From NCBI GenBank assembly GCA_944350095.1, contig CALVOB010000018.1:1-58445 (forward strand): a DNA stretch of 58,445 nucleotides. The letters are read 5' to 3'. The notes under the pieces are model-generated. The model was not told where the DNA came from and searched no databases. It saw nothing but the letters and a program-made list of their open reading frames with translations. How positions within the stretch are numbered: the first letter of the stretch is position 1; each line of letters begins with the position of its first letter. Of this stretch, positions 1-58,445 are shown piece after piece. Source of the stretch: an uncultured Clostridia bacterium (GTDB taxonomy: Bacteria; Bacillota; Clostridia; Christensenellales; UBA1242). The translations under genes were made by a program, and so were the position numbers.

Positions 1-915
1 GACTGGACAATAAATCAAATTTCAAGAATGCTTCGAAGTCCGTATTATTGCGGAAAGGTCTATGCTGACAACACAGTTTATACAAATATCTATCCACCGA
101 TTATTAGTGAATAATTGTTTGATAGAGTTAACAAAAGTTTGCAAACAGGTAAACGCACAGCAGCACAAAAGAAAGCACCAGTTCCTTTTATTTTGTCAGG
201 CAAACTTGTTTGTGGTAAATGCAAAGCAAATATGACTGGCGACAGCGGAACAGGAAGAAATGGTATTCACTATTATTACAAATGCGTGAACAGAAAAAGA
301 AATCATACTTGTGATAAAAAGAGTGTTGAGAAAGATTATATTGAAAACTATGTTGTTTGTGCTGTGAAAGAGTTTTTAAAACATAATAGACAACTGAAAG
401 AATTATCACAAGCAGTTGCGAATATATTTAACGAATATATCGGCAAAGATGTGGTGTTAAATTCTCTTAATGCACAAATGAAAGAGATAGATAGACAACT
501 CAACAATTTAGCAAATGCAGTGGCAAACGGAATATTCTCAAAAACAACAAATCAAAAACTTAACGAACTTGAACAAGAAAAAGAAGATTTAGAAATTAAA
601 ATTGCAAGACAAAAAATAAAGACAATCACTCCGCTTGATGCTGACAAAGTTTACAATTGGTTTTTATCATTTCAAAACATTGACACAACCGACAAACTTG
701 CTTGTAAAAGAATGATTGATATGTTTGTGAACAAGATAGTTTTGTATGATGATTATTTTGACATATATTTCAACACTTCGGACGATGAAAGCAAAAATAT
801 TAAACTTGACAATCCGGAAGATTTTGAAGAGATAGAAAAAGAGCAACCCAGCGGTTCGGATTGCTCTCACTTGGTGCCGAAGGCGGGACTTGAACCCGCA
901 CATGGTTGCCCATAA
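1..915 (+). pseudogene. Large serine recombinase, C-terminal ~300 codons (5' end outside window), interrupted by in-frame TAA at 112-114
   Basis: Frame 1 reads DWTINQISRMLRSPYYCGKVY..YPPIISE-TAA-LFDRVNK. It continues into a CGKC..YYYKC..HTC zinc-ribbon and a coiled-coil tail typical of large serine recombinases. The ORF tail overlaps tRNA-Leu. Confidence 0.7.
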
Positions 916-957
916 CGGATTTTGAGTCCGTCGCGTCTGCCATTCCACCACTTCGGC
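872..957 (-). tRNA. tRNA-Leu (anticodon CAA), long variable arm, CCA encoded
   Basis: The reverse complement folds as a cloverleaf. Acceptor is GCCGAAG/CTTCGGC, anticodon stem ACGGA/TCCGT with loop CTCAAAA, variable arm ATGG-GCAA-CCAT, T arm GCGGG-TTCAAGT-CCCGC, 3' ACCA. Confidence 0.9.
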
Positions 958-1021
958 AAATTCTTAGTTAGTTTATCACAATTACTTTTACTTTGCAAGT
1001 GTTTTAAACTAACTATATTTT

Positions 1022-1522
1022 TTATACATAATTATCTTCTAATTCTTTAAACTCTAAGCCTAATTTTTCTTTTGCTATTCTTACTGCCTCTTCAACTTGC
1101 AATCTACCCTCCTCTCCCCAATGTAATAACTCTATTGCTTTTTGTGGAGTAGTTAATAATCTTTTGTAAGTTTCCCCATTATCTGGGTCTGGTTGAAGAG
1201 GTCCAATTTTTTCTATTACTGCAACCATTCTAACTTGTGCGTAATGCGGAGTTCCATTCCCCTCATCAACTTCCTGATATCCAATTAAAACAGGAGTTTT
1301 AACTGTTGTATTGACCTCTTCTATCACTTCGCGTCTTAAAGTTCCTTCAATTCCATTATCATAACTTTCAGGCCTACCTCCAGCAAGTGAAAAGTAATCT
1401 TCATTTTGGTTTTGTACATGTCTTAATAATGTTCTTCCGTCTTCAGAAAAAAGTATACCATAAACTTGTTTAATTTTTAAATCTTTTGGCACTTCGCCAT
1501 TATGCCATGTATATGTAACCAT
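1022..1522 (-). CDS. NUDIX hydrolase
   Basis: Nudix box GGRPESYDNGIEGTLRREVIEEVN. Start moved to the ATG at 1522, 8 nt after GGAGG; the track start is a TTG inside the RBS. Confidence 0.7.
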   Translation of the reverse strand: MVTYTWHNGEVPKDLKIKQVYGILFSEDGRTLLRHVQNQNEDYFSLAGGRPESYDNGIEGTLRREVIEEVNTTVKTPVLIGYQEVDEGNGTPHYAQVRMVAVIEKIGPLQPDPDNGETYKRLLTTPQKAIELLHWGEEGRLQVEEAVRIAKEKLGLEFKELEDNYV

Positions 1523-1580
1523 ATTATTTACCTCCAAATATGTATATTATCATAAACTTTTTAAATTTACAAAGAAATTC

Positions 1581-1609
1581 TTGTAATTTTTTTTACTAAG
1601 CTATATAAT
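1581..1609 (+). promoter_or_regulatory. Sigma-70-type promoter TTGTAA-17 nt-TATAAT
   Basis: The hexamers are read directly. The -10 ends 6 nt before the ATG at 1616. Confidence 0.5.
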
Positions 1610-1615
1610 ATTTTT

Positions 1616-1765
1616 ATGAATAAATTAGAACTTTTAAAAATTGCAGAACTTCAAGACAGCGAAGCTTTTTATGAACAGGATTTTGATGAAAAACAAAGCG
1701 AAAAGTATTCAGACTTTTATGACGATATAAAACAACCCAAAAATTATATAAAGGAAGATTGGTAA
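1616..1765 (+). CDS. Small acidic ORF (49 aa), possibly leaderless, coupled to the radical SAM gene
   Basis: MNKLELLKIAELQDSEAFYEQDFDEKQSEKYSDFYDDIKQPKNYIKEDW. No SD. The stop TAA lies 1 nt before the ATG at 1767. It is below the ORF-track size cutoff. Confidence 0.3.
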   Translation: MNKLELLKIAELQDSEAFYEQDFDEKQSEKYSDFYDDIKQPKNYIKEDW

Positions 1766-1766
1766 A

Positions 1767-2624
1767 ATGAATTGCAATCTTTGCCCTAGAAGATGCGGAA
1801 TTAATAGAGAAGAAAAAATAGGATTCTGCGGTGAAAAAAATTTAATAAAAATAGCAAATTTTAGTTTGCATAACTGGGAAGAACCCTGTATTTCTTACGA
1901 AAAAGGCAGTGGTGCTATTTTTTTTAGTGGTTGCAGTTTAAAATGCGTTTATTGTCAGAATTATGAGATTAGTTCACAAGGTGTTGGCCAAACAATTACA
2001 GTGCAAGATTTAGCAAATATCTTTAAAGAGTTAGATAAAAAAGCAGATAATATAAATCTTGTAAACCCTACTCACTTTTCAAATTTAATTATTGAAGCAC
2101 TTAAAATTTACAAACCTAAAAATCCTGTAATTTACAATACACATGGATATGAAATTGAAGAGGAAATAGAAAAACTATCCCCTTATATTGATATTTTTCT
2201 TACAGATTTAAAGTATTATAGTTCAGAACTATCATTAAAATATTCTGGTGTAAAAGACTATTTTGAAGTTGCAACAAAAGCCCTTAAAAAAATGATAGTT
2301 TTAAAACCAACTATTATAGATAACGGAAAACTTTTACAAGGTGTTATAGTAAGGCATTTACTACTACCTAATTTTATAGAAGATAGTAAAAAAATTTTGG
2401 AATATTTAGCAAAAAATCATAGCGAGGTAACCCTTTCTCTTATGGCTCAGTATACTCCTTACGGCAGAGCAAAAGACTTTCCTGAAATAAATAGAAAAAT
2501 AACAGCTCATGAATATAATGAGCTTGTAGATTACGCCATAAAACTAGGATTAGATGGCTATATGCAAGAATTATCTTCTGCTGATGAATGTTATATACCT
2601 AAATTTTCAAACAAAGTTATTTAA
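1767..2624 (+). CDS. Radical SAM protein, PflX/YjjW-like (putative glycyl-radical activating enzyme family)
   Basis: N-terminal CNLCPRRCGINR..GFCG motif and radical SAM cluster CSLKCVYCQN. Confidence 0.75.
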   Translation: MNCNLCPRRCGINREEKIGFCGEKNLIKIANFSLHNWEEPCISYEKGSGAIFFSGCSLKCVYCQNYEISSQGVGQTITVQDLANIFKELDKKADNINLVNPTHFSNLIIEALKIYKPKNPVIYNTHGYEIEEEIEKLSPYIDIFLTDLKYYSSELSLKYSGVKDYFEVATKALKKMIVLKPTIIDNGKLLQGVIVRHLLLPNFIEDSKKILEYLAKNHSEVTLSLMAQYTPYGRAKDFPEINRKITAHEYNELVDYAIKLGLDGYMQELSSADECYIPKFSNKVI

Positions 2625-3037
2625 AAATTATAATCAGGCTCATTTGTTCTATAATCATTATATGTTTTATAAATTTTTTCACTAATTTTTACTTCTTTTA
2701 TAAACCCGTAATTTATGTTTGCAAGTTTTAATGCTTCTTTATTATCTGTAAATAGTGCTTTTGTTTCTAAAATGTTTGAATTGTCCTTAAAACCTTTAAC
2801 AATAAATAAAGTTGCATTATGATTAATTTCAGACAAAGAACTTGCTATTTTTTCTATATACTCTCCACTTTTATTTTTTAAAGCGTTGTATTCTTCTAAA
2901 TTTTCAAAAATTATAATTCTTGATTTTAAAACATTAGGCAAACACTTTTTAGCCTCATCTAAACTAAAAAAACTAGCCACAACTTCAATGCCATCTACCC
3001 AATTATGATAAGCTTTATAAGAAGTTAATTTAAACAT
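2621..3037 (-). CDS. Hypothetical protein (138 aa)
   Basis: Clean ORF with an upstream TTGACA-17-TAAATT promoter (about 3051-3079). No recognisable motif. Confidence 0.5.
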   Translation of the reverse strand: MFKLTSYKAYHNWVDGIEVVASFFSLDEAKKCLPNVLKSRIIIFENLEEYNALKNKSGEYIEKIASSLSEINHNATLFIVKGFKDNSNILETKALFTDNKEALKLANINYGFIKEVKISEKIYKTYNDYRTNEPDYNF

Positions 3038-3078
3038 AAAATCTCCTAACTAAAATTTATCAAATAAATATAAATTTG

Positions 3079-3840
3079 TCAACCCAAGCATATATCTAAT
3101 GTCATCATAAGCAAAAAACCTATTATAAACGAAACAGTACCCAACATGCTTTTACCTTCCGACTGACTTTCAGGCAAAAGTTCTTTTACTGTAACATAAA
3201 CCATGGCTCCAGCCGAAAAAGCAAGCAAATATGGAAGTATTCCCGTTATAGATCCTATCAAAAGTACTGTAATCATTCCACCGATTGGCTCTACAATACC
3301 TGAAATTGCGCCAAAAGAAAAAGCCTTAAACCTACTCATTCCCTCATTTCTTAAAGGAAGCGAAATAGTAGCTCCCTCTGGAATATTTTGAATAGCCATA
3401 CCTATTGCAAGTGTAAATGCAGTAGTTATTCCTGAATTTTCTATGCAAGCTAGTGCAAGTGCAAGCCCAACTGCCATGCCCTCGGGTATATTATGAAGTG
3501 TTACTGCTATAAAAAGTACCCCAGAGCGTTTAAATGTTAGATTTTTACGCTTTTCATAATAACTTAATATCTTTTCAACTAAAAATATAAACAAACAGCC
3601 TGCAACAAATCCTATTAGCACAGGAAAAATTGGTAAAACTCCGCTTTCAGTTGCCATATCAACAGCTGGAAGAATAAGGGACCAAACAGCCGCTGCAAGC
3701 ATTATACCAGAAGAAAAACCAAGACATAATTTATGAAATGTAGGTTTTATTCCTTTAACAAAAAAAACAACACTAGCCCCAAGAACTGTTGCTAGAAATG
3801 TTATGCCCGTTCCTATTAGTACATATAAATAAACATTCAT
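3079..3840 (-). CDS. zupT: ZIP-family zinc transporter
   Basis: Multi-TM protein with HNIPEGMAVG and QNIPEG motifs typical of ZupT. Confidence 0.8.
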   Translation of the reverse strand: MNVYLYVLIGTGITFLATVLGASVVFFVKGIKPTFHKLCLGFSSGIMLAAAVWSLILPAVDMATESGVLPIFPVLIGFVAGCLFIFLVEKILSYYEKRKNLTFKRSGVLFIAVTLHNIPEGMAVGLALALACIENSGITTAFTLAIGMAIQNIPEGATISLPLRNEGMSRFKAFSFGAISGIVEPIGGMITVLLIGSITGILPYLLAFSAGAMVYVTVKELLPESQSEGKSMLGTVSFIIGFLLMMTLDICLG

Positions 3841-3900
3841 AGACTGACCCCACTATCAGCCTATGAATGTTTTTGTTATTTGGTTAAACATATTTTAAAC

Positions 3901-3984
3901 GCACGGAAATGCCGAGCCGTAGTCTCGGCTGAAAACCGCAAAAGCGGTTTTCTAAATTTTGCAAAGCAAAATTTGTTTCCGTGC
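3901..3984 (-). repeat. Four-way-junction palindromic element (subfamily II copy)
   Basis: Outer stem GCACGGAAA/TTTCCGTGC encloses GCCGAG/CTCGGC, AAAACCGC/GCGGTTTT and AAATTTTGC/GCAAAATTT hairpins. It begins 14 nt after the stop of the 1883-aa gene. Confidence 0.7.
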
Positions 3985-3998
3985 CAAGTAAACAAAGC

Positions 3999-6900
3999 TT
4001 ACTGTTTTTTCCAACATGCATAAAGTGTGGTATCGCTTTGCACATTTTCAAGAATAGTAATTCCACTTTTAGTACTTATGTCATTAAATGGTTCTAATCC
4101 CCAACTTTCAGTTTTAAAGGTATTGGTTTTACTAATTCTTGTATATTTTCTTTGAGTTGTAGATACAAATTGAGTTAAATCTAAACTATCACCTTGAAGA
4201 ACTTTAACAGATTGAACTTCTGTTGGTGCACTTACTAAAATGCCTTTGCTTACCCAGCCTATTGGAATATACCATCTTGTATCAAATGTTATAGTAAAAT
4301 ATTCTCTTTCCAAAATTTCCCAATCAGCAATTATCGTTATATTTTTATTTGGCATTATAAAATCTATTTCAATGTCAGAAATATAATCAATAAAAGTATA
4401 ATCTATACGAATTTTTCCATCATCGTAAACATAACTATTTTGCAATGGTAAATTATAAGACTGCCCTTGATAAAGCGAAATTTCACTGTTTATAATTTCC
4501 CCATAATCTGATATAACTTTTAAAGTGTATTTGTTTCTTACAAACAACTTTAAATTTTCATCTGGCATAACTGAAATATTGTATTCATATTCAAAACAAT
4601 TATCTAAATAATATTTTGTTTCAGCATTTAATTTATCAAGCTCTGGGAGGATAATTTCTTCTCCACTTTTAATACGAACTGAATACAAAAGTTCTTCTCT
4701 ATCATAAATGCTTAATTCTTTTGTTATTTCTACACTTTCAACTTTCCAAATTGCAGTTAAGGTTTTATTCTGAGTTGGCATAGCGTTTGCAGAAAAAATT
4801 TGACCGCTTTCATCTTGCCAACCTTGGAAAGAATAAGTTGTTGTTATGTCACCATTTGTTTCTTGCTTAAAGCTATAAGTAGGAAGCTCTATATATTCAC
4901 CTTCTAGCTTTGTAATGTTTAAAGGTCCATCTATCCCACCCAGTAATGTTAAAGTTCTATAATATTCAGTTATAATATCCCACTTTGCATATAGGGTTAA
5001 ATCTCCCCTAGGCATTACATTTAATGTAAACTTTTCCTTATATTCTTGTGAATAATACCAACCTTGAAAATAATAAGATTTTTTTGTGATTTTGTCATCT
5101 AAAACAAAATTATTAATAGTAGGAATAGATATTTCTTCGCCCACTCCTGCTTCAATTGAAACGGGAGTATTTTGATATTCAGTTACAAAGCTTAACGTAT
5201 ACTTCTTTTCGCTTGCTAGTCCCCAATTTCCATCACTAGCCTCATAAAATTGATTTTCTTTATAAGGATATTCTTCTATAAAGTTATTAATATTAGAAAT
5301 ATCCAACTCATCACCAATATTAACTAAGCTTAAATCATTAGTCTTTAAATTTAATTCAAAGGCACTAGCAATTGGCATATAAATATCAAAACACAATTTG
5401 CTAAAATAATCTTTATTATCAACAATAGTTGTATAAAAATCTAATGTTGCACTATCTAACATATCATTGTTTGCAATTTCAGCCAAATTGATTACTATTG
5501 TTTGACAACTTTCATTATTTTTATAATCTAATAAGATTTTACTTATATCAATAGGCGTTTCTCGGTTCATAGATTTTTCTATCGCCTTATTTATTTCACT
5601 CATTATGTCGTCACTAAAACCAAAACCATACTGTAAAAAATAATACATAGGGTCTGCCATTAGTTCAACTGTTGAAATTTTTAATGTTTTCTCGTAAGTT
5701 CTACTAGCAAAAATTGTTTGATTAACAATATCTTTTCTATAAAAATAAACAAAATCATTTGCATAGTAAACTTCTAATTTTCTACTTTTAACTGATGTAT
5801 CTCCCGTTTTATATGGAACATCATTATTTACATTTATTTTTGTAAATCCTGTTACATTGGAACCTATTACAGGAATTTCAAAGCTTGCATATATAATTGG
5901 TTCTCCATCAATTAACTTAACATTAACTAGCATAGGAATATCCATATTTATATCAATTCCTATTACAGAGGCAACAACATTAATTGTGCCTTTAATTTGA
6001 AAATCATTTAAACTTGTTGTGTTTAAAATCGATTTTAACAACTTACTACTATTAGAAATATCTATAAAACTATCAAGTTCTGTTAAATATGGAACACTTA
6101 CAAAATTATTTTTGGTAATTACGGCATTAAAATATGTAGTTGAATTTATAAATATGTTGTTTAATTCTACGCTTTCTAATCCGCTTTCATTGGTATATAA
6201 AATCACATTCATTTCTTTTTGAATATCGCTAATTTTATCACCATTTAAATTTAATTTAAAAGCATTTCCCTCTATACTCATAGATTTAATTAATTCTAGC
6301 AAACTTAACGGATTGCCAAAATCAATTTCTGGAATTAAATTTTGAATATTATCAAAGTTTATATCTTCCCCAATACTATCAAGGAAAGGTATACTTTCTG
6401 GGTTTATTCCTAAAATTTGAAGAGCTAAACTTAAAATTTCTTTTAATGATGAAATACTTACACTAATTTTAAGTTCTTTATATTTTGCATATAAAACATT
6501 ATTTACAACATATATTTCAACAATTTCTTCATTAGCACTAACTTTACCATACAAAGTAAACTCTTTTTCAGCACTGAAAACTAAATTAATATTTATGTGT
6601 TGTAAATTACCATTATCATAAATTAATGTATCAGCAGTTATGTTAAAATTCTTTTCTTTGATAGTGTTTAAAATATTTGAAACAACATTTGTTATTTTAG
6701 TATAAGGTTGATAATTATCAAAATCAACATTTTCAAAAATTATTTTATCAAAATTAGTACAATTAATATCTATATTAAAATCATTAGAATTGTAATTTAT
6801 TTTGTTAATAAATTCGTCAAAATATAGTTTTAAAGATGAACCATTGTTTAAGTTTATATTGGTATAACCATTTATAGTTTCTATGTTTGTAATAAAATCT

Positions 6901-9650
6901 AAATTTAAAGAAGATAAATCAAATTCTTGTATGTTCAAATTTAAATTTGTATTAAAGGTATTATTTATATAAGCTATCAAATCGTTAATATCATCTGTAA
7001 GAATATAAACTTTTAAACCTGCAATATTCAAATAGAAAGTTTGATTTAAATAGTAAATTTCAATATTTAAACCTTTAAAAGTTGTGTTTATATAAGCTAG
7101 TATTTCATCTACAAAAGATATGGCATAGCTAACTTTTATTGTGTTTTTTTCTTCAAACATTGTAAAGTTGAGTGTTAAATCTCCGCTAATATAGCCCTTT
7201 TCAAAAGTGTTTTTAGTTGCAGAAAGCAATGGCAATATTTCTACAATATCTATATAATATTCATTATCAACTGTAACAGTTTTTTCACTACAAAGTGTAA
7301 TATCTCCGCTTAAATCTATATATTTTAGTTTAATATCATTTATTTTGTTATCTTTTAAATTTAAATATAAATTAAAATCTTCAAAAGTTATATTAAATGA
7401 ATTTTCATTGTAATTAATTATTAAATTTTTAATTATTTCTTCAATATTTTCTTTTGATATTTCATCTTTTAAATCTAATATCTTTTCTTTATAATTTGTT
7501 AAATTTAATTCAAATTCATTTTCAATAAATTCTATTAATTTATTAACTTCATTTAAATTACATGTTATTTTTAATCCATTAAATTCTGCAAAAATAATAT
7601 TATTTATTATTTTTATATTTACTATTAAATCATTATAGCTTAAAACTAAATCTGCATTTATTTGATTATTATTTAAACCTAGATAACCGGAAATTAAAAT
7701 GTTTTTGTAACTAAACAAGATATCAAAATTATAATTATTTGAATTTATGTAAGCAGTTATATTTTTAATTAATTCTTCTACATTTTTAAAATCAACATAA
7801 TCATTTTCAATAGATATGTTTAAAGGTTCGTTGTTTAAAACATTTAAGTTTAATTTTACATTTAAATCTTTGTATTGTAAATCAGCCCCTGTTATTACAT
7901 TTCCGTTATGATATAAACTAATTTCAGCATCAAATGTTTGCAAATATAATCCATTAACTAAGAATGTAAAGTTTTCTATTAATTTTTCACTATTTAAAAT
8001 TTCATCAAAAGACATGTCTTGCATATTTATTTTAAATAAATCTGCCATGTTATCTAAAAGTTTTTCTAAATCGTTAAAACTTGCTTTAAGTTTTATACCA
8101 TTAACATTTAAATAAATAGTATTTTCAAGTATAGTTACTTTTAAATCCAATCCTAAATAGTTTGTATTAAATATAGCTTTTATGCCATTTTCAAAATTTA
8201 TTGAATATTCAATATTAAGTTTTTCATTTAAATAATAAATCTCAATATTTCCTGCAAAATTTGTTTTAGAAATTGTGTTTAAAATAGGGTCAACAAATTC
8301 TAAAATATTGTTAGCATTTAGGTATTCTTCTTCAATTATATTTATTGTTTTGTTTTCATAACTAAATAATAATTGCACTTCACTGCTATTTATCATAAAT
8401 GAAACACTATTCAAAATTTCATCTTTAACATTTACTACAATATCAATATCATTTATGCTTATTGTTATCTCATCATCTACCCTAGTAATTTCTTTTATAT
8501 TTAAAATTGCTTTTAATAAATCACCTTGGTTTTCAATATTGTTAAAAGCATCTATTAAGGATAAATCTAAATCAACAAATTTTTTTATAGCATTTAAATA
8601 CTCATTATAATCTGCAATTTCAGCTTTAAACTTTAAATTCCCAAAGCCTGCAAAAAGCATTTCATTCTGATAAGCAAGCAGTAAATTTTTATTAAATATG
8701 TTAGTTGTAATTTGAGCTTTAAAATTATTACTTTTGTCTACAAATAAGTTTCCACTAAAATTTTGGCTTCCACAAACATTTATATTAACATCTATAAAAT
8801 CTTGTTTAAGTGTATTTGCTAAAACCTTTATTAGATTTGCACTTTCTGTTATATCAACAAAATTTTTATCTTGCGGTATTTCAATAATTTGACCTGCATT
8901 TATATCTTTAAGCCCTAACGATGCATTTATGAAAGTGTTTTCCAATTTTAAATTTTCTATATAAATTTTTGTTATGTTGTAATTTAAATCTGTTTGTATT
9001 TTTATTTCAATGTTATCCGAAACTTTAAGAGTTAAAAGCTTGTAATTTTCAAAACTTTCTTCAGAAAGCATACTTTCCAAATCATTTAATATTGACATAT
9101 CAAAATTTTCTATCAAACTATCTAAATCGCCAACTTCTATACCAAAAGCTTGCAAAGCTATTATTGTTCCAGAAATAAAGGAAGAAGCATTAAATGTATA
9201 ATTATAATCATTTAAAGATATGTAAATTTGATCATTTTTATAAAGCAAAAATAGTTCATAATTTTCACTATTATAACTAACATTTATATTAGCCTCAACT
9301 TCTGCACCTGTATAACCTTCATATAAAACAACTTTTAAATTGCCATCTATAAATGTATCTGAATTATTTTCATTATTAAGTGTTAAGTTTAAATCTGTTG
9401 AAAAATTTTGCATTGCCATCAAATTGTTTACAACATTAGCAAAAGCTGATGGCTCCTCTTCTTCTATATCTAATTTAGGCACATCAATTGAAGATGTAGT
9501 ATCTGTTCCTAAAACAATAACAAAACCAAAACAAAATGATAAAAGAACATACACCCCCATGTATGCAAAAAATCTTTTAAAAGAAAACTTTTTTTTCTTT
9601 TTTTCTTTCTTTTTTTCAATTTCCTCTACTCTTATATCTAAATCTTTCAA
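3999..9650 (-). CDS. Giant membrane-anchored surface protein (1883 aa) with about 7 internal modules and C-terminal Listeria-Bacteroides (Flg_new) repeats
   Basis: TTG start 6 nt after GGAG, with an N-terminal TM helix. A recurring ~170-aa module ends in IY(L/I)x(V/I)xG(L/I)K. About 5 C-terminal repeats follow the F-GW..MP..L-A-W pattern. Confidence 0.85.
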   Translation of the reverse strand: MKDLDIRVEEIEKKKEKKKKKFSFKRFFAYMGVYVLLSFCFGFVIVLGTDTTSSIDVPKLDIEEEEPSAFANVVNNLMAMQNFSTDLNLTLNNENNSDTFIDGNLKVVLYEGYTGAEVEANINVSYNSENYELFLLYKNDQIYISLNDYNYTFNASSFISGTIIALQAFGIEVGDLDSLIENFDMSILNDLESMLSEESFENYKLLTLKVSDNIEIKIQTDLNYNITKIYIENLKLENTFINASLGLKDINAGQIIEIPQDKNFVDITESANLIKVLANTLKQDFIDVNINVCGSQNFSGNLFVDKSNNFKAQITTNIFNKNLLLAYQNEMLFAGFGNLKFKAEIADYNEYLNAIKKFVDLDLSLIDAFNNIENQGDLLKAILNIKEITRVDDEITISINDIDIVVNVKDEILNSVSFMINSSEVQLLFSYENKTINIIEEEYLNANNILEFVDPILNTISKTNFAGNIEIYYLNEKLNIEYSINFENGIKAIFNTNYLGLDLKVTILENTIYLNVNGIKLKASFNDLEKLLDNMADLFKINMQDMSFDEILNSEKLIENFTFLVNGLYLQTFDAEISLYHNGNVITGADLQYKDLNVKLNLNVLNNEPLNISIENDYVDFKNVEELIKNITAYINSNNYNFDILFSYKNILISGYLGLNNNQINADLVLSYNDLIVNIKIINNIIFAEFNGLKITCNLNEVNKLIEFIENEFELNLTNYKEKILDLKDEISKENIEEIIKNLIINYNENSFNITFEDFNLYLNLKDNKINDIKLKYIDLSGDITLCSEKTVTVDNEYYIDIVEILPLLSATKNTFEKGYISGDLTLNFTMFEEKNTIKVSYAISFVDEILAYINTTFKGLNIEIYYLNQTFYLNIAGLKVYILTDDINDLIAYINNTFNTNLNLNIQEFDLSSLNLDFITNIETINGYTNINLNNGSSLKLYFDEFINKINYNSNDFNIDINCTNFDKIIFENVDFDNYQPYTKITNVVSNILNTIKEKNFNITADTLIYDNGNLQHININLVFSAEKEFTLYGKVSANEEIVEIYVVNNVLYAKYKELKISVSISSLKEILSLALQILGINPESIPFLDSIGEDINFDNIQNLIPEIDFGNPLSLLELIKSMSIEGNAFKLNLNGDKISDIQKEMNVILYTNESGLESVELNNIFINSTTYFNAVITKNNFVSVPYLTELDSFIDISNSSKLLKSILNTTSLNDFQIKGTINVVASVIGIDINMDIPMLVNVKLIDGEPIIYASFEIPVIGSNVTGFTKINVNNDVPYKTGDTSVKSRKLEVYYANDFVYFYRKDIVNQTIFASRTYEKTLKISTVELMADPMYYFLQYGFGFSDDIMSEINKAIEKSMNRETPIDISKILLDYKNNESCQTIVINLAEIANNDMLDSATLDFYTTIVDNKDYFSKLCFDIYMPIASAFELNLKTNDLSLVNIGDELDISNINNFIEEYPYKENQFYEASDGNWGLASEKKYTLSFVTEYQNTPVSIEAGVGEEISIPTINNFVLDDKITKKSYYFQGWYYSQEYKEKFTLNVMPRGDLTLYAKWDIITEYYRTLTLLGGIDGPLNITKLEGEYIELPTYSFKQETNGDITTTYSFQGWQDESGQIFSANAMPTQNKTLTAIWKVESVEITKELSIYDREELLYSVRIKSGEEIILPELDKLNAETKYYLDNCFEYEYNISVMPDENLKLFVRNKYTLKVISDYGEIINSEISLYQGQSYNLPLQNSYVYDDGKIRIDYTFIDYISDIEIDFIMPNKNITIIADWEILEREYFTITFDTRWYIPIGWVSKGILVSAPTEVQSVKVLQGDSLDLTQFVSTTQRKYTRISKTNTFKTESWGLEPFNDISTKSGITILENVQSDTTLYACWKKQ

Positions 9651-9652
9651 AA

Positions 9653-10540
9653 TTAACTCCTTGGAATTTCAAAATTTCCATCATATTCAAAAGTATCTGT
9701 AAGCTCACCTGTTGTAGTCATGTACATGTTTCCTAATTGTTTTATAGAAACTTGATATTGTTCTTTAACACTTAATTTTAAAAGTCTAAAATTTTCATCT
9801 ATTTCAAATGTAATTTCTACAGATTCAAACTTTGGAAGTTTAGCTGAGCCTGATGTTGTTTTAATTTCATAGGAATAATTCATAACAGAAAAAGCATTGT
9901 CAAGTTTTAATTTAAATTCGTAATTGCCAAGTTCATTTTGCCCAAGATACTCTTCACTTTCAACAGTATTACTGCTAACAATATAATTCACAAAATATGT
10001 AATAGAACTACCATACATTTCTTTATATTCTTCAAGTGTTAGTTCTTTGGTAGGAGTGCTAGGAAATGTAGCCGAAGTTTCTTTAATAGAACTTCCTTCA
10101 TAATAGCCAACTTTATTATCTCCATTTGTATAATAAAGTCTAGTTGCAAGGCTAACTAGCCCGCTAGATATTTTCATTGAATAATATTCACCATTAGAAA
10201 GAATTTTTTCAGCATACAAACCTTGCGTTATTCCAGAAGCATTAACTTTGCCTTGTGTAATCTTTTTAACACTTTTTTCTTTATTCAAATTATACTCTGC
10301 TATTATAAAGTTATTTGTAGGGCTAATTTGGTCTGGAGTTTTGCCAGCATTTTCCGATAAAATTTTGCTAGCATTATCACGAACTCTTTCTTCCGATTCA
10401 GTAACTGCTACAACTTCTATCATAAATTTATCTATATAAAATTGCGCACCAAAATAACCTGTTATAGAAGCAAGCACTATTACTATAACAAGTGAAATAA
10501 TTGTTCTTTTGTGAAAAAAATTTTTAATTTTTGTTTTCAT
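9653..10540 (-). CDS. Single-pass membrane protein (295 aa), operon partner of the giant protein
   Basis: N-terminal TM (IISLVIVIVLASITGYF). Its stop lies 2 nt from the start of the downstream 1883-aa gene. Confidence 0.7.
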   Translation of the reverse strand: MKTKIKNFFHKRTIISLVIVIVLASITGYFGAQFYIDKFMIEVVAVTESEERVRDNASKILSENAGKTPDQISPTNNFIIAEYNLNKEKSVKKITQGKVNASGITQGLYAEKILSNGEYYSMKISSGLVSLATRLYYTNGDNKVGYYEGSSIKETSATFPSTPTKELTLEEYKEMYGSSITYFVNYIVSSNTVESEEYLGQNELGNYEFKLKLDNAFSVMNYSYEIKTTSGSAKLPKFESVEITFEIDENFRLLKLSVKEQYQVSIKQLGNMYMTTTGELTDTFEYDGNFEIPRS

Positions 10541-10738
10541 TTGCTTTTATTATTTATGCAAGCATTATATCAAATGCACACAAATTTTTAAAGTAAATTA
10601 ACAAAAAATTTATCATTTAACCTAAAGTTCTATACAAAGTTCCAAAAATTCCCGCTAAAAGAGAATAAAATTAAAGCTCGTACAATTTTTTTGTTGCAAA
10701 ATTATAAAAATTATGTTATTTATATAAAGAGGGTAAAA

Positions 10739-11611
10739 ATGAACGATTTTGCAAATCTTTTATACGAACTAAGAAAAAATAAACATTTAACACAAGCTGA
10801 ACTTGCTCAAAAAATTGGAGTTAGTAATAAAACTATAAGCAAGTGGGAAAATGGAGAAACCTATCCAGAAACAGCACAGTTGATTGCTTTATCAAGCTTG
10901 TTTAACATAACCATAGATGAACTTTTAAAAGGAAAAATAAAAGAAAAAAATTTAACACCAATAAATAACATTGAAAACACGGAAAACAAAGAAAATAATA
11001 ATAAAGAAATAAATAAAAAAATAGAGCCATCTCCCCTAACAAAGAAAATGGCAATACAAATAATTATAGAACTCGCGCTAATATTTGCCGACATCATTAT
11101 TTTAGTTACTTGTATGGCTTTTGATGTTCCATATCAAATTTATGTATCAATCATAATTGCAAGCATTGCACTAGCCTGCTCTATATTTTTAGACATGAGC
11201 ATATCTAAATCGTTGGAAAATAAAAATTTAAGTTTGGGAAAAAGGTACATACATTATATTTCAGCAGGAGTTTTTTTAACAATAATTTGCCCTATTATTA
11301 TTGTTTGTTTACATGAATTTGTTAGTTTTGGAGTTTATCTTCCAATATTTTTTACACTCCTTGTATTTGCACTTTCATTTCTTATTTACGGCGAAATTAT
11401 GTATGATAGCTTTGAAAGAGAAATAGGAATAAAAAATCCAGACCATTCCACAAATTTTTTTGATTCTGTTTCAGGAATATTATTAATTACTGCAACAGCT
11501 ATTTTTATTTTGGTTGGTTTAATGTTTAGAATTTGGCACCCTGCTTGGATTCTCTTCCCTGTTAGTGGCATTATTATTACAATCATAAACAGCTTTAAAC
11601 ATTTAAAATAA
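10739..11611 (+). CDS. XRE-family HTH protein fused to a multi-TM domain
   Basis: LRKNKHLTQAELAQKIGVSNKTISKWENGETYP HTH, followed by several hydrophobic helices. Start at 10739 after GAGGG. Confidence 0.75.
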   Translation: MNDFANLLYELRKNKHLTQAELAQKIGVSNKTISKWENGETYPETAQLIALSSLFNITIDELLKGKIKEKNLTPINNIENTENKENNNKEINKKIEPSPLTKKMAIQIIIELALIFADIIILVTCMAFDVPYQIYVSIIIASIALACSIFLDMSISKSLENKNLSLGKRYIHYISAGVFLTIICPIIIVCLHEFVSFGVYLPIFFTLLVFALSFLIYGEIMYDSFEREIGIKNPDHSTNFFDSVSGILLITATAIFILVGLMFRIWHPAWILFPVSGIIITIINSFKHLK

Positions 11612-11616
11612 AAATA

Positions 11617-11634
11617 TTTTTTTTTTTTTTTTTT
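11617..11634. repeat. T18 homopolymer
   Basis: Eighteen consecutive T counted directly, between convergent gene ends. Confidence 0.9.
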
Positions 11635-11807
11635 AAAAAATTTTAAAAAATTAAATTTCAATTAACTTTTATCTACTCAACTTTAATCTTATGTATATTT
11701 TAAATTTTTAAAATTTGACTTATTTGGTTTTTATTAACTTAGAGATTAAACATTAAACTTTTAATAATTAAATTTATTATAATCAAATTTATTATTATTT
11801 AAAAAAT

Positions 11808-13682
11808 TTAAAAATTAGAAGAATTAGCAGTCCATAACAAACTTTTTGGAAAAGGATATCCATTATTTATTAAAGAATTTGACACCCAATATGATGTACT
11901 TAGCCCACTGCCTACCAAACTTTTTATTTCATAATTAGTTTTTGTTGTGTATTTTACAGTGTTATTAAAACTTGTTGTATATAAGTCAGCTGTACGATAA
12001 CCTGTTTCTTCTTGTGAGCCAGTATCATACATATCTACAATAGGAGGATAAGGACTATTCTTATATTCCACATAATAATATCTAAATCTTATAGTAAAAT
12101 TTGTTGTATCTCCAGATTTAGAAATTATTACATGGGTTTGTAAAGCATCATCAACAGGTCCAAAATGTCCTGAATCATCAAATGTAAAAGTATTGTTGCT
12201 ACTAGAGTAATTTTCTAATGAACTCCAAGTATTACCATAAAAAAATTCAGGTGTATAATAAGCATCTTTCCATTGTTTTATATCACTGTAGCACGAAAAA
12301 TTTCCGCTAACATTATAATCGTAACTACCTCTTCCATAACAATTGGAATTAGATAAATTTGTATTCCCATTTATCGGTGAATAATAATATTTGTTAACAT
12401 ATGAAAAATAAATTTTTGATGCTTCAAATTGCCCAAACCAATTAGATAAAGAAGGAGACAACGGCTCATCGTAATAAAAATAAACATATGTAAATGTACA
12501 GCTTTTGGTTTGTTTTCCACCAGTAATTGAACCTATATTATAACATTGAGTTGGAGATATAGTAGTATAGCCACTAATTCCTCCCGCATAAGCAGAGATA
12601 GTATAGGTATAAATGATATTTGCATCTGAAACTTTCCAGTTTTTTTCTAAAGCATAATAGTATTTAGATACATATTGAAATGCAAGTTTTGCATTACTAT
12701 CACTTATATCTTTAGTTTCTTTTTTTTGCTTACTATAAGAATAGATGTTTCCAGAATTTCCACAATAACTTATAGTCCCAGAATAGCCAGTTATCCCACC
12801 TGCATAAGATGTTGAAGTAGAACTTGAAGATCCTGCTGTAATTGCACCTTTATTATAACATTCTGTAATTGTTGTTCCTCGCCCTGCTATTCCACCCGCA
12901 TATAAAATTTGATTATTATCAAAATTAGATTGTTTACAAATTATGCTTCCATTATTGTATGATTTTGTTATTGTTCCTAAAGATGCATATCCTATAATTC
13001 CGCCTGCATATCCATAACCTGTTGTTCCTGTTAAAGTAGTATAAACATTTGCAGTGTTTTTACATTCACTTATTTTACCGCTACTTCCATACATATAGCC
13101 AACAATGCCACCCGCATATTTTGAAGATGAAATGGATGCAGAAATATTAACACAATTTGAAATAGTAGAATTATAACAATAACCAGCAATTGCACCTGCA
13201 TATTCCGCATACAAACTTCCGCCCGCTATTGTTACATTATCTATATTTGCATTGTAAATAAATCCAAACAATCCTCCATAAGTTGATGAAGTAACATTGC
13301 AATATAAACCTGTAATTCTATATGCATTTCCATTAAAATTACCATCAAATGAATAGCCATTTCCTATTGGAACCCACGAGTAACTAGATAAATCGATATC
13401 TGCACCTAATTCAAAATACTTTTCACTATAAGATGTACCATTATTTACATTATAAGCCAAACTTGCAAGTTGTTCAGCTGAGGAAATAACATAAGGATTT
13501 GTAGAACTACCCGTTCCACTATCATACGCAAGTTCAGTTATATAGTTTGCTACTAAATAATCAGACCAAGACATTGTCCTTTCATTTTTTGGCAAGAAAA
13601 AACTTACACAAATTGCTAAAAGCAAAACAATAATACAAACTAGTAAATATATTGTATTAAAATTTGCTTTTGATGATTTCAT
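11808..13682 (-). CDS. GLUG-motif surface protein (624 aa), N-terminal TM anchor
   Basis: Repeated GGLFG / AGGI(A/V)GY..I..C.N motifs (GLUG motif). C-terminal LINNGYPFPK..W. Confidence 0.75.
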   Translation of the reverse strand: MKSSKANFNTIYLLVCIIVLLLAICVSFFLPKNERTMSWSDYLVANYITELAYDSGTGSSTNPYVISSAEQLASLAYNVNNGTSYSEKYFELGADIDLSSYSWVPIGNGYSFDGNFNGNAYRITGLYCNVTSSTYGGLFGFIYNANIDNVTIAGGSLYAEYAGAIAGYCYNSTISNCVNISASISSSKYAGGIVGYMYGSSGKISECKNTANVYTTLTGTTGYGYAGGIIGYASLGTITKSYNNGSIICKQSNFDNNQILYAGGIAGRGTTITECYNKGAITAGSSSSTSTSYAGGITGYSGTISYCGNSGNIYSYSKQKKETKDISDSNAKLAFQYVSKYYYALEKNWKVSDANIIYTYTISAYAGGISGYTTISPTQCYNIGSITGGKQTKSCTFTYVYFYYDEPLSPSLSNWFGQFEASKIYFSYVNKYYYSPINGNTNLSNSNCYGRGSYDYNVSGNFSCYSDIKQWKDAYYTPEFFYGNTWSSLENYSSSNNTFTFDDSGHFGPVDDALQTHVIISKSGDTTNFTIRFRYYYVEYKNSPYPPIVDMYDTGSQEETGYRTADLYTTSFNNTVKYTTKTNYEIKSLVGSGLSTSYWVSNSLINNGYPFPKSLLWTANSSNF

Positions 13683-13715
13683 AATATCTCCTAATTTATC
13701 TTAAATATTTTTTAG

Positions 13716-13743
13716 AATGTTTGTCAATTATTTGACAAACATT
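13716..13743. promoter_or_regulatory. Perfect 12-bp inverted repeat AATGTTTGTCAA-ttat-TTGACAAACATT
   Basis: Read directly. The left arm supplies a minus-strand TTGACA, 17 nt upstream of TAAGAT, for the GLUG gene. Confidence 0.4.
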
Positions 13744-13784
13744 TGTTATTTTTTCTTAAAAATAAAAATTAATTTATATTTACT

Positions 13785-13812
13785 TTGTAAAAAAATATTA
13801 AAATAGTATAAT
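13785..13812 (+). promoter_or_regulatory. Candidate glpK promoter TTGTAA-16 nt-TATAAT
   Basis: Hexamers read directly, 18 nt upstream of the glpK ATG region. Confidence 0.5.
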
Positions 13813-13829
13813 AGAATTAGGAGTAAGCA

Positions 13830-15281
13830 ATGGAAAAGAAATATATAATTGGAATTGATGAGGGAACTACAAATGCAAGAGTTGTACTTTATGATATAAA
13901 AAAACATTCTATTATTAAGCAAGAAAGTAAAAGTTTTAAGCAATTTTATCCTAATCCTGGTTGGGTTGAACATGATGCGGAAGAAATTTATAAGGCTGTT
14001 GAAAGTTGTTTAAATTCTATTCTTCAAGGGCTTACAAAAGAAGAAATTTTTGGAATAGGTATAACAAATCAGCGAGAAAGCGTTGTGGCGTGGAACAAAA
14101 AAACAGGAAAGCCAGCTTGCAAAAGCATTGTTTGGCAATGTAGACGAACAGAAAAATTTTGCGAAAATTTAAGTTCTAAAATTAAAAAACAAATAAAGAA
14201 AAAGACAGGGCTTATTGTAGATGCTTATTTTTCCGCATCAAAAATGAAATGGATTCTTGAAAATTCTGAAAAAGCAAGAAAGCTTAATGATGAAAATAAT
14301 CTTTGTTTTGGCACAATAGATAGCTTTTTACTATATAAATTAACACACGGAAAAGTATTTGCAACTGATATTACAAATGCAAGTAGAACTATGCTTTTTA
14401 ATATCAACACTCTTGCTTGGGATAAAGACCTTTTAAAATTTTTTAATATCAAAGAAAATTCACTTCCTAAAATTGTTTCAAATTCTGAGATTTTAGGTTC
14501 AGCTAAAACAATAGTCGGAGAAATTCCTATCGCTTCTATGATAGGCGACCAACAGTCCGCCCTATTTGGTCAAGGCTGTTTTTATAAAGGCATGGCAAAA
14601 GATACTTTTGGCACTGGCTGTTTTTTACTTTATAATTCAGGCGACAAGCCTATTTCCTCAAATAAATTATTAACAGATATAGCTTGGAAAATCCATGGTA
14701 AAACTACTTATGCTCTTGAAGGTAGTGTTTTTAATGCAGGAAGTGCAATCACTTGGCTTGTTGAAAATATGGAAATTATTTCTACACCAAAAGAAACTAA
14801 TGAGATAGATAAAAAAGCACCTTCTAACCTTGGTGTTTACTTTGTGCCTGCATTTACTGGACTTGGTGCTCCACATTGGAAAGGCGAAGTTCGCGGAAGT
14901 ATAACAGGTTTAACACGCGGAACAAATAAATATCATATTGTTAGAGCTTGTCTAGAAAGCATGGTTTATAGTTCGCAAGATATACTTGACCTTATGGGCG
15001 AAATTACAGAACTTAGATGTGACGGAGGAGTTACCAATAGCGACTTTTTACTTCAATTTTTAGCCGACCTATCCCGCCTAAAAGTTACAAGGCAAAAAAG
15101 CGTAGAAGCCACAGTTCTTGGAGCAATTTACCTAGCTGGACTTGCTACCGGAGCATTTAAAGATTTAAATGAAATTTCAAAAATTATTAAACCAGCTAAA
15201 ACATTTATTCCAAAAGAAAACCCAGCTAAAATGCAAGAATATTATGACGGCTGGAAAAAAGCAATAGAACACATTTATTAA
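13830..15281 (+). CDS. glpK: Glycerol kinase
   Basis: YIIGIDEGTTNARVVLYD N-terminus, GDQQSALFGQ motif, FGGY-family length. Confidence 0.9.
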   Translation: MEKKYIIGIDEGTTNARVVLYDIKKHSIIKQESKSFKQFYPNPGWVEHDAEEIYKAVESCLNSILQGLTKEEIFGIGITNQRESVVAWNKKTGKPACKSIVWQCRRTEKFCENLSSKIKKQIKKKTGLIVDAYFSASKMKWILENSEKARKLNDENNLCFGTIDSFLLYKLTHGKVFATDITNASRTMLFNINTLAWDKDLLKFFNIKENSLPKIVSNSEILGSAKTIVGEIPIASMIGDQQSALFGQGCFYKGMAKDTFGTGCFLLYNSGDKPISSNKLLTDIAWKIHGKTTYALEGSVFNAGSAITWLVENMEIISTPKETNEIDKKAPSNLGVYFVPAFTGLGAPHWKGEVRGSITGLTRGTNKYHIVRACLESMVYSSQDILDLMGEITELRCDGGVTNSDFLLQFLADLSRLKVTRQKSVEATVLGAIYLAGLATGAFKDLNEISKIIKPAKTFIPKENPAKMQEYYDGWKKAIEHIY

Positions 15282-15292
15282 AAGGAGTATAT

Positions 15293-16165
15293 ATGATTGA
15301 AAATAAATTTAAATCGTTTGACGGAAAAGAACTTCATTATTATTTACTTGAAGCGAAAGAGCCAAAGGCTGTTGTACAAATAATTCATGGAATGCAAGAA
15401 CATGCAAAAAGATATATTCCATTCATGGAATTTTTACAATCTAATGGCTTTACAGTTTTTGCCTCAGACCTTAGAGGACATGGCGAAAATATAGAAGAAA
15501 TTCCAGGTTATAGCGATGGAGATATCTTTCAAGAAATTGTAAAAGACCAAATTGAAATAACTAAATATTTAAAAGAAAAATACAATTTGCCTGTGTACAT
15601 TTTCGGACATTCATTTGGAAGTTTTATAACACAGTATTATATTGAAAATTCAAATAACATTGCAAGTAAAGCCGTTATTTGCGGTTCAACTTACACAAAA
15701 AGCCCACTTTATACTTTTGGAAAAATATTTGCAAAACTTACTTGTATTTTTAAAGGCAAGAAACATGAGGCAAAATTTATTGAAAATATGTCACTTAAAG
15801 GATACGGAAAAAAATTTGAAGATGGAAATTGGCTTTCAAGAGATAAAGAAAATTGGGAAAGATATAAAGCTGATAAATTTTGCGGACAACCCTTCCCTGC
15901 AAATTTTTATTTAAGTATGTTTAAAAACATGGGAAAAAATTATAAAAGTATAAAAAATATAAAAATTCCTCTTTTAATTATAAGTGGAACACAGGACCCT
16001 GTAAGTGGAAAAAATGCAAGAGGTGCTGAAAAACTTTATAAAACATACAAAGAAGACAATCTTGATGTTTCACTAATACTTTACGACAGAGCAAGACATG
16101 AATTACTAAATGAAACAAATAAAGATGAGGTTTATAGAGATATATTGGAATTCTTTTTAAAATAA
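15293..16165 (+). CDS. Alpha/beta hydrolase (lysophospholipase / monoacylglycerol lipase-like)
   Basis: GHSFGS nucleophile elbow and RGHG motif. Lies 11 nt downstream of glpK. Confidence 0.75.
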   Translation: MIENKFKSFDGKELHYYLLEAKEPKAVVQIIHGMQEHAKRYIPFMEFLQSNGFTVFASDLRGHGENIEEIPGYSDGDIFQEIVKDQIEITKYLKEKYNLPVYIFGHSFGSFITQYYIENSNNIASKAVICGSTYTKSPLYTFGKIFAKLTCIFKGKKHEAKFIENMSLKGYGKKFEDGNWLSRDKENWERYKADKFCGQPFPANFYLSMFKNMGKNYKSIKNIKIPLLIISGTQDPVSGKNARGAEKLYKTYKEDNLDVSLILYDRARHELLNETNKDEVYRDILEFFLK

Positions 16166-16342
16166 AATTAAATGTATATTTAAAAAATTAATATTTAATC
16201 ATTTTATGTTTTGATATTTTTTTAAATATTTTAAGCTGAAATTTCAAAAGTTTTAAAATATTTTAGGCATTTTATACCCAAATTTTTATTAAAATATTTT
16301 ACACCTTTTGTATTTTTTATTTTGCATTATAAAATGATTAAT

Positions 16343-16383
16343 AAAAAACTTAGGCAAGAAATTTTTGCCTAAGTTTATTTTTT
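16343..16383. terminator. Bidirectional rho-independent terminator
   Basis: AAACTTAGGCAA/TTGCCTAAGTTT stem flanked by an A-run and a T-run, between convergent genes. Confidence 0.7.
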
Positions 16384-16390
16384 GGTATTT

Positions 16391-17077
16391 CTAAATAAAT
16401 AATATTGCACTAGCAATTAATATTTGACCTATATAATAGGTTAACAAATTAAATGTATAAACTATATCTTTTGTATCCTTTTTGAAATAGATAAACGATA
16501 AAATCAAATCTGATAGAGCAAAGAATATTACACCCAACATAAATAGTAGTCCTGCAAGAGTATAGCCATTTAAAGCCAAACTCATTATTCCCTGCCCAAG
16601 AACAGTCATTAAAAGTATAGAATATATAGCTACAATTATTCTAAATTTATCAAAATTCAATTTTAACATTTTTTCAGATAAAAGTAGCATTAAAGTTAAT
16701 AAACCACCTATTAAGAACGACCACCAAGTAAATCCATATAAAAATATAAGCCCCAACAAATACATTATTTGCGTAACACAAAAAGAGCCAAAACCAGCAA
16801 ATAGTGCACCCTCTTCATGTTTATCTTTAAAATCTTTTCCTGCAAGATATAAATCTCCAAATATACTTGCAGTAAGACCAATTAAAATAAATAGAACAGG
16901 AAATGTAAGAGCTTCATTCATAAAAGTACAAACAAGTGCTAGCACCATAAAAGCAAAACTAGAAATTCCCTTTAATAAAGAATTCATTGCAGGTTTTGCT
17001 GGGTCTCTCCAAATTAAAAACAATGCTGTTACTATTACCGCAAACCCTAAAATACAATAAAATGGAATATAATTCAC
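16391..17077 (-). CDS. YhhN-family (lysoplasmalogenase-like) membrane protein
   Basis: About 8 TM helices with FGDLYL and ALSDLIL motifs resembling the YhhN family. Confidence 0.5.
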   Translation of the reverse strand: MNYIPFYCILGFAVIVTALFLIWRDPAKPAMNSLLKGISSFAFMVLALVCTFMNEALTFPVLFILIGLTASIFGDLYLAGKDFKDKHEEGALFAGFGSFCVTQIMYLLGLIFLYGFTWWSFLIGGLLTLMLLLSEKMLKLNFDKFRIIVAIYSILLMTVLGQGIMSLALNGYTLAGLLFMLGVIFFALSDLILSFIYFKKDTKDIVYTFNLLTYYIGQILIASAILFI

Positions 17078-17160
17078 TTTTTCACCTCTAAAAAGATTAT
17101 ATCAAAAATTATTGCATGTTCAAAATGATTTAAACATATTTTATATTTTTTAATTTATTC

Positions 17161-17190
17161 TTGCATAGTACATTTAAATTATGATATAAT
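17161..17190 (+). promoter_or_regulatory. Promoter TTGCAT-18 nt-(TG)aTATAAT
   Basis: Read directly upstream of the ABC-F gene. Extended -10 TG at 17182-17183. Confidence 0.55.
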
Positions 17191-17212
17191 CCACTAGAAA
17201 AGCGAGGTAATT

Positions 17213-18781
17213 ATGCTACAAGCTATAAATGTATCTCTTCAATTTGGTGGAAGAGTTCTTTTTAAAGATGTAAATTTAAAATTTACAAAAGGTAATTGTT
17301 ATGGAATTATTGGTGCAAATGGTGCTGGCAAATCCACTTTTTTAAAAATTTTAACAGGCGAAATAGAACCAAACAAAGGCGAAGTTATAAAAGACCCTAA
17401 TGAAAGAATGAGTGTTCTTGTTCAAAATCAAAACGCTTATGATAATAACACGGTTCTTGAAACTGTTTTATTAGGACACAAACGCTTACATGAAATAGAA
17501 GAAGAAAAAAATGCTCTTTATTCAAAAGCAGATTTTAGCGAAGAAGACGGAATTAGAGCCGCAGAACTTGAAACAGAATATGCAGACCTTGGTGGCTGGG
17601 AGGCTGACGGAGAAGCTAAAACACTTTTAAAAGAAATAGGTATTTCTGAAAACGATTTTGATAAGCTTATGAGCGATATGGACCCTAAACAAAAAGTAAA
17701 AGTTCTTCTTGCTCAAGCACTTTTTGGCAATCCTGACATTTTAATTTTAGATGAGCCTACAAACAACTTAGATTTTAAAACTGTAAGGTGGCTAGAAAAC
17801 TTTTTATTAGATTTTGAAAACACTGTCATAATCGTTTCTCACAACCGCCATTTTTTGAATAAGGTTTGTACTCATATTTGTGATGTAGATTATGGTCAAA
17901 TTAACATGTATTTAGGAAATTACGATTTTTGGTATGAAACTAGCCAACTTATGCTCCGTCAAAGCAAAGAACAAAATAAAAAAGCAGAACAACGCGCAAA
18001 AGAACTTAAAGAATTTATTGCAAGATTTAGTGCAAACGCTTCAAAATCTCGTCAAGCTACTTCTAGAAAAAAAGAACTTGAAAAACTAACAATAGACGAT
18101 TTTAAGCCTTCTTCCAGAAAATATCCTTATATTAATTTTGAATTCACGCAAGAACCTGGAAAAGAAATTTTAATTGTTAAAAACTTAACAAAAAAAGGTT
18201 TTTTTAACAATATTTCTTTTACAATTAATGCTGGCGACAAAGTGGCAATTCTTTGCAACAATAGCTTAACCCCTACAATGCTTTTTGAAATTTTAAACGG
18301 AAACATAGAGCCAGATAGTGGCCATGTACATTGGGGTAAAACCATTAAACACACTTATTTAATGCAAAACAATAATCCTTATTTTGAAAACTGTTCACTT
18401 TCAATTGTTGATTGGCTAAGACAATATTCAAAAGACCAAACAGAAGCTTACATTCGTGGCTGGCTAGGAAGAATGTTGTTTTCTGGCGAAGAAGCCTTGA
18501 AACCTGTAAACGTGCTTTCTGGTGGAGAAAAAGTTAGATGTATGTTTGCTAAAATGATGTTAGAGGCTGGGAACTTTATACTATTAGATGAGCCCACAAA
18601 CCACTTAGACCTAGAAAGCATTACTGCACTAAACAAAGGTATGATAAATTTTAAAGGCTCAATGATATTTGCAAGTCACGACCAAGAAATTGTTGAAACA
18701 GTAGCAAACCGTATTTTCGACTTTGTAGATGAGAACACATTTATAGATAAAATGTGCACTTATGAAGATTATGTAAAGTAA
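17213..18781 (+). CDS. ABC-F family ATPase (two ABC domains, no TM domain)
   Basis: GANGAGKSTFLK Walker A, LSGGEKVRC signature, duplicated ATPase domain, linker rich in K/E/Q. Confidence 0.85.
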   Translation: MLQAINVSLQFGGRVLFKDVNLKFTKGNCYGIIGANGAGKSTFLKILTGEIEPNKGEVIKDPNERMSVLVQNQNAYDNNTVLETVLLGHKRLHEIEEEKNALYSKADFSEEDGIRAAELETEYADLGGWEADGEAKTLLKEIGISENDFDKLMSDMDPKQKVKVLLAQALFGNPDILILDEPTNNLDFKTVRWLENFLLDFENTVIIVSHNRHFLNKVCTHICDVDYGQINMYLGNYDFWYETSQLMLRQSKEQNKKAEQRAKELKEFIARFSANASKSRQATSRKKELEKLTIDDFKPSSRKYPYINFEFTQEPGKEILIVKNLTKKGFFNNISFTINAGDKVAILCNNSLTPTMLFEILNGNIEPDSGHVHWGKTIKHTYLMQNNNPYFENCSLSIVDWLRQYSKDQTEAYIRGWLGRMLFSGEEALKPVNVLSGGEKVRCMFAKMMLEAGNFILLDEPTNHLDLESITALNKGMINFKGSMIFASHDQEIVETVANRIFDFVDENTFIDKMCTYEDYVK

Positions 18782-18806
18782 GAATTAAAATTAAATTTAT
18801 AACAAT

Positions 18807-18872
18807 AAAACACAAGTTTTTGAAATACCTTAAAAAATTTGAATTTTTAAGGACTTCATTTACTTGTGTTTT
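18807..18872. terminator. Nested hairpin terminator between convergent genes
   Basis: AAAACACAAGT/ACTTGTGTTTT outer stem with inner CCTTAAAAA/TTTTTAAGG, followed by a T-run. Confidence 0.6.
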
Positions 18873-18896
18873 TATTTTTGTTTAAATTAAAATTAT

Positions 18897-19784
18897 TTAA
18901 TCTAATTTATATCCAAAGTCTTCTATTTCACTTTCTATGTCACGCCAATTTTTTTTAACTCTTACAAAGCATTCAAGCATTACTTTCTTCCCTAACATTT
19001 CCTCTATTTCAGGACGCGCACGAGAAGCAATTTCTTTAATCTTTGAACCATTTTTCCCTATAACTATACTTTTATGGCTTTCTTTTTCACAAATAATATC
19101 CACATTTATGTGTGCAATTTTTCCGCTTTCATCAAAATGCGTTATGTTAATTGCTAAACCATGTGGAAGTTCCTCATTTAATAGCAATAAGGCTTTTTCA
19201 CGAATTATCTCTGCTGTCATGAAACGCACAGATTTATCTGTATACATATCTTCATCAAATTGAAAATTTTTTGTGTCTTGTTCAGGAAGAATTTTTAAAA
19301 TTTCTTTTATAACTTCATCTAAATTCCTGTTTTTATAGCTTGAAAATGGTATTATAGCCTTTATTTCTTTATTTTCACCTAAAGATTTTATAATAGGATA
19401 AATTTTCTCATAGCTCCCTGCATCAACTTTGCTAATACCCACTATTGTTGGAGCTGTATCTGTTAATTTTTTAATATAATCTTTTTCCTCTTCTTTATAT
19501 CTAGTTCCATCTACAACATATAAAATTACATCTACGCCAGCAACCACATTGCGAACATTTTTCATCATATATTTATCTAATTTATTTTTACTCCTATGAA
19601 GCCCCGGAGTATCAACAAATACAAGTTGATAATTGTCCCTAGTTAATATTCCCATAATATTATCTCTTGTAGTTTGTTTCTTTGGAGACACAATAGAAAC
19701 CTTTTCTCCTACAAGAGAATTGACTAATGTGCTTTTGCCCGCATTTGTATTTCCTACAACTCCAACATATCCAAATTTAAACAA
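18897..19784 (-). CDS. era: GTPase Era
   Basis: GNTNAGKSTLVN G1, DTPG G3, C-terminal KH domain. TTG start after GGAGGGAG. Confidence 0.9.
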   Translation of the reverse strand: MFKFGYVGVVGNTNAGKSTLVNSLVGEKVSIVSPKKQTTRDNIMGILTRDNYQLVFVDTPGLHRSKNKLDKYMMKNVRNVVAGVDVILYVVDGTRYKEEEKDYIKKLTDTAPTIVGISKVDAGSYEKIYPIIKSLGENKEIKAIIPFSSYKNRNLDEVIKEILKILPEQDTKNFQFDEDMYTDKSVRFMTAEIIREKALLLLNEELPHGLAINITHFDESGKIAHINVDIICEKESHKSIVIGKNGSKIKEIASRARPEIEEMLGKKVMLECFVRVKKNWRDIESEIEDFGYKLD

Positions 19785-19794
19785 AATCTCCCTC

Positions 19795-20268
19795 CTATCT
19801 TATAATCTTATATTCTTTTAAAATGCCTTCTGCTTTTTCCATCATTTCTTGTTCTTCTTCTTTGTTTTCGTGGTCATAACCTATTAAATGAAGAAGCCCA
19901 TGCAATGCTAAAAAACAGAGTTCTCGTTTATAGCTATGACCATACTCTTTTGCTTGTGATTTTGCTATCTCCTTACAAATAACTATATCTCCAAGAGAAA
20001 CAAGCCCTGTTTCTTGGTCAAGTTCTTCCGAAAGGGCTTTGTTATCTATTTTTTTATCTACAAAATTTAAATTCGGAAAAGAAAGCACATCTGTTTCTTT
20101 ATCTATATTTCTAAACTTTTTATTTAAATTTTGTATTTCTTCCCTATTGCAAATTTTTAAATTTATAGAAAAGCCTCCAAAATCTAATTTTTCAACAGCT
20201 TTATCAAAAATCTTTTTAATTTTGTTTTTTAAACAAAAATGTTTAAAATTTATAAAATTTATTTTCAT
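19795..20268 (-). CDS. ybeY: rRNA maturation endoribonuclease YbeY
   Basis: HGLLHLIGYDH zinc-binding motif. Confidence 0.9.
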   Translation of the reverse strand: MKINFINFKHFCLKNKIKKIFDKAVEKLDFGGFSINLKICNREEIQNLNKKFRNIDKETDVLSFPNLNFVDKKIDNKALSEELDQETGLVSLGDIVICKEIAKSQAKEYGHSYKRELCFLALHGLLHLIGYDHENKEEEQEMMEKAEGILKEYKIIR

Positions 20269-20385
20269 TTTTTATCCTTTTAGTGTAAAATATTATTAAC
20301 TTAAATATAAATTAATTAAATAAAAATGTCAAATATTTGAATGATTAATTTATTTTGAGAAAAAATAATGAAAAGGAGTAAAATT

Positions 20386-21435
20386 ATGACAAAAGTAGTT
20401 CAGTATGGTTGTGGCAAAATGAGCGTCTACACAATGCGATATTGCATCGAAAAAGGGGCAAAAATAATTGGAGCATTCGACATTGATAAATCAAAACACG
20501 GTCACGACATTTCTAGCCTAATGGGCGGTGAAAAATATGGTGTAACAATTCAAGGTGTAGAAGAATTTGAAAATTTTCTTTTAAAGAAAAAACCAGATAT
20601 TGTTATTGTTACTACCATGAGTTTAATTGAAGATGTAAAAGATGTACTTTTAATTTGTGCAAAATGTGGAGTAAATGCAATTACAACTTGCGAGGAAGCT
20701 TTCTTCCCTGCAAATTCTAATCCTAAGGTTTTTAAAAAGATAGACAAACTTGCAAAAGAAACAGGTTGTACAATTTGTGGTAGTGGCTACCAAGATGTAT
20801 TTTGGGGTAATTTAATTACAGTTTTAGCAGGTGCAACACAAAGCATTAAAAAAATAAAGGGAAAAAGTAGTTATAATGTAGAAGATTATGGAATTGCACT
20901 AGCCAAAGCACATGGTGCAGGTCTTACATTAAAAGAATTTGACGAGCAAGTAGCAAGTGTAGACAAAATTTCCGATGAAGAAAGACAAAAAATTATAAAT
21001 AGTGGCAAGTATCTTCCAAGTTATATGTGGAATGTAAATGGTTGGCTTGCTTCACAACTTGGCTTACATGTTAAAAGACAATATCAAAATTGTGTGCCAC
21101 AAATAGCAAAATCTAAGATTTATAGCAGTACACTTAATATGACAATTCCAAAAGGAAACGCAACAGGAATGAGTGCCGTTGTTATAACAGAAACAGAAGA
21201 AGGCATAACATTAGAAACAGAATGTATAGGAAAAGTTTATGACAAAACAGAATTTGACTGCAACGATTGGACAATAGAGGGCGAACCAAACACGAGAGTA
21301 GTTATAGAACGCCCAGCCACAGTAGAGCTTACATGTGCAACAATAGTAAATAGAATACCAGATGTAATTTCTGCTCCTGCGGGATACTACACAACAGAAA
21401 AAATGATAAAGAATGAATTTAGAAAGAAAATTTAA
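20386..21435 (+). CDS. DapB-N-like NAD(P)-dependent oxidoreductase (amine dehydrogenase / 2,4-diaminopentanoate dehydrogenase-like)
   Basis: N-terminal VVQYGCGKMS Rossmann-type motif, about 350 aa. Start at 20386, 7 nt after AAGGAG. The family call is tentative. Confidence 0.45.
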   Translation: MTKVVQYGCGKMSVYTMRYCIEKGAKIIGAFDIDKSKHGHDISSLMGGEKYGVTIQGVEEFENFLLKKKPDIVIVTTMSLIEDVKDVLLICAKCGVNAITTCEEAFFPANSNPKVFKKIDKLAKETGCTICGSGYQDVFWGNLITVLAGATQSIKKIKGKSSYNVEDYGIALAKAHGAGLTLKEFDEQVASVDKISDEERQKIINSGKYLPSYMWNVNGWLASQLGLHVKRQYQNCVPQIAKSKIYSSTLNMTIPKGNATGMSAVVITETEEGITLETECIGKVYDKTEFDCNDWTIEGEPNTRVVIERPATVELTCATIVNRIPDVISAPAGYYTTEKMIKNEFRKKI

Positions 21436-21456
21436 TAGAAGATATTTGCTTAATAC

Positions 21457-21496
21457 AAAAAGAACACATAAAAATTTTTTTATGTGTTCTTTTTTT
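21457..21496. terminator. Bidirectional rho-independent terminator
   Basis: AAAAGAACACATA/TATGTGTTCTTTT stem with flanking A and T runs. Confidence 0.75.
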
Positions 21497-21520
21497 CATT
21501 ATATATTTTTAATTGAAATT

Positions 21521-23074
21521 TTATTCTTCATTATTTTGCCAAAACATGTTTTTAATATAAGGATAGCCATCATTTATTAAGTCTGAACTTGCATAACTAG
21601 AGCCTAACTTACTTGATACAATATCTTTATCGGTGCATTCATTTAACTTAATCGATGAAGGTTTTTTAACATAACTTGAAGTATCTGCATCACTTCCATC
21701 TTCACCTGGTATAGCTTTATATGAACACTCAAACAATAAATGGCAATCTGAATAATTCTTTATAAATTTAACACTATAAGTATAACTAATAAAACTAACA
21801 ACTCCCAAAATTTCAACATCAAATAATTTCGTTCTGTTTTTCACAAAATAATATTCATTTTGTGTTTCAACAGGTAAACTTTGTTTATATACAGACCCAT
21901 TTGAATAACAATTATACCATGTTCCACTTGGTCCAGTAATACCACCAGATAAATTTGCAGATTGCAAAGTTATGTTAAAATTTAAATTATCAAATATATA
22001 ATATCCTGTACTTTCACCTATAGGCAACAATTTTAATCCAAAAAGTTGAAAGTTTACATTATATGTCGTTTGTGTATATCCACCTTTAACCGCTCCCGTA
22101 TTATAACAATTGTAAACAATTCCATATTGTCCGCAAATCCCTCCAGCTATAGCCATAATTGAACGAATTTGTAAAGGATATCTTCTTTCTTGAATATAAG
22201 CCATACCACAAGTAAAAGAATTTGAAATTATTTTTCCATCTTGATAAATGTATAAATTATTATTAGCAGTTACATTGCCCCTATTATATGAATTCCTTAC
22301 TTGTGCCGAAAGTCCTTTACCAACTATTCCTCCTGCGACAGAAAATTGTTCTCTATCTCTACCTTGTGCTGTAATATTACCTAAATTATAACATTCATTA
22401 AGATTTAATGAATTTGACTCTCCTACTATGCCACCAGCAATTGCATTTGCTGAAGTACAACTAATATTCGCATAATTAAAACAGTTTGTAATTGTAATAA
22501 AACTTTGTGAAAATCCTAAAATTCCACCTGTTGAATTTCCTCTTGATATTATATCAACCCCAACATTGCCACAGTTTAATATTTTACAATTATATCCAGC
22601 TTGTCCAACTATGCCACCAGTATAATACTGATTGTTTTGAGTAATTTTCCCACTTAAAATGAATAAATTTTCTATAGTTGCATAATTACAAGAGGCAAAT
22701 AACCCAAGACTTTTTGTTGTAGAAGAACTAGTTATATTTAAATTAGAAATTGATTTTCCGCCACCATTAAAATTTCCTTGAAACGTATTATTTGTACCAA
22801 TAGGTATAAAATTAGAGGTTAAATTGATATTATTTTCGAGTTCAAAATATTTGTTTCTCGTTGTTCCCCCAGAATTTACATATTCTGAAAAATTAATTAA
22901 ATCATCTTCATCATAAATTTTATAAGGGTTATCCTCTACCCCCTCACCAGAAAGTTCTAAGTTTATAACAGCATTCGCATTATTATTGAAAAAAGAGAAT
23001 GATATTGATAATATAAAAATAATAAAAATTGATATAAATATGTATTTTACTGTAAAGTTTTTATTTTTTATCAC
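21521..23074 (-). CDS. GLUG-motif surface protein (517 aa), N-terminal TM anchor
   Basis: LGLFA, TGGIVGQ, TGGILGF and AGGIVGE repeats. C-terminal LINDGYPYIK..W. GTG start 6 nt after GGAGG. Confidence 0.75.
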   Translation of the reverse strand: MIKNKNFTVKYIFISIFIIFILSISFSFFNNNANAVINLELSGEGVEDNPYKIYDEDDLINFSEYVNSGGTTRNKYFELENNINLTSNFIPIGTNNTFQGNFNGGGKSISNLNITSSSTTKSLGLFASCNYATIENLFILSGKITQNNQYYTGGIVGQAGYNCKILNCGNVGVDIISRGNSTGGILGFSQSFITITNCFNYANISCTSANAIAGGIVGESNSLNLNECYNLGNITAQGRDREQFSVAGGIVGKGLSAQVRNSYNRGNVTANNNLYIYQDGKIISNSFTCGMAYIQERRYPLQIRSIMAIAGGICGQYGIVYNCYNTGAVKGGYTQTTYNVNFQLFGLKLLPIGESTGYYIFDNLNFNITLQSANLSGGITGPSGTWYNCYSNGSVYKQSLPVETQNEYYFVKNRTKLFDVEILGVVSFISYTYSVKFIKNYSDCHLLFECSYKAIPGEDGSDADTSSYVKKPSSIKLNECTDKDIVSSKLGSSYASSDLINDGYPYIKNMFWQNNEE

Positions 23075-23114
23075 TATCTTCCTCCCTTGTTTATTTTAAT
23101 TTATTATAAAATTT

Positions 23115-23906
23115 TTAGTCAAATTTCTTTTGCTCGCTATTTGAATAAGTAAAATTACTTTCATTTTGTTTTTTGTATAGATAGTTTAACAAAAATATTA
23201 CTGCTATGCCCCCTGCAACCAATAATATAGACCAAAATTGCGATGGTGACATTCCAAGTATAAAAGCGCCCCTATCGTCACCACGAATAAACTCTATTAA
23301 AAATCTAAAAACACCATAAGCTATCATATATAGTGGTAAATTGTATTTAAAGTTTCGTTTATAAAATAATATTGAACAGAGTGCAAACAATAAAAATAAG
23401 AATAAAAAAACAAAAAGTTGAGTTGGATAAACTTTTGTTAAATGTCTTGGAAATAACACTCCTAACCAAGAATCAGTTTCTATTCCATAACAGCAACCTG
23501 CACAAAAACAACCAATTCTACCAAAAGCATGAGCAATTAGTATGCAACAAGGAGCTATTTGTAATAATTTTAGCATTTCACCTTTTGGATATTTTTTTCT
23601 AAATATAAAATATCCTATTAAAAAAATACCTGCTCCACCTATTAGTCCACCCATAAAGGTTAAGTTTTGAAAATGAAAACCAGCCGATGGATTTTTTATG
23701 TAATCTAATACTGCTTGAACAAGATATGCAAAGAAAAAACCACCAACTATACTTATAATTCCATTATAAAATACAAAATCTAAAAATTTTTTATTAATGT
23801 TAGCATGTTTTCCATATACATACAAAACAACAAAGCATAAAATTATGCCTACACCTATCATTAATCCATACATGGAAAAAAGCCCAAAAATCTTATCTGG
23901 TAACAT
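23115..23906 (-). CDS. lgt: Prolipoprotein diacylglyceryl transferase
   Basis: GRIGCFCAGCCYG and YPTQLF motifs, multi-TM. Confidence 0.8.
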   Translation of the reverse strand: MLPDKIFGLFSMYGLMIGVGIILCFVVLYVYGKHANINKKFLDFVFYNGIISIVGGFFFAYLVQAVLDYIKNPSAGFHFQNLTFMGGLIGGAGIFLIGYFIFRKKYPKGEMLKLLQIAPCCILIAHAFGRIGCFCAGCCYGIETDSWLGVLFPRHLTKVYPTQLFVFLFLFLLFALCSILFYKRNFKYNLPLYMIAYGVFRFLIEFIRGDDRGAFILGMSPSQFWSILLVAGGIAVIFLLNYLYKKQNESNFTYSNSEQKKFD

Positions 23907-23951
23907 AATATTAGTTTATTATTATATGCTTTAAATGTCAATTAAAAAAAG

Positions 23952-24776
23952 CTATTTTAAATAGCTTCTTTTGTAATAAAATAGGTATTGTTGTGCGTAT
24001 CCTGAAAGATTTCCAAACTCATCTATTAGCTTTTTTCTAATTAAATTCCTATTTGAACAGCTTTCATAAAATTGATTATACATCTTTTCTATCCATGTAT
24101 CGACAGGAAAAACATCTTGTCTTGAATAAGCAAAAAGTAGTATACAATCTGCAACCTTAGGTCCAACTCCACTTAAACTAATAAGTTTGTTTCTTAATTC
24201 TTCAGTTGGCAACTCTTTGCTTTTTTCAATATCAAAATTTTCTAGCTCTTTTAAAACTTTTTCAAGATATTTTGCTCTATAACCCGCACCAAGTTTTGCA
24301 AAATATTCTTCGTTTGCTCCCTTTAATTCATTTAAAGTAGGAAAACTATAATATTTCCCTATTCTTTTTCCAAAGTTTTCTCTTATCTTGTTCAATATTT
24401 TAGTTATTCTTTTAATATTGTTATTTGCTGAAACTATAAAAGATATTATTGTTTCAAATATATCTTGTTTTAAAATTCTTATTCCCGAGCCATAATTTAA
24501 AGGTTCTTTCATTACAGAATATTTGCTTAGTTTTTTCTTAATTAGAGAATAATCCGTGGTTAAATCAAAATAATTTATAAAATACTCAGGTGTATTTGTA
24601 TTTATTATATAACAATCTTCCTTTTCTTCTATATTAGCCACCTTGTCCGCGGATTGCACAATAAAATTTTCATTTTCTTTAAAATATGAAAAAACTTGTC
24701 CACACTCTAAAGTCTGGACAAGATTAAAATCTTCTTTATCTACTATAATTTTAGTTTTTTCTATGCTTTTTATCAT
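23952..24776 (-). CDS. ogg: 8-oxoguanine DNA glycosylase / AP lyase (Ogg, HhH-GPD)
   Basis: LECGQVF N-domain motif and HhH-GPD motif LSGVGPKVADCILLF..FPVDTW. Confidence 0.8.
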   Translation of the reverse strand: MIKSIEKTKIIVDKEDFNLVQTLECGQVFSYFKENENFIVQSADKVANIEEKEDCYIINTNTPEYFINYFDLTTDYSLIKKKLSKYSVMKEPLNYGSGIRILKQDIFETIISFIVSANNNIKRITKILNKIRENFGKRIGKYYSFPTLNELKGANEEYFAKLGAGYRAKYLEKVLKELENFDIEKSKELPTEELRNKLISLSGVGPKVADCILLFAYSRQDVFPVDTWIEKMYNQFYESCSNRNLIRKKLIDEFGNLSGYAQQYLFYYKRSYLK

Positions 24777-24806
24777 AAAGTTATTGGTAGTTTTAAGAAT
24801 TTTTTA

Positions 24807-25085
24807 TTATTCAGCAGGATATACACTTGCAATTTTCTTTGCGTTTTTGCTTTCAAATTTAACTACGCCATCTATTAATGCAAAAAGTGTATGGTCTTTA
24901 CCCATTCCACAATTTGTTCCTGGGTAAACCTTTGTTCCGCGTTGACGAAGAATAATAGAACCAGCTAAAATCTTTTGACCAGCGTATGCTTTAACACCAA
25001 GACGCTTGCTTTGACTATCTCTACCATTCTTTGTGCTTCCGCCACCTTTTTTATGAGCAAAAAGCTGTAAGCTTATGAATTTCAT
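24807..25085 (-). CDS. rpmA: 50S ribosomal protein L27 with cleavable N-terminal extension
   Basis: [24 protein letters not shown]. The extension before AHKKG is the Prp substrate type. Confidence 0.95.
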
Positions 25086-25405
25086 TTTGCACTCCTTTTA
25101 ACAGTTCTGATTTGAATGTATTTTTCATTACCTTTCATAATGTCTTCCAATGAAAGTTTTAAAGTTTTTAAAAAATCTTGTGCGTGCATTGCATCTTCTA
25201 ATACTTCAATTTTAAAATAACCGTCACGCTTAACCATATCACACTTTAAATTTAACACTTTACTTATTCCTAAATATGTGCTTTGTGTTAAAGCTGAAAC
25301 TGCACTGCATAGTATATCTGTGCCTTGCTCAGAAAAACCTGTGTGACCAGAACATTCAAACCCTGTAAGATTATTTTTATCTTTAAAAAATATTATTGTT
25401 GTCAT
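25082..25405 (-). CDS. prp: Ribosomal-processing cysteine protease Prp
   Basis: [16 protein letters not shown] motif. Lies between rplU and rpmA with overlapping stop and start codons. Confidence 0.85.
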
Positions 25406-25710
25406 TATTTTATCTCAACAATTTTTATAGCTGTGAAAGGTTGACGGTGACCTTGTTTTTTTCTTTCATTCTTTTTAGCTTTGTATTTAAAAACAACAAC
25501 CTTATCGCCCTTTCCGTGCTCTACAACTTCAGCAACAACGCTTACTTTTTCTACATAAGGTGCACCAGCTGTAATTTTTTCGCCGTCTACAACAAGTAGT
25601 GGTTTAAATGTAATTTTATCCCCTACTGCTCTTTCAAGTTTTTCAACTTGAATTGTATCGCCAGCGCTAACTTTATACTGTTTTCCACCTGTTTCAATAA
25701 TAGCGTACAT
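25405..25710 (-). CDS. rplU: 50S ribosomal protein L21
   Basis: MYAIIETGGKQYKV. Start set at 25710 after AGGAGG; the longer track ORF is an upstream extension. Confidence 0.95.
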   Translation of the reverse strand: MYAIIETGGKQYKVSAGDTIQVEKLERAVGDKITFKPLLVVDGEKITAGAPYVEKVSVVAEVVEHGKGDKVVVFKYKAKKNERKKQGHRQPFTAIKIVEIK

Positions 25711-25796
25711 GGTATTCCTCCTTCCTAAAAAACTCGCTGTTAAGGTAGCCAAAAGCTTTATAACCTTTTCCATGCGGATAACATATGAATAGTATC

Positions 25797-25825
25797 AAAA
25801 AAAATGCTTGATGTCAAGCATTTTT
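25797..25825 (-). terminator. Rho-independent terminator whose stem also carries the rplU -35 box
   Basis: ATGCTTG-acat-CAAGCAT followed by U8 on the minus strand. TTGACA (25812-25817) -17 nt- TACTAT (25789-25794). Confidence 0.7.
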
Positions 25826-25905
25826 AAGTTTTATTTTTGTATAGAAGCAAATATTGCAAAACATAATAATTTAATCTATATTTTACAGTATTTCCATAGA
25901 GAGTA

Positions 25906-25978
25906 GCATTGCCTTTTGCCTGCAAAAGATAACTTGCATAAGCAAGTTGTAATTTTGACAAGGTCAAAATTGCAATGC
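25906..25978 (-). repeat. Four-way-junction palindromic element (subfamily I copy)
   Basis: Outer GCATTGC/GCAATGC encloses CTTTTGC/GCAAAAG, (AT)AACTTGC/GCAAGTT(gt) and AATTTTGAC/GTCAAAATT with no linker nt. It ends 2 nt from the stop of the lipoprotein gene. Confidence 0.7.
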
Positions 25979-25980
25979 GT

Positions 25981-26487
25981 TTATGCCGTTGGAGCTTGCT
26001 CTAAGGTTGCACTACTATCTACACTTAATGTGTAAGTTACCTCGGCTGATGTAGAATTCCATTTAATTTTAACTTGCACATTATTCTCTTTGCTTACACT
26101 AGTAATCCAAACAAGTGAGCCATCTTCTTCAAAAGCAGTTTCATCATATTCATTCCAACCGCTTTCATCTTGTCTATTTGTAGTTTTAACATAGGCATCT
26201 TCACCACCTACTGTTAAGCCAGATGGTGGAGTAAATCTTATAGCAACAATATTTCCAGCTTCAATTCCAAGCACGGTTTCACTATAAGGTATTGTACCTT
26301 TCAAAACAAGATTATAACCGTTTTGAGTTAGTGAATATTCTGCCTCTTCTGTGATTGGCGTAAAAGTTTGATTAGAACTATTGTATGTTCCAAGTGTAAC
26401 TTTTTCTGCCGGATTTCCACAAGCAATTAAGCTGGTTACTGCAAGACCAACAACTAAAGCTAGTGAAAAACTTTTTAAAATTCTCAT
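25981..26487 (-). CDS. Lipoprotein (168 aa), function unknown
   Basis: Signal peptide with lipobox LIAC-G. Start at the second ATG, 6 nt after AAAGGAG. Confidence 0.7.
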   Translation of the reverse strand: MRILKSFSLALVVGLAVTSLIACGNPAEKVTLGTYNSSNQTFTPITEEAEYSLTQNGYNLVLKGTIPYSETVLGIEAGNIVAIRFTPPSGLTVGGEDAYVKTTNRQDESGWNEYDETAFEEDGSLVWITSVSKENNVQVKIKWNSTSAEVTYTLSVDSSATLEQAPTA

Positions 26488-26708
26488 AAACATCTCCTTT
26501 TAATTTGAAATCAAAGAGATTATAATCTTTAAATTTTTAAAAGTCTTGTAAAAAAATTAGTTAAATTGTCAAATATTAAATTTTTATATTTAATATAAAT
26601 TTTAGCAGACTTTTAGTAAAAATAACAAAAAAATACATGCCTTTTAAAATTTCACTAACCAAATGTTAAATCTTTGATTCAAAAATTATATAAAGGCATG
26701 TATATAAA

Positions 26709-27902
26709 TTATTTTGAAAGTCTTAAAGTATCTTCAGCTATTGCAAGTTCTTCATTTGTAGGTATTCTATAAATTTTAACCTTTGATGACGGCAAAGAAA
26801 TTTCTTGCTCAGTATCACGAGGTAGTTTCCAATTTTTTTCCTTATCTATTTGAATACCTAAAAAGTCTAATCCCTCTAAGCACATTTCACGAATATCTTC
26901 TTGGTTTTCACCTATTCCACCAGTAAATACAATAGCATCTACTCCACCCATTGCAGCTGCAAAAGCACCTATATATTTTTTAATTTGATAAGCTAAAATA
27001 TCTAAAAAGAGTTTAGCACGCTTATCTCCCTGTGCAATTAAGTCGTTGTTTTCTCTCATATCGCTTGTCTTTCCATTAAGTCCAAGCATTCCGCTTTTTT
27101 TATTTAAATAGTTTGTTATTTCTTCAATACTCCAACCCGTCTTTTTGTTTATATATTCTATAATTGAAGGGTCAATATTTCCAGAGCGTGTGCCCATAAT
27201 TAAGCCGTCAAGTGGTGTCATACCCATAGTTGTATCAATAGAATGTCCGTCTTTAACCGCCGTCATGCTAGAACCGTTTCCAAGATGAATAGTTATTACT
27301 TTTAAGTCTTCTAATGGCTTTCCAATTATGCTTGCAACTCTTCCTGATACATATTTATGACTTGTTCCATGAAAACCATATTTTCTTATTTGCCAATCTG
27401 TATAAGCTGAATATGGAAGCCCGTACATATATGCACATTCTGGCATCTTTGCATGGAATGCTGTATCAAAAACAGCAACATTAGGAACATCTGTAAGTTC
27501 TTTACAAGCTTTTATACCCTTTATATTTGCAGGTTGATGTAATGGAGCTAGTGGAATAAGACTTTCCAAATTATTAAGCACAGTATCATCTATTAAAACA
27601 CTATCCTTGTAAATTTCTCCCCCGTGCACAACTCTGTGTCCGATTGCTCCTATTTCAGCAATGTCCATTATCACGCCCACTTCCTTATCTTGAAGTGTTT
27701 TTAAAACAAGTTCTATTGCATCAGAATGATTCTTAATTTCCTCAGTAAAAATAACTTCTTTACCGTGAGCTTTATACTTCATAAAAGAAGTTGGAAGCCC
27801 AATCTTTTCACAGTTTCCCTTAGCTATAACACTTCTATCGTTCATATCAAAAAGTTGATATTTAAGTGAGCTACTGCCTGCATTTAAAACTAATATTTTC
27901 AT
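26709..27902 (-). CDS. ackA: Acetate kinase
   Basis: MKILVLNAGSSSLKYQLF N-terminus. Start at 27902 after AAGGAG. Confidence 0.95.
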   Translation of the reverse strand: MKILVLNAGSSSLKYQLFDMNDRSVIAKGNCEKIGLPTSFMKYKAHGKEVIFTEEIKNHSDAIELVLKTLQDKEVGVIMDIAEIGAIGHRVVHGGEIYKDSVLIDDTVLNNLESLIPLAPLHQPANIKGIKACKELTDVPNVAVFDTAFHAKMPECAYMYGLPYSAYTDWQIRKYGFHGTSHKYVSGRVASIIGKPLEDLKVITIHLGNGSSMTAVKDGHSIDTTMGMTPLDGLIMGTRSGNIDPSIIEYINKKTGWSIEEITNYLNKKSGMLGLNGKTSDMRENNDLIAQGDKRAKLFLDILAYQIKKYIGAFAAAMGGVDAIVFTGGIGENQEDIREMCLEGLDFLGIQIDKEKNWKLPRDTEQEISLPSSKVKIYRIPTNEELAIAEDTLRLSK

Positions 27903-27912
27903 AAAATCTCCT

Positions 27913-28887
27913 TTATTCACATTGAATTGCCGTTATGGCTGTTAAAATAATAATATCTTTTACATTACAACCTCTTGAAAGGTCGTTTATTGGTTTATTA
28001 AAGCCCTGAGTTATTGGACCTATTGCGTTAAGACCGCCAAAATATTGTATTGCCTTATAAACAATGTTACCTGCATTTATGTCTGGCACTAAAAGAATGT
28101 TAGCCTCTCCTTTTATTTCACTATTAGGCGCTTTTCTTTTAGCTACTTCAGGAACAAGTGATGCATCAAGTTGAAGTTCCCCATCTGCTAAGATGTTTGG
28201 ATTTTTGCTTTTAAAAATTTCACAAGCTATTCTAACTTTGTCTATGCTTTCCCCTTTTGCACTTCCCTTACTAGAATACGATAAGAACGCAAGTTTAGGA
28301 TTAAGCCCAATAAAATCATTTGCCGATTTGACTGTTTGAGAAGCAATTTCCGCAAGCCCTTCGCTTGTTGGATTTTCAACCAATCCAGCATCAGCTAAGA
28401 AAAATGGTCTATTTTTCATAAATTTATTTTTCCCATAGAACATAAAACAAGAACTTACAAGCCCGCTTTTACCCTTAATAACTTCAAGTGCAGGTTTTAA
28501 ATTTCTAGCAGTGGAAACTTCTGCTCCGCCAACCATACCATCTGCATATCCAGCTTGTACAAGCATAGTGGAAAAATAAAAAGGGTCTAACATCTTTTCA
28601 TTTGCTTCTTCTAAGCTAATACCTTTATTTTTTCTTAATTCATAAAATTTTTCCGCAAGTACATTAGTTAGTTCAGAAGTTTTAGGATTGATAACTTGCA
28701 TATTATCTAGTTTTCCATATTTCAAAACAAGACTGCTTTCATCACCAATAAGTATAACATTTGCAATCTTATTTTTAGCTACTATTTTAGTTGCCTCTAT
28801 AATTCTAGGACTAAAATCCGCTTCAGGATAAACAATAGTTTTAAATTTTTCTTTTGCCTTTGTTATTAACAATTTTTCAACATTCAT
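27913..28887 (-). CDS. pta: Phosphate acetyltransferase
   Basis: Short-form Pta (IVYPEADFSPRIIEA.., C-terminal DLSRG). Start is uncertain, 28887 or 28914. Confidence 0.85.
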   Translation of the reverse strand: MNVEKLLITKAKEKFKTIVYPEADFSPRIIEATKIVAKNKIANVILIGDESSLVLKYGKLDNMQVINPKTSELTNVLAEKFYELRKNKGISLEEANEKMLDPFYFSTMLVQAGYADGMVGGAEVSTARNLKPALEVIKGKSGLVSSCFMFYGKNKFMKNRPFFLADAGLVENPTSEGLAEIASQTVKSANDFIGLNPKLAFLSYSSKGSAKGESIDKVRIACEIFKSKNPNILADGELQLDASLVPEVAKRKAPNSEIKGEANILLVPDINAGNIVYKAIQYFGGLNAIGPITQGFNKPINDLSRGCNVKDIIILTAITAIQCE

Positions 28888-28933
28888 ATATTTTTCTCTC
28901 ATTAAACCAACCATTTAATTATATTAATATAAC

Positions 28934-29911
28934 ATGAGATTGTCAAACAAATTTAGCATAAATAAAAAGCTTATTTTAATTATGATAGTTTGCATTTTAT
29001 TGGGGGCTATTATAATTAACCCTGCAATTTATATTACTTCATGTTTAAATGGAATAATTGTTTGGGCTACCGTTGTTCTTCCCGCTCTTCTTCCCTTTAT
29101 GTTCTTTACCAAAACTTTAACAGAACTTGGAGTTGCAGAAATTTTAGCAACAAAATTTAAGCTATTTCCTAAAATTTTTAAAGTTCCTTCCGTGGCAGTT
29201 TATGTGTTTGTTTTAAGCATACTTTCAGGATATCCTGTTGGTGCAAAAATAGTTGCCGATTTATATGAAAGTGGAAATATAACAAAAGAAGAAGCTTATA
29301 AAATTACTACTTTTACTTCAAACTCTGGTCCTATGTTTATTTTAGGAAGTGTGGGCATTGGAATGTTTGCTAATAAAAAACTTGGAATTATAATTTTAAT
29401 TTCTCATATTTTAGGAGCTTTAATTAATGGACTGATTTACAGAAATCATAAAGAAAAAAAATTAGAAAAAAATAAAAAAATAATTGTTAAAAATAATTTA
29501 AGTTTAGGCGAACTAATGTGGAATACAGTAAATTCCGTGCTTATTATTGGTGGTTTTATAGCACTATTTTTTGTAATTATAGAAATATTAAATAATTTGC
29601 ATATTTTTTCACCAATTTCAAACCTATTTTCCTCCATTTTTAATTGTAATTCTAATATATTTAACGCTATTTTTAACGGAATTTTTGAAATTACAAGAGG
29701 TTGCCTTGACATTTCTAAACTTGGCTTAAACGAATTTTTTTCAGGCTTATTATGTACTTTTATTATTAGTTTTGGCGGACTTGCTACCGCTATGCAAGCT
29801 TTTGTATTTTTAAAAAAATTTGATATGAGATTTTCTTTCTTTATAAAACAAAAAATAACGCATGCAATTTTTGCAAGCATTATTTCAATAATTATATTAT
29901 TTATTTTTTAA
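28934..29911 (+). CDS. YlbJ-like nucleoside-recognition (Gate) domain membrane protein
   Basis: Multi-TM protein whose N-terminal region resembles sporulation integral membrane protein YlbJ. The call is tentative. Confidence 0.5.
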   Translation: MRLSNKFSINKKLILIMIVCILLGAIIINPAIYITSCLNGIIVWATVVLPALLPFMFFTKTLTELGVAEILATKFKLFPKIFKVPSVAVYVFVLSILSGYPVGAKIVADLYESGNITKEEAYKITTFTSNSGPMFILGSVGIGMFANKKLGIIILISHILGALINGLIYRNHKEKKLEKNKKIIVKNNLSLGELMWNTVNSVLIIGGFIALFFVIIEILNNLHIFSPISNLFSSIFNCNSNIFNAIFNGIFEITRGCLDISKLGLNEFFSGLLCTFIISFGGLATAMQAFVFLKKFDMRFSFFIKQKITHAIFASIISIIILFIF

Positions 29912-30450
29912 TTATTATTCATCAATGTTTCATATACATATTCATAAACTAAATGTGCTTTTTCACGCCAATTTTTACAAGTTTCTATTGCATTTTGCCT
30001 AGATGGAGTTTTTACTTTCATTTCAAACAAACTTTGGTTTACAAGCGAAGAACGAATTTTTAACACTACTGTATATGAACCATCATCGTTTTTATTGTAA
30101 TCGCTTACATATTCTTGTGCTCTTTTAAAATGCACCTTATTTTCCTTAGCATATTCAGCAATTTGTTCTCTAAGTTCTGCGGGTATTCTATCGTAAAAAT
30201 GCTCTAAGCAATTCTGCCCTTCATAAGTAATATTATAGCGCTCTTCATTAGCATTCCCCGTTCCAGATTTATATACAAAATTTGCCTCTATAAGTTGATA
30301 GAGAACATCTTTACATTCCATGTAATTAAGCCAATCATTTCTACTTGTACAAATATCTATAATGGAATTCTCTGTTAGAGGTATTTCCATTTTTTCTAAG
30401 ATGAAAAGTAGAGTTAGTTTACTTACAGTTGAGTCTTGTGAAAATTCCAT
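29908..30450 (-). CDS. DUF4364-like protein
   Basis: KLTLLFILEKMEIPL..W.NY..L..L.E..F and IT..G.. pattern, with length matching DUF4364. From memory only. Confidence 0.5.
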   Translation of the reverse strand: MEFSQDSTVSKLTLLFILEKMEIPLTENSIIDICTSRNDWLNYMECKDVLYQLIEANFVYKSGTGNANEERYNITYEGQNCLEHFYDRIPAELREQIAEYAKENKVHFKRAQEYVSDYNKNDDGSYTVVLKIRSSLVNQSLFEMKVKTPSRQNAIETCKNWREKAHLVYEYVYETLMNNN

Positions 30451-30578
30451 ATTATTACGCCCTTAAACAAATTAATTCTAGCATACTAAATAAAATTTAG
30501 CAAAGATTTTATAGTTAAAGTTATTAAATTTCTTTGTTTTTTATTAAGTTTGTGATATTATCTATCTTGGAGAATAAT

Positions 30579-31367
30579 ATGATTTCAATAGAAGAAGTAG
30601 CAAAAATAAATAATCTTATAAATAGTTGCGATGAGCTTGTAAATGGGAAATTTATACTTTCAGAATATAAGATAGCAAAAATTTTAAAGGATATTGGTGA
30701 AAGTAAAGAAGTATATAAATTACTTGCCCAGTGTATGCAAAATTTTAACTTTGACCGAGAATTTTCTCGTGCTGAAATTTCTCTTCCAAGAAAAAAATTT
30801 GTAATGCCAGAAGAACCAGAAAAAATTCTTCCATTTGTGTTCTGTTTATTAATGGAGATAAACAATAAAAAAATTAATTTAAATTCTTTTTTAAACGAAT
30901 ACTATGCAGATGAAGAAAATGTAGATCCATTTACAAAATTTGTAAATAGCACAGTTAAACCATTTAGAGATATAATTTACAATTATTTTAAAGAAGAAGA
31001 AAATAACGAGCAAGAAGATAACAAGCAAGAGCAAAACACTAACAACCCACCTACTCAAAACAACAATCAGTTAGAGCAAGAACACAAAGAAGAAATAGAC
31101 GAAGAAGAAATAGAAATTGAAAACTTTTTCAATGAATGTGAAAATATATGTAAAGACATACTTTCAGAGCTACAATATGAACGCAAAAAAGATTTAGTAG
31201 ACGATGCAAAATATGTAGTAGAAACAATGATTACAGCTTGTGAAGAAAAAAATTTCCGAACCCTAAGTGCCCTAATAATATCATTCGGAGCAATGAGTGA
31301 AAACTTAAAGAGCATACGCTTTTTAACAAGAGAATTAAAAAACATTTTAATATCTTTTTTCGGTTAA
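30579..31367 (+). CDS. Hypothetical acidic protein (262 aa)
   Basis: Start at 30579 after GGAG. Low-complexity E/N/Q-rich centre. Confidence 0.5.
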   Translation: MISIEEVAKINNLINSCDELVNGKFILSEYKIAKILKDIGESKEVYKLLAQCMQNFNFDREFSRAEISLPRKKFVMPEEPEKILPFVFCLLMEINNKKINLNSFLNEYYADEENVDPFTKFVNSTVKPFRDIIYNYFKEEENNEQEDNKQEQNTNNPPTQNNNQLEQEHKEEIDEEEIEIENFFNECENICKDILSELQYERKKDLVDDAKYVVETMITACEEKNFRTLSALIISFGAMSENLKSIRFLTRELKNILISFFG

Positions 31368-31369
31368 TT

Positions 31370-31404
31370 AAAAATCCACTAATTTTAAATTAGTGGATTT
31401 TTTT
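31370..31404. terminator. Bidirectional rho-independent terminator
   Basis: AAAATCCACTAATT/AATTAGTGGATTTT stem, followed by a T-run. Confidence 0.75.
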
Positions 31405-31529
31405 ATTCTACATTTAGTAGTTTTTATTATTTAACCAAATAAAAAAATATTATAATTTCTACAATTTTAAGAAAAACAAAAATATTCTTATTTATAATTT
31501 TCCATAAAAAAGAGGCTTAAAAAACCCCT

Positions 31530-32231
31530 TTAATTATCTAAATAAATATATCTTCTACAATTTTCACATTCAAGAATTCCATTTTTCTTTAACTTTTCTA
31601 TTTGTGCCACTGAAAGCTCCATCATACAGCCACCACATGATGAACCCCTAAGAGGAACAAATATTGGAAAAAATTTATCCGTTCTTTTTGCTTTATATCT
31701 ACTTAATAATTCTTTATCTATTCCCTTTTCTAAGCTTGCAAGTTCTTGTTGAAGTTTATGAATTTCGGGCTCTTTCTTCTGCCTTTCAACTTCATATTTT
31801 TGTTTATGTTCGGCATGTTTTGCTTTTGCTACACCATATCTTTTTTTGGTGTTGTCAAACTCATCTAAAATCTTTTTTACTGTATCAGCTTGCGACATGA
31901 TTTTCTTTTCAAGATAATTTAAGTTGGAAACTATTTTATTTGTCAATTCTTTTAAGTCTTGAATTCCTTTTTCGTCAAGAGCATCTAAATCTTTTCTTTC
32001 CAAAGTGTCTAAAAGTTTTTGATTGTCTTCAAAAGCTTTTTTTAAATTATTGTAATCTCTTACTACATCTTCTGCATTTTTATCTAAACTAGCTGAACGA
32101 GCCTGTGCATCTTTTGCCACATTTTGCATATTTTGATAAATCTTTCTATCTTCACTAGTTTCTAATTCACGCTCTAAATTTATAACTTTTTTATCTTTTT
32201 CTTGATATTCTAAAATCTTTTTTATATCCAT
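31530..32231 (-). CDS. Coiled-coil protein with C-terminal C4 zinc ribbon (COG1579 / zf-RING_7 type)
   Basis: Long coiled coil followed by CGGC..(x)..CENC. Confidence 0.6.
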   Translation of the reverse strand: MDIKKILEYQEKDKKVINLERELETSEDRKIYQNMQNVAKDAQARSASLDKNAEDVVRDYNNLKKAFEDNQKLLDTLERKDLDALDEKGIQDLKELTNKIVSNLNYLEKKIMSQADTVKKILDEFDNTKKRYGVAKAKHAEHKQKYEVERQKKEPEIHKLQQELASLEKGIDKELLSRYKAKRTDKFFPIFVPLRGSSCGGCMMELSVAQIEKLKKNGILECENCRRYIYLDN

Positions 32232-32240
32232 AAACTTCTC

Positions 32241-33296
32241 CTATTCATTAAAATCTACAAGTTTTTTTGCTCTTGATGGATGTCTTAATTTCCTAAGAGC
32301 CTTGGCTTCAATCTGACGAATTCTTTCACGCGTAACATTAAACTCTCTGCCCACTTCCTCAAGCGTTCTAGGGTGAGAATCATCAAGACCATATCTTAGT
32401 CTTATAACTTTTTGTTCTCTTGGAGTTAAAGTTTCTATAATAGACAATAATTGTTCTCTAAGAAGATTTTGACTAGCAACTTCAACAGGCGATTTTATGG
32501 TTTCATCTTCAATAAAATCTGCAATTTTGCTATCATCTTCTTCACCAACAGGGCTTTCAAGTGAAATAGGGTCTTGTGCTATTTTTTGAATTTCACTAAC
32601 CTTATCTGCTGATATACCCATAAATTCAGCAATCTCTTCTGTTGTTGGGTCACGCCCTAATTTTTGAATTAATTGTCTTGTTGCACGAGTAAGTTTATGA
32701 ATTGTTTCAACCATGTGAACAGGTATTCTTATAGTTCTAGCTTGGTCTGCCATGGCACGAGTTATGCTCTGACGAATCCACCAAGTTGCATAAGTAGAAA
32801 AACGGAAACCTTTTGTATGGTCAAATTTTTCAACAGCTTTAATTAATCCTATGTTGCCTTCTTGAATTAAATCCAAAAACTGCATTCCAGAGCGTCCTAC
32901 ATAACGCTTTGCTATGCTTACAACAAGCCTTAAATTGCTTTCAGATAGTTTAGCCTTTGCATATTCATCACCCTCCAAAACTTTTTTAGCAAGTTCAACT
33001 TCCTCTTCTGGCGACAAAAGTGGCGCTTTGCCTATATCCTTTAAATACATTTTAACAGGGTCATCTGAATTTACTTGAACTAAAAGGCTGTCTAAATTCA
33101 TATCCTTTTCAGGCTCTAACGACTTTATAATTTTAATGCCATGCTCTTCTAGCCTTTTTATAAATTCGTTTGTTTCCTCCGCTGTTGCTTCAGCCTTAAA
33201 AAGTTTAGCATAAATATCTTCATCGTTCACAGAACCTTTTTTAGAACCAATATCAATAAATTTTTTTAGTTCCAACTGTAATTTTTCGTTAAGCAT
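32241..33296 (-). CDS. sigA: Primary RNA polymerase sigma factor
   Basis: [27 protein letters not shown] region 2.4/3 and a region 4 HTH. Overlaps the dnaG stop. Confidence 0.95.
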
Positions 33297-35064
33297 TAAA
33301 ATCCTCCAAATTTTTATTCTTCACTTGTTTTGTAACAGAGTTTAATTCCTCTAAAATTTTTTTTCTTTCTTCTTGCGAAGTAGCTTCTTTAAACATTGTT
33401 GTAAGTTTTGCTTGCTTGTCCTTTAAATAACTTTCTACTATAAGCCAAAGACATTCTTCAAAGTATTGCTTTTCATCTTTAATTTCTTCAAAGTTGTAAT
33501 TTATTATCTCTTTTATTTCTGGCAAGTTGTCAACATCATAATAATCAAAAAGCGTTGTTATATGAAGTTCCTTTCCACTATTCTTTCTTTCTTTTATAAG
33601 TGCATAAAGTGAACTTTGATTAGGGTCTTGAATTAATTTGCTTAAATCAAATTTAATTTCAGCAAATTCCTTTCTATGAAGCATGCAAGCCAAAATATAA
33701 TTTATTGCCTTTGTGCTAACATTTAAAGGCTTAACTTGCAAATCTTCTTTTTTTTCTTCTTTAACTTGTCCTAAAAGGTCTCGGCGAAGAACATCAAGCG
33801 GTACACCAGAAATATCTTTTATTACCTTTAAATAAACATCTTTTTCCGTTTCTGAACTTAATTCTCTTAAAACATTGAGTGCTTCGCTTACAAACTTTGC
33901 CTTTTCTGCCGGATTAGAAATGTTATATTTCTTTTTTACGGATAAAATTTTAAAATCAGTTGCTGGCACAGCATTTTGTAAAAGCTCTTTAAGCTTGTCC
34001 GCACCATACTCTTTTAGATATTCGTCTGGGTCCTTGCCGTCTGGAAGCATAGCAACTTTAACATTCAAGCCTGCCGTCTCTAAAATAGGTATTGCCCTTA
34101 AACTTGCCTTAATTCCCGCAGTATCGCCATCAAAACAAAGCACTATGTTTTCTGAATATCTTTTAAGCTCCCTAGCATGCTCGTAAGTAAAAGCTGTTCC
34201 AAGGCAAGCAACTGTCTGCCTAAAACCTGCCTTATGCATTGCTATAACATCTATTTGACCTTCTACAATTATTAAATTAGGTATTCCATTTGCTTGTTTT
34301 TCCTTTTTAACAAGGTTTATAGCATAAACAGTTTTACTTTTATCAAAAATAGGTGTAGACGGCGTGTTTTTATACTTTGCCATGCTTTGTCCTGTTAAAT
34401 CTCTAGCACTAAACGCAATACAATCGTTGTTTGAGTTTACTATAGGAAATATAAGCCTGCCAGCTAAAACATCATAGTAACCGCCTTTATTTCCACTTTC
34501 AATGAGCCCTGCTTTTTTTATATCCTCTAACTTTTTGCCTTTCCCCGTTAAATAATTGACTAAATCGTTATAATTTAAACTATAACCAATCTCAAAATTT
34601 TCAAGTTCTCGCCTGCCAAGCCCGCGTTTTTTTATGTAATCTTGTGCAAGTTTTGCCTCTTTTAAATATATGTTTTCCTTATAATGCTCTCGGGCCAAAT
34701 TTAAAATGCTAAGTAACTCGTCCTTTTCCTTTTTTCTTTCTAGAAATTTTTCATCACCAGAATACTTAGGAAGTTCAAGCCCTGCGTTTTTTGCAAGTTC
34801 TTCAACTGCATCAGGATAATCTAGATTTTCATATTTCATTATAAAAGTTATAACATCGCCAGATTCCTTACAGCCAAAGCAGTGATAATATTGGTCATAT
34901 TCATTAATGCAAAAAGATGGAGTTTTCTCGGAATGAAAGGGGCAACAAGCCCAATAATTTTTTCCTTTTTTCTCCACGCGTAAATATTTAGAGATAGTGC
35001 TAACAATTTCATTTTTACTCTTTAGTTTATCAATGAAATCGGAGTTAAATCCTTTACCTAACAT
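33289..35064 (-). CDS. dnaG: DNA primase
   Basis: [25 protein letters not shown] zinc finger and Toprim EGQIDV. Confidence 0.95.
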
Positions 35065-35274
35065 TAAAAATAAGACCCTTTAAAAATCGCAACTAATATA
35101 GTTATTCGACATTAGAGTCTTAAATTCCTTTTTTATTTTAAAAATTTTTAAAAAGTTAAAAGAAAAGTCCAAACGATTTGAAATAATGTGAAAAAGTCAA
35201 TGATAATTTTAGCAAAGTTTTAATGTTCTAAAAAGAGTTTTTTTAAAGTTAAATTAAAGTTACATAAGTTATAA

Positions 35275-35350
35275 AAAAACACCACATAAGGTTTTAAGCG
35301 AATATTTAATAGCCTAGCTATTAAATTGCGTATATCCATGTGGTGTTTTT
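35275..35350. terminator. Long hairpin (13-bp outer stem plus inner 10-bp stem), terminator-like
   Basis: AAAAACACCACAT/ATGTGGTGTTTTT encloses ATTTAATAGC/GCTATTAAAT. A-run on the left, T-run on the right. Confidence 0.5.
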
Positions 35351-35471
35351 AAAGTTAAAATTAAATTTTATAAGGTTAAATTATTTAAACGGGTTGTATA
35401 CCTTACTATTTTAAGCTGTTTTTCTAACCTTTTATTTTAAAGAGATTTATCAAACCATTTTAAGCGGTTTG

Positions 35472-38381
35472 TTATTTCCAAGCAGAACCATTCCACACAT
35501 AAGTTGTAGAACCATTAGTAAGTTTAATTTTATTTGTCATTGAACTTCCAATAACACTTGAAGTAAGTTTGGTTTTAGCAGTTCTAATTTGTCCGCTTGC
35601 AACTGTTATAACAGTTGGAGTTTTTGTTGAAGCATCGGTGCAAAAGGATTCAATACCTAAGGTTAAATTATTCCAGTCTACAACATTTGTCATGTCTATA
35701 TTAATTAATCCACTGCAACCATAAAAGGCATAAACATCTATTCTTATTACTCCTTCTGGAATATTTATACTACTTAAATTTCTACAATGATAAAAGGCTC
35801 TATTACCTATACTTTTTACTCCTTCTGGCAAACTTATGCTACTTAAATTAGAACAATAAGAAAAGGCATACTCACCTATACTTGTTAACTGGCTGTTTTC
35901 ACCAAAAGTCACGCTACTTAAATTACTGCACTTATAAAAGGCATACTCACCTATACTTGTTACACTACTTGGCAAAATTATGTTAGTTAAACTACTGCAA
36001 GAAGAAAATGCACTAGAACCTATGCTTATTCCACTGTTTGGCAAAGTTACGCTAGTTAAATTACTGCAAGAAGAAAATGCACTAGAACCTATACTTGTTA
36101 CACTATTTGGCAAACTAACGCTAGTTAAAGCATAGCATTTATAAAAAGCATACTCATTTATTTCAGTAGTTCCAGCTTTTATGTTTACTTCTTTAATACT
36201 TGACCTATCTATTGGTGATAATGCTATATATGTTCCATCATCATTTTTATAGTACTGCATTCCATATTCTTTTATTATTTTTGTTTGTTCATCTGTAGTA
36301 TGTATTACTTTTTCATAACTAAAATAACTTGAAACATTTAAACCTGTATAGTTATATACTTCTGCTAGGGCATAGCAATAATTAAAGGCAGAAGAACCTA
36401 TCTCTTTTACACTGCTTGGCAAAGTTAGGCTAGTTAAAGCGTAGCATTCATAAAAGGCATATTTGTTTATCTTAGTTGTACTATCTTTAAAGGTTATTTC
36501 ATTTATTGTATTTCTATTGCCATATGTACCTATTGCTATTATATCTGTGCCATCATCATAATACTGCACATTGCCATTTCCTGATATTTTAGATGCTGGC
36601 TTTTCATCTCCTACTTTTAAGTTATGTATTTTTAATGCATATTGCCCTAAATCTCCAACACTAGAAGAACCATCTAAAGTTAAACTTGAATAGTTATATA
36701 TTTCTACTAGTGCATAGCAACTATCAAAGGCAAGAGTTCCTATACTTGATACAGTACTTGGAATTGTTATGCTACTTAAACTAGTGCAACTAGAAAAAGC
36801 AGAAGAACCTATCTCTGTTACTCCTTCTGGTATATTTATGCTACTTAAACTACTGCAATCCCTAAAGGCAGAAGAACCTATCTCTGTTACTCCTTCTGGT
36901 ATGTTTATGCTACTTAAACTACTGCATTGATAAAAGGCCTTATAACCTATACTTGTTAACTGGCTATTCGAACCAAAACTCACGCTACTTAAACCACTGC
37001 AACCATTAAAGGCACCATTACCTATACTTTTTACTCCATCTAGAATTGTTATGCTACTTAAACTACTACAATTATAAAAGGTATAATTACCTATACTTTT
37101 TACTCCATCTGGAATTGTTATGCTACTTAATAAACTACTGCAATTATAAAAGGCATGCTCACCTATACTTGTTACTCCATCTGGAATATTTATGCTACTT
37201 AAACTACTACAATTATAAAAGGCATAATCACCTATACTTGTTGCTCCATCTGGAATTGTTATGCTACTTAAACTACTACAATTATAAAAGGTATAATCAC
37301 CTATACTTGTTACTCCTTTTGGAATATTTATGCTACTTAAACTATTGCAATTATAAAAGGCAGAACCACCTATGCTTTTTACACTTTCTGCTATATTAAT
37401 TGAGGTCAAATCTTTGCAACTATAAAAAGCATAGCTATCTATCGTAATTATTCCATTTTGAATTATAATATTGCTAGAAGGTGCCAAATCTGTAAATCCG
37501 CTATTAGGTATTGAAGGTTTTTCTGGAAGTCGTATAATATTATGATTATTTATCACACCGACAAAATTTGAATTACTATCCATTGTTTTTATTGCTGTTA
37601 TAGGAGTTCCATCAAAATACATGCTCGGCACAACCAATGTTTCAGGTTTTTCTTCTAAATTTTTATATGTATCTGATAATCCCGTTACTGCTGTATGGTC
37701 AGAACTGTAAGTAAAATAATCATAATTTATCGTAGGAGGAACAAATACCTCAAAATTTACATCTATCGTTAAACTTTTGTTTGTAAATGATGATGAAAAG
37801 TTTGTTAACTTCATTGTTATTGTATATGTTCCTGTTTGGGCTGTTTCACCATTATAGCCACCTATTGTTAAAGATGAAGATGTTTCTTCTATGTTTACCT
37901 TTCCTTGAACATCTGTATCTTGTAAAAAGGTGTCTTTATTTGTGGTTATTGTTGCTTGGATATCTTTCTCTGAATAGTTTGTAAATGTTAAACTATATCT
38001 TATTATGTTTTCTTCTTCACTAAACTCTACATTCCCTATTGTCCATGCTGTCATAGTACCATTTGATGATGTTCCTACTGGCGCATCATTATAATCTGTT
38101 GTTTGAGTGTCAGTTTCCTGTTCTTCATCTACTGCGTCATAAGAATATCCTATGTAGTAATAGTCTGAACCCTCTGGTTCTTCTGCTCTTGTAGGTTCTG
38201 TGGTATCATTACCCTTTAAAACTTCACCTTTTACTTTTACATAAACTCCGCTAGCCTCAAAGCTTACACTACTTGTTACATTTAAACCTACTTGGCTTGC
38301 TGATAGTACGCCTACTATCATCATACATAGGCTTGCACAAAATGCTGTTAGTGTACCTATTAACTTTGCTCTCTTCTTCAT
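35472..38381 (-). CDS. BspA-type leucine-rich-repeat surface protein (969 aa) with N-terminal TM anchor
   Basis: Dozens of about 23-aa units, SIG..AF..CSSLSSI.IP.GV. The N-terminal 215 aa are paralogous to the 300-aa protein at 47120-48022. Confidence 0.85.
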   Translation of the reverse strand: MKKRAKLIGTLTAFCASLCMMIVGVLSASQVGLNVTSSVSFEASGVYVKVKGEVLKGNDTTEPTRAEEPEGSDYYYIGYSYDAVDEEQETDTQTTDYNDAPVGTSSNGTMTAWTIGNVEFSEEENIIRYSLTFTNYSEKDIQATITTNKDTFLQDTDVQGKVNIEETSSSLTIGGYNGETAQTGTYTITMKLTNFSSSFTNKSLTIDVNFEVFVPPTINYDYFTYSSDHTAVTGLSDTYKNLEEKPETLVVPSMYFDGTPITAIKTMDSNSNFVGVINNHNIIRLPEKPSIPNSGFTDLAPSSNIIIQNGIITIDSYAFYSCKDLTSINIAESVKSIGGSAFYNCNSLSSINIPKGVTSIGDYTFYNCSSLSSITIPDGATSIGDYAFYNCSSLSSINIPDGVTSIGEHAFYNCSSLLSSITIPDGVKSIGNYTFYNCSSLSSITILDGVKSIGNGAFNGCSGLSSVSFGSNSQLTSIGYKAFYQCSSLSSINIPEGVTEIGSSAFRDCSSLSSINIPEGVTEIGSSAFSSCTSLSSITIPSTVSSIGTLAFDSCYALVEIYNYSSLTLDGSSSVGDLGQYALKIHNLKVGDEKPASKISGNGNVQYYDDGTDIIAIGTYGNRNTINEITFKDSTTKINKYAFYECYALTSLTLPSSVKEIGSSAFNYCYALAEVYNYTGLNVSSYFSYEKVIHTTDEQTKIIKEYGMQYYKNDDGTYIALSPIDRSSIKEVNIKAGTTEINEYAFYKCYALTSVSLPNSVTSIGSSAFSSCSNLTSVTLPNSGISIGSSAFSSCSSLTNIILPSSVTSIGEYAFYKCSNLSSVTFGENSQLTSIGEYAFSYCSNLSSISLPEGVKSIGNRAFYHCRNLSSINIPEGVIRIDVYAFYGCSGLINIDMTNVVDWNNLTLGIESFCTDASTKTPTVITVASGQIRTAKTKLTSSVIGSSMTNKIKLTNGSTTYVWNGSAWK
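36714..37448 (-). repeat. Tandem 69-bp (one 72-bp) near-identical coding repeats
   Basis: The period is visible directly in the DNA and in the antisense ORF 37046-37399. It corresponds to LRR units at about aa 312-556. Confidence 0.85.
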
Positions 38382-38630
38382 ATTTTACTCCTTTGTTTAT
38401 TTTGTTAAATTTACACTCAAATATTCATAATCATTAATTTACTATTAATATAACACATTTAATCAAACATATCAAAGCAAATTTAACATATTTTTTAATA
38501 AAATATAAGCAAATGTATTATGTTTTTTACAAATAATTGACCTATATTCAATAAATTATTTTCATAACTTATATACAAATAAAAATATTTATAAATAAAA
38601 TAATAAGAACATAATTTTTTATGCTAATAA

Positions 38631-38684
38631 ATTCTACCCCCGCATTTTTCAAACAAACGAATATTTTTTTTGAAAAAATATTCG
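38631..38684 (-). promoter_or_regulatory. Poly-G (G5) cassette homologous to the 48111-48138 promoter, plus a 12-bp AT hairpin
   Basis: Minus strand reads AAAAATGC-G5-TAGAAT. CGAATATTTTTT/AAAAAATATTCG is at 38658-38684. Lies about 250 nt upstream of the LRR gene. Confidence 0.4.
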
Positions 38685-38810
38685 CAAATTTTTTTACTAA
38701 CACTATCTTTAACCAAATTTTATTTTACTCTGATTAAAATTTTCAATTTTAAAGTTTTTTTGTTATTATTTAAAAAAATAAAGAACTTTGAATTTTTAAC
38801 ATTTACGCAT

Positions 38811-38856
38811 AAAAAAATGCCCTATAATATGAAAATCATATTTTAGGGCGTTTTTA
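38811..38856 (-). terminator. Rho-independent terminator ending the phage-like operon
   Basis: 14-bp stem GCCCTATAATATGA/TCATATTTTAGGGC (1 mismatch) flanked by A7 and T5, 42 nt after the holin stop. Confidence 0.75.
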
Positions 38857-38897
38857 TTTAATTTATTTTAAATTATTTTAAGATTTTTATTATATTT

Positions 38898-39185
38898 TTA
38901 ATCTTTTTTATCTTCAATTTCTACTATATTTTCTTTGTCTTTTTCTTCTGAATTTTTTTGGTTAATTTCTGTTTCTTCTGTGTTTTCTTCTGTTTCTTTT
39001 TTATTTGGCATTGTAACTATTCCAAATACAACTAAAACTCCGCAAACAGACATTATTATATCAGATATTAACTCTTCTTGTACTTCTACTCCAAAGCACT
39101 TTGTTATAGACTGCACAAGTATTACTACCGCACCAGAAAGTGCCGTCCAAAATCCATACGATTTTATTCTATCTTTAAATTTCAT
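38898..39185 (-). CDS. Holin (phi LC3 / Phage_holin_1-like)
   Basis: KDRIKSYGFWTALSGAVVILVQ..FG..VVFGIVTMP pattern, two TM helices, charged C-tail. Confidence 0.6.
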   Translation of the reverse strand: MKFKDRIKSYGFWTALSGAVVILVQSITKCFGVEVQEELISDIIMSVCGVLVVFGIVTMPNKKETEENTEETEINQKNSEEKDKENIVEIEDKKD

Positions 39186-39411
39186 TTAATTTTTTTCCTT
39201 TTTTCTTGGGCATTATTATAACTTTTTTTATTTCACAAATATCTTCTTTTATATCTTCAACGATATCTAAATGATGTGAAAGTTTTTTAATTGCGTCTTG
39301 ATATTTTTCTTCCCGCTTTTTACTATCCTTAATTTGAATAAATAAAAGTGATACAAAAAGTATGGCAAAAATACCATTACTTATAATAATATTAATAATA
39401 TCTTGCCACAT
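39175..39411 (-). CDS. BhlA/UviB-family holin-like protein
   Basis: Single N-terminal TM (GIFAILFVSLLFIQIK), then DSKKREEKY and a helical tail, as in BhlA/UviB. Confidence 0.5.
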   Translation of the reverse strand: MWQDIINIIISNGIFAILFVSLLFIQIKDSKKREEKYQDAIKKLSHHLDIVEDIKEDICEIKKVIIMPKKKGKKLNEI

Positions 39412-39413
39412 AA

Positions 39414-40283
39414 CTATCTATTTTTTAGAGCTTGCAAAAGTGTAGCGTAATAATTGCCAAGTTCAATTTTATATTGGTCGTTATTAGTAAGTTCAGCCAA
39501 AGCTTCATCTTTATCTAATGTATAGAAATATGAAAGAGCTAAGTTGTACTTTTCCCCTTCTTTAACTCTATTTAGAGCTGTTGAACCATATTTACCAATA
39601 AAATCTGCTAATTCTTGATTTTGCTTTTGCTGATTTAATTTATACTCAGCTTCTGTTTCCGCTATCTTGTTGTTATACTCTAATACTTCCTTTTCTTTTT
39701 CTTCAATTTCTTTATTAATCTCTTCTATTTTTTCATTAAGTTTGGTAGCGTAAGAAATATCAAAGGAATTTAATGCATTTTGTTTTTGACTTTCTAAAAG
39801 CGATTTTTCTTCTTCTAATTCTTGAAATTTTTGATTATATTCTTGATCTAATTTAGAATATTCTTCAAGCATACCTTGGTCAAAAGCATCTAAAATATTT
39901 ACAACAATTGAAGACCTAGCAAGGCCTCTACTAGTTGCATCCATAGACGCATCTTGTTTTAATTCAGAATATGTGTTTTTTAAACTTTCCTTTTGTGTAT
40001 CTAAATTTTGTTTATTAGTAGATTGAAGATTGTTTATACTATCCACTTTTGTTGAATATTCTTCCAATATATCGTTTTTACCTTGGTCTAAATAGCTTTG
40101 CAAACTAGACTTAGCACTTTCTTCCACTTCTTCCTTAGTTGGAGCTGTGTATTCCATTCTATCAAGGGTTAAATCGGAATTATCAAAAGAATATTTTTTA
40201 TCAATGTTTTTAAACTCATCAAAAAGATTAGCTTGCTTATTTATTTTTTCTGACTGTTCGTCTGTAAATTTGTATGTATACAT
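39414..40283 (-). CDS. Coiled-coil phage-module protein (289 aa)
   Basis: Start at 40283 after AAAGGAG. Heptad-rich E/K/Q sequence. Function unknown. Confidence 0.5.
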   Translation of the reverse strand: MYTYKFTDEQSEKINKQANLFDEFKNIDKKYSFDNSDLTLDRMEYTAPTKEEVEESAKSSLQSYLDQGKNDILEEYSTKVDSINNLQSTNKQNLDTQKESLKNTYSELKQDASMDATSRGLARSSIVVNILDAFDQGMLEEYSKLDQEYNQKFQELEEEKSLLESQKQNALNSFDISYATKLNEKIEEINKEIEEKEKEVLEYNNKIAETEAEYKLNQQKQNQELADFIGKYGSTALNRVKEGEKYNLALSYFYTLDKDEALAELTNNDQYKIELGNYYATLLQALKNR

Positions 40284-40382
40284 TTTTTCTCCTTTTGCAT
40301 TTCTCTTAAATTTAAAATTTCTGGACATTTTTCATAAAAATTTTTTCTTTTAAACCTTTGTATTTTATAATAAATTTCTAAA

Positions 40383-41888
40383 TCATCCATAAACTGAAAG
40401 CACCACTTCTGGACAAGAAATTTCCGCATTTCCATTTTCCGTGATAAAGCTTAATTGAATATACTCTCCACGAACATTTGTTCTCACTCTTTGCGTTCCA
40501 TCTTTTCCTAAAATTTCATATTCTTTTTCTTCAATATCAGATTTTACAACTATTTTACAATCATACTTACTTTTTATAAAAACTTCTTTTATACGCTTTT
40601 GCTTACCAGCATAACCTAAATTAGAATTAGGAGAAAGCCACACACTTTTTAAAACTTCCCCAAACACTGTTCCATCATGAGTTAACTCACCCATTTTATT
40701 GGCATAAGTTCCATTAAAACAAGCAACAAGTTTAGATACTTCTCCTTCTTCAAGGCTAATCATTTTATTTATATCAACACCACGCATAATGTTTATATCA
40801 CCAGACTTTAAGTCATATTCAATAAGAGCATTGTTTATAAATTCACCCGTTTCACAACCAATTTTTTCATCGTCTGGAAAATTGAGTTTACAAGCTAAAT
40901 AATATTTGCCGTTATGAAAAACGCTAGACGCATTTTCATTCTCAACACCCTCAAACATACTCTCTATTCCAAGGTCAAGTTTTGTTGTTGTATAGCCACT
41001 AAAATAATGAACACCGTCTTTGGCTAAAAACATTATTCTATCTCCGCACGAACAAACTGTTCCACCATATATTTTAACGCTTGATATGAATAATTGACTT
41101 ACACTAAAATCTTCAAGCGAGCCATAAGCCGAAACTCTGGCAACACCATAATCACGAAATACATATACATAATCATTAAAAGATAACACTGCACACATAC
41201 TTCCGCGCTCATCTACCATTTGAATAAAGCCAGCTTCATCTAATTCATAATTCCATGCTGTAGGGTCTAAATTTGCGCTAAAAACAAGAGTGTTTCTTTC
41301 GCCCTCTAAAATGGCAAATAATCTTTCATAATGAATACAAACTGATACAAGTTTTGGTGCATCATCATAGGTTTTTGCTAAATAATTTTGTGTAAACACA
41401 AGCATTGAATCGGTTGGAGATGAAAAAATCATACAATCTTCACCATTAAGTCTATAATTTATAGCAACAGGAACGCTTGTAAACAATGGAATGTCTGGAA
41501 CTTTAAAAGAATTAGAAACATAATGTAAAACATCAAAATAACAAAGGTCACCATCTTGTGTGGTGTACATAATTTTATGTTTTCTCTTTTCAGTTAAATT
41601 GTCGTAATACCTAAAATGCCAAAGATTTGTTATGTTTTTATTTTCATAAATTTCTATAACTCTATTTTCACCAAACTCATCGGGTATAGTGTTTGGAAGC
41701 GTAAGTTCTTTAAAGCCAAGCCCTGTTTTTAATGCGCCGTTTTTAACTTGATAATTGTATACAAGTTTGCCTTGTTTGTGTGGAAGAAGATTATCATCTA
41801 TTTCTGTGTTCATACCAGAAGCAAAACTAGAATAAGTAATTTTATAATTTTTTGTGGACTTTGTTTTAACCTTATTTGAATAAAACAC
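40383..41888 (-). CDS. Phage-module structural protein (about 501 aa), beta-rich; tail/nozzle/receptor-binding candidate
   Basis: Position after the connector-like gene. Preferred start is the GTG at 41888, 8 nt after AGGAGG and overlapping the upstream TAG; the track start at 41897 abuts the RBS. Confidence 0.5.
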   Translation of the reverse strand: MFYSNKVKTKSTKNYKITYSSFASGMNTEIDDNLLPHKQGKLVYNYQVKNGALKTGLGFKELTLPNTIPDEFGENRVIEIYENKNITNLWHFRYYDNLTEKRKHKIMYTTQDGDLCYFDVLHYVSNSFKVPDIPLFTSVPVAINYRLNGEDCMIFSSPTDSMLVFTQNYLAKTYDDAPKLVSVCIHYERLFAILEGERNTLVFSANLDPTAWNYELDEAGFIQMVDERGSMCAVLSFNDYVYVFRDYGVARVSAYGSLEDFSVSQLFISSVKIYGGTVCSCGDRIMFLAKDGVHYFSGYTTTKLDLGIESMFEGVENENASSVFHNGKYYLACKLNFPDDEKIGCETGEFINNALIEYDLKSGDINIMRGVDINKMISLEEGEVSKLVACFNGTYANKMGELTHDGTVFGEVLKSVWLSPNSNLGYAGKQKRIKEVFIKSKYDCKIVVKSDIEEKEYEILGKDGTQRVRTNVRGEYIQLSFITENGNAEISCPEVVLSVYG

Positions 41889-42451
41889 TAAATCCACCTC
41901 CTAGATGGTAATCTTATTTCGCTTTTTTTAGAATAGGCTTCTTTTAGTCCACTATAAAATCTTGTTTCCCATACTTCTGCATCATCATAAAGCCCTGTAA
42001 TTAAACAAAATTCCATTGCTATGCCATAAGCAAGAACTCTATCTTGAATTTTACCGCCAAACATGAAAACTTCGTCTTCAAATGATAACTCTTCTGGAGC
42101 GTAGCTATATGTTAATTGTGCACAAAGAACATTTGCATGAATTCCATCTTCTTCAAGAGAATATGGTATATTTTTTCCATTGGCATAGAGTTTTCTAATT
42201 TCTGTTATGGTTTTTGACAATTTGTTATAAGCAAGCACCCCATCTATGAAAACAACTTGTTCAGTTTTTATAAGTGGAATATAAGCAGTAGCTATTTCAT
42301 TATAAACAAGGTTAAAACATTTTTTTAAATGTTCTATTTCTGTATTTTCAAGAGTTGGAATTGTGGTTTGCTCACCAAATGGAGAATATATAAGCAAATC
42401 CTCCCTGTTTAAAAACATTAACGCAAGTTTTAATATTTCCTTAACTTTCAT
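41888..42451 (-). CDS. Head-tail connector/adaptor-like protein (187 aa)
   Basis: Called from position and size, plus an N-terminal MKVKEILKLALMFLNREDLL pattern reminiscent of gp6-like connectors. Weak. Confidence 0.35.
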   Translation of the reverse strand: MKVKEILKLALMFLNREDLLIYSPFGEQTTIPTLENTEIEHLKKCFNLVYNEIATAYIPLIKTEQVVFIDGVLAYNKLSKTITEIRKLYANGKNIPYSLEEDGIHANVLCAQLTYSYAPEELSFEDEVFMFGGKIQDRVLAYGIAMEFCLITGLYDDAEVWETRFYSGLKEAYSKKSEIRLPSRRWI

Positions 42452-42710
42452 ATACTCCTCTCTTTCTATTTTCTTCGTCTAGTTCTTTTAATAATCTATC
42501 CCGATTTTCAACACGGGTTTGATTAACAAAATCTATTGTACGAGAGTCTAATTCATCAAAAGGAACAGTCAGACAATATGTGTCTGACTGCCCACTGTGA
42601 TGAATTTCATACTTTTTCTTTTTCGTGTTATAGAGGATAAAATATTTGAAATCTATCTCTTTTAGCCTTTGGCTGATGTAATAAACATCATTTTTTATTT
42701 CAATTAGCAT
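42441..42710 (-). CDS. Hypothetical phage-module protein (89 aa)
   Basis: Strong AGGAGGAG RBS and translational coupling to the next gene. Confidence 0.5.
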   Translation of the reverse strand: MLIEIKNDVYYISQRLKEIDFKYFILYNTKKKKYEIHHSGQSDTYCLTVPFDELDSRTIDFVNQTRVENRDRLLKELDEENRKRGVYES

Positions 42711-42731
42711 TTTTCTCCTCCTATTTTTAAG

Positions 42732-42810
42732 GCAAGGAAGTGCCGACTTTAAAAAGTCGGCTGGCGATGAAATCGCCTAAAAATTTTTACAAAAATTTTT
42801 ACTTCCTTGC
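42732..42810 (-). repeat. Four-way-junction palindromic element (subfamily II copy) abutting the capsid stop codon
   Basis: Outer GCAAGGAAGT/ACTTCCTTGC encloses GCCGACTTT/AAAGTCGGC, GGCGAT/ATCGCC and TAAAAATTTTT/AAAAATTTTTA. Confidence 0.7.
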
Positions 42811-44046
42811 TTAATTTCCTGCGTTAGTTTCTTGAATAGCAGTAACAATATCACTAAACGGACTAGAAACAGTAGCAGATATATTAGAAATTTTAGCCTG
42901 ACCATTAGGTCTATCGCAAATAAGGTCTGCGTATTTAACAAGAGTAGCTGAATATGTAGGATAACCAGCGTTTTGTTTGATAACTTTTCCGTCGTCACCT
43001 TCAAGCCATTTCCAGTCGCAAAGTTGATGAAGTGTAAAATCATTAGTATTAAGTAAATACATAGTTCCATCTTCAACAAATCTATCTGCAACAACAGGAA
43101 TACCGTTGTAAGTTATAGCTTTATATCCACCGCTAAGCTCACAAACATCTATGTTTCTTCTAAACTTAGTTAAATAATCTTGATAAGCTCTTCTAACCTT
43201 TGTTGAACAAGAAATAAAGTTTACTTCACTTCCGCTAGCCTGCTCTAAGAAATCTATTGCATCTTGAATTAAAATGTCAGAAATTTCTGTAGCAGTGTTA
43301 GAAACATAAGGGTTAAGCCAAGGATATTCGCTTTTTGTTAAACCATAAAGTGTAGCATCAGCACCAAAAATAGCACCTAATCCTGTAATTTCGTATCCCT
43401 TAGAATTTTGAACATAAATTTTAGAACCGCTTGCAATGCTAGCACTAAAAGAAGATTCAAAATCTAAATAAATCCTTTTGTTAGTTCTATCCACAAAAGT
43501 AACTCTATATCCACTTGCATCTTCAATTTTAGAATCTGCATTATAAATATCTACAACCATACCTTCTATAAAATTTCTTACATCGTCCATTTGAAGATAT
43601 TTTTCAGAATTAGAATAAACTTTTGTTGTTGTTCCAAGAAGACCTGTACCATCACCATAAAGCATTCTTCCAAGATTAAAACTACTAGCTTTTATTAAGC
43701 CTTCCATTTCATCATTAAGTAAATTTACAAATGCACCTGCATTATTTGCAGAAGCTCTAATAGCCTTATCAGAAATTTCAATTTTTCCATAAAGGTTTTT
43801 AAGTGATGTTTTGAATTGAACATAATTATTCCCCGCAGCCTTTGGAAGAGGGTCTGTTTCGTCACCAGCACCTATACCGCCGTTAATACCATAAGGTGCA
43901 AGTTTAATAATTTCTTTTCCCCACACATCTTGTGAAGATTGTTTAATTTTGCCAAGAAGAGGATTAGCATTTATATTAAGTTGATTTGCAACAACTCCAA
44001 GATAAACACTTTTTAACGCCTCGTTAGCACTTGAAATTGAAACCAT
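42811..44046 (-). CDS. Major capsid protein (HK97-fold candidate, 411 aa)
   Basis: Lies directly after the scaffold gene. Size and the LYGKIEISDKAIRAS..A.V..L..E..GL......N..R.LYGDGTG pattern resemble phage capsid families. Confidence 0.7.
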   Translation of the reverse strand: MVSISSANEALKSVYLGVVANQLNINANPLLGKIKQSSQDVWGKEIIKLAPYGINGGIGAGDETDPLPKAAGNNYVQFKTSLKNLYGKIEISDKAIRASANNAGAFVNLLNDEMEGLIKASSFNLGRMLYGDGTGLLGTTTKVYSNSEKYLQMDDVRNFIEGMVVDIYNADSKIEDASGYRVTFVDRTNKRIYLDFESSFSASIASGSKIYVQNSKGYEITGLGAIFGADATLYGLTKSEYPWLNPYVSNTATEISDILIQDAIDFLEQASGSEVNFISCSTKVRRAYQDYLTKFRRNIDVCELSGGYKAITYNGIPVVADRFVEDGTMYLLNTNDFTLHQLCDWKWLEGDDGKVIKQNAGYPTYSATLVKYADLICDRPNGQAKISNISATVSSPFSDIVTAIQETNAGN

Positions 44047-44055
44047 AATTTTCTC

Positions 44056-44658
44056 CTATTTAAAAAATTTCTCTACAATTTTTTTAGCATCATTTAAATT
44101 TTTAGGGTTAAATTCCTCTTTTGAAGAAAGTTTAGCCCCGTTACCACCAGAAATTACAGGCGGAGCAACTTTTAGTTCCTTTAAATAGCTTTGCAAAACT
44201 TGTTTTTTAATTTCTTCATTATTAAAAACATAAGAATTTAAAAAGGTTTTATCACTAACCAATTTTTCTGGTTCAACATATTTTTTCATGGCTATGCTAG
44301 ACCATGCAAGTTCCAAAGCATTTTCTTTAGATTTTAGTTCAGAATTATTTAAAATCTCCTCAGAAATTTCTTTGGAATATTTTTTAGCCTCTGGATTTTT
44401 TTCTAAAAAATTGGCTACGCGTCTATTCCAATCTTCTTCATTATAGATAGTTTTATTTTTTTCATTTTCCAGAGCACTTAATTTTTGACACTTCTTAGTA
44501 AACTCTGCCTGCAAATTGTTATAGGCGTTAAGTAAACTTTGTGCGTCTTTAAATTTTCCAAGGGAGCCATCACTTTCAAGATTTGCTGTGCCACTAATGC
44601 AATCCTTTTGCACCTCACTATCAAGATTTGGTTGTTCCCTAATAACATTTTCTTCCAT
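44056..44658 (-). CDS. Scaffolding protein
   Basis: Acidic helical 200-aa protein between portal and capsid genes. Carries the GKFKDAQSLLNAYNNLQAEFTKK motif common in phage scaffolds. Confidence 0.55.
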   Translation of the reverse strand: MEENVIREQPNLDSEVQKDCISGTANLESDGSLGKFKDAQSLLNAYNNLQAEFTKKCQKLSALENEKNKTIYNEEDWNRRVANFLEKNPEAKKYSKEISEEILNNSELKSKENALELAWSSIAMKKYVEPEKLVSDKTFLNSYVFNNEEIKKQVLQSYLKELKVAPPVISGGNGAKLSSKEEFNPKNLNDAKKIVEKFFK

Positions 44659-46499
44659 TATTTATTTTCTCCTACTATAGATAAAATTTGTTTATGCGTT
44701 CTTATATGTTTTAAAAGCTCTTCTTTTTGTTTCTCTGTAAGTTCGTTAGCCAAATAAAATGATGTATGCTCATCTATATGCAAACTATGATTGTCTATCT
44801 CACAAGGCTCTGGCATACTTCCTTCTAAAAGCATAGCATTTTCTTTACTAGCTCTTTTTGTGTGTTGCTCATTTAAATCTTGTGAATTTTCCCAAATTCC
44901 AAACCCTAAAAGCTCCAATGCTTTTATTCTCATACGGTTACTTAATTTTCCGTTTTCGTCATGAAGAAGACCAGCATTTAAAAGTTCAAGCACCATACTT
45001 CTACGCTGAGCCAAGCTTTCATTTATTTCATTTTCTGTTTCAAAAACAACTTCATCAGAAGTTATATCAGCTGATGTAAAGTATAAAACTTCAAGGTCAC
45101 CATTTTCACCTACAATCTTTAAAAGTCTAGGAAGAGTAGCAAATTGTTTGTAAAGCCTTAAAACTTGTTGCGCCATTCTTCTTAGTGCCTCTCTAATATT
45201 TTCAGCCGTAACTGAAATTCTGGTTTCATCTTGGTCAATCAAAAGTTGAAGAGCCGTTCCACTTAAACTATTAGTTATTGTGCTATCATTTAAAATATCA
45301 GAAGTTCCACTAACCACAGTAAACTCATTTAAAAGCCTTTCTTCTTCATAAGTAAAATCTAACGGCACACTACCTGTGCTTAAATATTTTGGAGCAGAAG
45401 AACCTTGCCTATAAACAAGCACTTTGCCAGGACATAAACCTTCTTCTTCTAAATTTTCTGTATCCACAGAGCCATCTTCTACTGTTAAAATCCCCATAGA
45501 AAGTCTGTTTAAAAACTCGTGCTTTCTATTTTTGATTGCATTATAAGAGCGTTGAAGTGGAATAACTCTTTCCACAATGCTAGTTCCCCAAAAACTACCC
45601 GTTTGGTCACAAGCAACTTGTCTAATAAATGGGAATCCTCTTTTGCCATCTTCACCATTAATAAAAGGCAGTTCCCCAACATACAAAAGTTTATCCCCTG
45701 CAACTATAACAAGTCTACCATTAGGATATTTAATAGTTGGAGCTTCATATCGTTCGATTACTATTGCATAATTATCTCGTGAAGAAGATATAACCTTGTT
45801 TACATTTGTGTTATATCCAAGCCCACCCATATTTCTAGATACACCATCTAGTGAAAAAACATTTAAGGTTTCGCCTTTAACATCTACACCCCACTTATTT
45901 TTAATTTCGTCTACATGATAAGCTTTTGCATGAATTAAACTTCTACAATCCTCGATATTTGCACAATTTACGCTTTCAGGGTATATTTCAAAAGGAGATA
46001 CCGCAGTTATTTCGATATCTCCCATAGTTATATTTTCACCTTTATTATTTTTTGCTAAAAAATTTCCTTTTGCACTATTCCAAATAATTTTATAAAAAGA
46101 AGTTCCACAAATTTCGCTCCACTTTGTAGCTTCTGTAATTACATTATAAACATTTAATTTGTTATATATAGAATTTACAATTTTTTTAGATATTTTAGCC
46201 GTTTTAATATCTCTTTCATCTCCCGATGATGGAATAACCGTCATAGTAGGACGAACTCTTTGAAGTTTTGCCATTCTTCTTTCTATTAGCGGTGCTATGT
46301 GATTATAAACTTCATGTTCTTGCCAAAAAAATTGTTTTTCAAAGTCAGTAATTTCGCCGTTATAACCAATGCCACAATATTGATTACCCATAACAAAATT
46401 CATATTTAATTGCCACTGTGCTTCAAAACTTCTTTTTTCTTCTTGTCTTTTTTTAAAGTCTTCTATAACTTCATTTACTAATTTTTCTTCAACTTTCAT
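44658..46499 (-). CDS. Portal protein (613 aa)
   Basis: Called from synteny (upstream of scaffold and capsid) and size. TAATG stop-start overlap with the scaffold gene. Confidence 0.6.
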   Translation of the reverse strand: MKVEEKLVNEVIEDFKKRQEEKRSFEAQWQLNMNFVMGNQYCGIGYNGEITDFEKQFFWQEHEVYNHIAPLIERRMAKLQRVRPTMTVIPSSGDERDIKTAKISKKIVNSIYNKLNVYNVITEATKWSEICGTSFYKIIWNSAKGNFLAKNNKGENITMGDIEITAVSPFEIYPESVNCANIEDCRSLIHAKAYHVDEIKNKWGVDVKGETLNVFSLDGVSRNMGGLGYNTNVNKVISSSRDNYAIVIERYEAPTIKYPNGRLVIVAGDKLLYVGELPFINGEDGKRGFPFIRQVACDQTGSFWGTSIVERVIPLQRSYNAIKNRKHEFLNRLSMGILTVEDGSVDTENLEEEGLCPGKVLVYRQGSSAPKYLSTGSVPLDFTYEEERLLNEFTVVSGTSDILNDSTITNSLSGTALQLLIDQDETRISVTAENIREALRRMAQQVLRLYKQFATLPRLLKIVGENGDLEVLYFTSADITSDEVVFETENEINESLAQRRSMVLELLNAGLLHDENGKLSNRMRIKALELLGFGIWENSQDLNEQHTKRASKENAMLLEGSMPEPCEIDNHSLHIDEHTSFYLANELTEKQKEELLKHIRTHKQILSIVGENK

Positions 46500-46509
46500 A
46501 ATTTCTCCT

Positions 46510-46719
46510 TTAAATTTTGCTTAACCTTTTAGGTGAATAAGGTGCATCTAAGCTTCTTGGTATAATACTTCTTCCAAGCTCCTCAAAAAGCTCCTTTTTA
46601 CAATTTTCACAAAAGTGAATTTTAGGGCTAAATCGTTTTCTAGTAAAAAAGCAATATTTAGCCTCATTTTTACAACCCAGCATATCGCAAGTAGCCTTGT
46701 AAGAAATTTCTCTAATCAT
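46510..46719 (-). CDS. Small zinc-ribbon protein (69 aa)
   Basis: C..C(x)..FCENC cysteine pairs. Confidence 0.5.
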   Translation of the reverse strand: MIREISYKATCDMLGCKNEAKYCFFTRKRFSPKIHFCENCKKELFEELGRSIIPRSLDAPYSPKRLSKI

Positions 46720-47002
46720 AATCCTCCTCTTCTAAAAGCTTAATAAGTCTGTTGCGTTCAGCTTTTAATTCTTCATCAGTCATAAGTTCAATTTCTTCCC
46801 TGCTTAAATTTCCATATCTTTCAATTAAAATTTTCATAGCAGAGATATCAGGTGCATAATGTTTTTTAGTAACTTTCTTTTTGCAAAGTTTAGCAGTACC
46901 CTCTTCATCAAAGGAATACTCTTCAACAACTTCATCTGCGTCATATCCTAACGCTCTTTTTATCAAAGCCTTCTTTAATTTTTTCTCGTTAAATTCCTCC
47001 AT
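46712..47002 (-). CDS. Terminase small-subunit-like fragment (96 aa, no HTH)
   Basis: ALGYDADEVVEEY..KKKVTKKHYAPDISAMKILIE resembles the C-terminal half of Firmicute phage TerS proteins. From memory only. Confidence 0.35.
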   Translation of the reverse strand: MEEFNEKKLKKALIKRALGYDADEVVEEYSFDEEGTAKLCKKKVTKKHYAPDISAMKILIERYGNLSREEIELMTDEELKAERNRLIKLLEEEDYD

Positions 47003-47119
47003 AAAAAACCTTCTTAAATTAAAAAAGTTACCGCCGAAAATTTCCGCGATAACTTTAATTACCTATATTTTATTTTATAAATATAAAAAATTCAATTCCA
47101 CATGACAAAATAAGGTTTA

Positions 47120-48022
47120 TTACATTCCTTGACCGCCTGATGCTCCATCCTGCACAGTTTTTACTTTAGTTGTAATATTAAGTGTATAATCAACACCTTG
47201 AGTTAATTCAGGTACTACAAACTTTGTAATAAATATGTGCTTATCTGGAATCATTCCTCCATGAAAAGTTAAATCAAAGTCTGCTTGATCTGTAATTATA
47301 TCTCCTTCCCTAAGCATAAAGGGTTCAGATGTAGATAATGTTACTTCTTCACCATTAATAAAAACATTACTATGGTTTGAACCTGAAGATAGATACAATT
47401 CCGCATAAACAGGTGTATACTTTTCAAAAACAAATTCCGCATTAAGTTGTCTTTCTTCTCCTGTAAATGACTTTGTAAAATCATTTAATCTTATTGTTAT
47501 TGTATAAGTATAAGGGCTAACTGTTCCAGTATATGCTGGCAATATTATAGAACCTTCCTTACTTTCTATTACATTACTATCGCCAAATAAAGTTTTTAAA
47601 GCATATAAATTTATAGATTTTCTAACTAAAACTTCTGTTTCTGTGTAATTTGTAAATGTAAATTCATATTTTACTACATTCTCAGTAGTTGTAAATGTTA
47701 CATCTGTTCCTGCTGACCATGTTGCTTCTGTGCTTCCGTTGCTTGTTACAAATTTATCTGTTTGAGCACCGCTTGGCTTAGCGTCACTGTCGCTTACAGG
47801 TTTATATGAATATCCTTTTATATTAGATAAGCTTGTTTGGCTTGTTGCTGTGCCCTGTTTAATATCCCCTTGAAGCATTACATACACGCCCTCTGCTGTA
47901 AAAGATAGATTACTTGTAACATTAAAACTTACTGTACCTACTGCTAGCACTCCCACTACAAATAAACCTAATGTAAAACATAATGTGCTAATTAATGCTA
48001 TTATCTTTGTTCTTTTATTCAT
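47120..48022 (-). CDS. Membrane-anchored surface protein (300 aa), paralog of the LRR protein N-domain
   Basis: It shares several motifs with the 969-aa protein: VGVL, NVTS..SF.A.GVYV, GYSY, SNG...W..G..V.F..EN..Y..FTNY.E and YTIT..L..F..SF. Confidence 0.65.
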   Translation of the reverse strand: MNKRTKIIALISTLCFTLGLFVVGVLAVGTVSFNVTSNLSFTAEGVYVMLQGDIKQGTATSQTSLSNIKGYSYKPVSDSDAKPSGAQTDKFVTSNGSTEATWSAGTDVTFTTTENVVKYEFTFTNYTETEVLVRKSINLYALKTLFGDSNVIESKEGSIILPAYTGTVSPYTYTITIRLNDFTKSFTGEERQLNAEFVFEKYTPVYAELYLSSGSNHSNVFINGEEVTLSTSEPFMLREGDIITDQADFDLTFHGGMIPDKHIFITKFVVPELTQGVDYTLNITTKVKTVQDGASGGQGM

Positions 48023-48110
48023 ATATTTTTCTCCTGTTTTTATTTACTTATTATTATAACTTAATATTTTAAAAATATCAAATAAATATAATAAATAATT
48101 TTTACAAAAA

Positions 48111-48138
48111 AATTTACCCCCCCCCGCATTTTTGTCAA
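48111..48138 (-). promoter_or_regulatory. Promoter TTGACA-16 nt-TAAATT with a G9 tract inside the spacer
   Basis: Minus strand reads TTGACA AAAATGC-G9 TAAATT. It lies about 90 nt upstream of the 300-aa gene and just downstream of a terminator. Confidence 0.5.
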
Positions 48139-48198
48139 CTAAAAAACAACATTTTTCAAAAATTTTTTTATGCAACTTATTAATATTTTATTTTAAAT

Positions 48199-48239
48199 AA
48201 AAAAGCGAACCATTTAAGTATAATACTTTTGTGGTTCAC
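48199..48239 (-). terminator. Rho-independent terminator after the 1115-aa gene
   Basis: Minus-strand stem GUGAACCA/UGGUUCGC (one G-U, which would be a C-A mismatch on the other strand), followed by U6. Confidence 0.65.
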
Positions 48240-48267
48240 TTATTTTTACAAGTTTTAAATATAAATA

Positions 48268-51200
48268 TTAATAATAATCACTCATGAATCCTGCACTTCT
48301 AGATTTTCTTATAATTAACCAAATTGCTACGCCTAATATTCCAGCTCCACCAATTCCGCCTAATGTCCACCAAAGCCAATTAAGATTAGAACCCGCATCT
48401 TCAGCCTTCTCAATATTGGCTATCAACAAAAATTGCTGATTAGATGTTCTAAATGTTATTTCTTCATCAGAAGCAGATGAATTCTTTAAAAAACTTTCAA
48501 TTGGGTCTGATGTATTGCCCGCTTGCCAACCTTTAAATTCATAACCGTCTTTTACTTCTATCCTAATAATAACATCAGCATCTCTTGAAATAGAACCACT
48601 GAATACATAGTTATTTTCAGATGAATATTCATAAGGAACTTCATTTATGTAAATTGTTGCACAATTTTCTGTGCTTAATGAAGTTCTTACCGTCATATTA
48701 CATATTTGACTTGTAAAAATAGCTCTTAAAGTATAAACTTGGTTAATTTCAGTTGGCATTGGAACATAAAGATATGTGTTCCCTAAATTTTCACTTGAAA
48801 ATCTTATAGCAACTGACTGTCTTGCTGGTAGTCTAGTATCCTCATTGCCAACAGCAGTTTGCCCCAATTTTGCAGTTGTTAAAACCTCTTGTCCATCAAC
48901 TTCGGTAACCCAAACCCATTCTACAAATCCATAATTCTTAGCAGGAACAGCTTCAAATTCGTATAATCCTCCGCTAGAAACATTAATTTCTATCTTATCA
49001 AGTTCTTTTTGTGCCCCTCTAATTCTAACACCACCTTGTGCTAAATCCTGGCTTTCTACAACTAAATTATAGCTTATAGGCTCAGTTATAATAGTATATA
49101 GTCCGCTTGTAGAAGCATTCATTATAAATGTTACGCTCACCCCTGTTTCATCTTTAATTAATTCTAATGATTGTCCGTCTTTTTGAATGTTAGAAATTGC
49201 GTATAATAGTTCTTCACCTTCTGCAACTTCAGCTTTGATAGTAACAGTATCTCCAAATTTAACTAAATTTTCTCCTTCTTGAAAACTATCAGCTATTATT
49301 TGAGGACTTTGTTTCACATGTGTAGAATATGACAATGAAATTGTAAAGCTTTCAAAAGGTTGTAAAACAATATGTTCTTCACCTGCTTTTGCATACCATT
49401 TTTCACTAAAATTCCATGGATAGAATATTGTGTCCCACATTGATGAAGATACAAATGTGCTTTGTTCCCTAAAAATAGAAACATTAGAAACTTTTGTACA
49501 ACTAGTTAAAATATAGGTGGTTTCAGCTCCAATTAAATCATAACTTGAACTAGAAGCAGTATGGTTATATGCTATATTTCCAACAACAGGTAAATAAACG
49601 CCTGTTCCCATTTCACCAAAAAGTAATCCAACTTTTGGTGCAACATCATCATTTACAGTAACGCCATATATTTCGCCCGTTGCAAAATTATTTACGATTT
49701 TGCCTTCCCAAACAACTCCTACCAATCCACCTACTATTACATCGGTAATAGGCATACTGTCAGTAGTTAAGTCGTTTTTTACAACTTCCGCCCAAAGCAT
49801 TTTTTCTAAATTAGAGTTTGTGCAAAACACAAAACTATTTGAAATTTCACCCTCTACTTGTTTGCCAACAAGTCCGCCAACAACAATTTGACTTGCTGTT
49901 AAACTAGTACCTGTTGCCTTAATCTGTGCAGTTGAATAAGAATTGGAAATCTTTGTCCCTGTACTTGTTCCTACAATACCACCCGCTATTATTGATGTAT
50001 TTGCGTTTACTTCAATATAACCGCTTACTTCAACACTATCTATAATAGAGCCCTCGGCTGTGTGAGCAAGTAATCCAACGCTTGAACTTGATGTAAAAGT
50101 TGTCCAATCTTCAATTTTAAGATTCTTAATTGTCGCATTAGTAAGCCTATTGAAAAGACCGCCATTTTCACTTATTATAGAATTTTTTATATTTGTAATA
50201 TTAAAGGAATAATTGCTTGATTGAATATTTCCAAATAATGAATAAAATGTATAAGAAATTAACTCCTCTTCTCCTGCACTAATATATCCTATAATTTCGC
50301 TTGATGTTATTTTATTTTCCCCGCCAGCTGTACCTTCCACAACAAATGAATATCTTAATGGCGAAGAATTTACATTTTTTACATTTAATTCAAGTTGAGT
50401 TAAATTTTTTATTACAAAAGTATAGTTTTCTGGATTGTTCATAACATTTACATTATCACTAAAATATCCATTTGTTCTATTTGGATCTCCACCAATGTAA
50501 AATGAAATATCATGTTCTCCAGGAGCAAGAGTTATTGTAAATTCAGATGTACTATTTCCATCTTCCACAACCCCATTAACCTGAGCTTCCATTATTAAAT
50601 TTAAGGTTATTGCTTTGTCTGTATTATTTACAAACTTCTTAGAATAATCTGTTGGAATACATAACATATTATTTAAATTCTCAACAAAAACATAGTTTAA
50701 ACTTCCAAGTCCAAATTTTATTAAACCACTATTGATTATGTCACTTAAATTTATAAATGTTACCATATCGTTATTGATAGTATAATCAATTATTTCTGGT
50801 GTGTTTTCAGTATTTTCATATTCAATTTTTAATATATTACCTTCTTTGGAAATAGTAACTATTCTATTAGTTTCATTTAAATTTTTCAATACAAAATTGA
50901 AACTTTCATTTCCAAAGGAAACATTTAATGTTATTCCTCCAACATATCCATGATTTAATGTTGGAACAGTAAAATTTGCAGTGTTGTCATCTTGGATAAT
51001 TAGTGAGATATCGCTGTAATCAGAAACTCCATAATAATCATCTATATTTTGAGAACCAGATTCAACCGTTTTAATTTCTTCAACTATTAAAGAAATATTT
51101 TGATAGTTACTAACTACATCGTTATAAGAAATGCCTGTAAAAAGAGAAGAAATTGTGTTTGAAAGCTGAATATCACCTAAAATTGAATCTCTATTAAAAG

Positions 51201-51615
51201 TGTAAGAATTAGAATCAATAACAGTTTCACCACTAATTTGATACTTATATTTTAAAGATGAAATTTCTCTAAAAACATGCACTGAGTTAGTAATAACTCC
51301 ATCAGAAGAAGTAAGAATATTAGAACTTTGTCCTATTTCTAAATCCTGTCCTTGTGTTTGTTCAAGTGAAATAGAATATCCATTTCCATCTAAAACACCT
51401 GAAAAATTTATAGGCTTATAATCTGATGTTAATTTAATATCGCTAGCAAGATAATATGAACCTGTCGTAATTTTAGAAAAATCTTCTGCACTACTTATTG
51501 CTTCGCCAGCTGGCGTTTGAGCGCTTGCAGAATTATATGTATTATTAAAATTAAAAAAACTAAGCCCCAAAGTAGCTATACAAAAAACTAAAATTAAGCT
51601 AAATATTTTTTTCAA
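48268..51615 (-). CDS. GLUG-motif surface protein (1115 aa) with signal peptide and C-terminal TM anchor
   Basis: N-terminal signal (..SASAQ). Central GGLFN, AGGIVGT and VGGLVGK repeats. C-terminal WWTLGGIGGAGILGVAIWLII-RKSR. TTG start after GAGG. Confidence 0.75.
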   Translation of the reverse strand: MKKIFSLILVFCIATLGLSFFNFNNTYNSASAQTPAGEAISSAEDFSKITTGSYYLASDIKLTSDYKPINFSGVLDGNGYSISLEQTQGQDLEIGQSSNILTSSDGVITNSVHVFREISSLKYKYQISGETVIDSNSYTFNRDSILGDIQLSNTISSLFTGISYNDVVSNYQNISLIVEEIKTVESGSQNIDDYYGVSDYSDISLIIQDDNTANFTVPTLNHGYVGGITLNVSFGNESFNFVLKNLNETNRIVTISKEGNILKIEYENTENTPEIIDYTINNDMVTFINLSDIINSGLIKFGLGSLNYVFVENLNNMLCIPTDYSKKFVNNTDKAITLNLIMEAQVNGVVEDGNSTSEFTITLAPGEHDISFYIGGDPNRTNGYFSDNVNVMNNPENYTFVIKNLTQLELNVKNVNSSPLRYSFVVEGTAGGENKITSSEIIGYISAGEEELISYTFYSLFGNIQSSNYSFNITNIKNSIISENGGLFNRLTNATIKNLKIEDWTTFTSSSSVGLLAHTAEGSIIDSVEVSGYIEVNANTSIIAGGIVGTSTGTKISNSYSTAQIKATGTSLTASQIVVGGLVGKQVEGEISNSFVFCTNSNLEKMLWAEVVKNDLTTDSMPITDVIVGGLVGVVWEGKIVNNFATGEIYGVTVNDDVAPKVGLLFGEMGTGVYLPVVGNIAYNHTASSSSYDLIGAETTYILTSCTKVSNVSIFREQSTFVSSSMWDTIFYPWNFSEKWYAKAGEEHIVLQPFESFTISLSYSTHVKQSPQIIADSFQEGENLVKFGDTVTIKAEVAEGEELLYAISNIQKDGQSLELIKDETGVSVTFIMNASTSGLYTIITEPISYNLVVESQDLAQGGVRIRGAQKELDKIEINVSSGGLYEFEAVPAKNYGFVEWVWVTEVDGQEVLTTAKLGQTAVGNEDTRLPARQSVAIRFSSENLGNTYLYVPMPTEINQVYTLRAIFTSQICNMTVRTSLSTENCATIYINEVPYEYSSENNYVFSGSISRDADVIIRIEVKDGYEFKGWQAGNTSDPIESFLKNSSASDEEITFRTSNQQFLLIANIEKAEDAGSNLNWLWWTLGGIGGAGILGVAIWLIIRKSRSAGFMSDYY

Positions 51616-51692
51616 AATAATTACCTCACTACTTTATATTCTATCTAAATATAACACAATTATTTAAATTAACAAAATTAATTTTAAATAAT

Positions 51693-53120
51693 TTAATAAT
51701 ATTTTTTAGATAATTTTTTAATTAATTTTTCTTTATCTTTTTGAATGTCAGTTTTAAATGTTATTTTTTTAGGAATTTCAGGTCTGCTAATTATATAATA
51801 TCTAAGTTCATCTAAGGCATGGTCATCTTTTTTTACAGGATTATCCCCTTTACCCCAAAAGTATCCTTTTATTTCTCTAATTAAATTTGTGCAAGTTCTA
51901 AAAATAAAAAGTTTTGCCTTGCCCTCACCATCTTTTAAATAGCTTTTTACCCTTGAAATTCCAGCAAATAAATTTTTATCTACCTTAGGATTTGCTAGAA
52001 TTCCATTATCGTAAAAAAGTTCAACTACACTACGCTCAGCCGATAATGTCCTTTGAGTTGCTGCACTGTCTATTAAAGTAGAAATCATTCCATTACTAGC
52101 TCTGTGCCAATTTAATTTGTCTGATATTTCCTTTATTTTTTCTGCATGATAAATTATATCCCTTTTAGCTTCGTAATGCTCAGCAATTACATACACATTT
52201 CCATCATAATCTACAGCATACCAATGTGCAGACAACGGATTATTTAGTCCAGGGTCTATTGAAATATTATCTTGCCATTCATAAGGAATATCAAAAGGGT
52301 CTATTACATGAACATTTTCATCAAATTCACTATAAACTAAACCTCCATTAGCTGTAAATCGGCCATATTTTCTTGCTTCAAGCTCGCTTTCACTTAAAGT
52401 TGATGTTAAAAGTTTAATTTCATCTTTATCTAAAAAAGGATTATCTTCCCAATTCATTTGTTCGCACCAAATTTCAGGATTATTTTTTTCGTTTAAATAA
52501 ATTTCATTATAAACCCAAGTTAATCCTTTTAAAGGTGTCATAGTGCCAAATATATCACCTTTTTTATCAAAAACTCTCATTAAACATTCAAAGTATATAT
52601 CTTCTGGAGGTTCTTCATCAAACCAAACAAAATCTAAACTCGCACCTTGAAATTTATCTCTACCTTGGTCAGCACTTTTAAAATAAATTTTACTATTTAA
52701 TCCAGAAACATTTTTAATTATTATATAGTCTATAATACCACTTTCATATCCTTCTTTTCTCCCCTCAACCATGCAAACATCAACAATCCAATCAGCATTT
52801 AAATAATGCAGAATTTTACTTTGTGCAACTTCTCTTTGAACTTGTCTGGAAACAGAAACAACCCAACCTGTAACACACCTTTTATTTTTTCTGTATGGAT
52901 GAATTCCTCTTGCAAGCCAAATACATTCAACAGCTCCACATTCAGTTTTTCCGCTTCTATTTCCACCAAACACCCAACGATTTCTTTTTGGACATTTATG
53001 AAACAAAAGCTGTTTTTCATGGACAACTTTTCCTGTATTGTATCTATTTAAAGCGTTTTTAGAATATCGTTTTATAATTTCTTTATTTACTTTATCTAAT
53101 TTTTTTAATAACTCTTTCAA
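51693..53120 (-). CDS. terL: Terminase large subunit
   Basis: Walker A GGNRSGKT, Walker B LDFVWFDEE, C-terminal nuclease-like half. TTG start 7 nt after GGAGG. Confidence 0.85.
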   Translation of the reverse strand: MKELLKKLDKVNKEIIKRYSKNALNRYNTGKVVHEKQLLFHKCPKRNRWVFGGNRSGKTECGAVECIWLARGIHPYRKNKRCVTGWVVSVSRQVQREVAQSKILHYLNADWIVDVCMVEGRKEGYESGIIDYIIIKNVSGLNSKIYFKSADQGRDKFQGASLDFVWFDEEPPEDIYFECLMRVFDKKGDIFGTMTPLKGLTWVYNEIYLNEKNNPEIWCEQMNWEDNPFLDKDEIKLLTSTLSESELEARKYGRFTANGGLVYSEFDENVHVIDPFDIPYEWQDNISIDPGLNNPLSAHWYAVDYDGNVYVIAEHYEAKRDIIYHAEKIKEISDKLNWHRASNGMISTLIDSAATQRTLSAERSVVELFYDNGILANPKVDKNLFAGISRVKSYLKDGEGKAKLFIFRTCTNLIREIKGYFWGKGDNPVKKDDHALDELRYYIISRPEIPKKITFKTDIQKDKEKLIKKLSKKYY

Positions 53121-53139
53121 ATTGTGTCCTCCAAATTAG

Positions 53140-53224
53140 AAAGAGGCATTGCAATTTTGACTTCGTCAAAATTATAACTTGCTACTGCAAGTTATCTTTT
53201 GCAAGCAAAAGGCAATGCCTCTTT
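53140..53224. repeat. Four-way-junction palindromic element (subfamily I copy) upstream of terL
   Basis: 13-bp outer stem AAAGAGGCATTGC/GCAATGCCTCTTT encloses AATTTTGAC/GTCAAAATT, ATAACTTGC/GCAAGTTAT and CTTTTGC/GCAAAAG with zero linker nt. Confidence 0.7.
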
Positions 53225-53367
53225 GGTACGGGCGGAAATTTTGCAAAATACAAAAATAAATTTTTTTGCTTTGCTATATTTCTTACCACTTAAAAAAACG
53301 CAAAATTGGTATTTTTTAGACAAAAATATAAATGCCAACTTTGCACTAAAAGAATTAAAATTGTTTT

Positions 53368-54177
53368 ATGAAAATTTTATTGGTTATTGCATTAATTCTA
53401 ATAAATATTTTTACTTTTACTAATATGCCCGCCCAAGCCTCTTCGGACGAGATAATCTATGCACGAATAACCACAAACAATGTGTGTTTTTACTCTGCTC
53501 CATCGGAGAGTTCCGCCTTATTCTATATTCCAAATTCTTATTTTGTACAACTACTTGATAATGCTGGCGATGAATTTTACAGTGCACGCTATTCCGACCT
53601 ATTTGGATATGTGAAAAAAAGCGAAGTATCTCCTGTTAAAGGAAACCCTATAACCCCCTATGCAGAAAAAATTTCTTTTAGAGTTATATCGTTAAATGGT
53701 CTTGAACTTAGAAGCGTACCTAAAAGCACTTCACCATTTGAAATTGTTGACAATGTTCCATTTTTAGAAACAGACTTAGTTTACTATGGCACAATGTTAG
53801 GCGACTCCTTAGTTCCAGAATGCACAAATATTTGGTATTATTGTAAGTATCTAGATGGAACAAGAAGTTCAATGGGATATCTTTATTCTTTGTTTTGCGA
53901 CAAGTTAACAAATATTCCAACAAACACAGAAGTACTTGAAATTAGAACTGAACCAATATTTGTAGAAGAAGAGAATCCAGGCCCTAATAGTACTTTAAAT
54001 TTTTCCTCTCCTACACAAATTTTAATAGTAGTGGCAGTATGTTTGCCATGTTTACTTATAATATATCTTTTATTTAAACCTACTAAAATAGCTAATAAAG
54101 AAGTTGAGGCTAAAAATGCTAAAACTAAAAAGATAAAGCGTTTAAAAAGAAGCGATTATTACGAAATAGACGACTAA
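53368..54177 (+). CDS. Secreted SH3-like repeat protein with C-terminal TM anchor (269 aa)
   Basis: Signal peptide (..MPAQASS). Two segments resemble bacterial SH3 domains. C-terminal hydrophobic helix followed by a K-rich tail. Confidence 0.5.
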   Translation: MKILLVIALILINIFTFTNMPAQASSDEIIYARITTNNVCFYSAPSESSALFYIPNSYFVQLLDNAGDEFYSARYSDLFGYVKKSEVSPVKGNPITPYAEKISFRVISLNGLELRSVPKSTSPFEIVDNVPFLETDLVYYGTMLGDSLVPECTNIWYYCKYLDGTRSSMGYLYSLFCDKLTNIPTNTEVLEIRTEPIFVEEENPGPNSTLNFSSPTQILIVVAVCLPCLLIIYLLFKPTKIANKEVEAKNAKTKKIKRLKRSDYYEIDD

Positions 54178-54716
54178 TTCGCCAAAGATAGTTTTTTGTA
54201 GTCTCTTATAACCATATTTAAGTAATCATTATCTATTTTAACAAAATCATCATGCATAGCCTCTTTACCAACTTCAAATAACCATGTTTCGTCATGTAGT
54301 TCACTTTCAAGTTTTTCTTTTGTATAACCTAAATTTTCTGCTTCCATTGATGCCATTCCTAAGGCTTCATTAATTCTTCTATAGCAAGTGCGCTCAGATA
54401 TTTCAAAATGCTTTGCAATAGTTTTAATTGAATATCCATCTATAAATCTTAATATTAGTGTCTTTGCTAAGTTTTTATCTATATTTTTTGCAATTAAGTT
54501 TGCAAGCACTTTTAAATTAATAAGTGCCACTTTTTTTTGTGAAAGCTTTATTAAATTTTCAGTCAAATTATAAACATCGTTGTAGCTTACTGCACTGCCA
54601 CTCATAACTCCTGCATTTAAAGCCCTAGCCGAAAAAACTTTATCTATGGAGTCTATAATTCTTGGCAAATGTCTATAAACCATAAATATTGTTTTAATCC
54701 AAGTTTTTAAATTCAT
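54174..54716 (-). CDS. Sigma-70 region-4-like HTH protein (180 aa), putative transcription regulator
   Basis: LRFIDGYSIKTIAKHFEISERTCYRRINEALG resembles sigma region 4 and phage late-regulator HTHs. No region 2 was recognised. Confidence 0.5.
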   Translation of the reverse strand: MNLKTWIKTIFMVYRHLPRIIDSIDKVFSARALNAGVMSGSAVSYNDVYNLTENLIKLSQKKVALINLKVLANLIAKNIDKNLAKTLILRFIDGYSIKTIAKHFEISERTCYRRINEALGMASMEAENLGYTKEKLESELHDETWLFEVGKEAMHDDFVKIDNDYLNMVIRDYKKLSLAN

Positions 54717-55063
54717 ATAATTCCCCCATTATTGTGATTATATCTTGCCAAATTTATTAGCATCAAATAATTTGGCATCATTTTGTAAAAAACTTCGAAA
54801 AAATTTCTATTTTTTACAAAAAAGTTCAATTTTTCGCTTTTTATAGAACTTATGTTCAATAATAAAGGTAAAAAACTGCCAAAAGTTTGTCAACTATATA
54901 AAAAACAAAATAATTTCTAGAAGTTTTCTGCAAACATTTTAATTGTGAAAATATATAATATTCAAGATAACATGACAAATTTTAATTAAAATCTTACAAA
55001 AAAATTAAACCTCTCATATCTAAAAGGCTTAATAAAAACTAATAAGGATTTATCTCATAAAAT

Positions 55064-55091
55064 TAAAAAATAGAGCAATACTGCCCTATTT
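55064..55091 (-). terminator. Rho-independent terminator after the SPT-like gene
   Basis: Minus-strand stem AAAUAGGGC/GCUCUAUUU (one G-U), followed by a U-run. Confidence 0.6.
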
Positions 55092-55128
55092 ATAATGATT
55101 TATATATAATTTAAAAATTATATGGTTA

Positions 55129-56316
55129 TTATTTTATATCTAAAATGTTTAAAACTTCTACAATGGCATCTATTGCTTTATCCATTTGTTCTTTGGTATG
55201 GGTGGCTGTATAACTTGTTCTTAAAAGTGATTGTCCAGGTGGCGTTGCAGGCGTAACAACAGGATTAACATAAACTCCTCTTTCTAATAAAAGTTTACAA
55301 GCCTTAAAAGATTTTTCGTCGTCATAAGTATAAATTGGAATTATAGGAGTACTATCTATTTCTATAATTTTAACTCCCCTTGCTTTTAAACCAGCACGCA
55401 TATAGTCTGAAATATCTCTAAGTGCTTGAACTCTTTGTGGTTCATTTTTTAAAATTTCCAATGCTTTTCTAGCACAAGCAACACTTGCAGGAGTTATTGA
55501 AGCACTAAATATAAACGGACGAGAATTATGCCTTACATAATCCACAACTTCTTTTTTAGCTGCCATATATCCGCCAAGACTAGCTAAACTTTTACTAAAA
55601 GTGCCCATGTAAATATCAACTTCATTTTCTAGTCCAAAGTGTTCAGCCGTACCTCTGCCGTGTTTACCTAATACACCTAATCCGTGAGCATCATCTACCA
55701 TTACTTTTGCGCCATATTTTTTTGCAAGTTTTACAATTTCTGGGAGTTTGCAGATTTCCCCACTCATGCTAAATACTCCGTCTGTAACTATAAGTATACC
55801 CGCAGTATCTGGCACTGTTTTTAATTGACGCTCTAAATCTTCCATATCACTATGAGTATATCTAAGCATCTTAGCATAACTAAGCCTACAAGCATCATAA
55901 ATGCTAGCATGATTTTCTTTATCGCAAAGAATATAATCATTTCTTCCTGCAATAGCACTAATAATACCTAAATTGCTTTGAAAACCTGTACTAAAAGTTA
56001 CAACAGCTTCTTTATGTAAAAAGTCAGCAAGTTCTTTTTCAAGTTTGACATGAATATCTAATGTTCCATTTAAAAATCTTGAACCAGAACAACCAGAGCC
56101 GTATTTTTTTAATGCTTCAATCCCCGCTTTAATAACTTCTGGGTGAGAAGTTAAACCTAAATAGTTGTTTGAGCCTATCATTATCGTATCGTGGCCACTC
56201 ATAACAACCTGTGTGTCCTGACCTGTGGTAAGCTCGTGAAAATAAGGATAAAGACCACTTTCTTTAACTCCATTTAACCATTCTTGATAATCGCTACATT
56301 TTTTAAATAAATCCAT
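55129..56316 (-). CDS. PLP-dependent alpha-oxoamine synthase, serine palmitoyltransferase-like
   Basis: GSRFLNGTLDIHVKLE, DDAHGLG, GTFSKSLASLGGY (PLP lysine) and YVNPVVTPATPPGQSLLR motifs. Start at 56316. Confidence 0.7.
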   Translation of the reverse strand: MDLFKKCSDYQEWLNGVKESGLYPYFHELTTGQDTQVVMSGHDTIMIGSNNYLGLTSHPEVIKAGIEALKKYGSGCSGSRFLNGTLDIHVKLEKELADFLHKEAVVTFSTGFQSNLGIISAIAGRNDYILCDKENHASIYDACRLSYAKMLRYTHSDMEDLERQLKTVPDTAGILIVTDGVFSMSGEICKLPEIVKLAKKYGAKVMVDDAHGLGVLGKHGRGTAEHFGLENEVDIYMGTFSKSLASLGGYMAAKKEVVDYVRHNSRPFIFSASITPASVACARKALEILKNEPQRVQALRDISDYMRAGLKARGVKIIEIDSTPIIPIYTYDDEKSFKACKLLLERGVYVNPVVTPATPPGQSLLRTSYTATHTKEQMDKAIDAIVEVLNILDIK

Positions 56317-56330
56317 AATTTTATTTCCTT

Positions 56331-57116
56331 TTAACCATATAATTTTTTTACTATCCAAAGCATAAACTTAGTTGGCACTATTTTTACAAGCAACGCAATA
56401 AGTTTATACGAAAAGCCTACTGTTTTGCAAGCAGGAGAACGCTTTTTTTTGATAATTTTAAAAATAACTTTACTAACAGCACTTGCAGGCATACCTTTTT
56501 GTTCATCTTTTTCCATTTTTTCTATTGAATGGACAATTCTATTGCCATAAAATTCGTCCTCTTCAACTCTATCTTTAATTCTAGCAGAAGTAAAACCTGT
56601 TTTGGTATCTCCGGGGCAAACAACGCTTACATCTATTTTAAAAGGCTTTACCTCTAAACGAAGTGCATAGGAAAATTGTTGTACAGCAGATTTGGTCGCT
56701 GAATAAAATGCTTGAAATGGAATTGGAACAAAAGATGCAACAGAACTAACATTTACAATTTTTCCTCCACCACTTGCTCTCATATAAGGGATTACAAGTT
56801 TACAAGTATTGATAAGTGCAAGAACATTCACATCAAAAATTTTCTTTATATCTTCTTCACTTGAATATTCTACCGCTCCAGATATACCCATGCCTGCATT
56901 ATTAATTAAAACATCAATTTTTCCCTCTTTTTCATAAATTTCTTTTAAACATTCACTCGTGCGTGAATAATCAGTTATGTCGCAAGGTAAATTTTGAAAA
57001 TATTCACATTCAAACAGTCTTCTAGAAAGGCCATAAACCTTATGCCCTTTCAAAGACAAAAGTTTAGCAGTTTCAAATCCTATTCCACTTGATGCACCTG
57101 TTATAACTACAACCAA
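56331..57116 (-). CDS. Classical short-chain dehydrogenase/reductase
   Basis: TGASSGIG, NNAG and YSATK motifs. TTG start after AAAGGAG. The stop lies 14 nt before the SPT-like start. Confidence 0.8.
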   Translation of the reverse strand: MVVVITGASSGIGFETAKLLSLKGHKVYGLSRRLFECEYFQNLPCDITDYSRTSECLKEIYEKEGKIDVLINNAGMGISGAVEYSSEEDIKKIFDVNVLALINTCKLVIPYMRASGGGKIVNVSSVASFVPIPFQAFYSATKSAVQQFSYALRLEVKPFKIDVSVVCPGDTKTGFTSARIKDRVEEDEFYGNRIVHSIEKMEKDEQKGMPASAVSKVIFKIIKKKRSPACKTVGFSYKLIALLVKIVPTKFMLWIVKKLYG

Positions 57117-57156
57117 TTTTTTTACTCCTTTTTGAATTTTATTAAATTTTTAAATA

Positions 57157-57179
57157 ATTGTCAAACATAAATTGACAAT
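57157..57179. promoter_or_regulatory. Back-to-back -35 boxes (ATTGTCAA-7 nt-TTGACAAT) for the divergent SDR genes
   Basis: Minus strand: TTGACA-17-TAAAAT. Plus strand: TTGACA-18-TATACT (57196-57201). Confidence 0.45.
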
Positions 57180-57207
57180 GATTTTTTAAATTTTGTATAC
57201 TAATTTT

Positions 57208-57990
57208 ATGAATATTATAATAACAGGCGCTAGTAGCGGAATTGGAAAATGTTTGGCTGAAAATTTTAGAAAACAAGGTCATAATGTTATTGGCTTATCA
57301 AGGCACCCACAAACAACATTTGATATCTTTTGTGATGTATCTAATATAGAAAGTGTTAAAACTACATTTAAAGAAATATCAAAAAAATATGATAAAATAG
57401 ATATTTTAATAAATAATGCAGGCTATGGAATTTCAGGAGCAACTGAGCTTATAACAAACGAAGATGCTCATAAAATATTTGAAACAAATTTTTTTGGAGT
57501 ACTAAACTGCTCTCGTGAAGCATTGTCATTAATGAAAAGTGGTTCAAAAATAGTAAACATAAGTTCTGTATGTGCAATGTTCCCACTTCCCTTTCGAGCC
57601 CTTTACTGTGCAAGCAAAGCTAGTGTAAATTTACTATCTTCTTCAATGCGAATGGAACTATCTCCCGCCGGAATAGATATAACTTGTATATGTCCGGGTG
57701 ATACTAAAACAAATTTTACTAAAAACCGAGAAAAGAATTTTGAAACTAATGAAAGATACAACGATAGAATAGAAAACGCTACAAATAAAATAGACAAAAA
57801 TCAAAATAAAAGAATGAGTGTAGAAAAAGTAAGCAAAAAAATTCAAAAAATATGTTTAAAAAATAAAACAAAACCAATTTATATTATAGGTGCAAAATAT
57901 AAAACATTAAATTTTTTAACAAAAATTTTTCCTTTTAATTTATTAGTAAAATTTACAGGGAAAATATATGGAGGAAATACAAAAAAATAA
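57208..57990 (+). CDS. Classical short-chain dehydrogenase/reductase (paralog of 56331-57116)
   Basis: TGASSGIG, NNAG and YCASK motifs. The ATG at 57208 lies 6 nt after TATACT with no SD, so it is possibly leaderless. Confidence 0.8.
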   Translation: MNIIITGASSGIGKCLAENFRKQGHNVIGLSRHPQTTFDIFCDVSNIESVKTTFKEISKKYDKIDILINNAGYGISGATELITNEDAHKIFETNFFGVLNCSREALSLMKSGSKIVNISSVCAMFPLPFRALYCASKASVNLLSSSMRMELSPAGIDITCICPGDTKTNFTKNREKNFETNERYNDRIENATNKIDKNQNKRMSVEKVSKKIQKICLKNKTKPIYIIGAKYKTLNFLTKIFPFNLLVKFTGKIYGGNTKK

Positions 57991-58040
57991 GCGAAAGGTT
58001 AAAACCTTTTGAAACTAGCAAAATAAAAGAACTAAAAAGA

Positions 58041-58075
58041 AAAGGAACTATACACATAAAGTAAAGTTCCTTTTT
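58041..58075 (+). terminator. Rho-independent terminator
   Basis: AAAGGAACT/AGTTCCTTT stem followed by a T-run. It is nested inside a 9-bp outer pairing, 58009-58017 with 58080-58088. Confidence 0.6.
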
Positions 58076-58182
58076 GTATTAGTTTCAAAAATAACAGACT
58101 AAAGTTAATGAATTTTGAAGCTAGAGAAAAAGATTATCAAATTATTAAATTGTATGTTATAATTAAAACATAGGAGTAAAAA

Positions 58183-58445
58183 ATGAACTTTATAGTAGAT
58201 AAACGAACAGAGTTGATGAGCGTTATTTTAGCATTGTCGCAAGGAAATGAATATATTGAAGAACACTTTTCTTTTGACATTAAAGATGAATATAGACAAC
58301 TATTATATAATCACTTTTCCAAGTTCAAAAATCACAAAGCGGTTGCACTAGCCAAACAAATAGCCAAGAATGTTGAAGGGTTTTGTTTTGATAACCCAAT
58401 TAGATTAGCATTTGCATTAAACAAACAATTAAAATTTGATGGCAA
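58183..58445 (+). CDS. Hypothetical protein, 5' fragment (continues beyond the window)
   Basis: ATG 7 nt after AGGAG. MNFIVDKRTELMSVILALSQGNEYIEEHF.. is possibly DUF4932-like. Weak. Confidence 0.45.
   Translation, partial: MNFIVDKRTELMSVILALSQGNEYIEEHFSFDIKDEYRQLLYNHFSKFKNHKAVALAKQIAKNVEGFCFDNPIRLAFALNKQLKFDG

Follow-up and report, generated by a model that had tools for sequence, protein, structure and literature searches.

Why does a perfectly paired, branched structure stand directly upstream of the gene for the large terminase subunit (terL) in a phage-like module of an uncultured gut bacterium of the Clostridia, and does it serve that gene, that module or neither? The structure was studied in a window of 58,445 nucleotides, by which we mean the whole stretch of DNA analysed. 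This is chromosomal DNA of a Clostridia lineage with 29% GC, and it carries a 16-kb phage-like module among housekeeping genes (rplU-prp-rpmA, ackA-pta, lgt, ogg, era and ybeY). Among named relatives, the nearest is a 'Candidatus Caccopulliclostridium gallistercoris' MAG, whose terL is 89% identical.

A linker-free four-way junction upstream of terL

The original prediction had described a 13-bp outer stem enclosing three hairpins without any linker, and the sequence reads exactly so: the four-way junction (4WJ), here termed element D, lies 19 nt from the TTG start codon of terL and 7 nt from the GGAGG of its ribosome-binding site (Table 1). On the terL-sense strand its 3' side runs into UUUCUAAUUU, which is U-rich but interrupted, and on the opposite strand into GGUACGG. 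The outer stem, taken by itself, could pass for a pair of inverted repeats. In RNA folding the 4WJ is the minimum free energy (MFE) structure of both strands, at -42.6 and -42.2 kcal/mol (z about -7), and the same 4WJ is the MFE structure of the single-stranded DNA, at -31.7 and -31.4 kcal/mol (z -11 and -9).

A detector built to find an outer stem around three abutting perfect hairpins, with perfect stems required throughout, identified four 4WJs in the 58-kb window (elements A, B, C and D, 30-38 bp each). No 4WJ of at least 26 bp arose in 100 dinucleotide-preserving shuffles of the window, and junctions with two or four hairpins were absent from the window at any strength. Element D was unchanged in an independent metagenome assembly (L001), and in another assembly (L088) it differed only in the loop of hairpin 2, which on the terL-sense strand reads AGTA in the window and GGAA in L088. 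Its presence in these independent assemblies establishes that D is real and no assembly artefact.

Table 1 Four-way junctions and terL-region features, in window positions.
Feature	Position	Strand	Remarks
Element A, 4WJ	3901-3984		14 nt past the stop codon of the gene for a 1883-aa surface protein; ZIP transporter gene downstream
Tail of element B	25840-25905		Hypervariable within the species; 11 of its 66 nt vary in a set of 11 strains
Element B, inverted copy of D	25906-25978		Outer stem only 7 bp; 2 nt past the stop codon of a 168/170-aa ORF
Element C, 4WJ	42730-42812		Begins at the stop codon of the gene for the major head protein (42811-44046, minus strand)
terL, large terminase subunit	51693-53120	-	TTG start; Pfam Terminase_6N 1.7e-17, phrog_2 3.9e-32
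terL ribosome-binding site and start codon	53118-53132	-	GGAGG at 53132-53128; TTG at 53120-53118
Element D, linker-free 4WJ	53140-53224		Upstream of terL; stems of 13/9/9/7 bp, junction gaps all 0
D outer stem, 5' arm	53140-53152	+	AAAGAGGCATTGC; partner 53212-53224
D hairpin 1	53153-53173		AATTTTGAC-ttc-GTCAAAATT; terL-sense loop GAA, C-G closed
D hairpin 2	53174-53195		ATAACTTGC-tact-GCAAGTTAT; strain-polymorphic loop
D hairpin 3	53196-53211		CTTTTGC-aa-GCAAAAG
D outer stem, 3' arm	53212-53224	+	GCAATGCCTCTTT
Tail of element D	53225-53300		AT-rich; co-duplicated with the 4WJ; about 70% identical to 25840-25905
Putative ancestral divergent promoter/operator region	53300-53344		Palindrome GCAAAATTGGTAT...ATGCCAACTTTGC; kept in the sister species

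One unit inserted twice, in opposite orientations

Element B precedes the terminator/promoter hairpin of rplU and corresponds to D in reverse complement, with 92% complementarity over 73 nt. The stems of the two copies had been predicted to be the same, and this holds for the hairpin stems, which are identical apart from a single T/C difference that is itself polymorphic; of the outer stem only the inner 7 bp (GCATTGC) are common to both. The predicted inversion of the hairpin order stands, and six of the nine loop bases are changed, compared with one of 64 positions in the stems (p = 3e-6). Homology extends for about 70 nt beyond the junction, on one side only, such that D with 53225-53300 corresponds to B, on the minus strand, with 25905-25840; blastn aligned the two copies at 80% identity over 136 nt. 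The AT-rich tail itself contains only weak matches to promoter hexamers.

Both sites are empty in the sister species. The intergenic region upstream of terL measures 247 nt in the window and 97 nt in the sister species (L082), and the region between the 168-codon ORF and rplU 270 nt and 134 nt, respectively, the unit being absent from the shorter version in each case. Element D was missing from L082-L087 (sister species, terL 89% identical) and element B from the orthologous site in L160, L161 and L163. The reverse case was also observed, a 4WJ past rpmA in the sister species that is missing from the window species. The flanks at the empty sites are too diverged for the exact boundaries to be placed, and no target-site duplication was visible by eye at A, B, C or D or at the empty sites. 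D and B are inverted insertions of one unit of about 140-150 nt, consisting of the 4WJ and the AT-rich tail, that occurs in this species only. The original prediction took the two orientations as a sign of a strand-symmetric structure, or of a repeat that is mobile or acts at the DNA level, and not of an RNA that works purely on the sense strand; this is borne out by the shared 4WJ and tail of about 70 nt, by the empty sites and by the Watson-Crick stems. Element D is therefore very probably a dispersed repeat that was inserted here in this lineage only.

These comparisons bear directly on the proposal that D is a pac-like or cruciform DNA site for the terminase or for another protein of the phage module. 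Its nearness to terL, its extreme palindromic character and its stability as single-stranded DNA are what such a site would offer. Yet of 88 related terL loci for which 150 nt or more of upstream sequence was available, only two carried D, both of them contigs of the same species, and none of the other 86 had a strong 4WJ within 300 nt upstream of terL. The sister species, with its 89%-identical terminase, lacks D there too. Moreover, a near-identical copy lies beside rplU, and the same architecture is present at housekeeping genes. The best candidate among the other loci, an AT-rich fold upstream of terL in L040, is weak and not comparable (6-bp outer stem, internal loops, five junction bases). 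A phage pac or cos site was also rejected on the grounds that D is not co-conserved with the terminase and has no match in phage records or IMG/VR; a blastn search with D and its tail against 50,697 phage records returned nothing. In addition, duplex DNA is, on energetic grounds, unlikely to extrude a branched cruciform of 85 bp. The absence of D from every other related terL locus outside its own species, together with the second copy at rplU, makes a packaging role or a terL-specific one unlikely. The reading as a pac or cruciform site, which we consider very improbable, is already largely refuted by the comparative data.

Element D in the putative terL leader

The region beyond the tail of D (53300-53344) carries on its minus strand the motif GCAAAG-N15-TTGTCTA. 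In 39 of 81 relatives a TGTC motif in similar context precedes terL by 10-70 nt, compared with a background of 14%, and its form in the relatives is tGCAAG, a spacer and TTGTCa/tA. In the window the motif is located 200 nt upstream of terL, on the far side of the D insertion. Judged by its sequence, the motif is a candidate promoter, and because D lies between it and the terL Shine-Dalgarno (SD) sequence, D is probably transcribed within the 5' leader of terL and would be a lineage-specific insertion into that leader. In the predicted fold of the 231-nt leader, the 4WJ stands as a domain of its own, and the centroid structure leaves the SD unpaired.

A location between a promoter-like motif and terL would also suit an attenuator, in which the GC-rich outer stem followed by UUUCUAAUUU stops most transcripts and a regulator encoded nearby permits read-through. 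The candidate regulator, a 180-aa protein (gene at 54174-54716), shows weak matches to sigma region 4 and to a Q-like antiterminator family, the sense strand past the stem is U-rich, and clear T-runs follow some other 4WJs (ATTTTTTT at the L163 element, and L051b). However, the U-tract at D is interrupted, and a scan of 52900-53500 with terminator models, which describe simple hairpins only, identified no intrinsic terminator. The sister species possesses the same regulator and terL without the element, which rules attenuation by D out as the regulatory design of the module, and the unit is also present, inverted, beside rplU. We consider attenuation at D improbable. Independently of this reading, D was rejected as a canonical Rho-independent terminator for its branched structure and its interrupted U-tract.

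It could further be supposed that D comprises three palindromic operators, bound by dimeric proteins that control terL and a divergently transcribed gene for a 269-aa protein. The hairpins are indeed perfect inverted repeats whose halves are 2-4 bp apart, and D falls within the divergent promoter region. The conserved palindrome of that region is found elsewhere, though, at 53300-53344; an outer repeat of 13 bp that encloses exactly abutting palindromes makes sense only for folding, and the architecture recurs past stop codons with unrelated sequences. The operator reading seems to us extremely improbable.

Nor does D mark the upstream edge of the phage-like module, as had been proposed, since the sigma/Q-like regulator gene and the divergent 269-aa gene are located further out than D, are syntenic in the sister species and so belong to a conserved arrangement. 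A role of D as a terminase, packaging or module-boundary signal is not supported. As a terminase-linked structure D is ordinary or the reading is wrong; it is the class to which it belongs that is unusual.

A dispersed class of junctions behind stop codons

Elements A, C and D have a common architecture and unrelated sequences. When the loci of relatives were scanned with a relaxed, RNAfold-based 4WJ search, further 4WJs were identified in L003, L011, L012, L026, L051 (two), L055, L085, L160/L161, L163 and L244-L247. They include 4WJs directly past the terL stop codon (L003, L011), past large surface-protein genes (L012, L055), past the capsid gene (L085) and past rpmA (L160/L161). Across the class, the outer stem measures about 7-13 bp and the three hairpins inside it are perfect; loops have 3-4 nt, junctions contain 0-5 bases, and the elements are 73-102 nt long. 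Strong 4WJs were absent from about 290 kb of unrelated viral loci and from about 870 kb of IMG/VR terL relatives. An exact-pattern scan for the D/B family returned 32 matches in IMG/VR, all attributable to chance and none with a junction, and no match in JGI metagenomes, where the pattern of the L160/L163 family was not found either. A dispersed class of self-folding intergenic repeats thus exists in these uncultured gut Clostridia, in a host lineage close to 'Candidatus Caccopulliclostridium'.

The placement of these repeats is far from even. Ten elements begin 0, 0, 0, 0, 0, 1, 2, 6, 8 and 14 nt past a stop codon, at sites that for the most part offer 17-230 nt of free intergenic space (combined p = 4e-7 under uniform intergenic placement, with two orthologous pairs among these sites, which are not independent). 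A 4WJ usually lies 0-14 nt past a stop codon, whether in a 3' UTR or in the gap between two cistrons, and D is the sole copy that is not behind one. The original prediction did not recognise this class or its usual placement. For element C, it saw the 7-nt spacing between D and its ribosome-binding site mirrored at this capsid-proximal copy, but the distance from the end of C to the ribosome-binding site of the next gene is in fact 8-10 nt, and its start at the capsid stop codon is the more striking feature.

The site downstream of the capsid gene is informative for a second reason. Among the relatives outside the window and sister lineage, 19 of the 20 that could be scored have a single strong hairpin there, in many cases followed by a T-run. 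The window species and L085 have a 4WJ instead, and in some sister strains the same outer stem surrounds one long GC-rich hairpin of 150 nt rather than three. The hairpins of the relatives indicate that the 4WJ stands where a terminator or stabiliser hairpin normally does. As a U-rich tract follows only five or six of 14 elements, a uniform role in termination is excluded.

Stems are kept while loops and tails drift

Three comparisons between species were available for the stems. Element C and its ortholog in L085 differ by four compensatory double changes, with no one-sided G.U change and no broken pair. The elements in L160 and L163, which belong to one family and occupy non-orthologous sites in two species, differ by 11 compensatory changes and one G.U change, again with no broken pair. 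Element A and its ortholog in L244-L247 (ZIP protein 91% identical) differ by two compensatory changes in the outer stem, without G.U changes or broken pairs. Summed over the three comparisons there are 17 compensatory double changes and not a single broken pair. No loop is the same in A and L244, yet the adjoining 58 nt of leader contain a single difference. Both A and C have been kept at orthologous sites across species.

Variation within the species follows the same lines. The 4WJ of B has two variable sites in 73 nt, significantly fewer than its tail (11 in 66 nt, p = 0.007), and the 2.3-kb B locus as a whole has 2.3% variable sites. Element C varies by a loop indel only and D in loop 2 only, and the one change observed in A, C to T, produces a G.U pair. 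Alignment thus shows stems that are evidently held by compensatory change, with loops and tail drifting.

The strand on which the fold matters is less clear-cut. Stems are almost entirely Watson-Crick paired and both strands fold equally well. Over 14 elements we counted five G.U pairs on the sense strand and 15 on the antisense strand, and RNA selected on the sense strand alone would not show such an antisense excess. GNRA tetraloops were not enriched (1 of 23). Triloops, by contrast, were enriched for GNA/TNC (7 of 17, p = 0.003), and C-G-closed GNA triloops are a hallmark of very stable DNA hairpins; the enrichment hints at a single-stranded DNA stage. Exact inversions of loops were also observed, namely TTC/GAA between C and L085 and TTT/AAA between A and L244. 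Templated (quasi-palindrome) DNA mutation could likewise yield perfect stems and compensatory changes, without selection on RNA.

Alternatively, the repeats could be purely selfish, non-autonomous mobile DNA, of the REP/BIME kind or like a transposable element associated with palindromes, with hairpins that are read as single-stranded DNA by a transposase encoded elsewhere (for instance of the HUH/Y1 type). The fold would then serve transposition, and D would be tolerated without a role for terL. The existence of one unit in two opposite orientations with empty sites in the sister species, the gains and losses that differ between close species, and the second family (L160, L163) at non-orthologous sites in two species are in line with this explanation. 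So are the lack of target-site duplications and of terminal inverted repeats past the outer stem, as in IS200/IS605-type elements, the equal folding of both strands and the GNA triloop enrichment. Furthermore, B and D agree in the stem sequence itself and not in pairing alone, next to a tail that has diverged by about 30%. On the other hand, neither a transposase nor a RAYT gene is present within the 58-kb window, and the families have no common sequence that one sequence-specific enzyme could recognise. The conservation of A and C at orthologous sites with compensatory change suggests selection in place and not turnover, and the tight placement past stop codons without a common target sequence points to functional selection and not to target choice. 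We regard purely selfish DNA as rather unlikely. Nevertheless, a DNA-level life cycle, based on recognition of single-stranded DNA or on templated palindrome correction, is a serious rival to RNA-level selection, given that there is no excess of sense G.U pairs, that triloops are of the GNA/TNC type and that the B and D stems are identical despite their diverged tails.

Comparison with known structured elements

Membership in known families of structured nucleic acids was examined first for classical RNAs. At the gathering threshold Rfam 15 returned nothing in the window besides tRNA, and a tRNA search with ARAGORN and the Rfam tRNA model found only tRNA-Leu at 872-957. The arms of D (7-13 bp, with 3-4-nt loops) do not match a tRNA-like cloverleaf with arms of 7/4/5/5 bp. 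Permissive Rfam scans gave sub-threshold microRNA and sRNA noise only for 53100-53380 and no family for the L082 insert. A riboswitch or ribozyme-type RNA was rejected in view of the absence of junction nucleotides, the loops being the most variable part, and the G.U counts (five sense, 15 antisense).

The REP and BIME elements of Enterobacteria and Pseudomonas are described as dispersed extragenic palindromes that give rise to stable stem-loops, mostly in 3' UTRs or between cistrons (PMC2817692, PMC3184786). The 4WJs are similar to them in being extragenic and foldable, in occurring in either orientation, and in combining conserved stems with variable loops. Unlike the 4WJs, a REP is one imperfect hairpin of 20-40 nt that has a conserved GTAG head, belongs to a sequence family with hundreds of copies and is tied to a RAYT gene. 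The 4WJs, in contrast, are closed junctions of 75-100 nt with three different perfect hairpins, fall into many unrelated families and lack GTAG. By sequence they were rejected as REP/BIME elements, being 73-102 nt long and branched, with no common head motif and with unrelated families. REPs are probably mobilised at the DNA level and yet co-opted to shield upstream mRNA from 3' exonucleases.

Folding MITEs, such as the Correia elements of Neisseria and the pneumococcal BOX and RUP elements, are co-transcribed with their neighbours and can alter mRNA processing and stability. With these the 4WJs share the character of short non-autonomous insertions with complementary ends and of being present in one strain or species and absent from a close one. 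In MITEs, target-site duplications bound the terminal inverted repeats (TIRs), and there is one sequence per family, whereas no duplication is visible at the 4WJs. In the B/D family the junction forms one end of a longer unit, and three abutting hairpins without linkers are not known from MITEs. Definition as a MITE by TIR and target-site duplication was rejected, as the flanks of A-D have no direct repeats and the B/D unit runs about 70 nt past one arm. The comparison of strains and species that had been suggested as a test for a simple MITE did not reveal one: D is an insertion, but no target-site duplication was seen and its stems are under constraint.

Terminators and intercistronic stabiliser hairpins offer a functional parallel. 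In the cip-cel operon of Ruminiclostridium cellulolyticum, processing is controlled by such stem-loops (PMC10311766). Like such hairpins, the 4WJs follow directly upon a highly expressed gene, and the effect to be expected is differential stability of operon segments; unlike them, the 4WJs are branched, mostly lack a U-tract and have been duplicated to new sites, including a 5' leader.

Two further comparisons concern structures of single-stranded DNA. In integrons, attC sites adopt their fold in the single-stranded state, and the strand antisense to the ORF is the preferred one. The 4WJs resemble them as palindromes of conserved structure and variable sequence that start at, or close beside, the stop codon of the ORF before them, and the antisense excess of G.U/G.T pairs in the 4WJs compares with this strand preference. 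They differ from attC sites in having no core sites, no extrahelical bases and no integrase nearby, and their neighbours are housekeeping or phage genes rather than cassettes. An attC assignment was rejected because the outer stems contain no RYYYAAC/GTTRRRY core motifs, the stems are perfect and the window encodes no integrase. The inverted terminal repeat (ITR) of AAV and the fold-backs of Streptomyces telomeres consist of an outer stem around small perfect palindromes with 3-nt loops of the GNA type. The 4WJ architecture resembles both, including the GNA-type loops; those structures, however, are termini of linear replicons that prime replication, whereas the 4WJs are internal chromosomal sites beside ordinary genes.

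No description of closed three-hairpin junction repeats was found in the literature searched or in Rfam. The repeat class is previously undescribed; of the kinds already known, REP/BIME elements, folding MITEs and intercistronic stabiliser hairpins come nearest to it.

Discussion

The explanation that in our view best accounts for the whole of the data, and to which we give about an even chance of being right, is a dispersed repeat of the REP/MITE kind that is selected for its fold and acts at the RNA level on the transcripts that contain it. The RNA-level function, taken as a separate point, we put at somewhat below an even chance. The conserved trait is a very stable, closed and branched fold in which the two ends meet. 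By analogy, the closest comparison would be with those REP and MITE elements that have been put to use by their hosts to stabilise mRNA.

Under the preferred explanation of a fold-selected repeat, spread of the element would occur at the DNA level and its action on the transcript would be steric and thermodynamic. Past stop codons the 4WJ might form a barrier to 3' exonucleases or stand in for a terminator hairpin. At terL, insertion would have placed D between the late-promoter-like motif and the SD, making it part of the leader transcript, where it would fold as an autonomous junction of about -40 kcal/mol that leaves the SD free; it could serve there as a 5'-proximal stabiliser against 5' exonucleases or as a weak attenuator. 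Since D sits in a leader and not behind a stop codon, its effect at terL may also be nil. Two structural properties fit this mechanism. Watson-Crick pairing allows the element to work in either orientation, in accordance with the inversion between B and D, and the lack of unpaired junction bases together with minimal, unconstrained loops leaves no room for ligand binding or catalysis.

A bolder extension, which we consider unlikely on balance, is that the elements form a superfamily of mobile, perfectly paired 4WJs in which the branched fold, and not a sequence, is what is copied and selected. Such elements would colonise, or persist at, the nucleotides directly behind stop codons, would take over the role of terminator or stabiliser hairpins there and would perhaps be moved by an enzyme specific for single-stranded DNA or for junctions, and the hypervariable loops and the inversions would be traces of hairpin-templated synthesis.

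The finding carries a warning for annotation, in that such structures near phage genes are not to be read as packaging or regulatory sites. If the explanation is true, the 4WJs would provide natural, orientation-independent 'insulator' parts for mRNA engineering, and the mechanistic question would be what copies them and why they are placed against stop codons. They would add a new architecture to REP, BIME, Correia and BOX among the dispersed structured repeats of bacteria. A lineage of abundant, as yet uncultured gut Clostridia would then use, or be colonised by, a compact branched module that can be inserted past a stop codon or in a leader, in either orientation, and that stays perfectly paired over evolutionary time despite the turnover of its sequence.

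Loop changes and differing stem contents in the four-way junctions

Loops are in general the fastest-changing positions of the four-way junctions, the dispersed intergenic repeats in which an outer stem encloses three perfect hairpins. At the junction upstream of the large terminase subunit gene terL, two of the four bases of loop 2 have changed between strains whose sequences agree everywhere else in a 250-nt stretch. Moreover, two hairpin loops are exact reverse complements between orthologous junctions (TTC versus GAA for 42730-42812 and its counterpart in L085, TTT versus (T)AAA for 3901-3984 and its counterpart in L244), which looks like a flipping of the hairpin or of its loop.

In some strains of the sister species, the capsid-downstream outer stem, GTAAGGAAGC/GCTTCCTTAC, holds one long hairpin instead of three small ones. 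This hairpin is imperfect and spans 150 nt with 56% GC. Its tip recurs at the beginning of a further locus (L048, positions 1-260), within a tandem repeat of 99 nt. The recurrence of the tip, together with the location of the long hairpin inside the junction's outer stem, suggests a separate GC-rich repeat able to replace the contents of a junction.

Positions of the features in the window and in loci from other assemblies
Feature	Window	Strand	Other loci
Large serine recombinase fragment	115-915		
tRNA-Leu (CAA)	872-957		
Junction with reverse-complemented loop	3901-3984		L244 9856-9942
Junction with reverse-complemented loop	42730-42812		L085 9618-9697
Capsid-downstream stem with long hairpin			L082 19249-19420; also L083, L084
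Very large secreted proteins containing GLUG or Listeria-Bacteroides repeats	3999-9650, 11808-13682, 21521-23074, 48268-51615		
rplU promoter hairpin	25787-25825	minus	
BspA-type leucine-rich-repeat protein gene	35472-38381	minus	
Phage-like module	38500-54716		
Promoter-like motif	53300-53344		upstream of terL in L002-L082

The rplU promoter and the left end of the window

The promoter of rplU, the ribosomal protein L21 gene (TTGACA, 17 nt, TACTAT), sits in a 12-bp hairpin that is preceded by an A-tract and followed by a T-tract and looks like a bidirectional terminator. Neither this hairpin nor the L21 leader varies among 11 strains, and both are nearly invariant in two other species. The true start of rplU is at 25710, the ORF-finder start being 21 codons too far upstream.

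At the left end (1-957), the tRNA-Leu adjoins the recombinase fragment, and in another strain (L133) the gene content beyond the NUDIX gene differs; taken together, these observations suggest an integration hotspot.

Surface proteins and the phage-like module

The BspA-type gene encodes 969 aa, contains internal DNA repeats with a 69-nt period and adjoins the phage-like module at its holin end. Its position is occupied in other strains (L122, L123) by a serine recombinase or a different leucine-rich-repeat gene. One of the genes for the repeat-containing secreted proteins lies inside the module, directly after terL, and in two relatives (L012, L055) four-way junctions stand right behind the stop codons of the corresponding genes.

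In 39 of 81 relatives, compared with a background of 14%, terL is preceded at a distance of 10-70 nt by a promoter-like motif, tGCAAG followed after 11-15 nt by TTGTCa/tA. In the window and the sister species it lies within a conserved palindrome, GCAAAATTGGTAT...ATGCCAACTTTGC, between terL and a divergent 269-aa gene. The motif is probably that of the sigma-like regulator encoded in the module itself.

The module, examined together with loci L002-L081 and L164-L243, encodes a sigma/Q-like regulator, TerL, a 1115-aa surface protein, a P22-like portal, a major head protein, DUF7934 and two holins; none of its genes was recognisable as a tail or replication gene. Its terL shares at most 30% identity with any GenBank phage terminase, yet more than 576 species-representative genomes and 399 IMG/VR contigs carry a terL with 63-72% identity to it. 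The genes flanking the module are not the same in the window species and the sister species. The module may be either a particle-forming element that has been domesticated or an island resembling a satellite.
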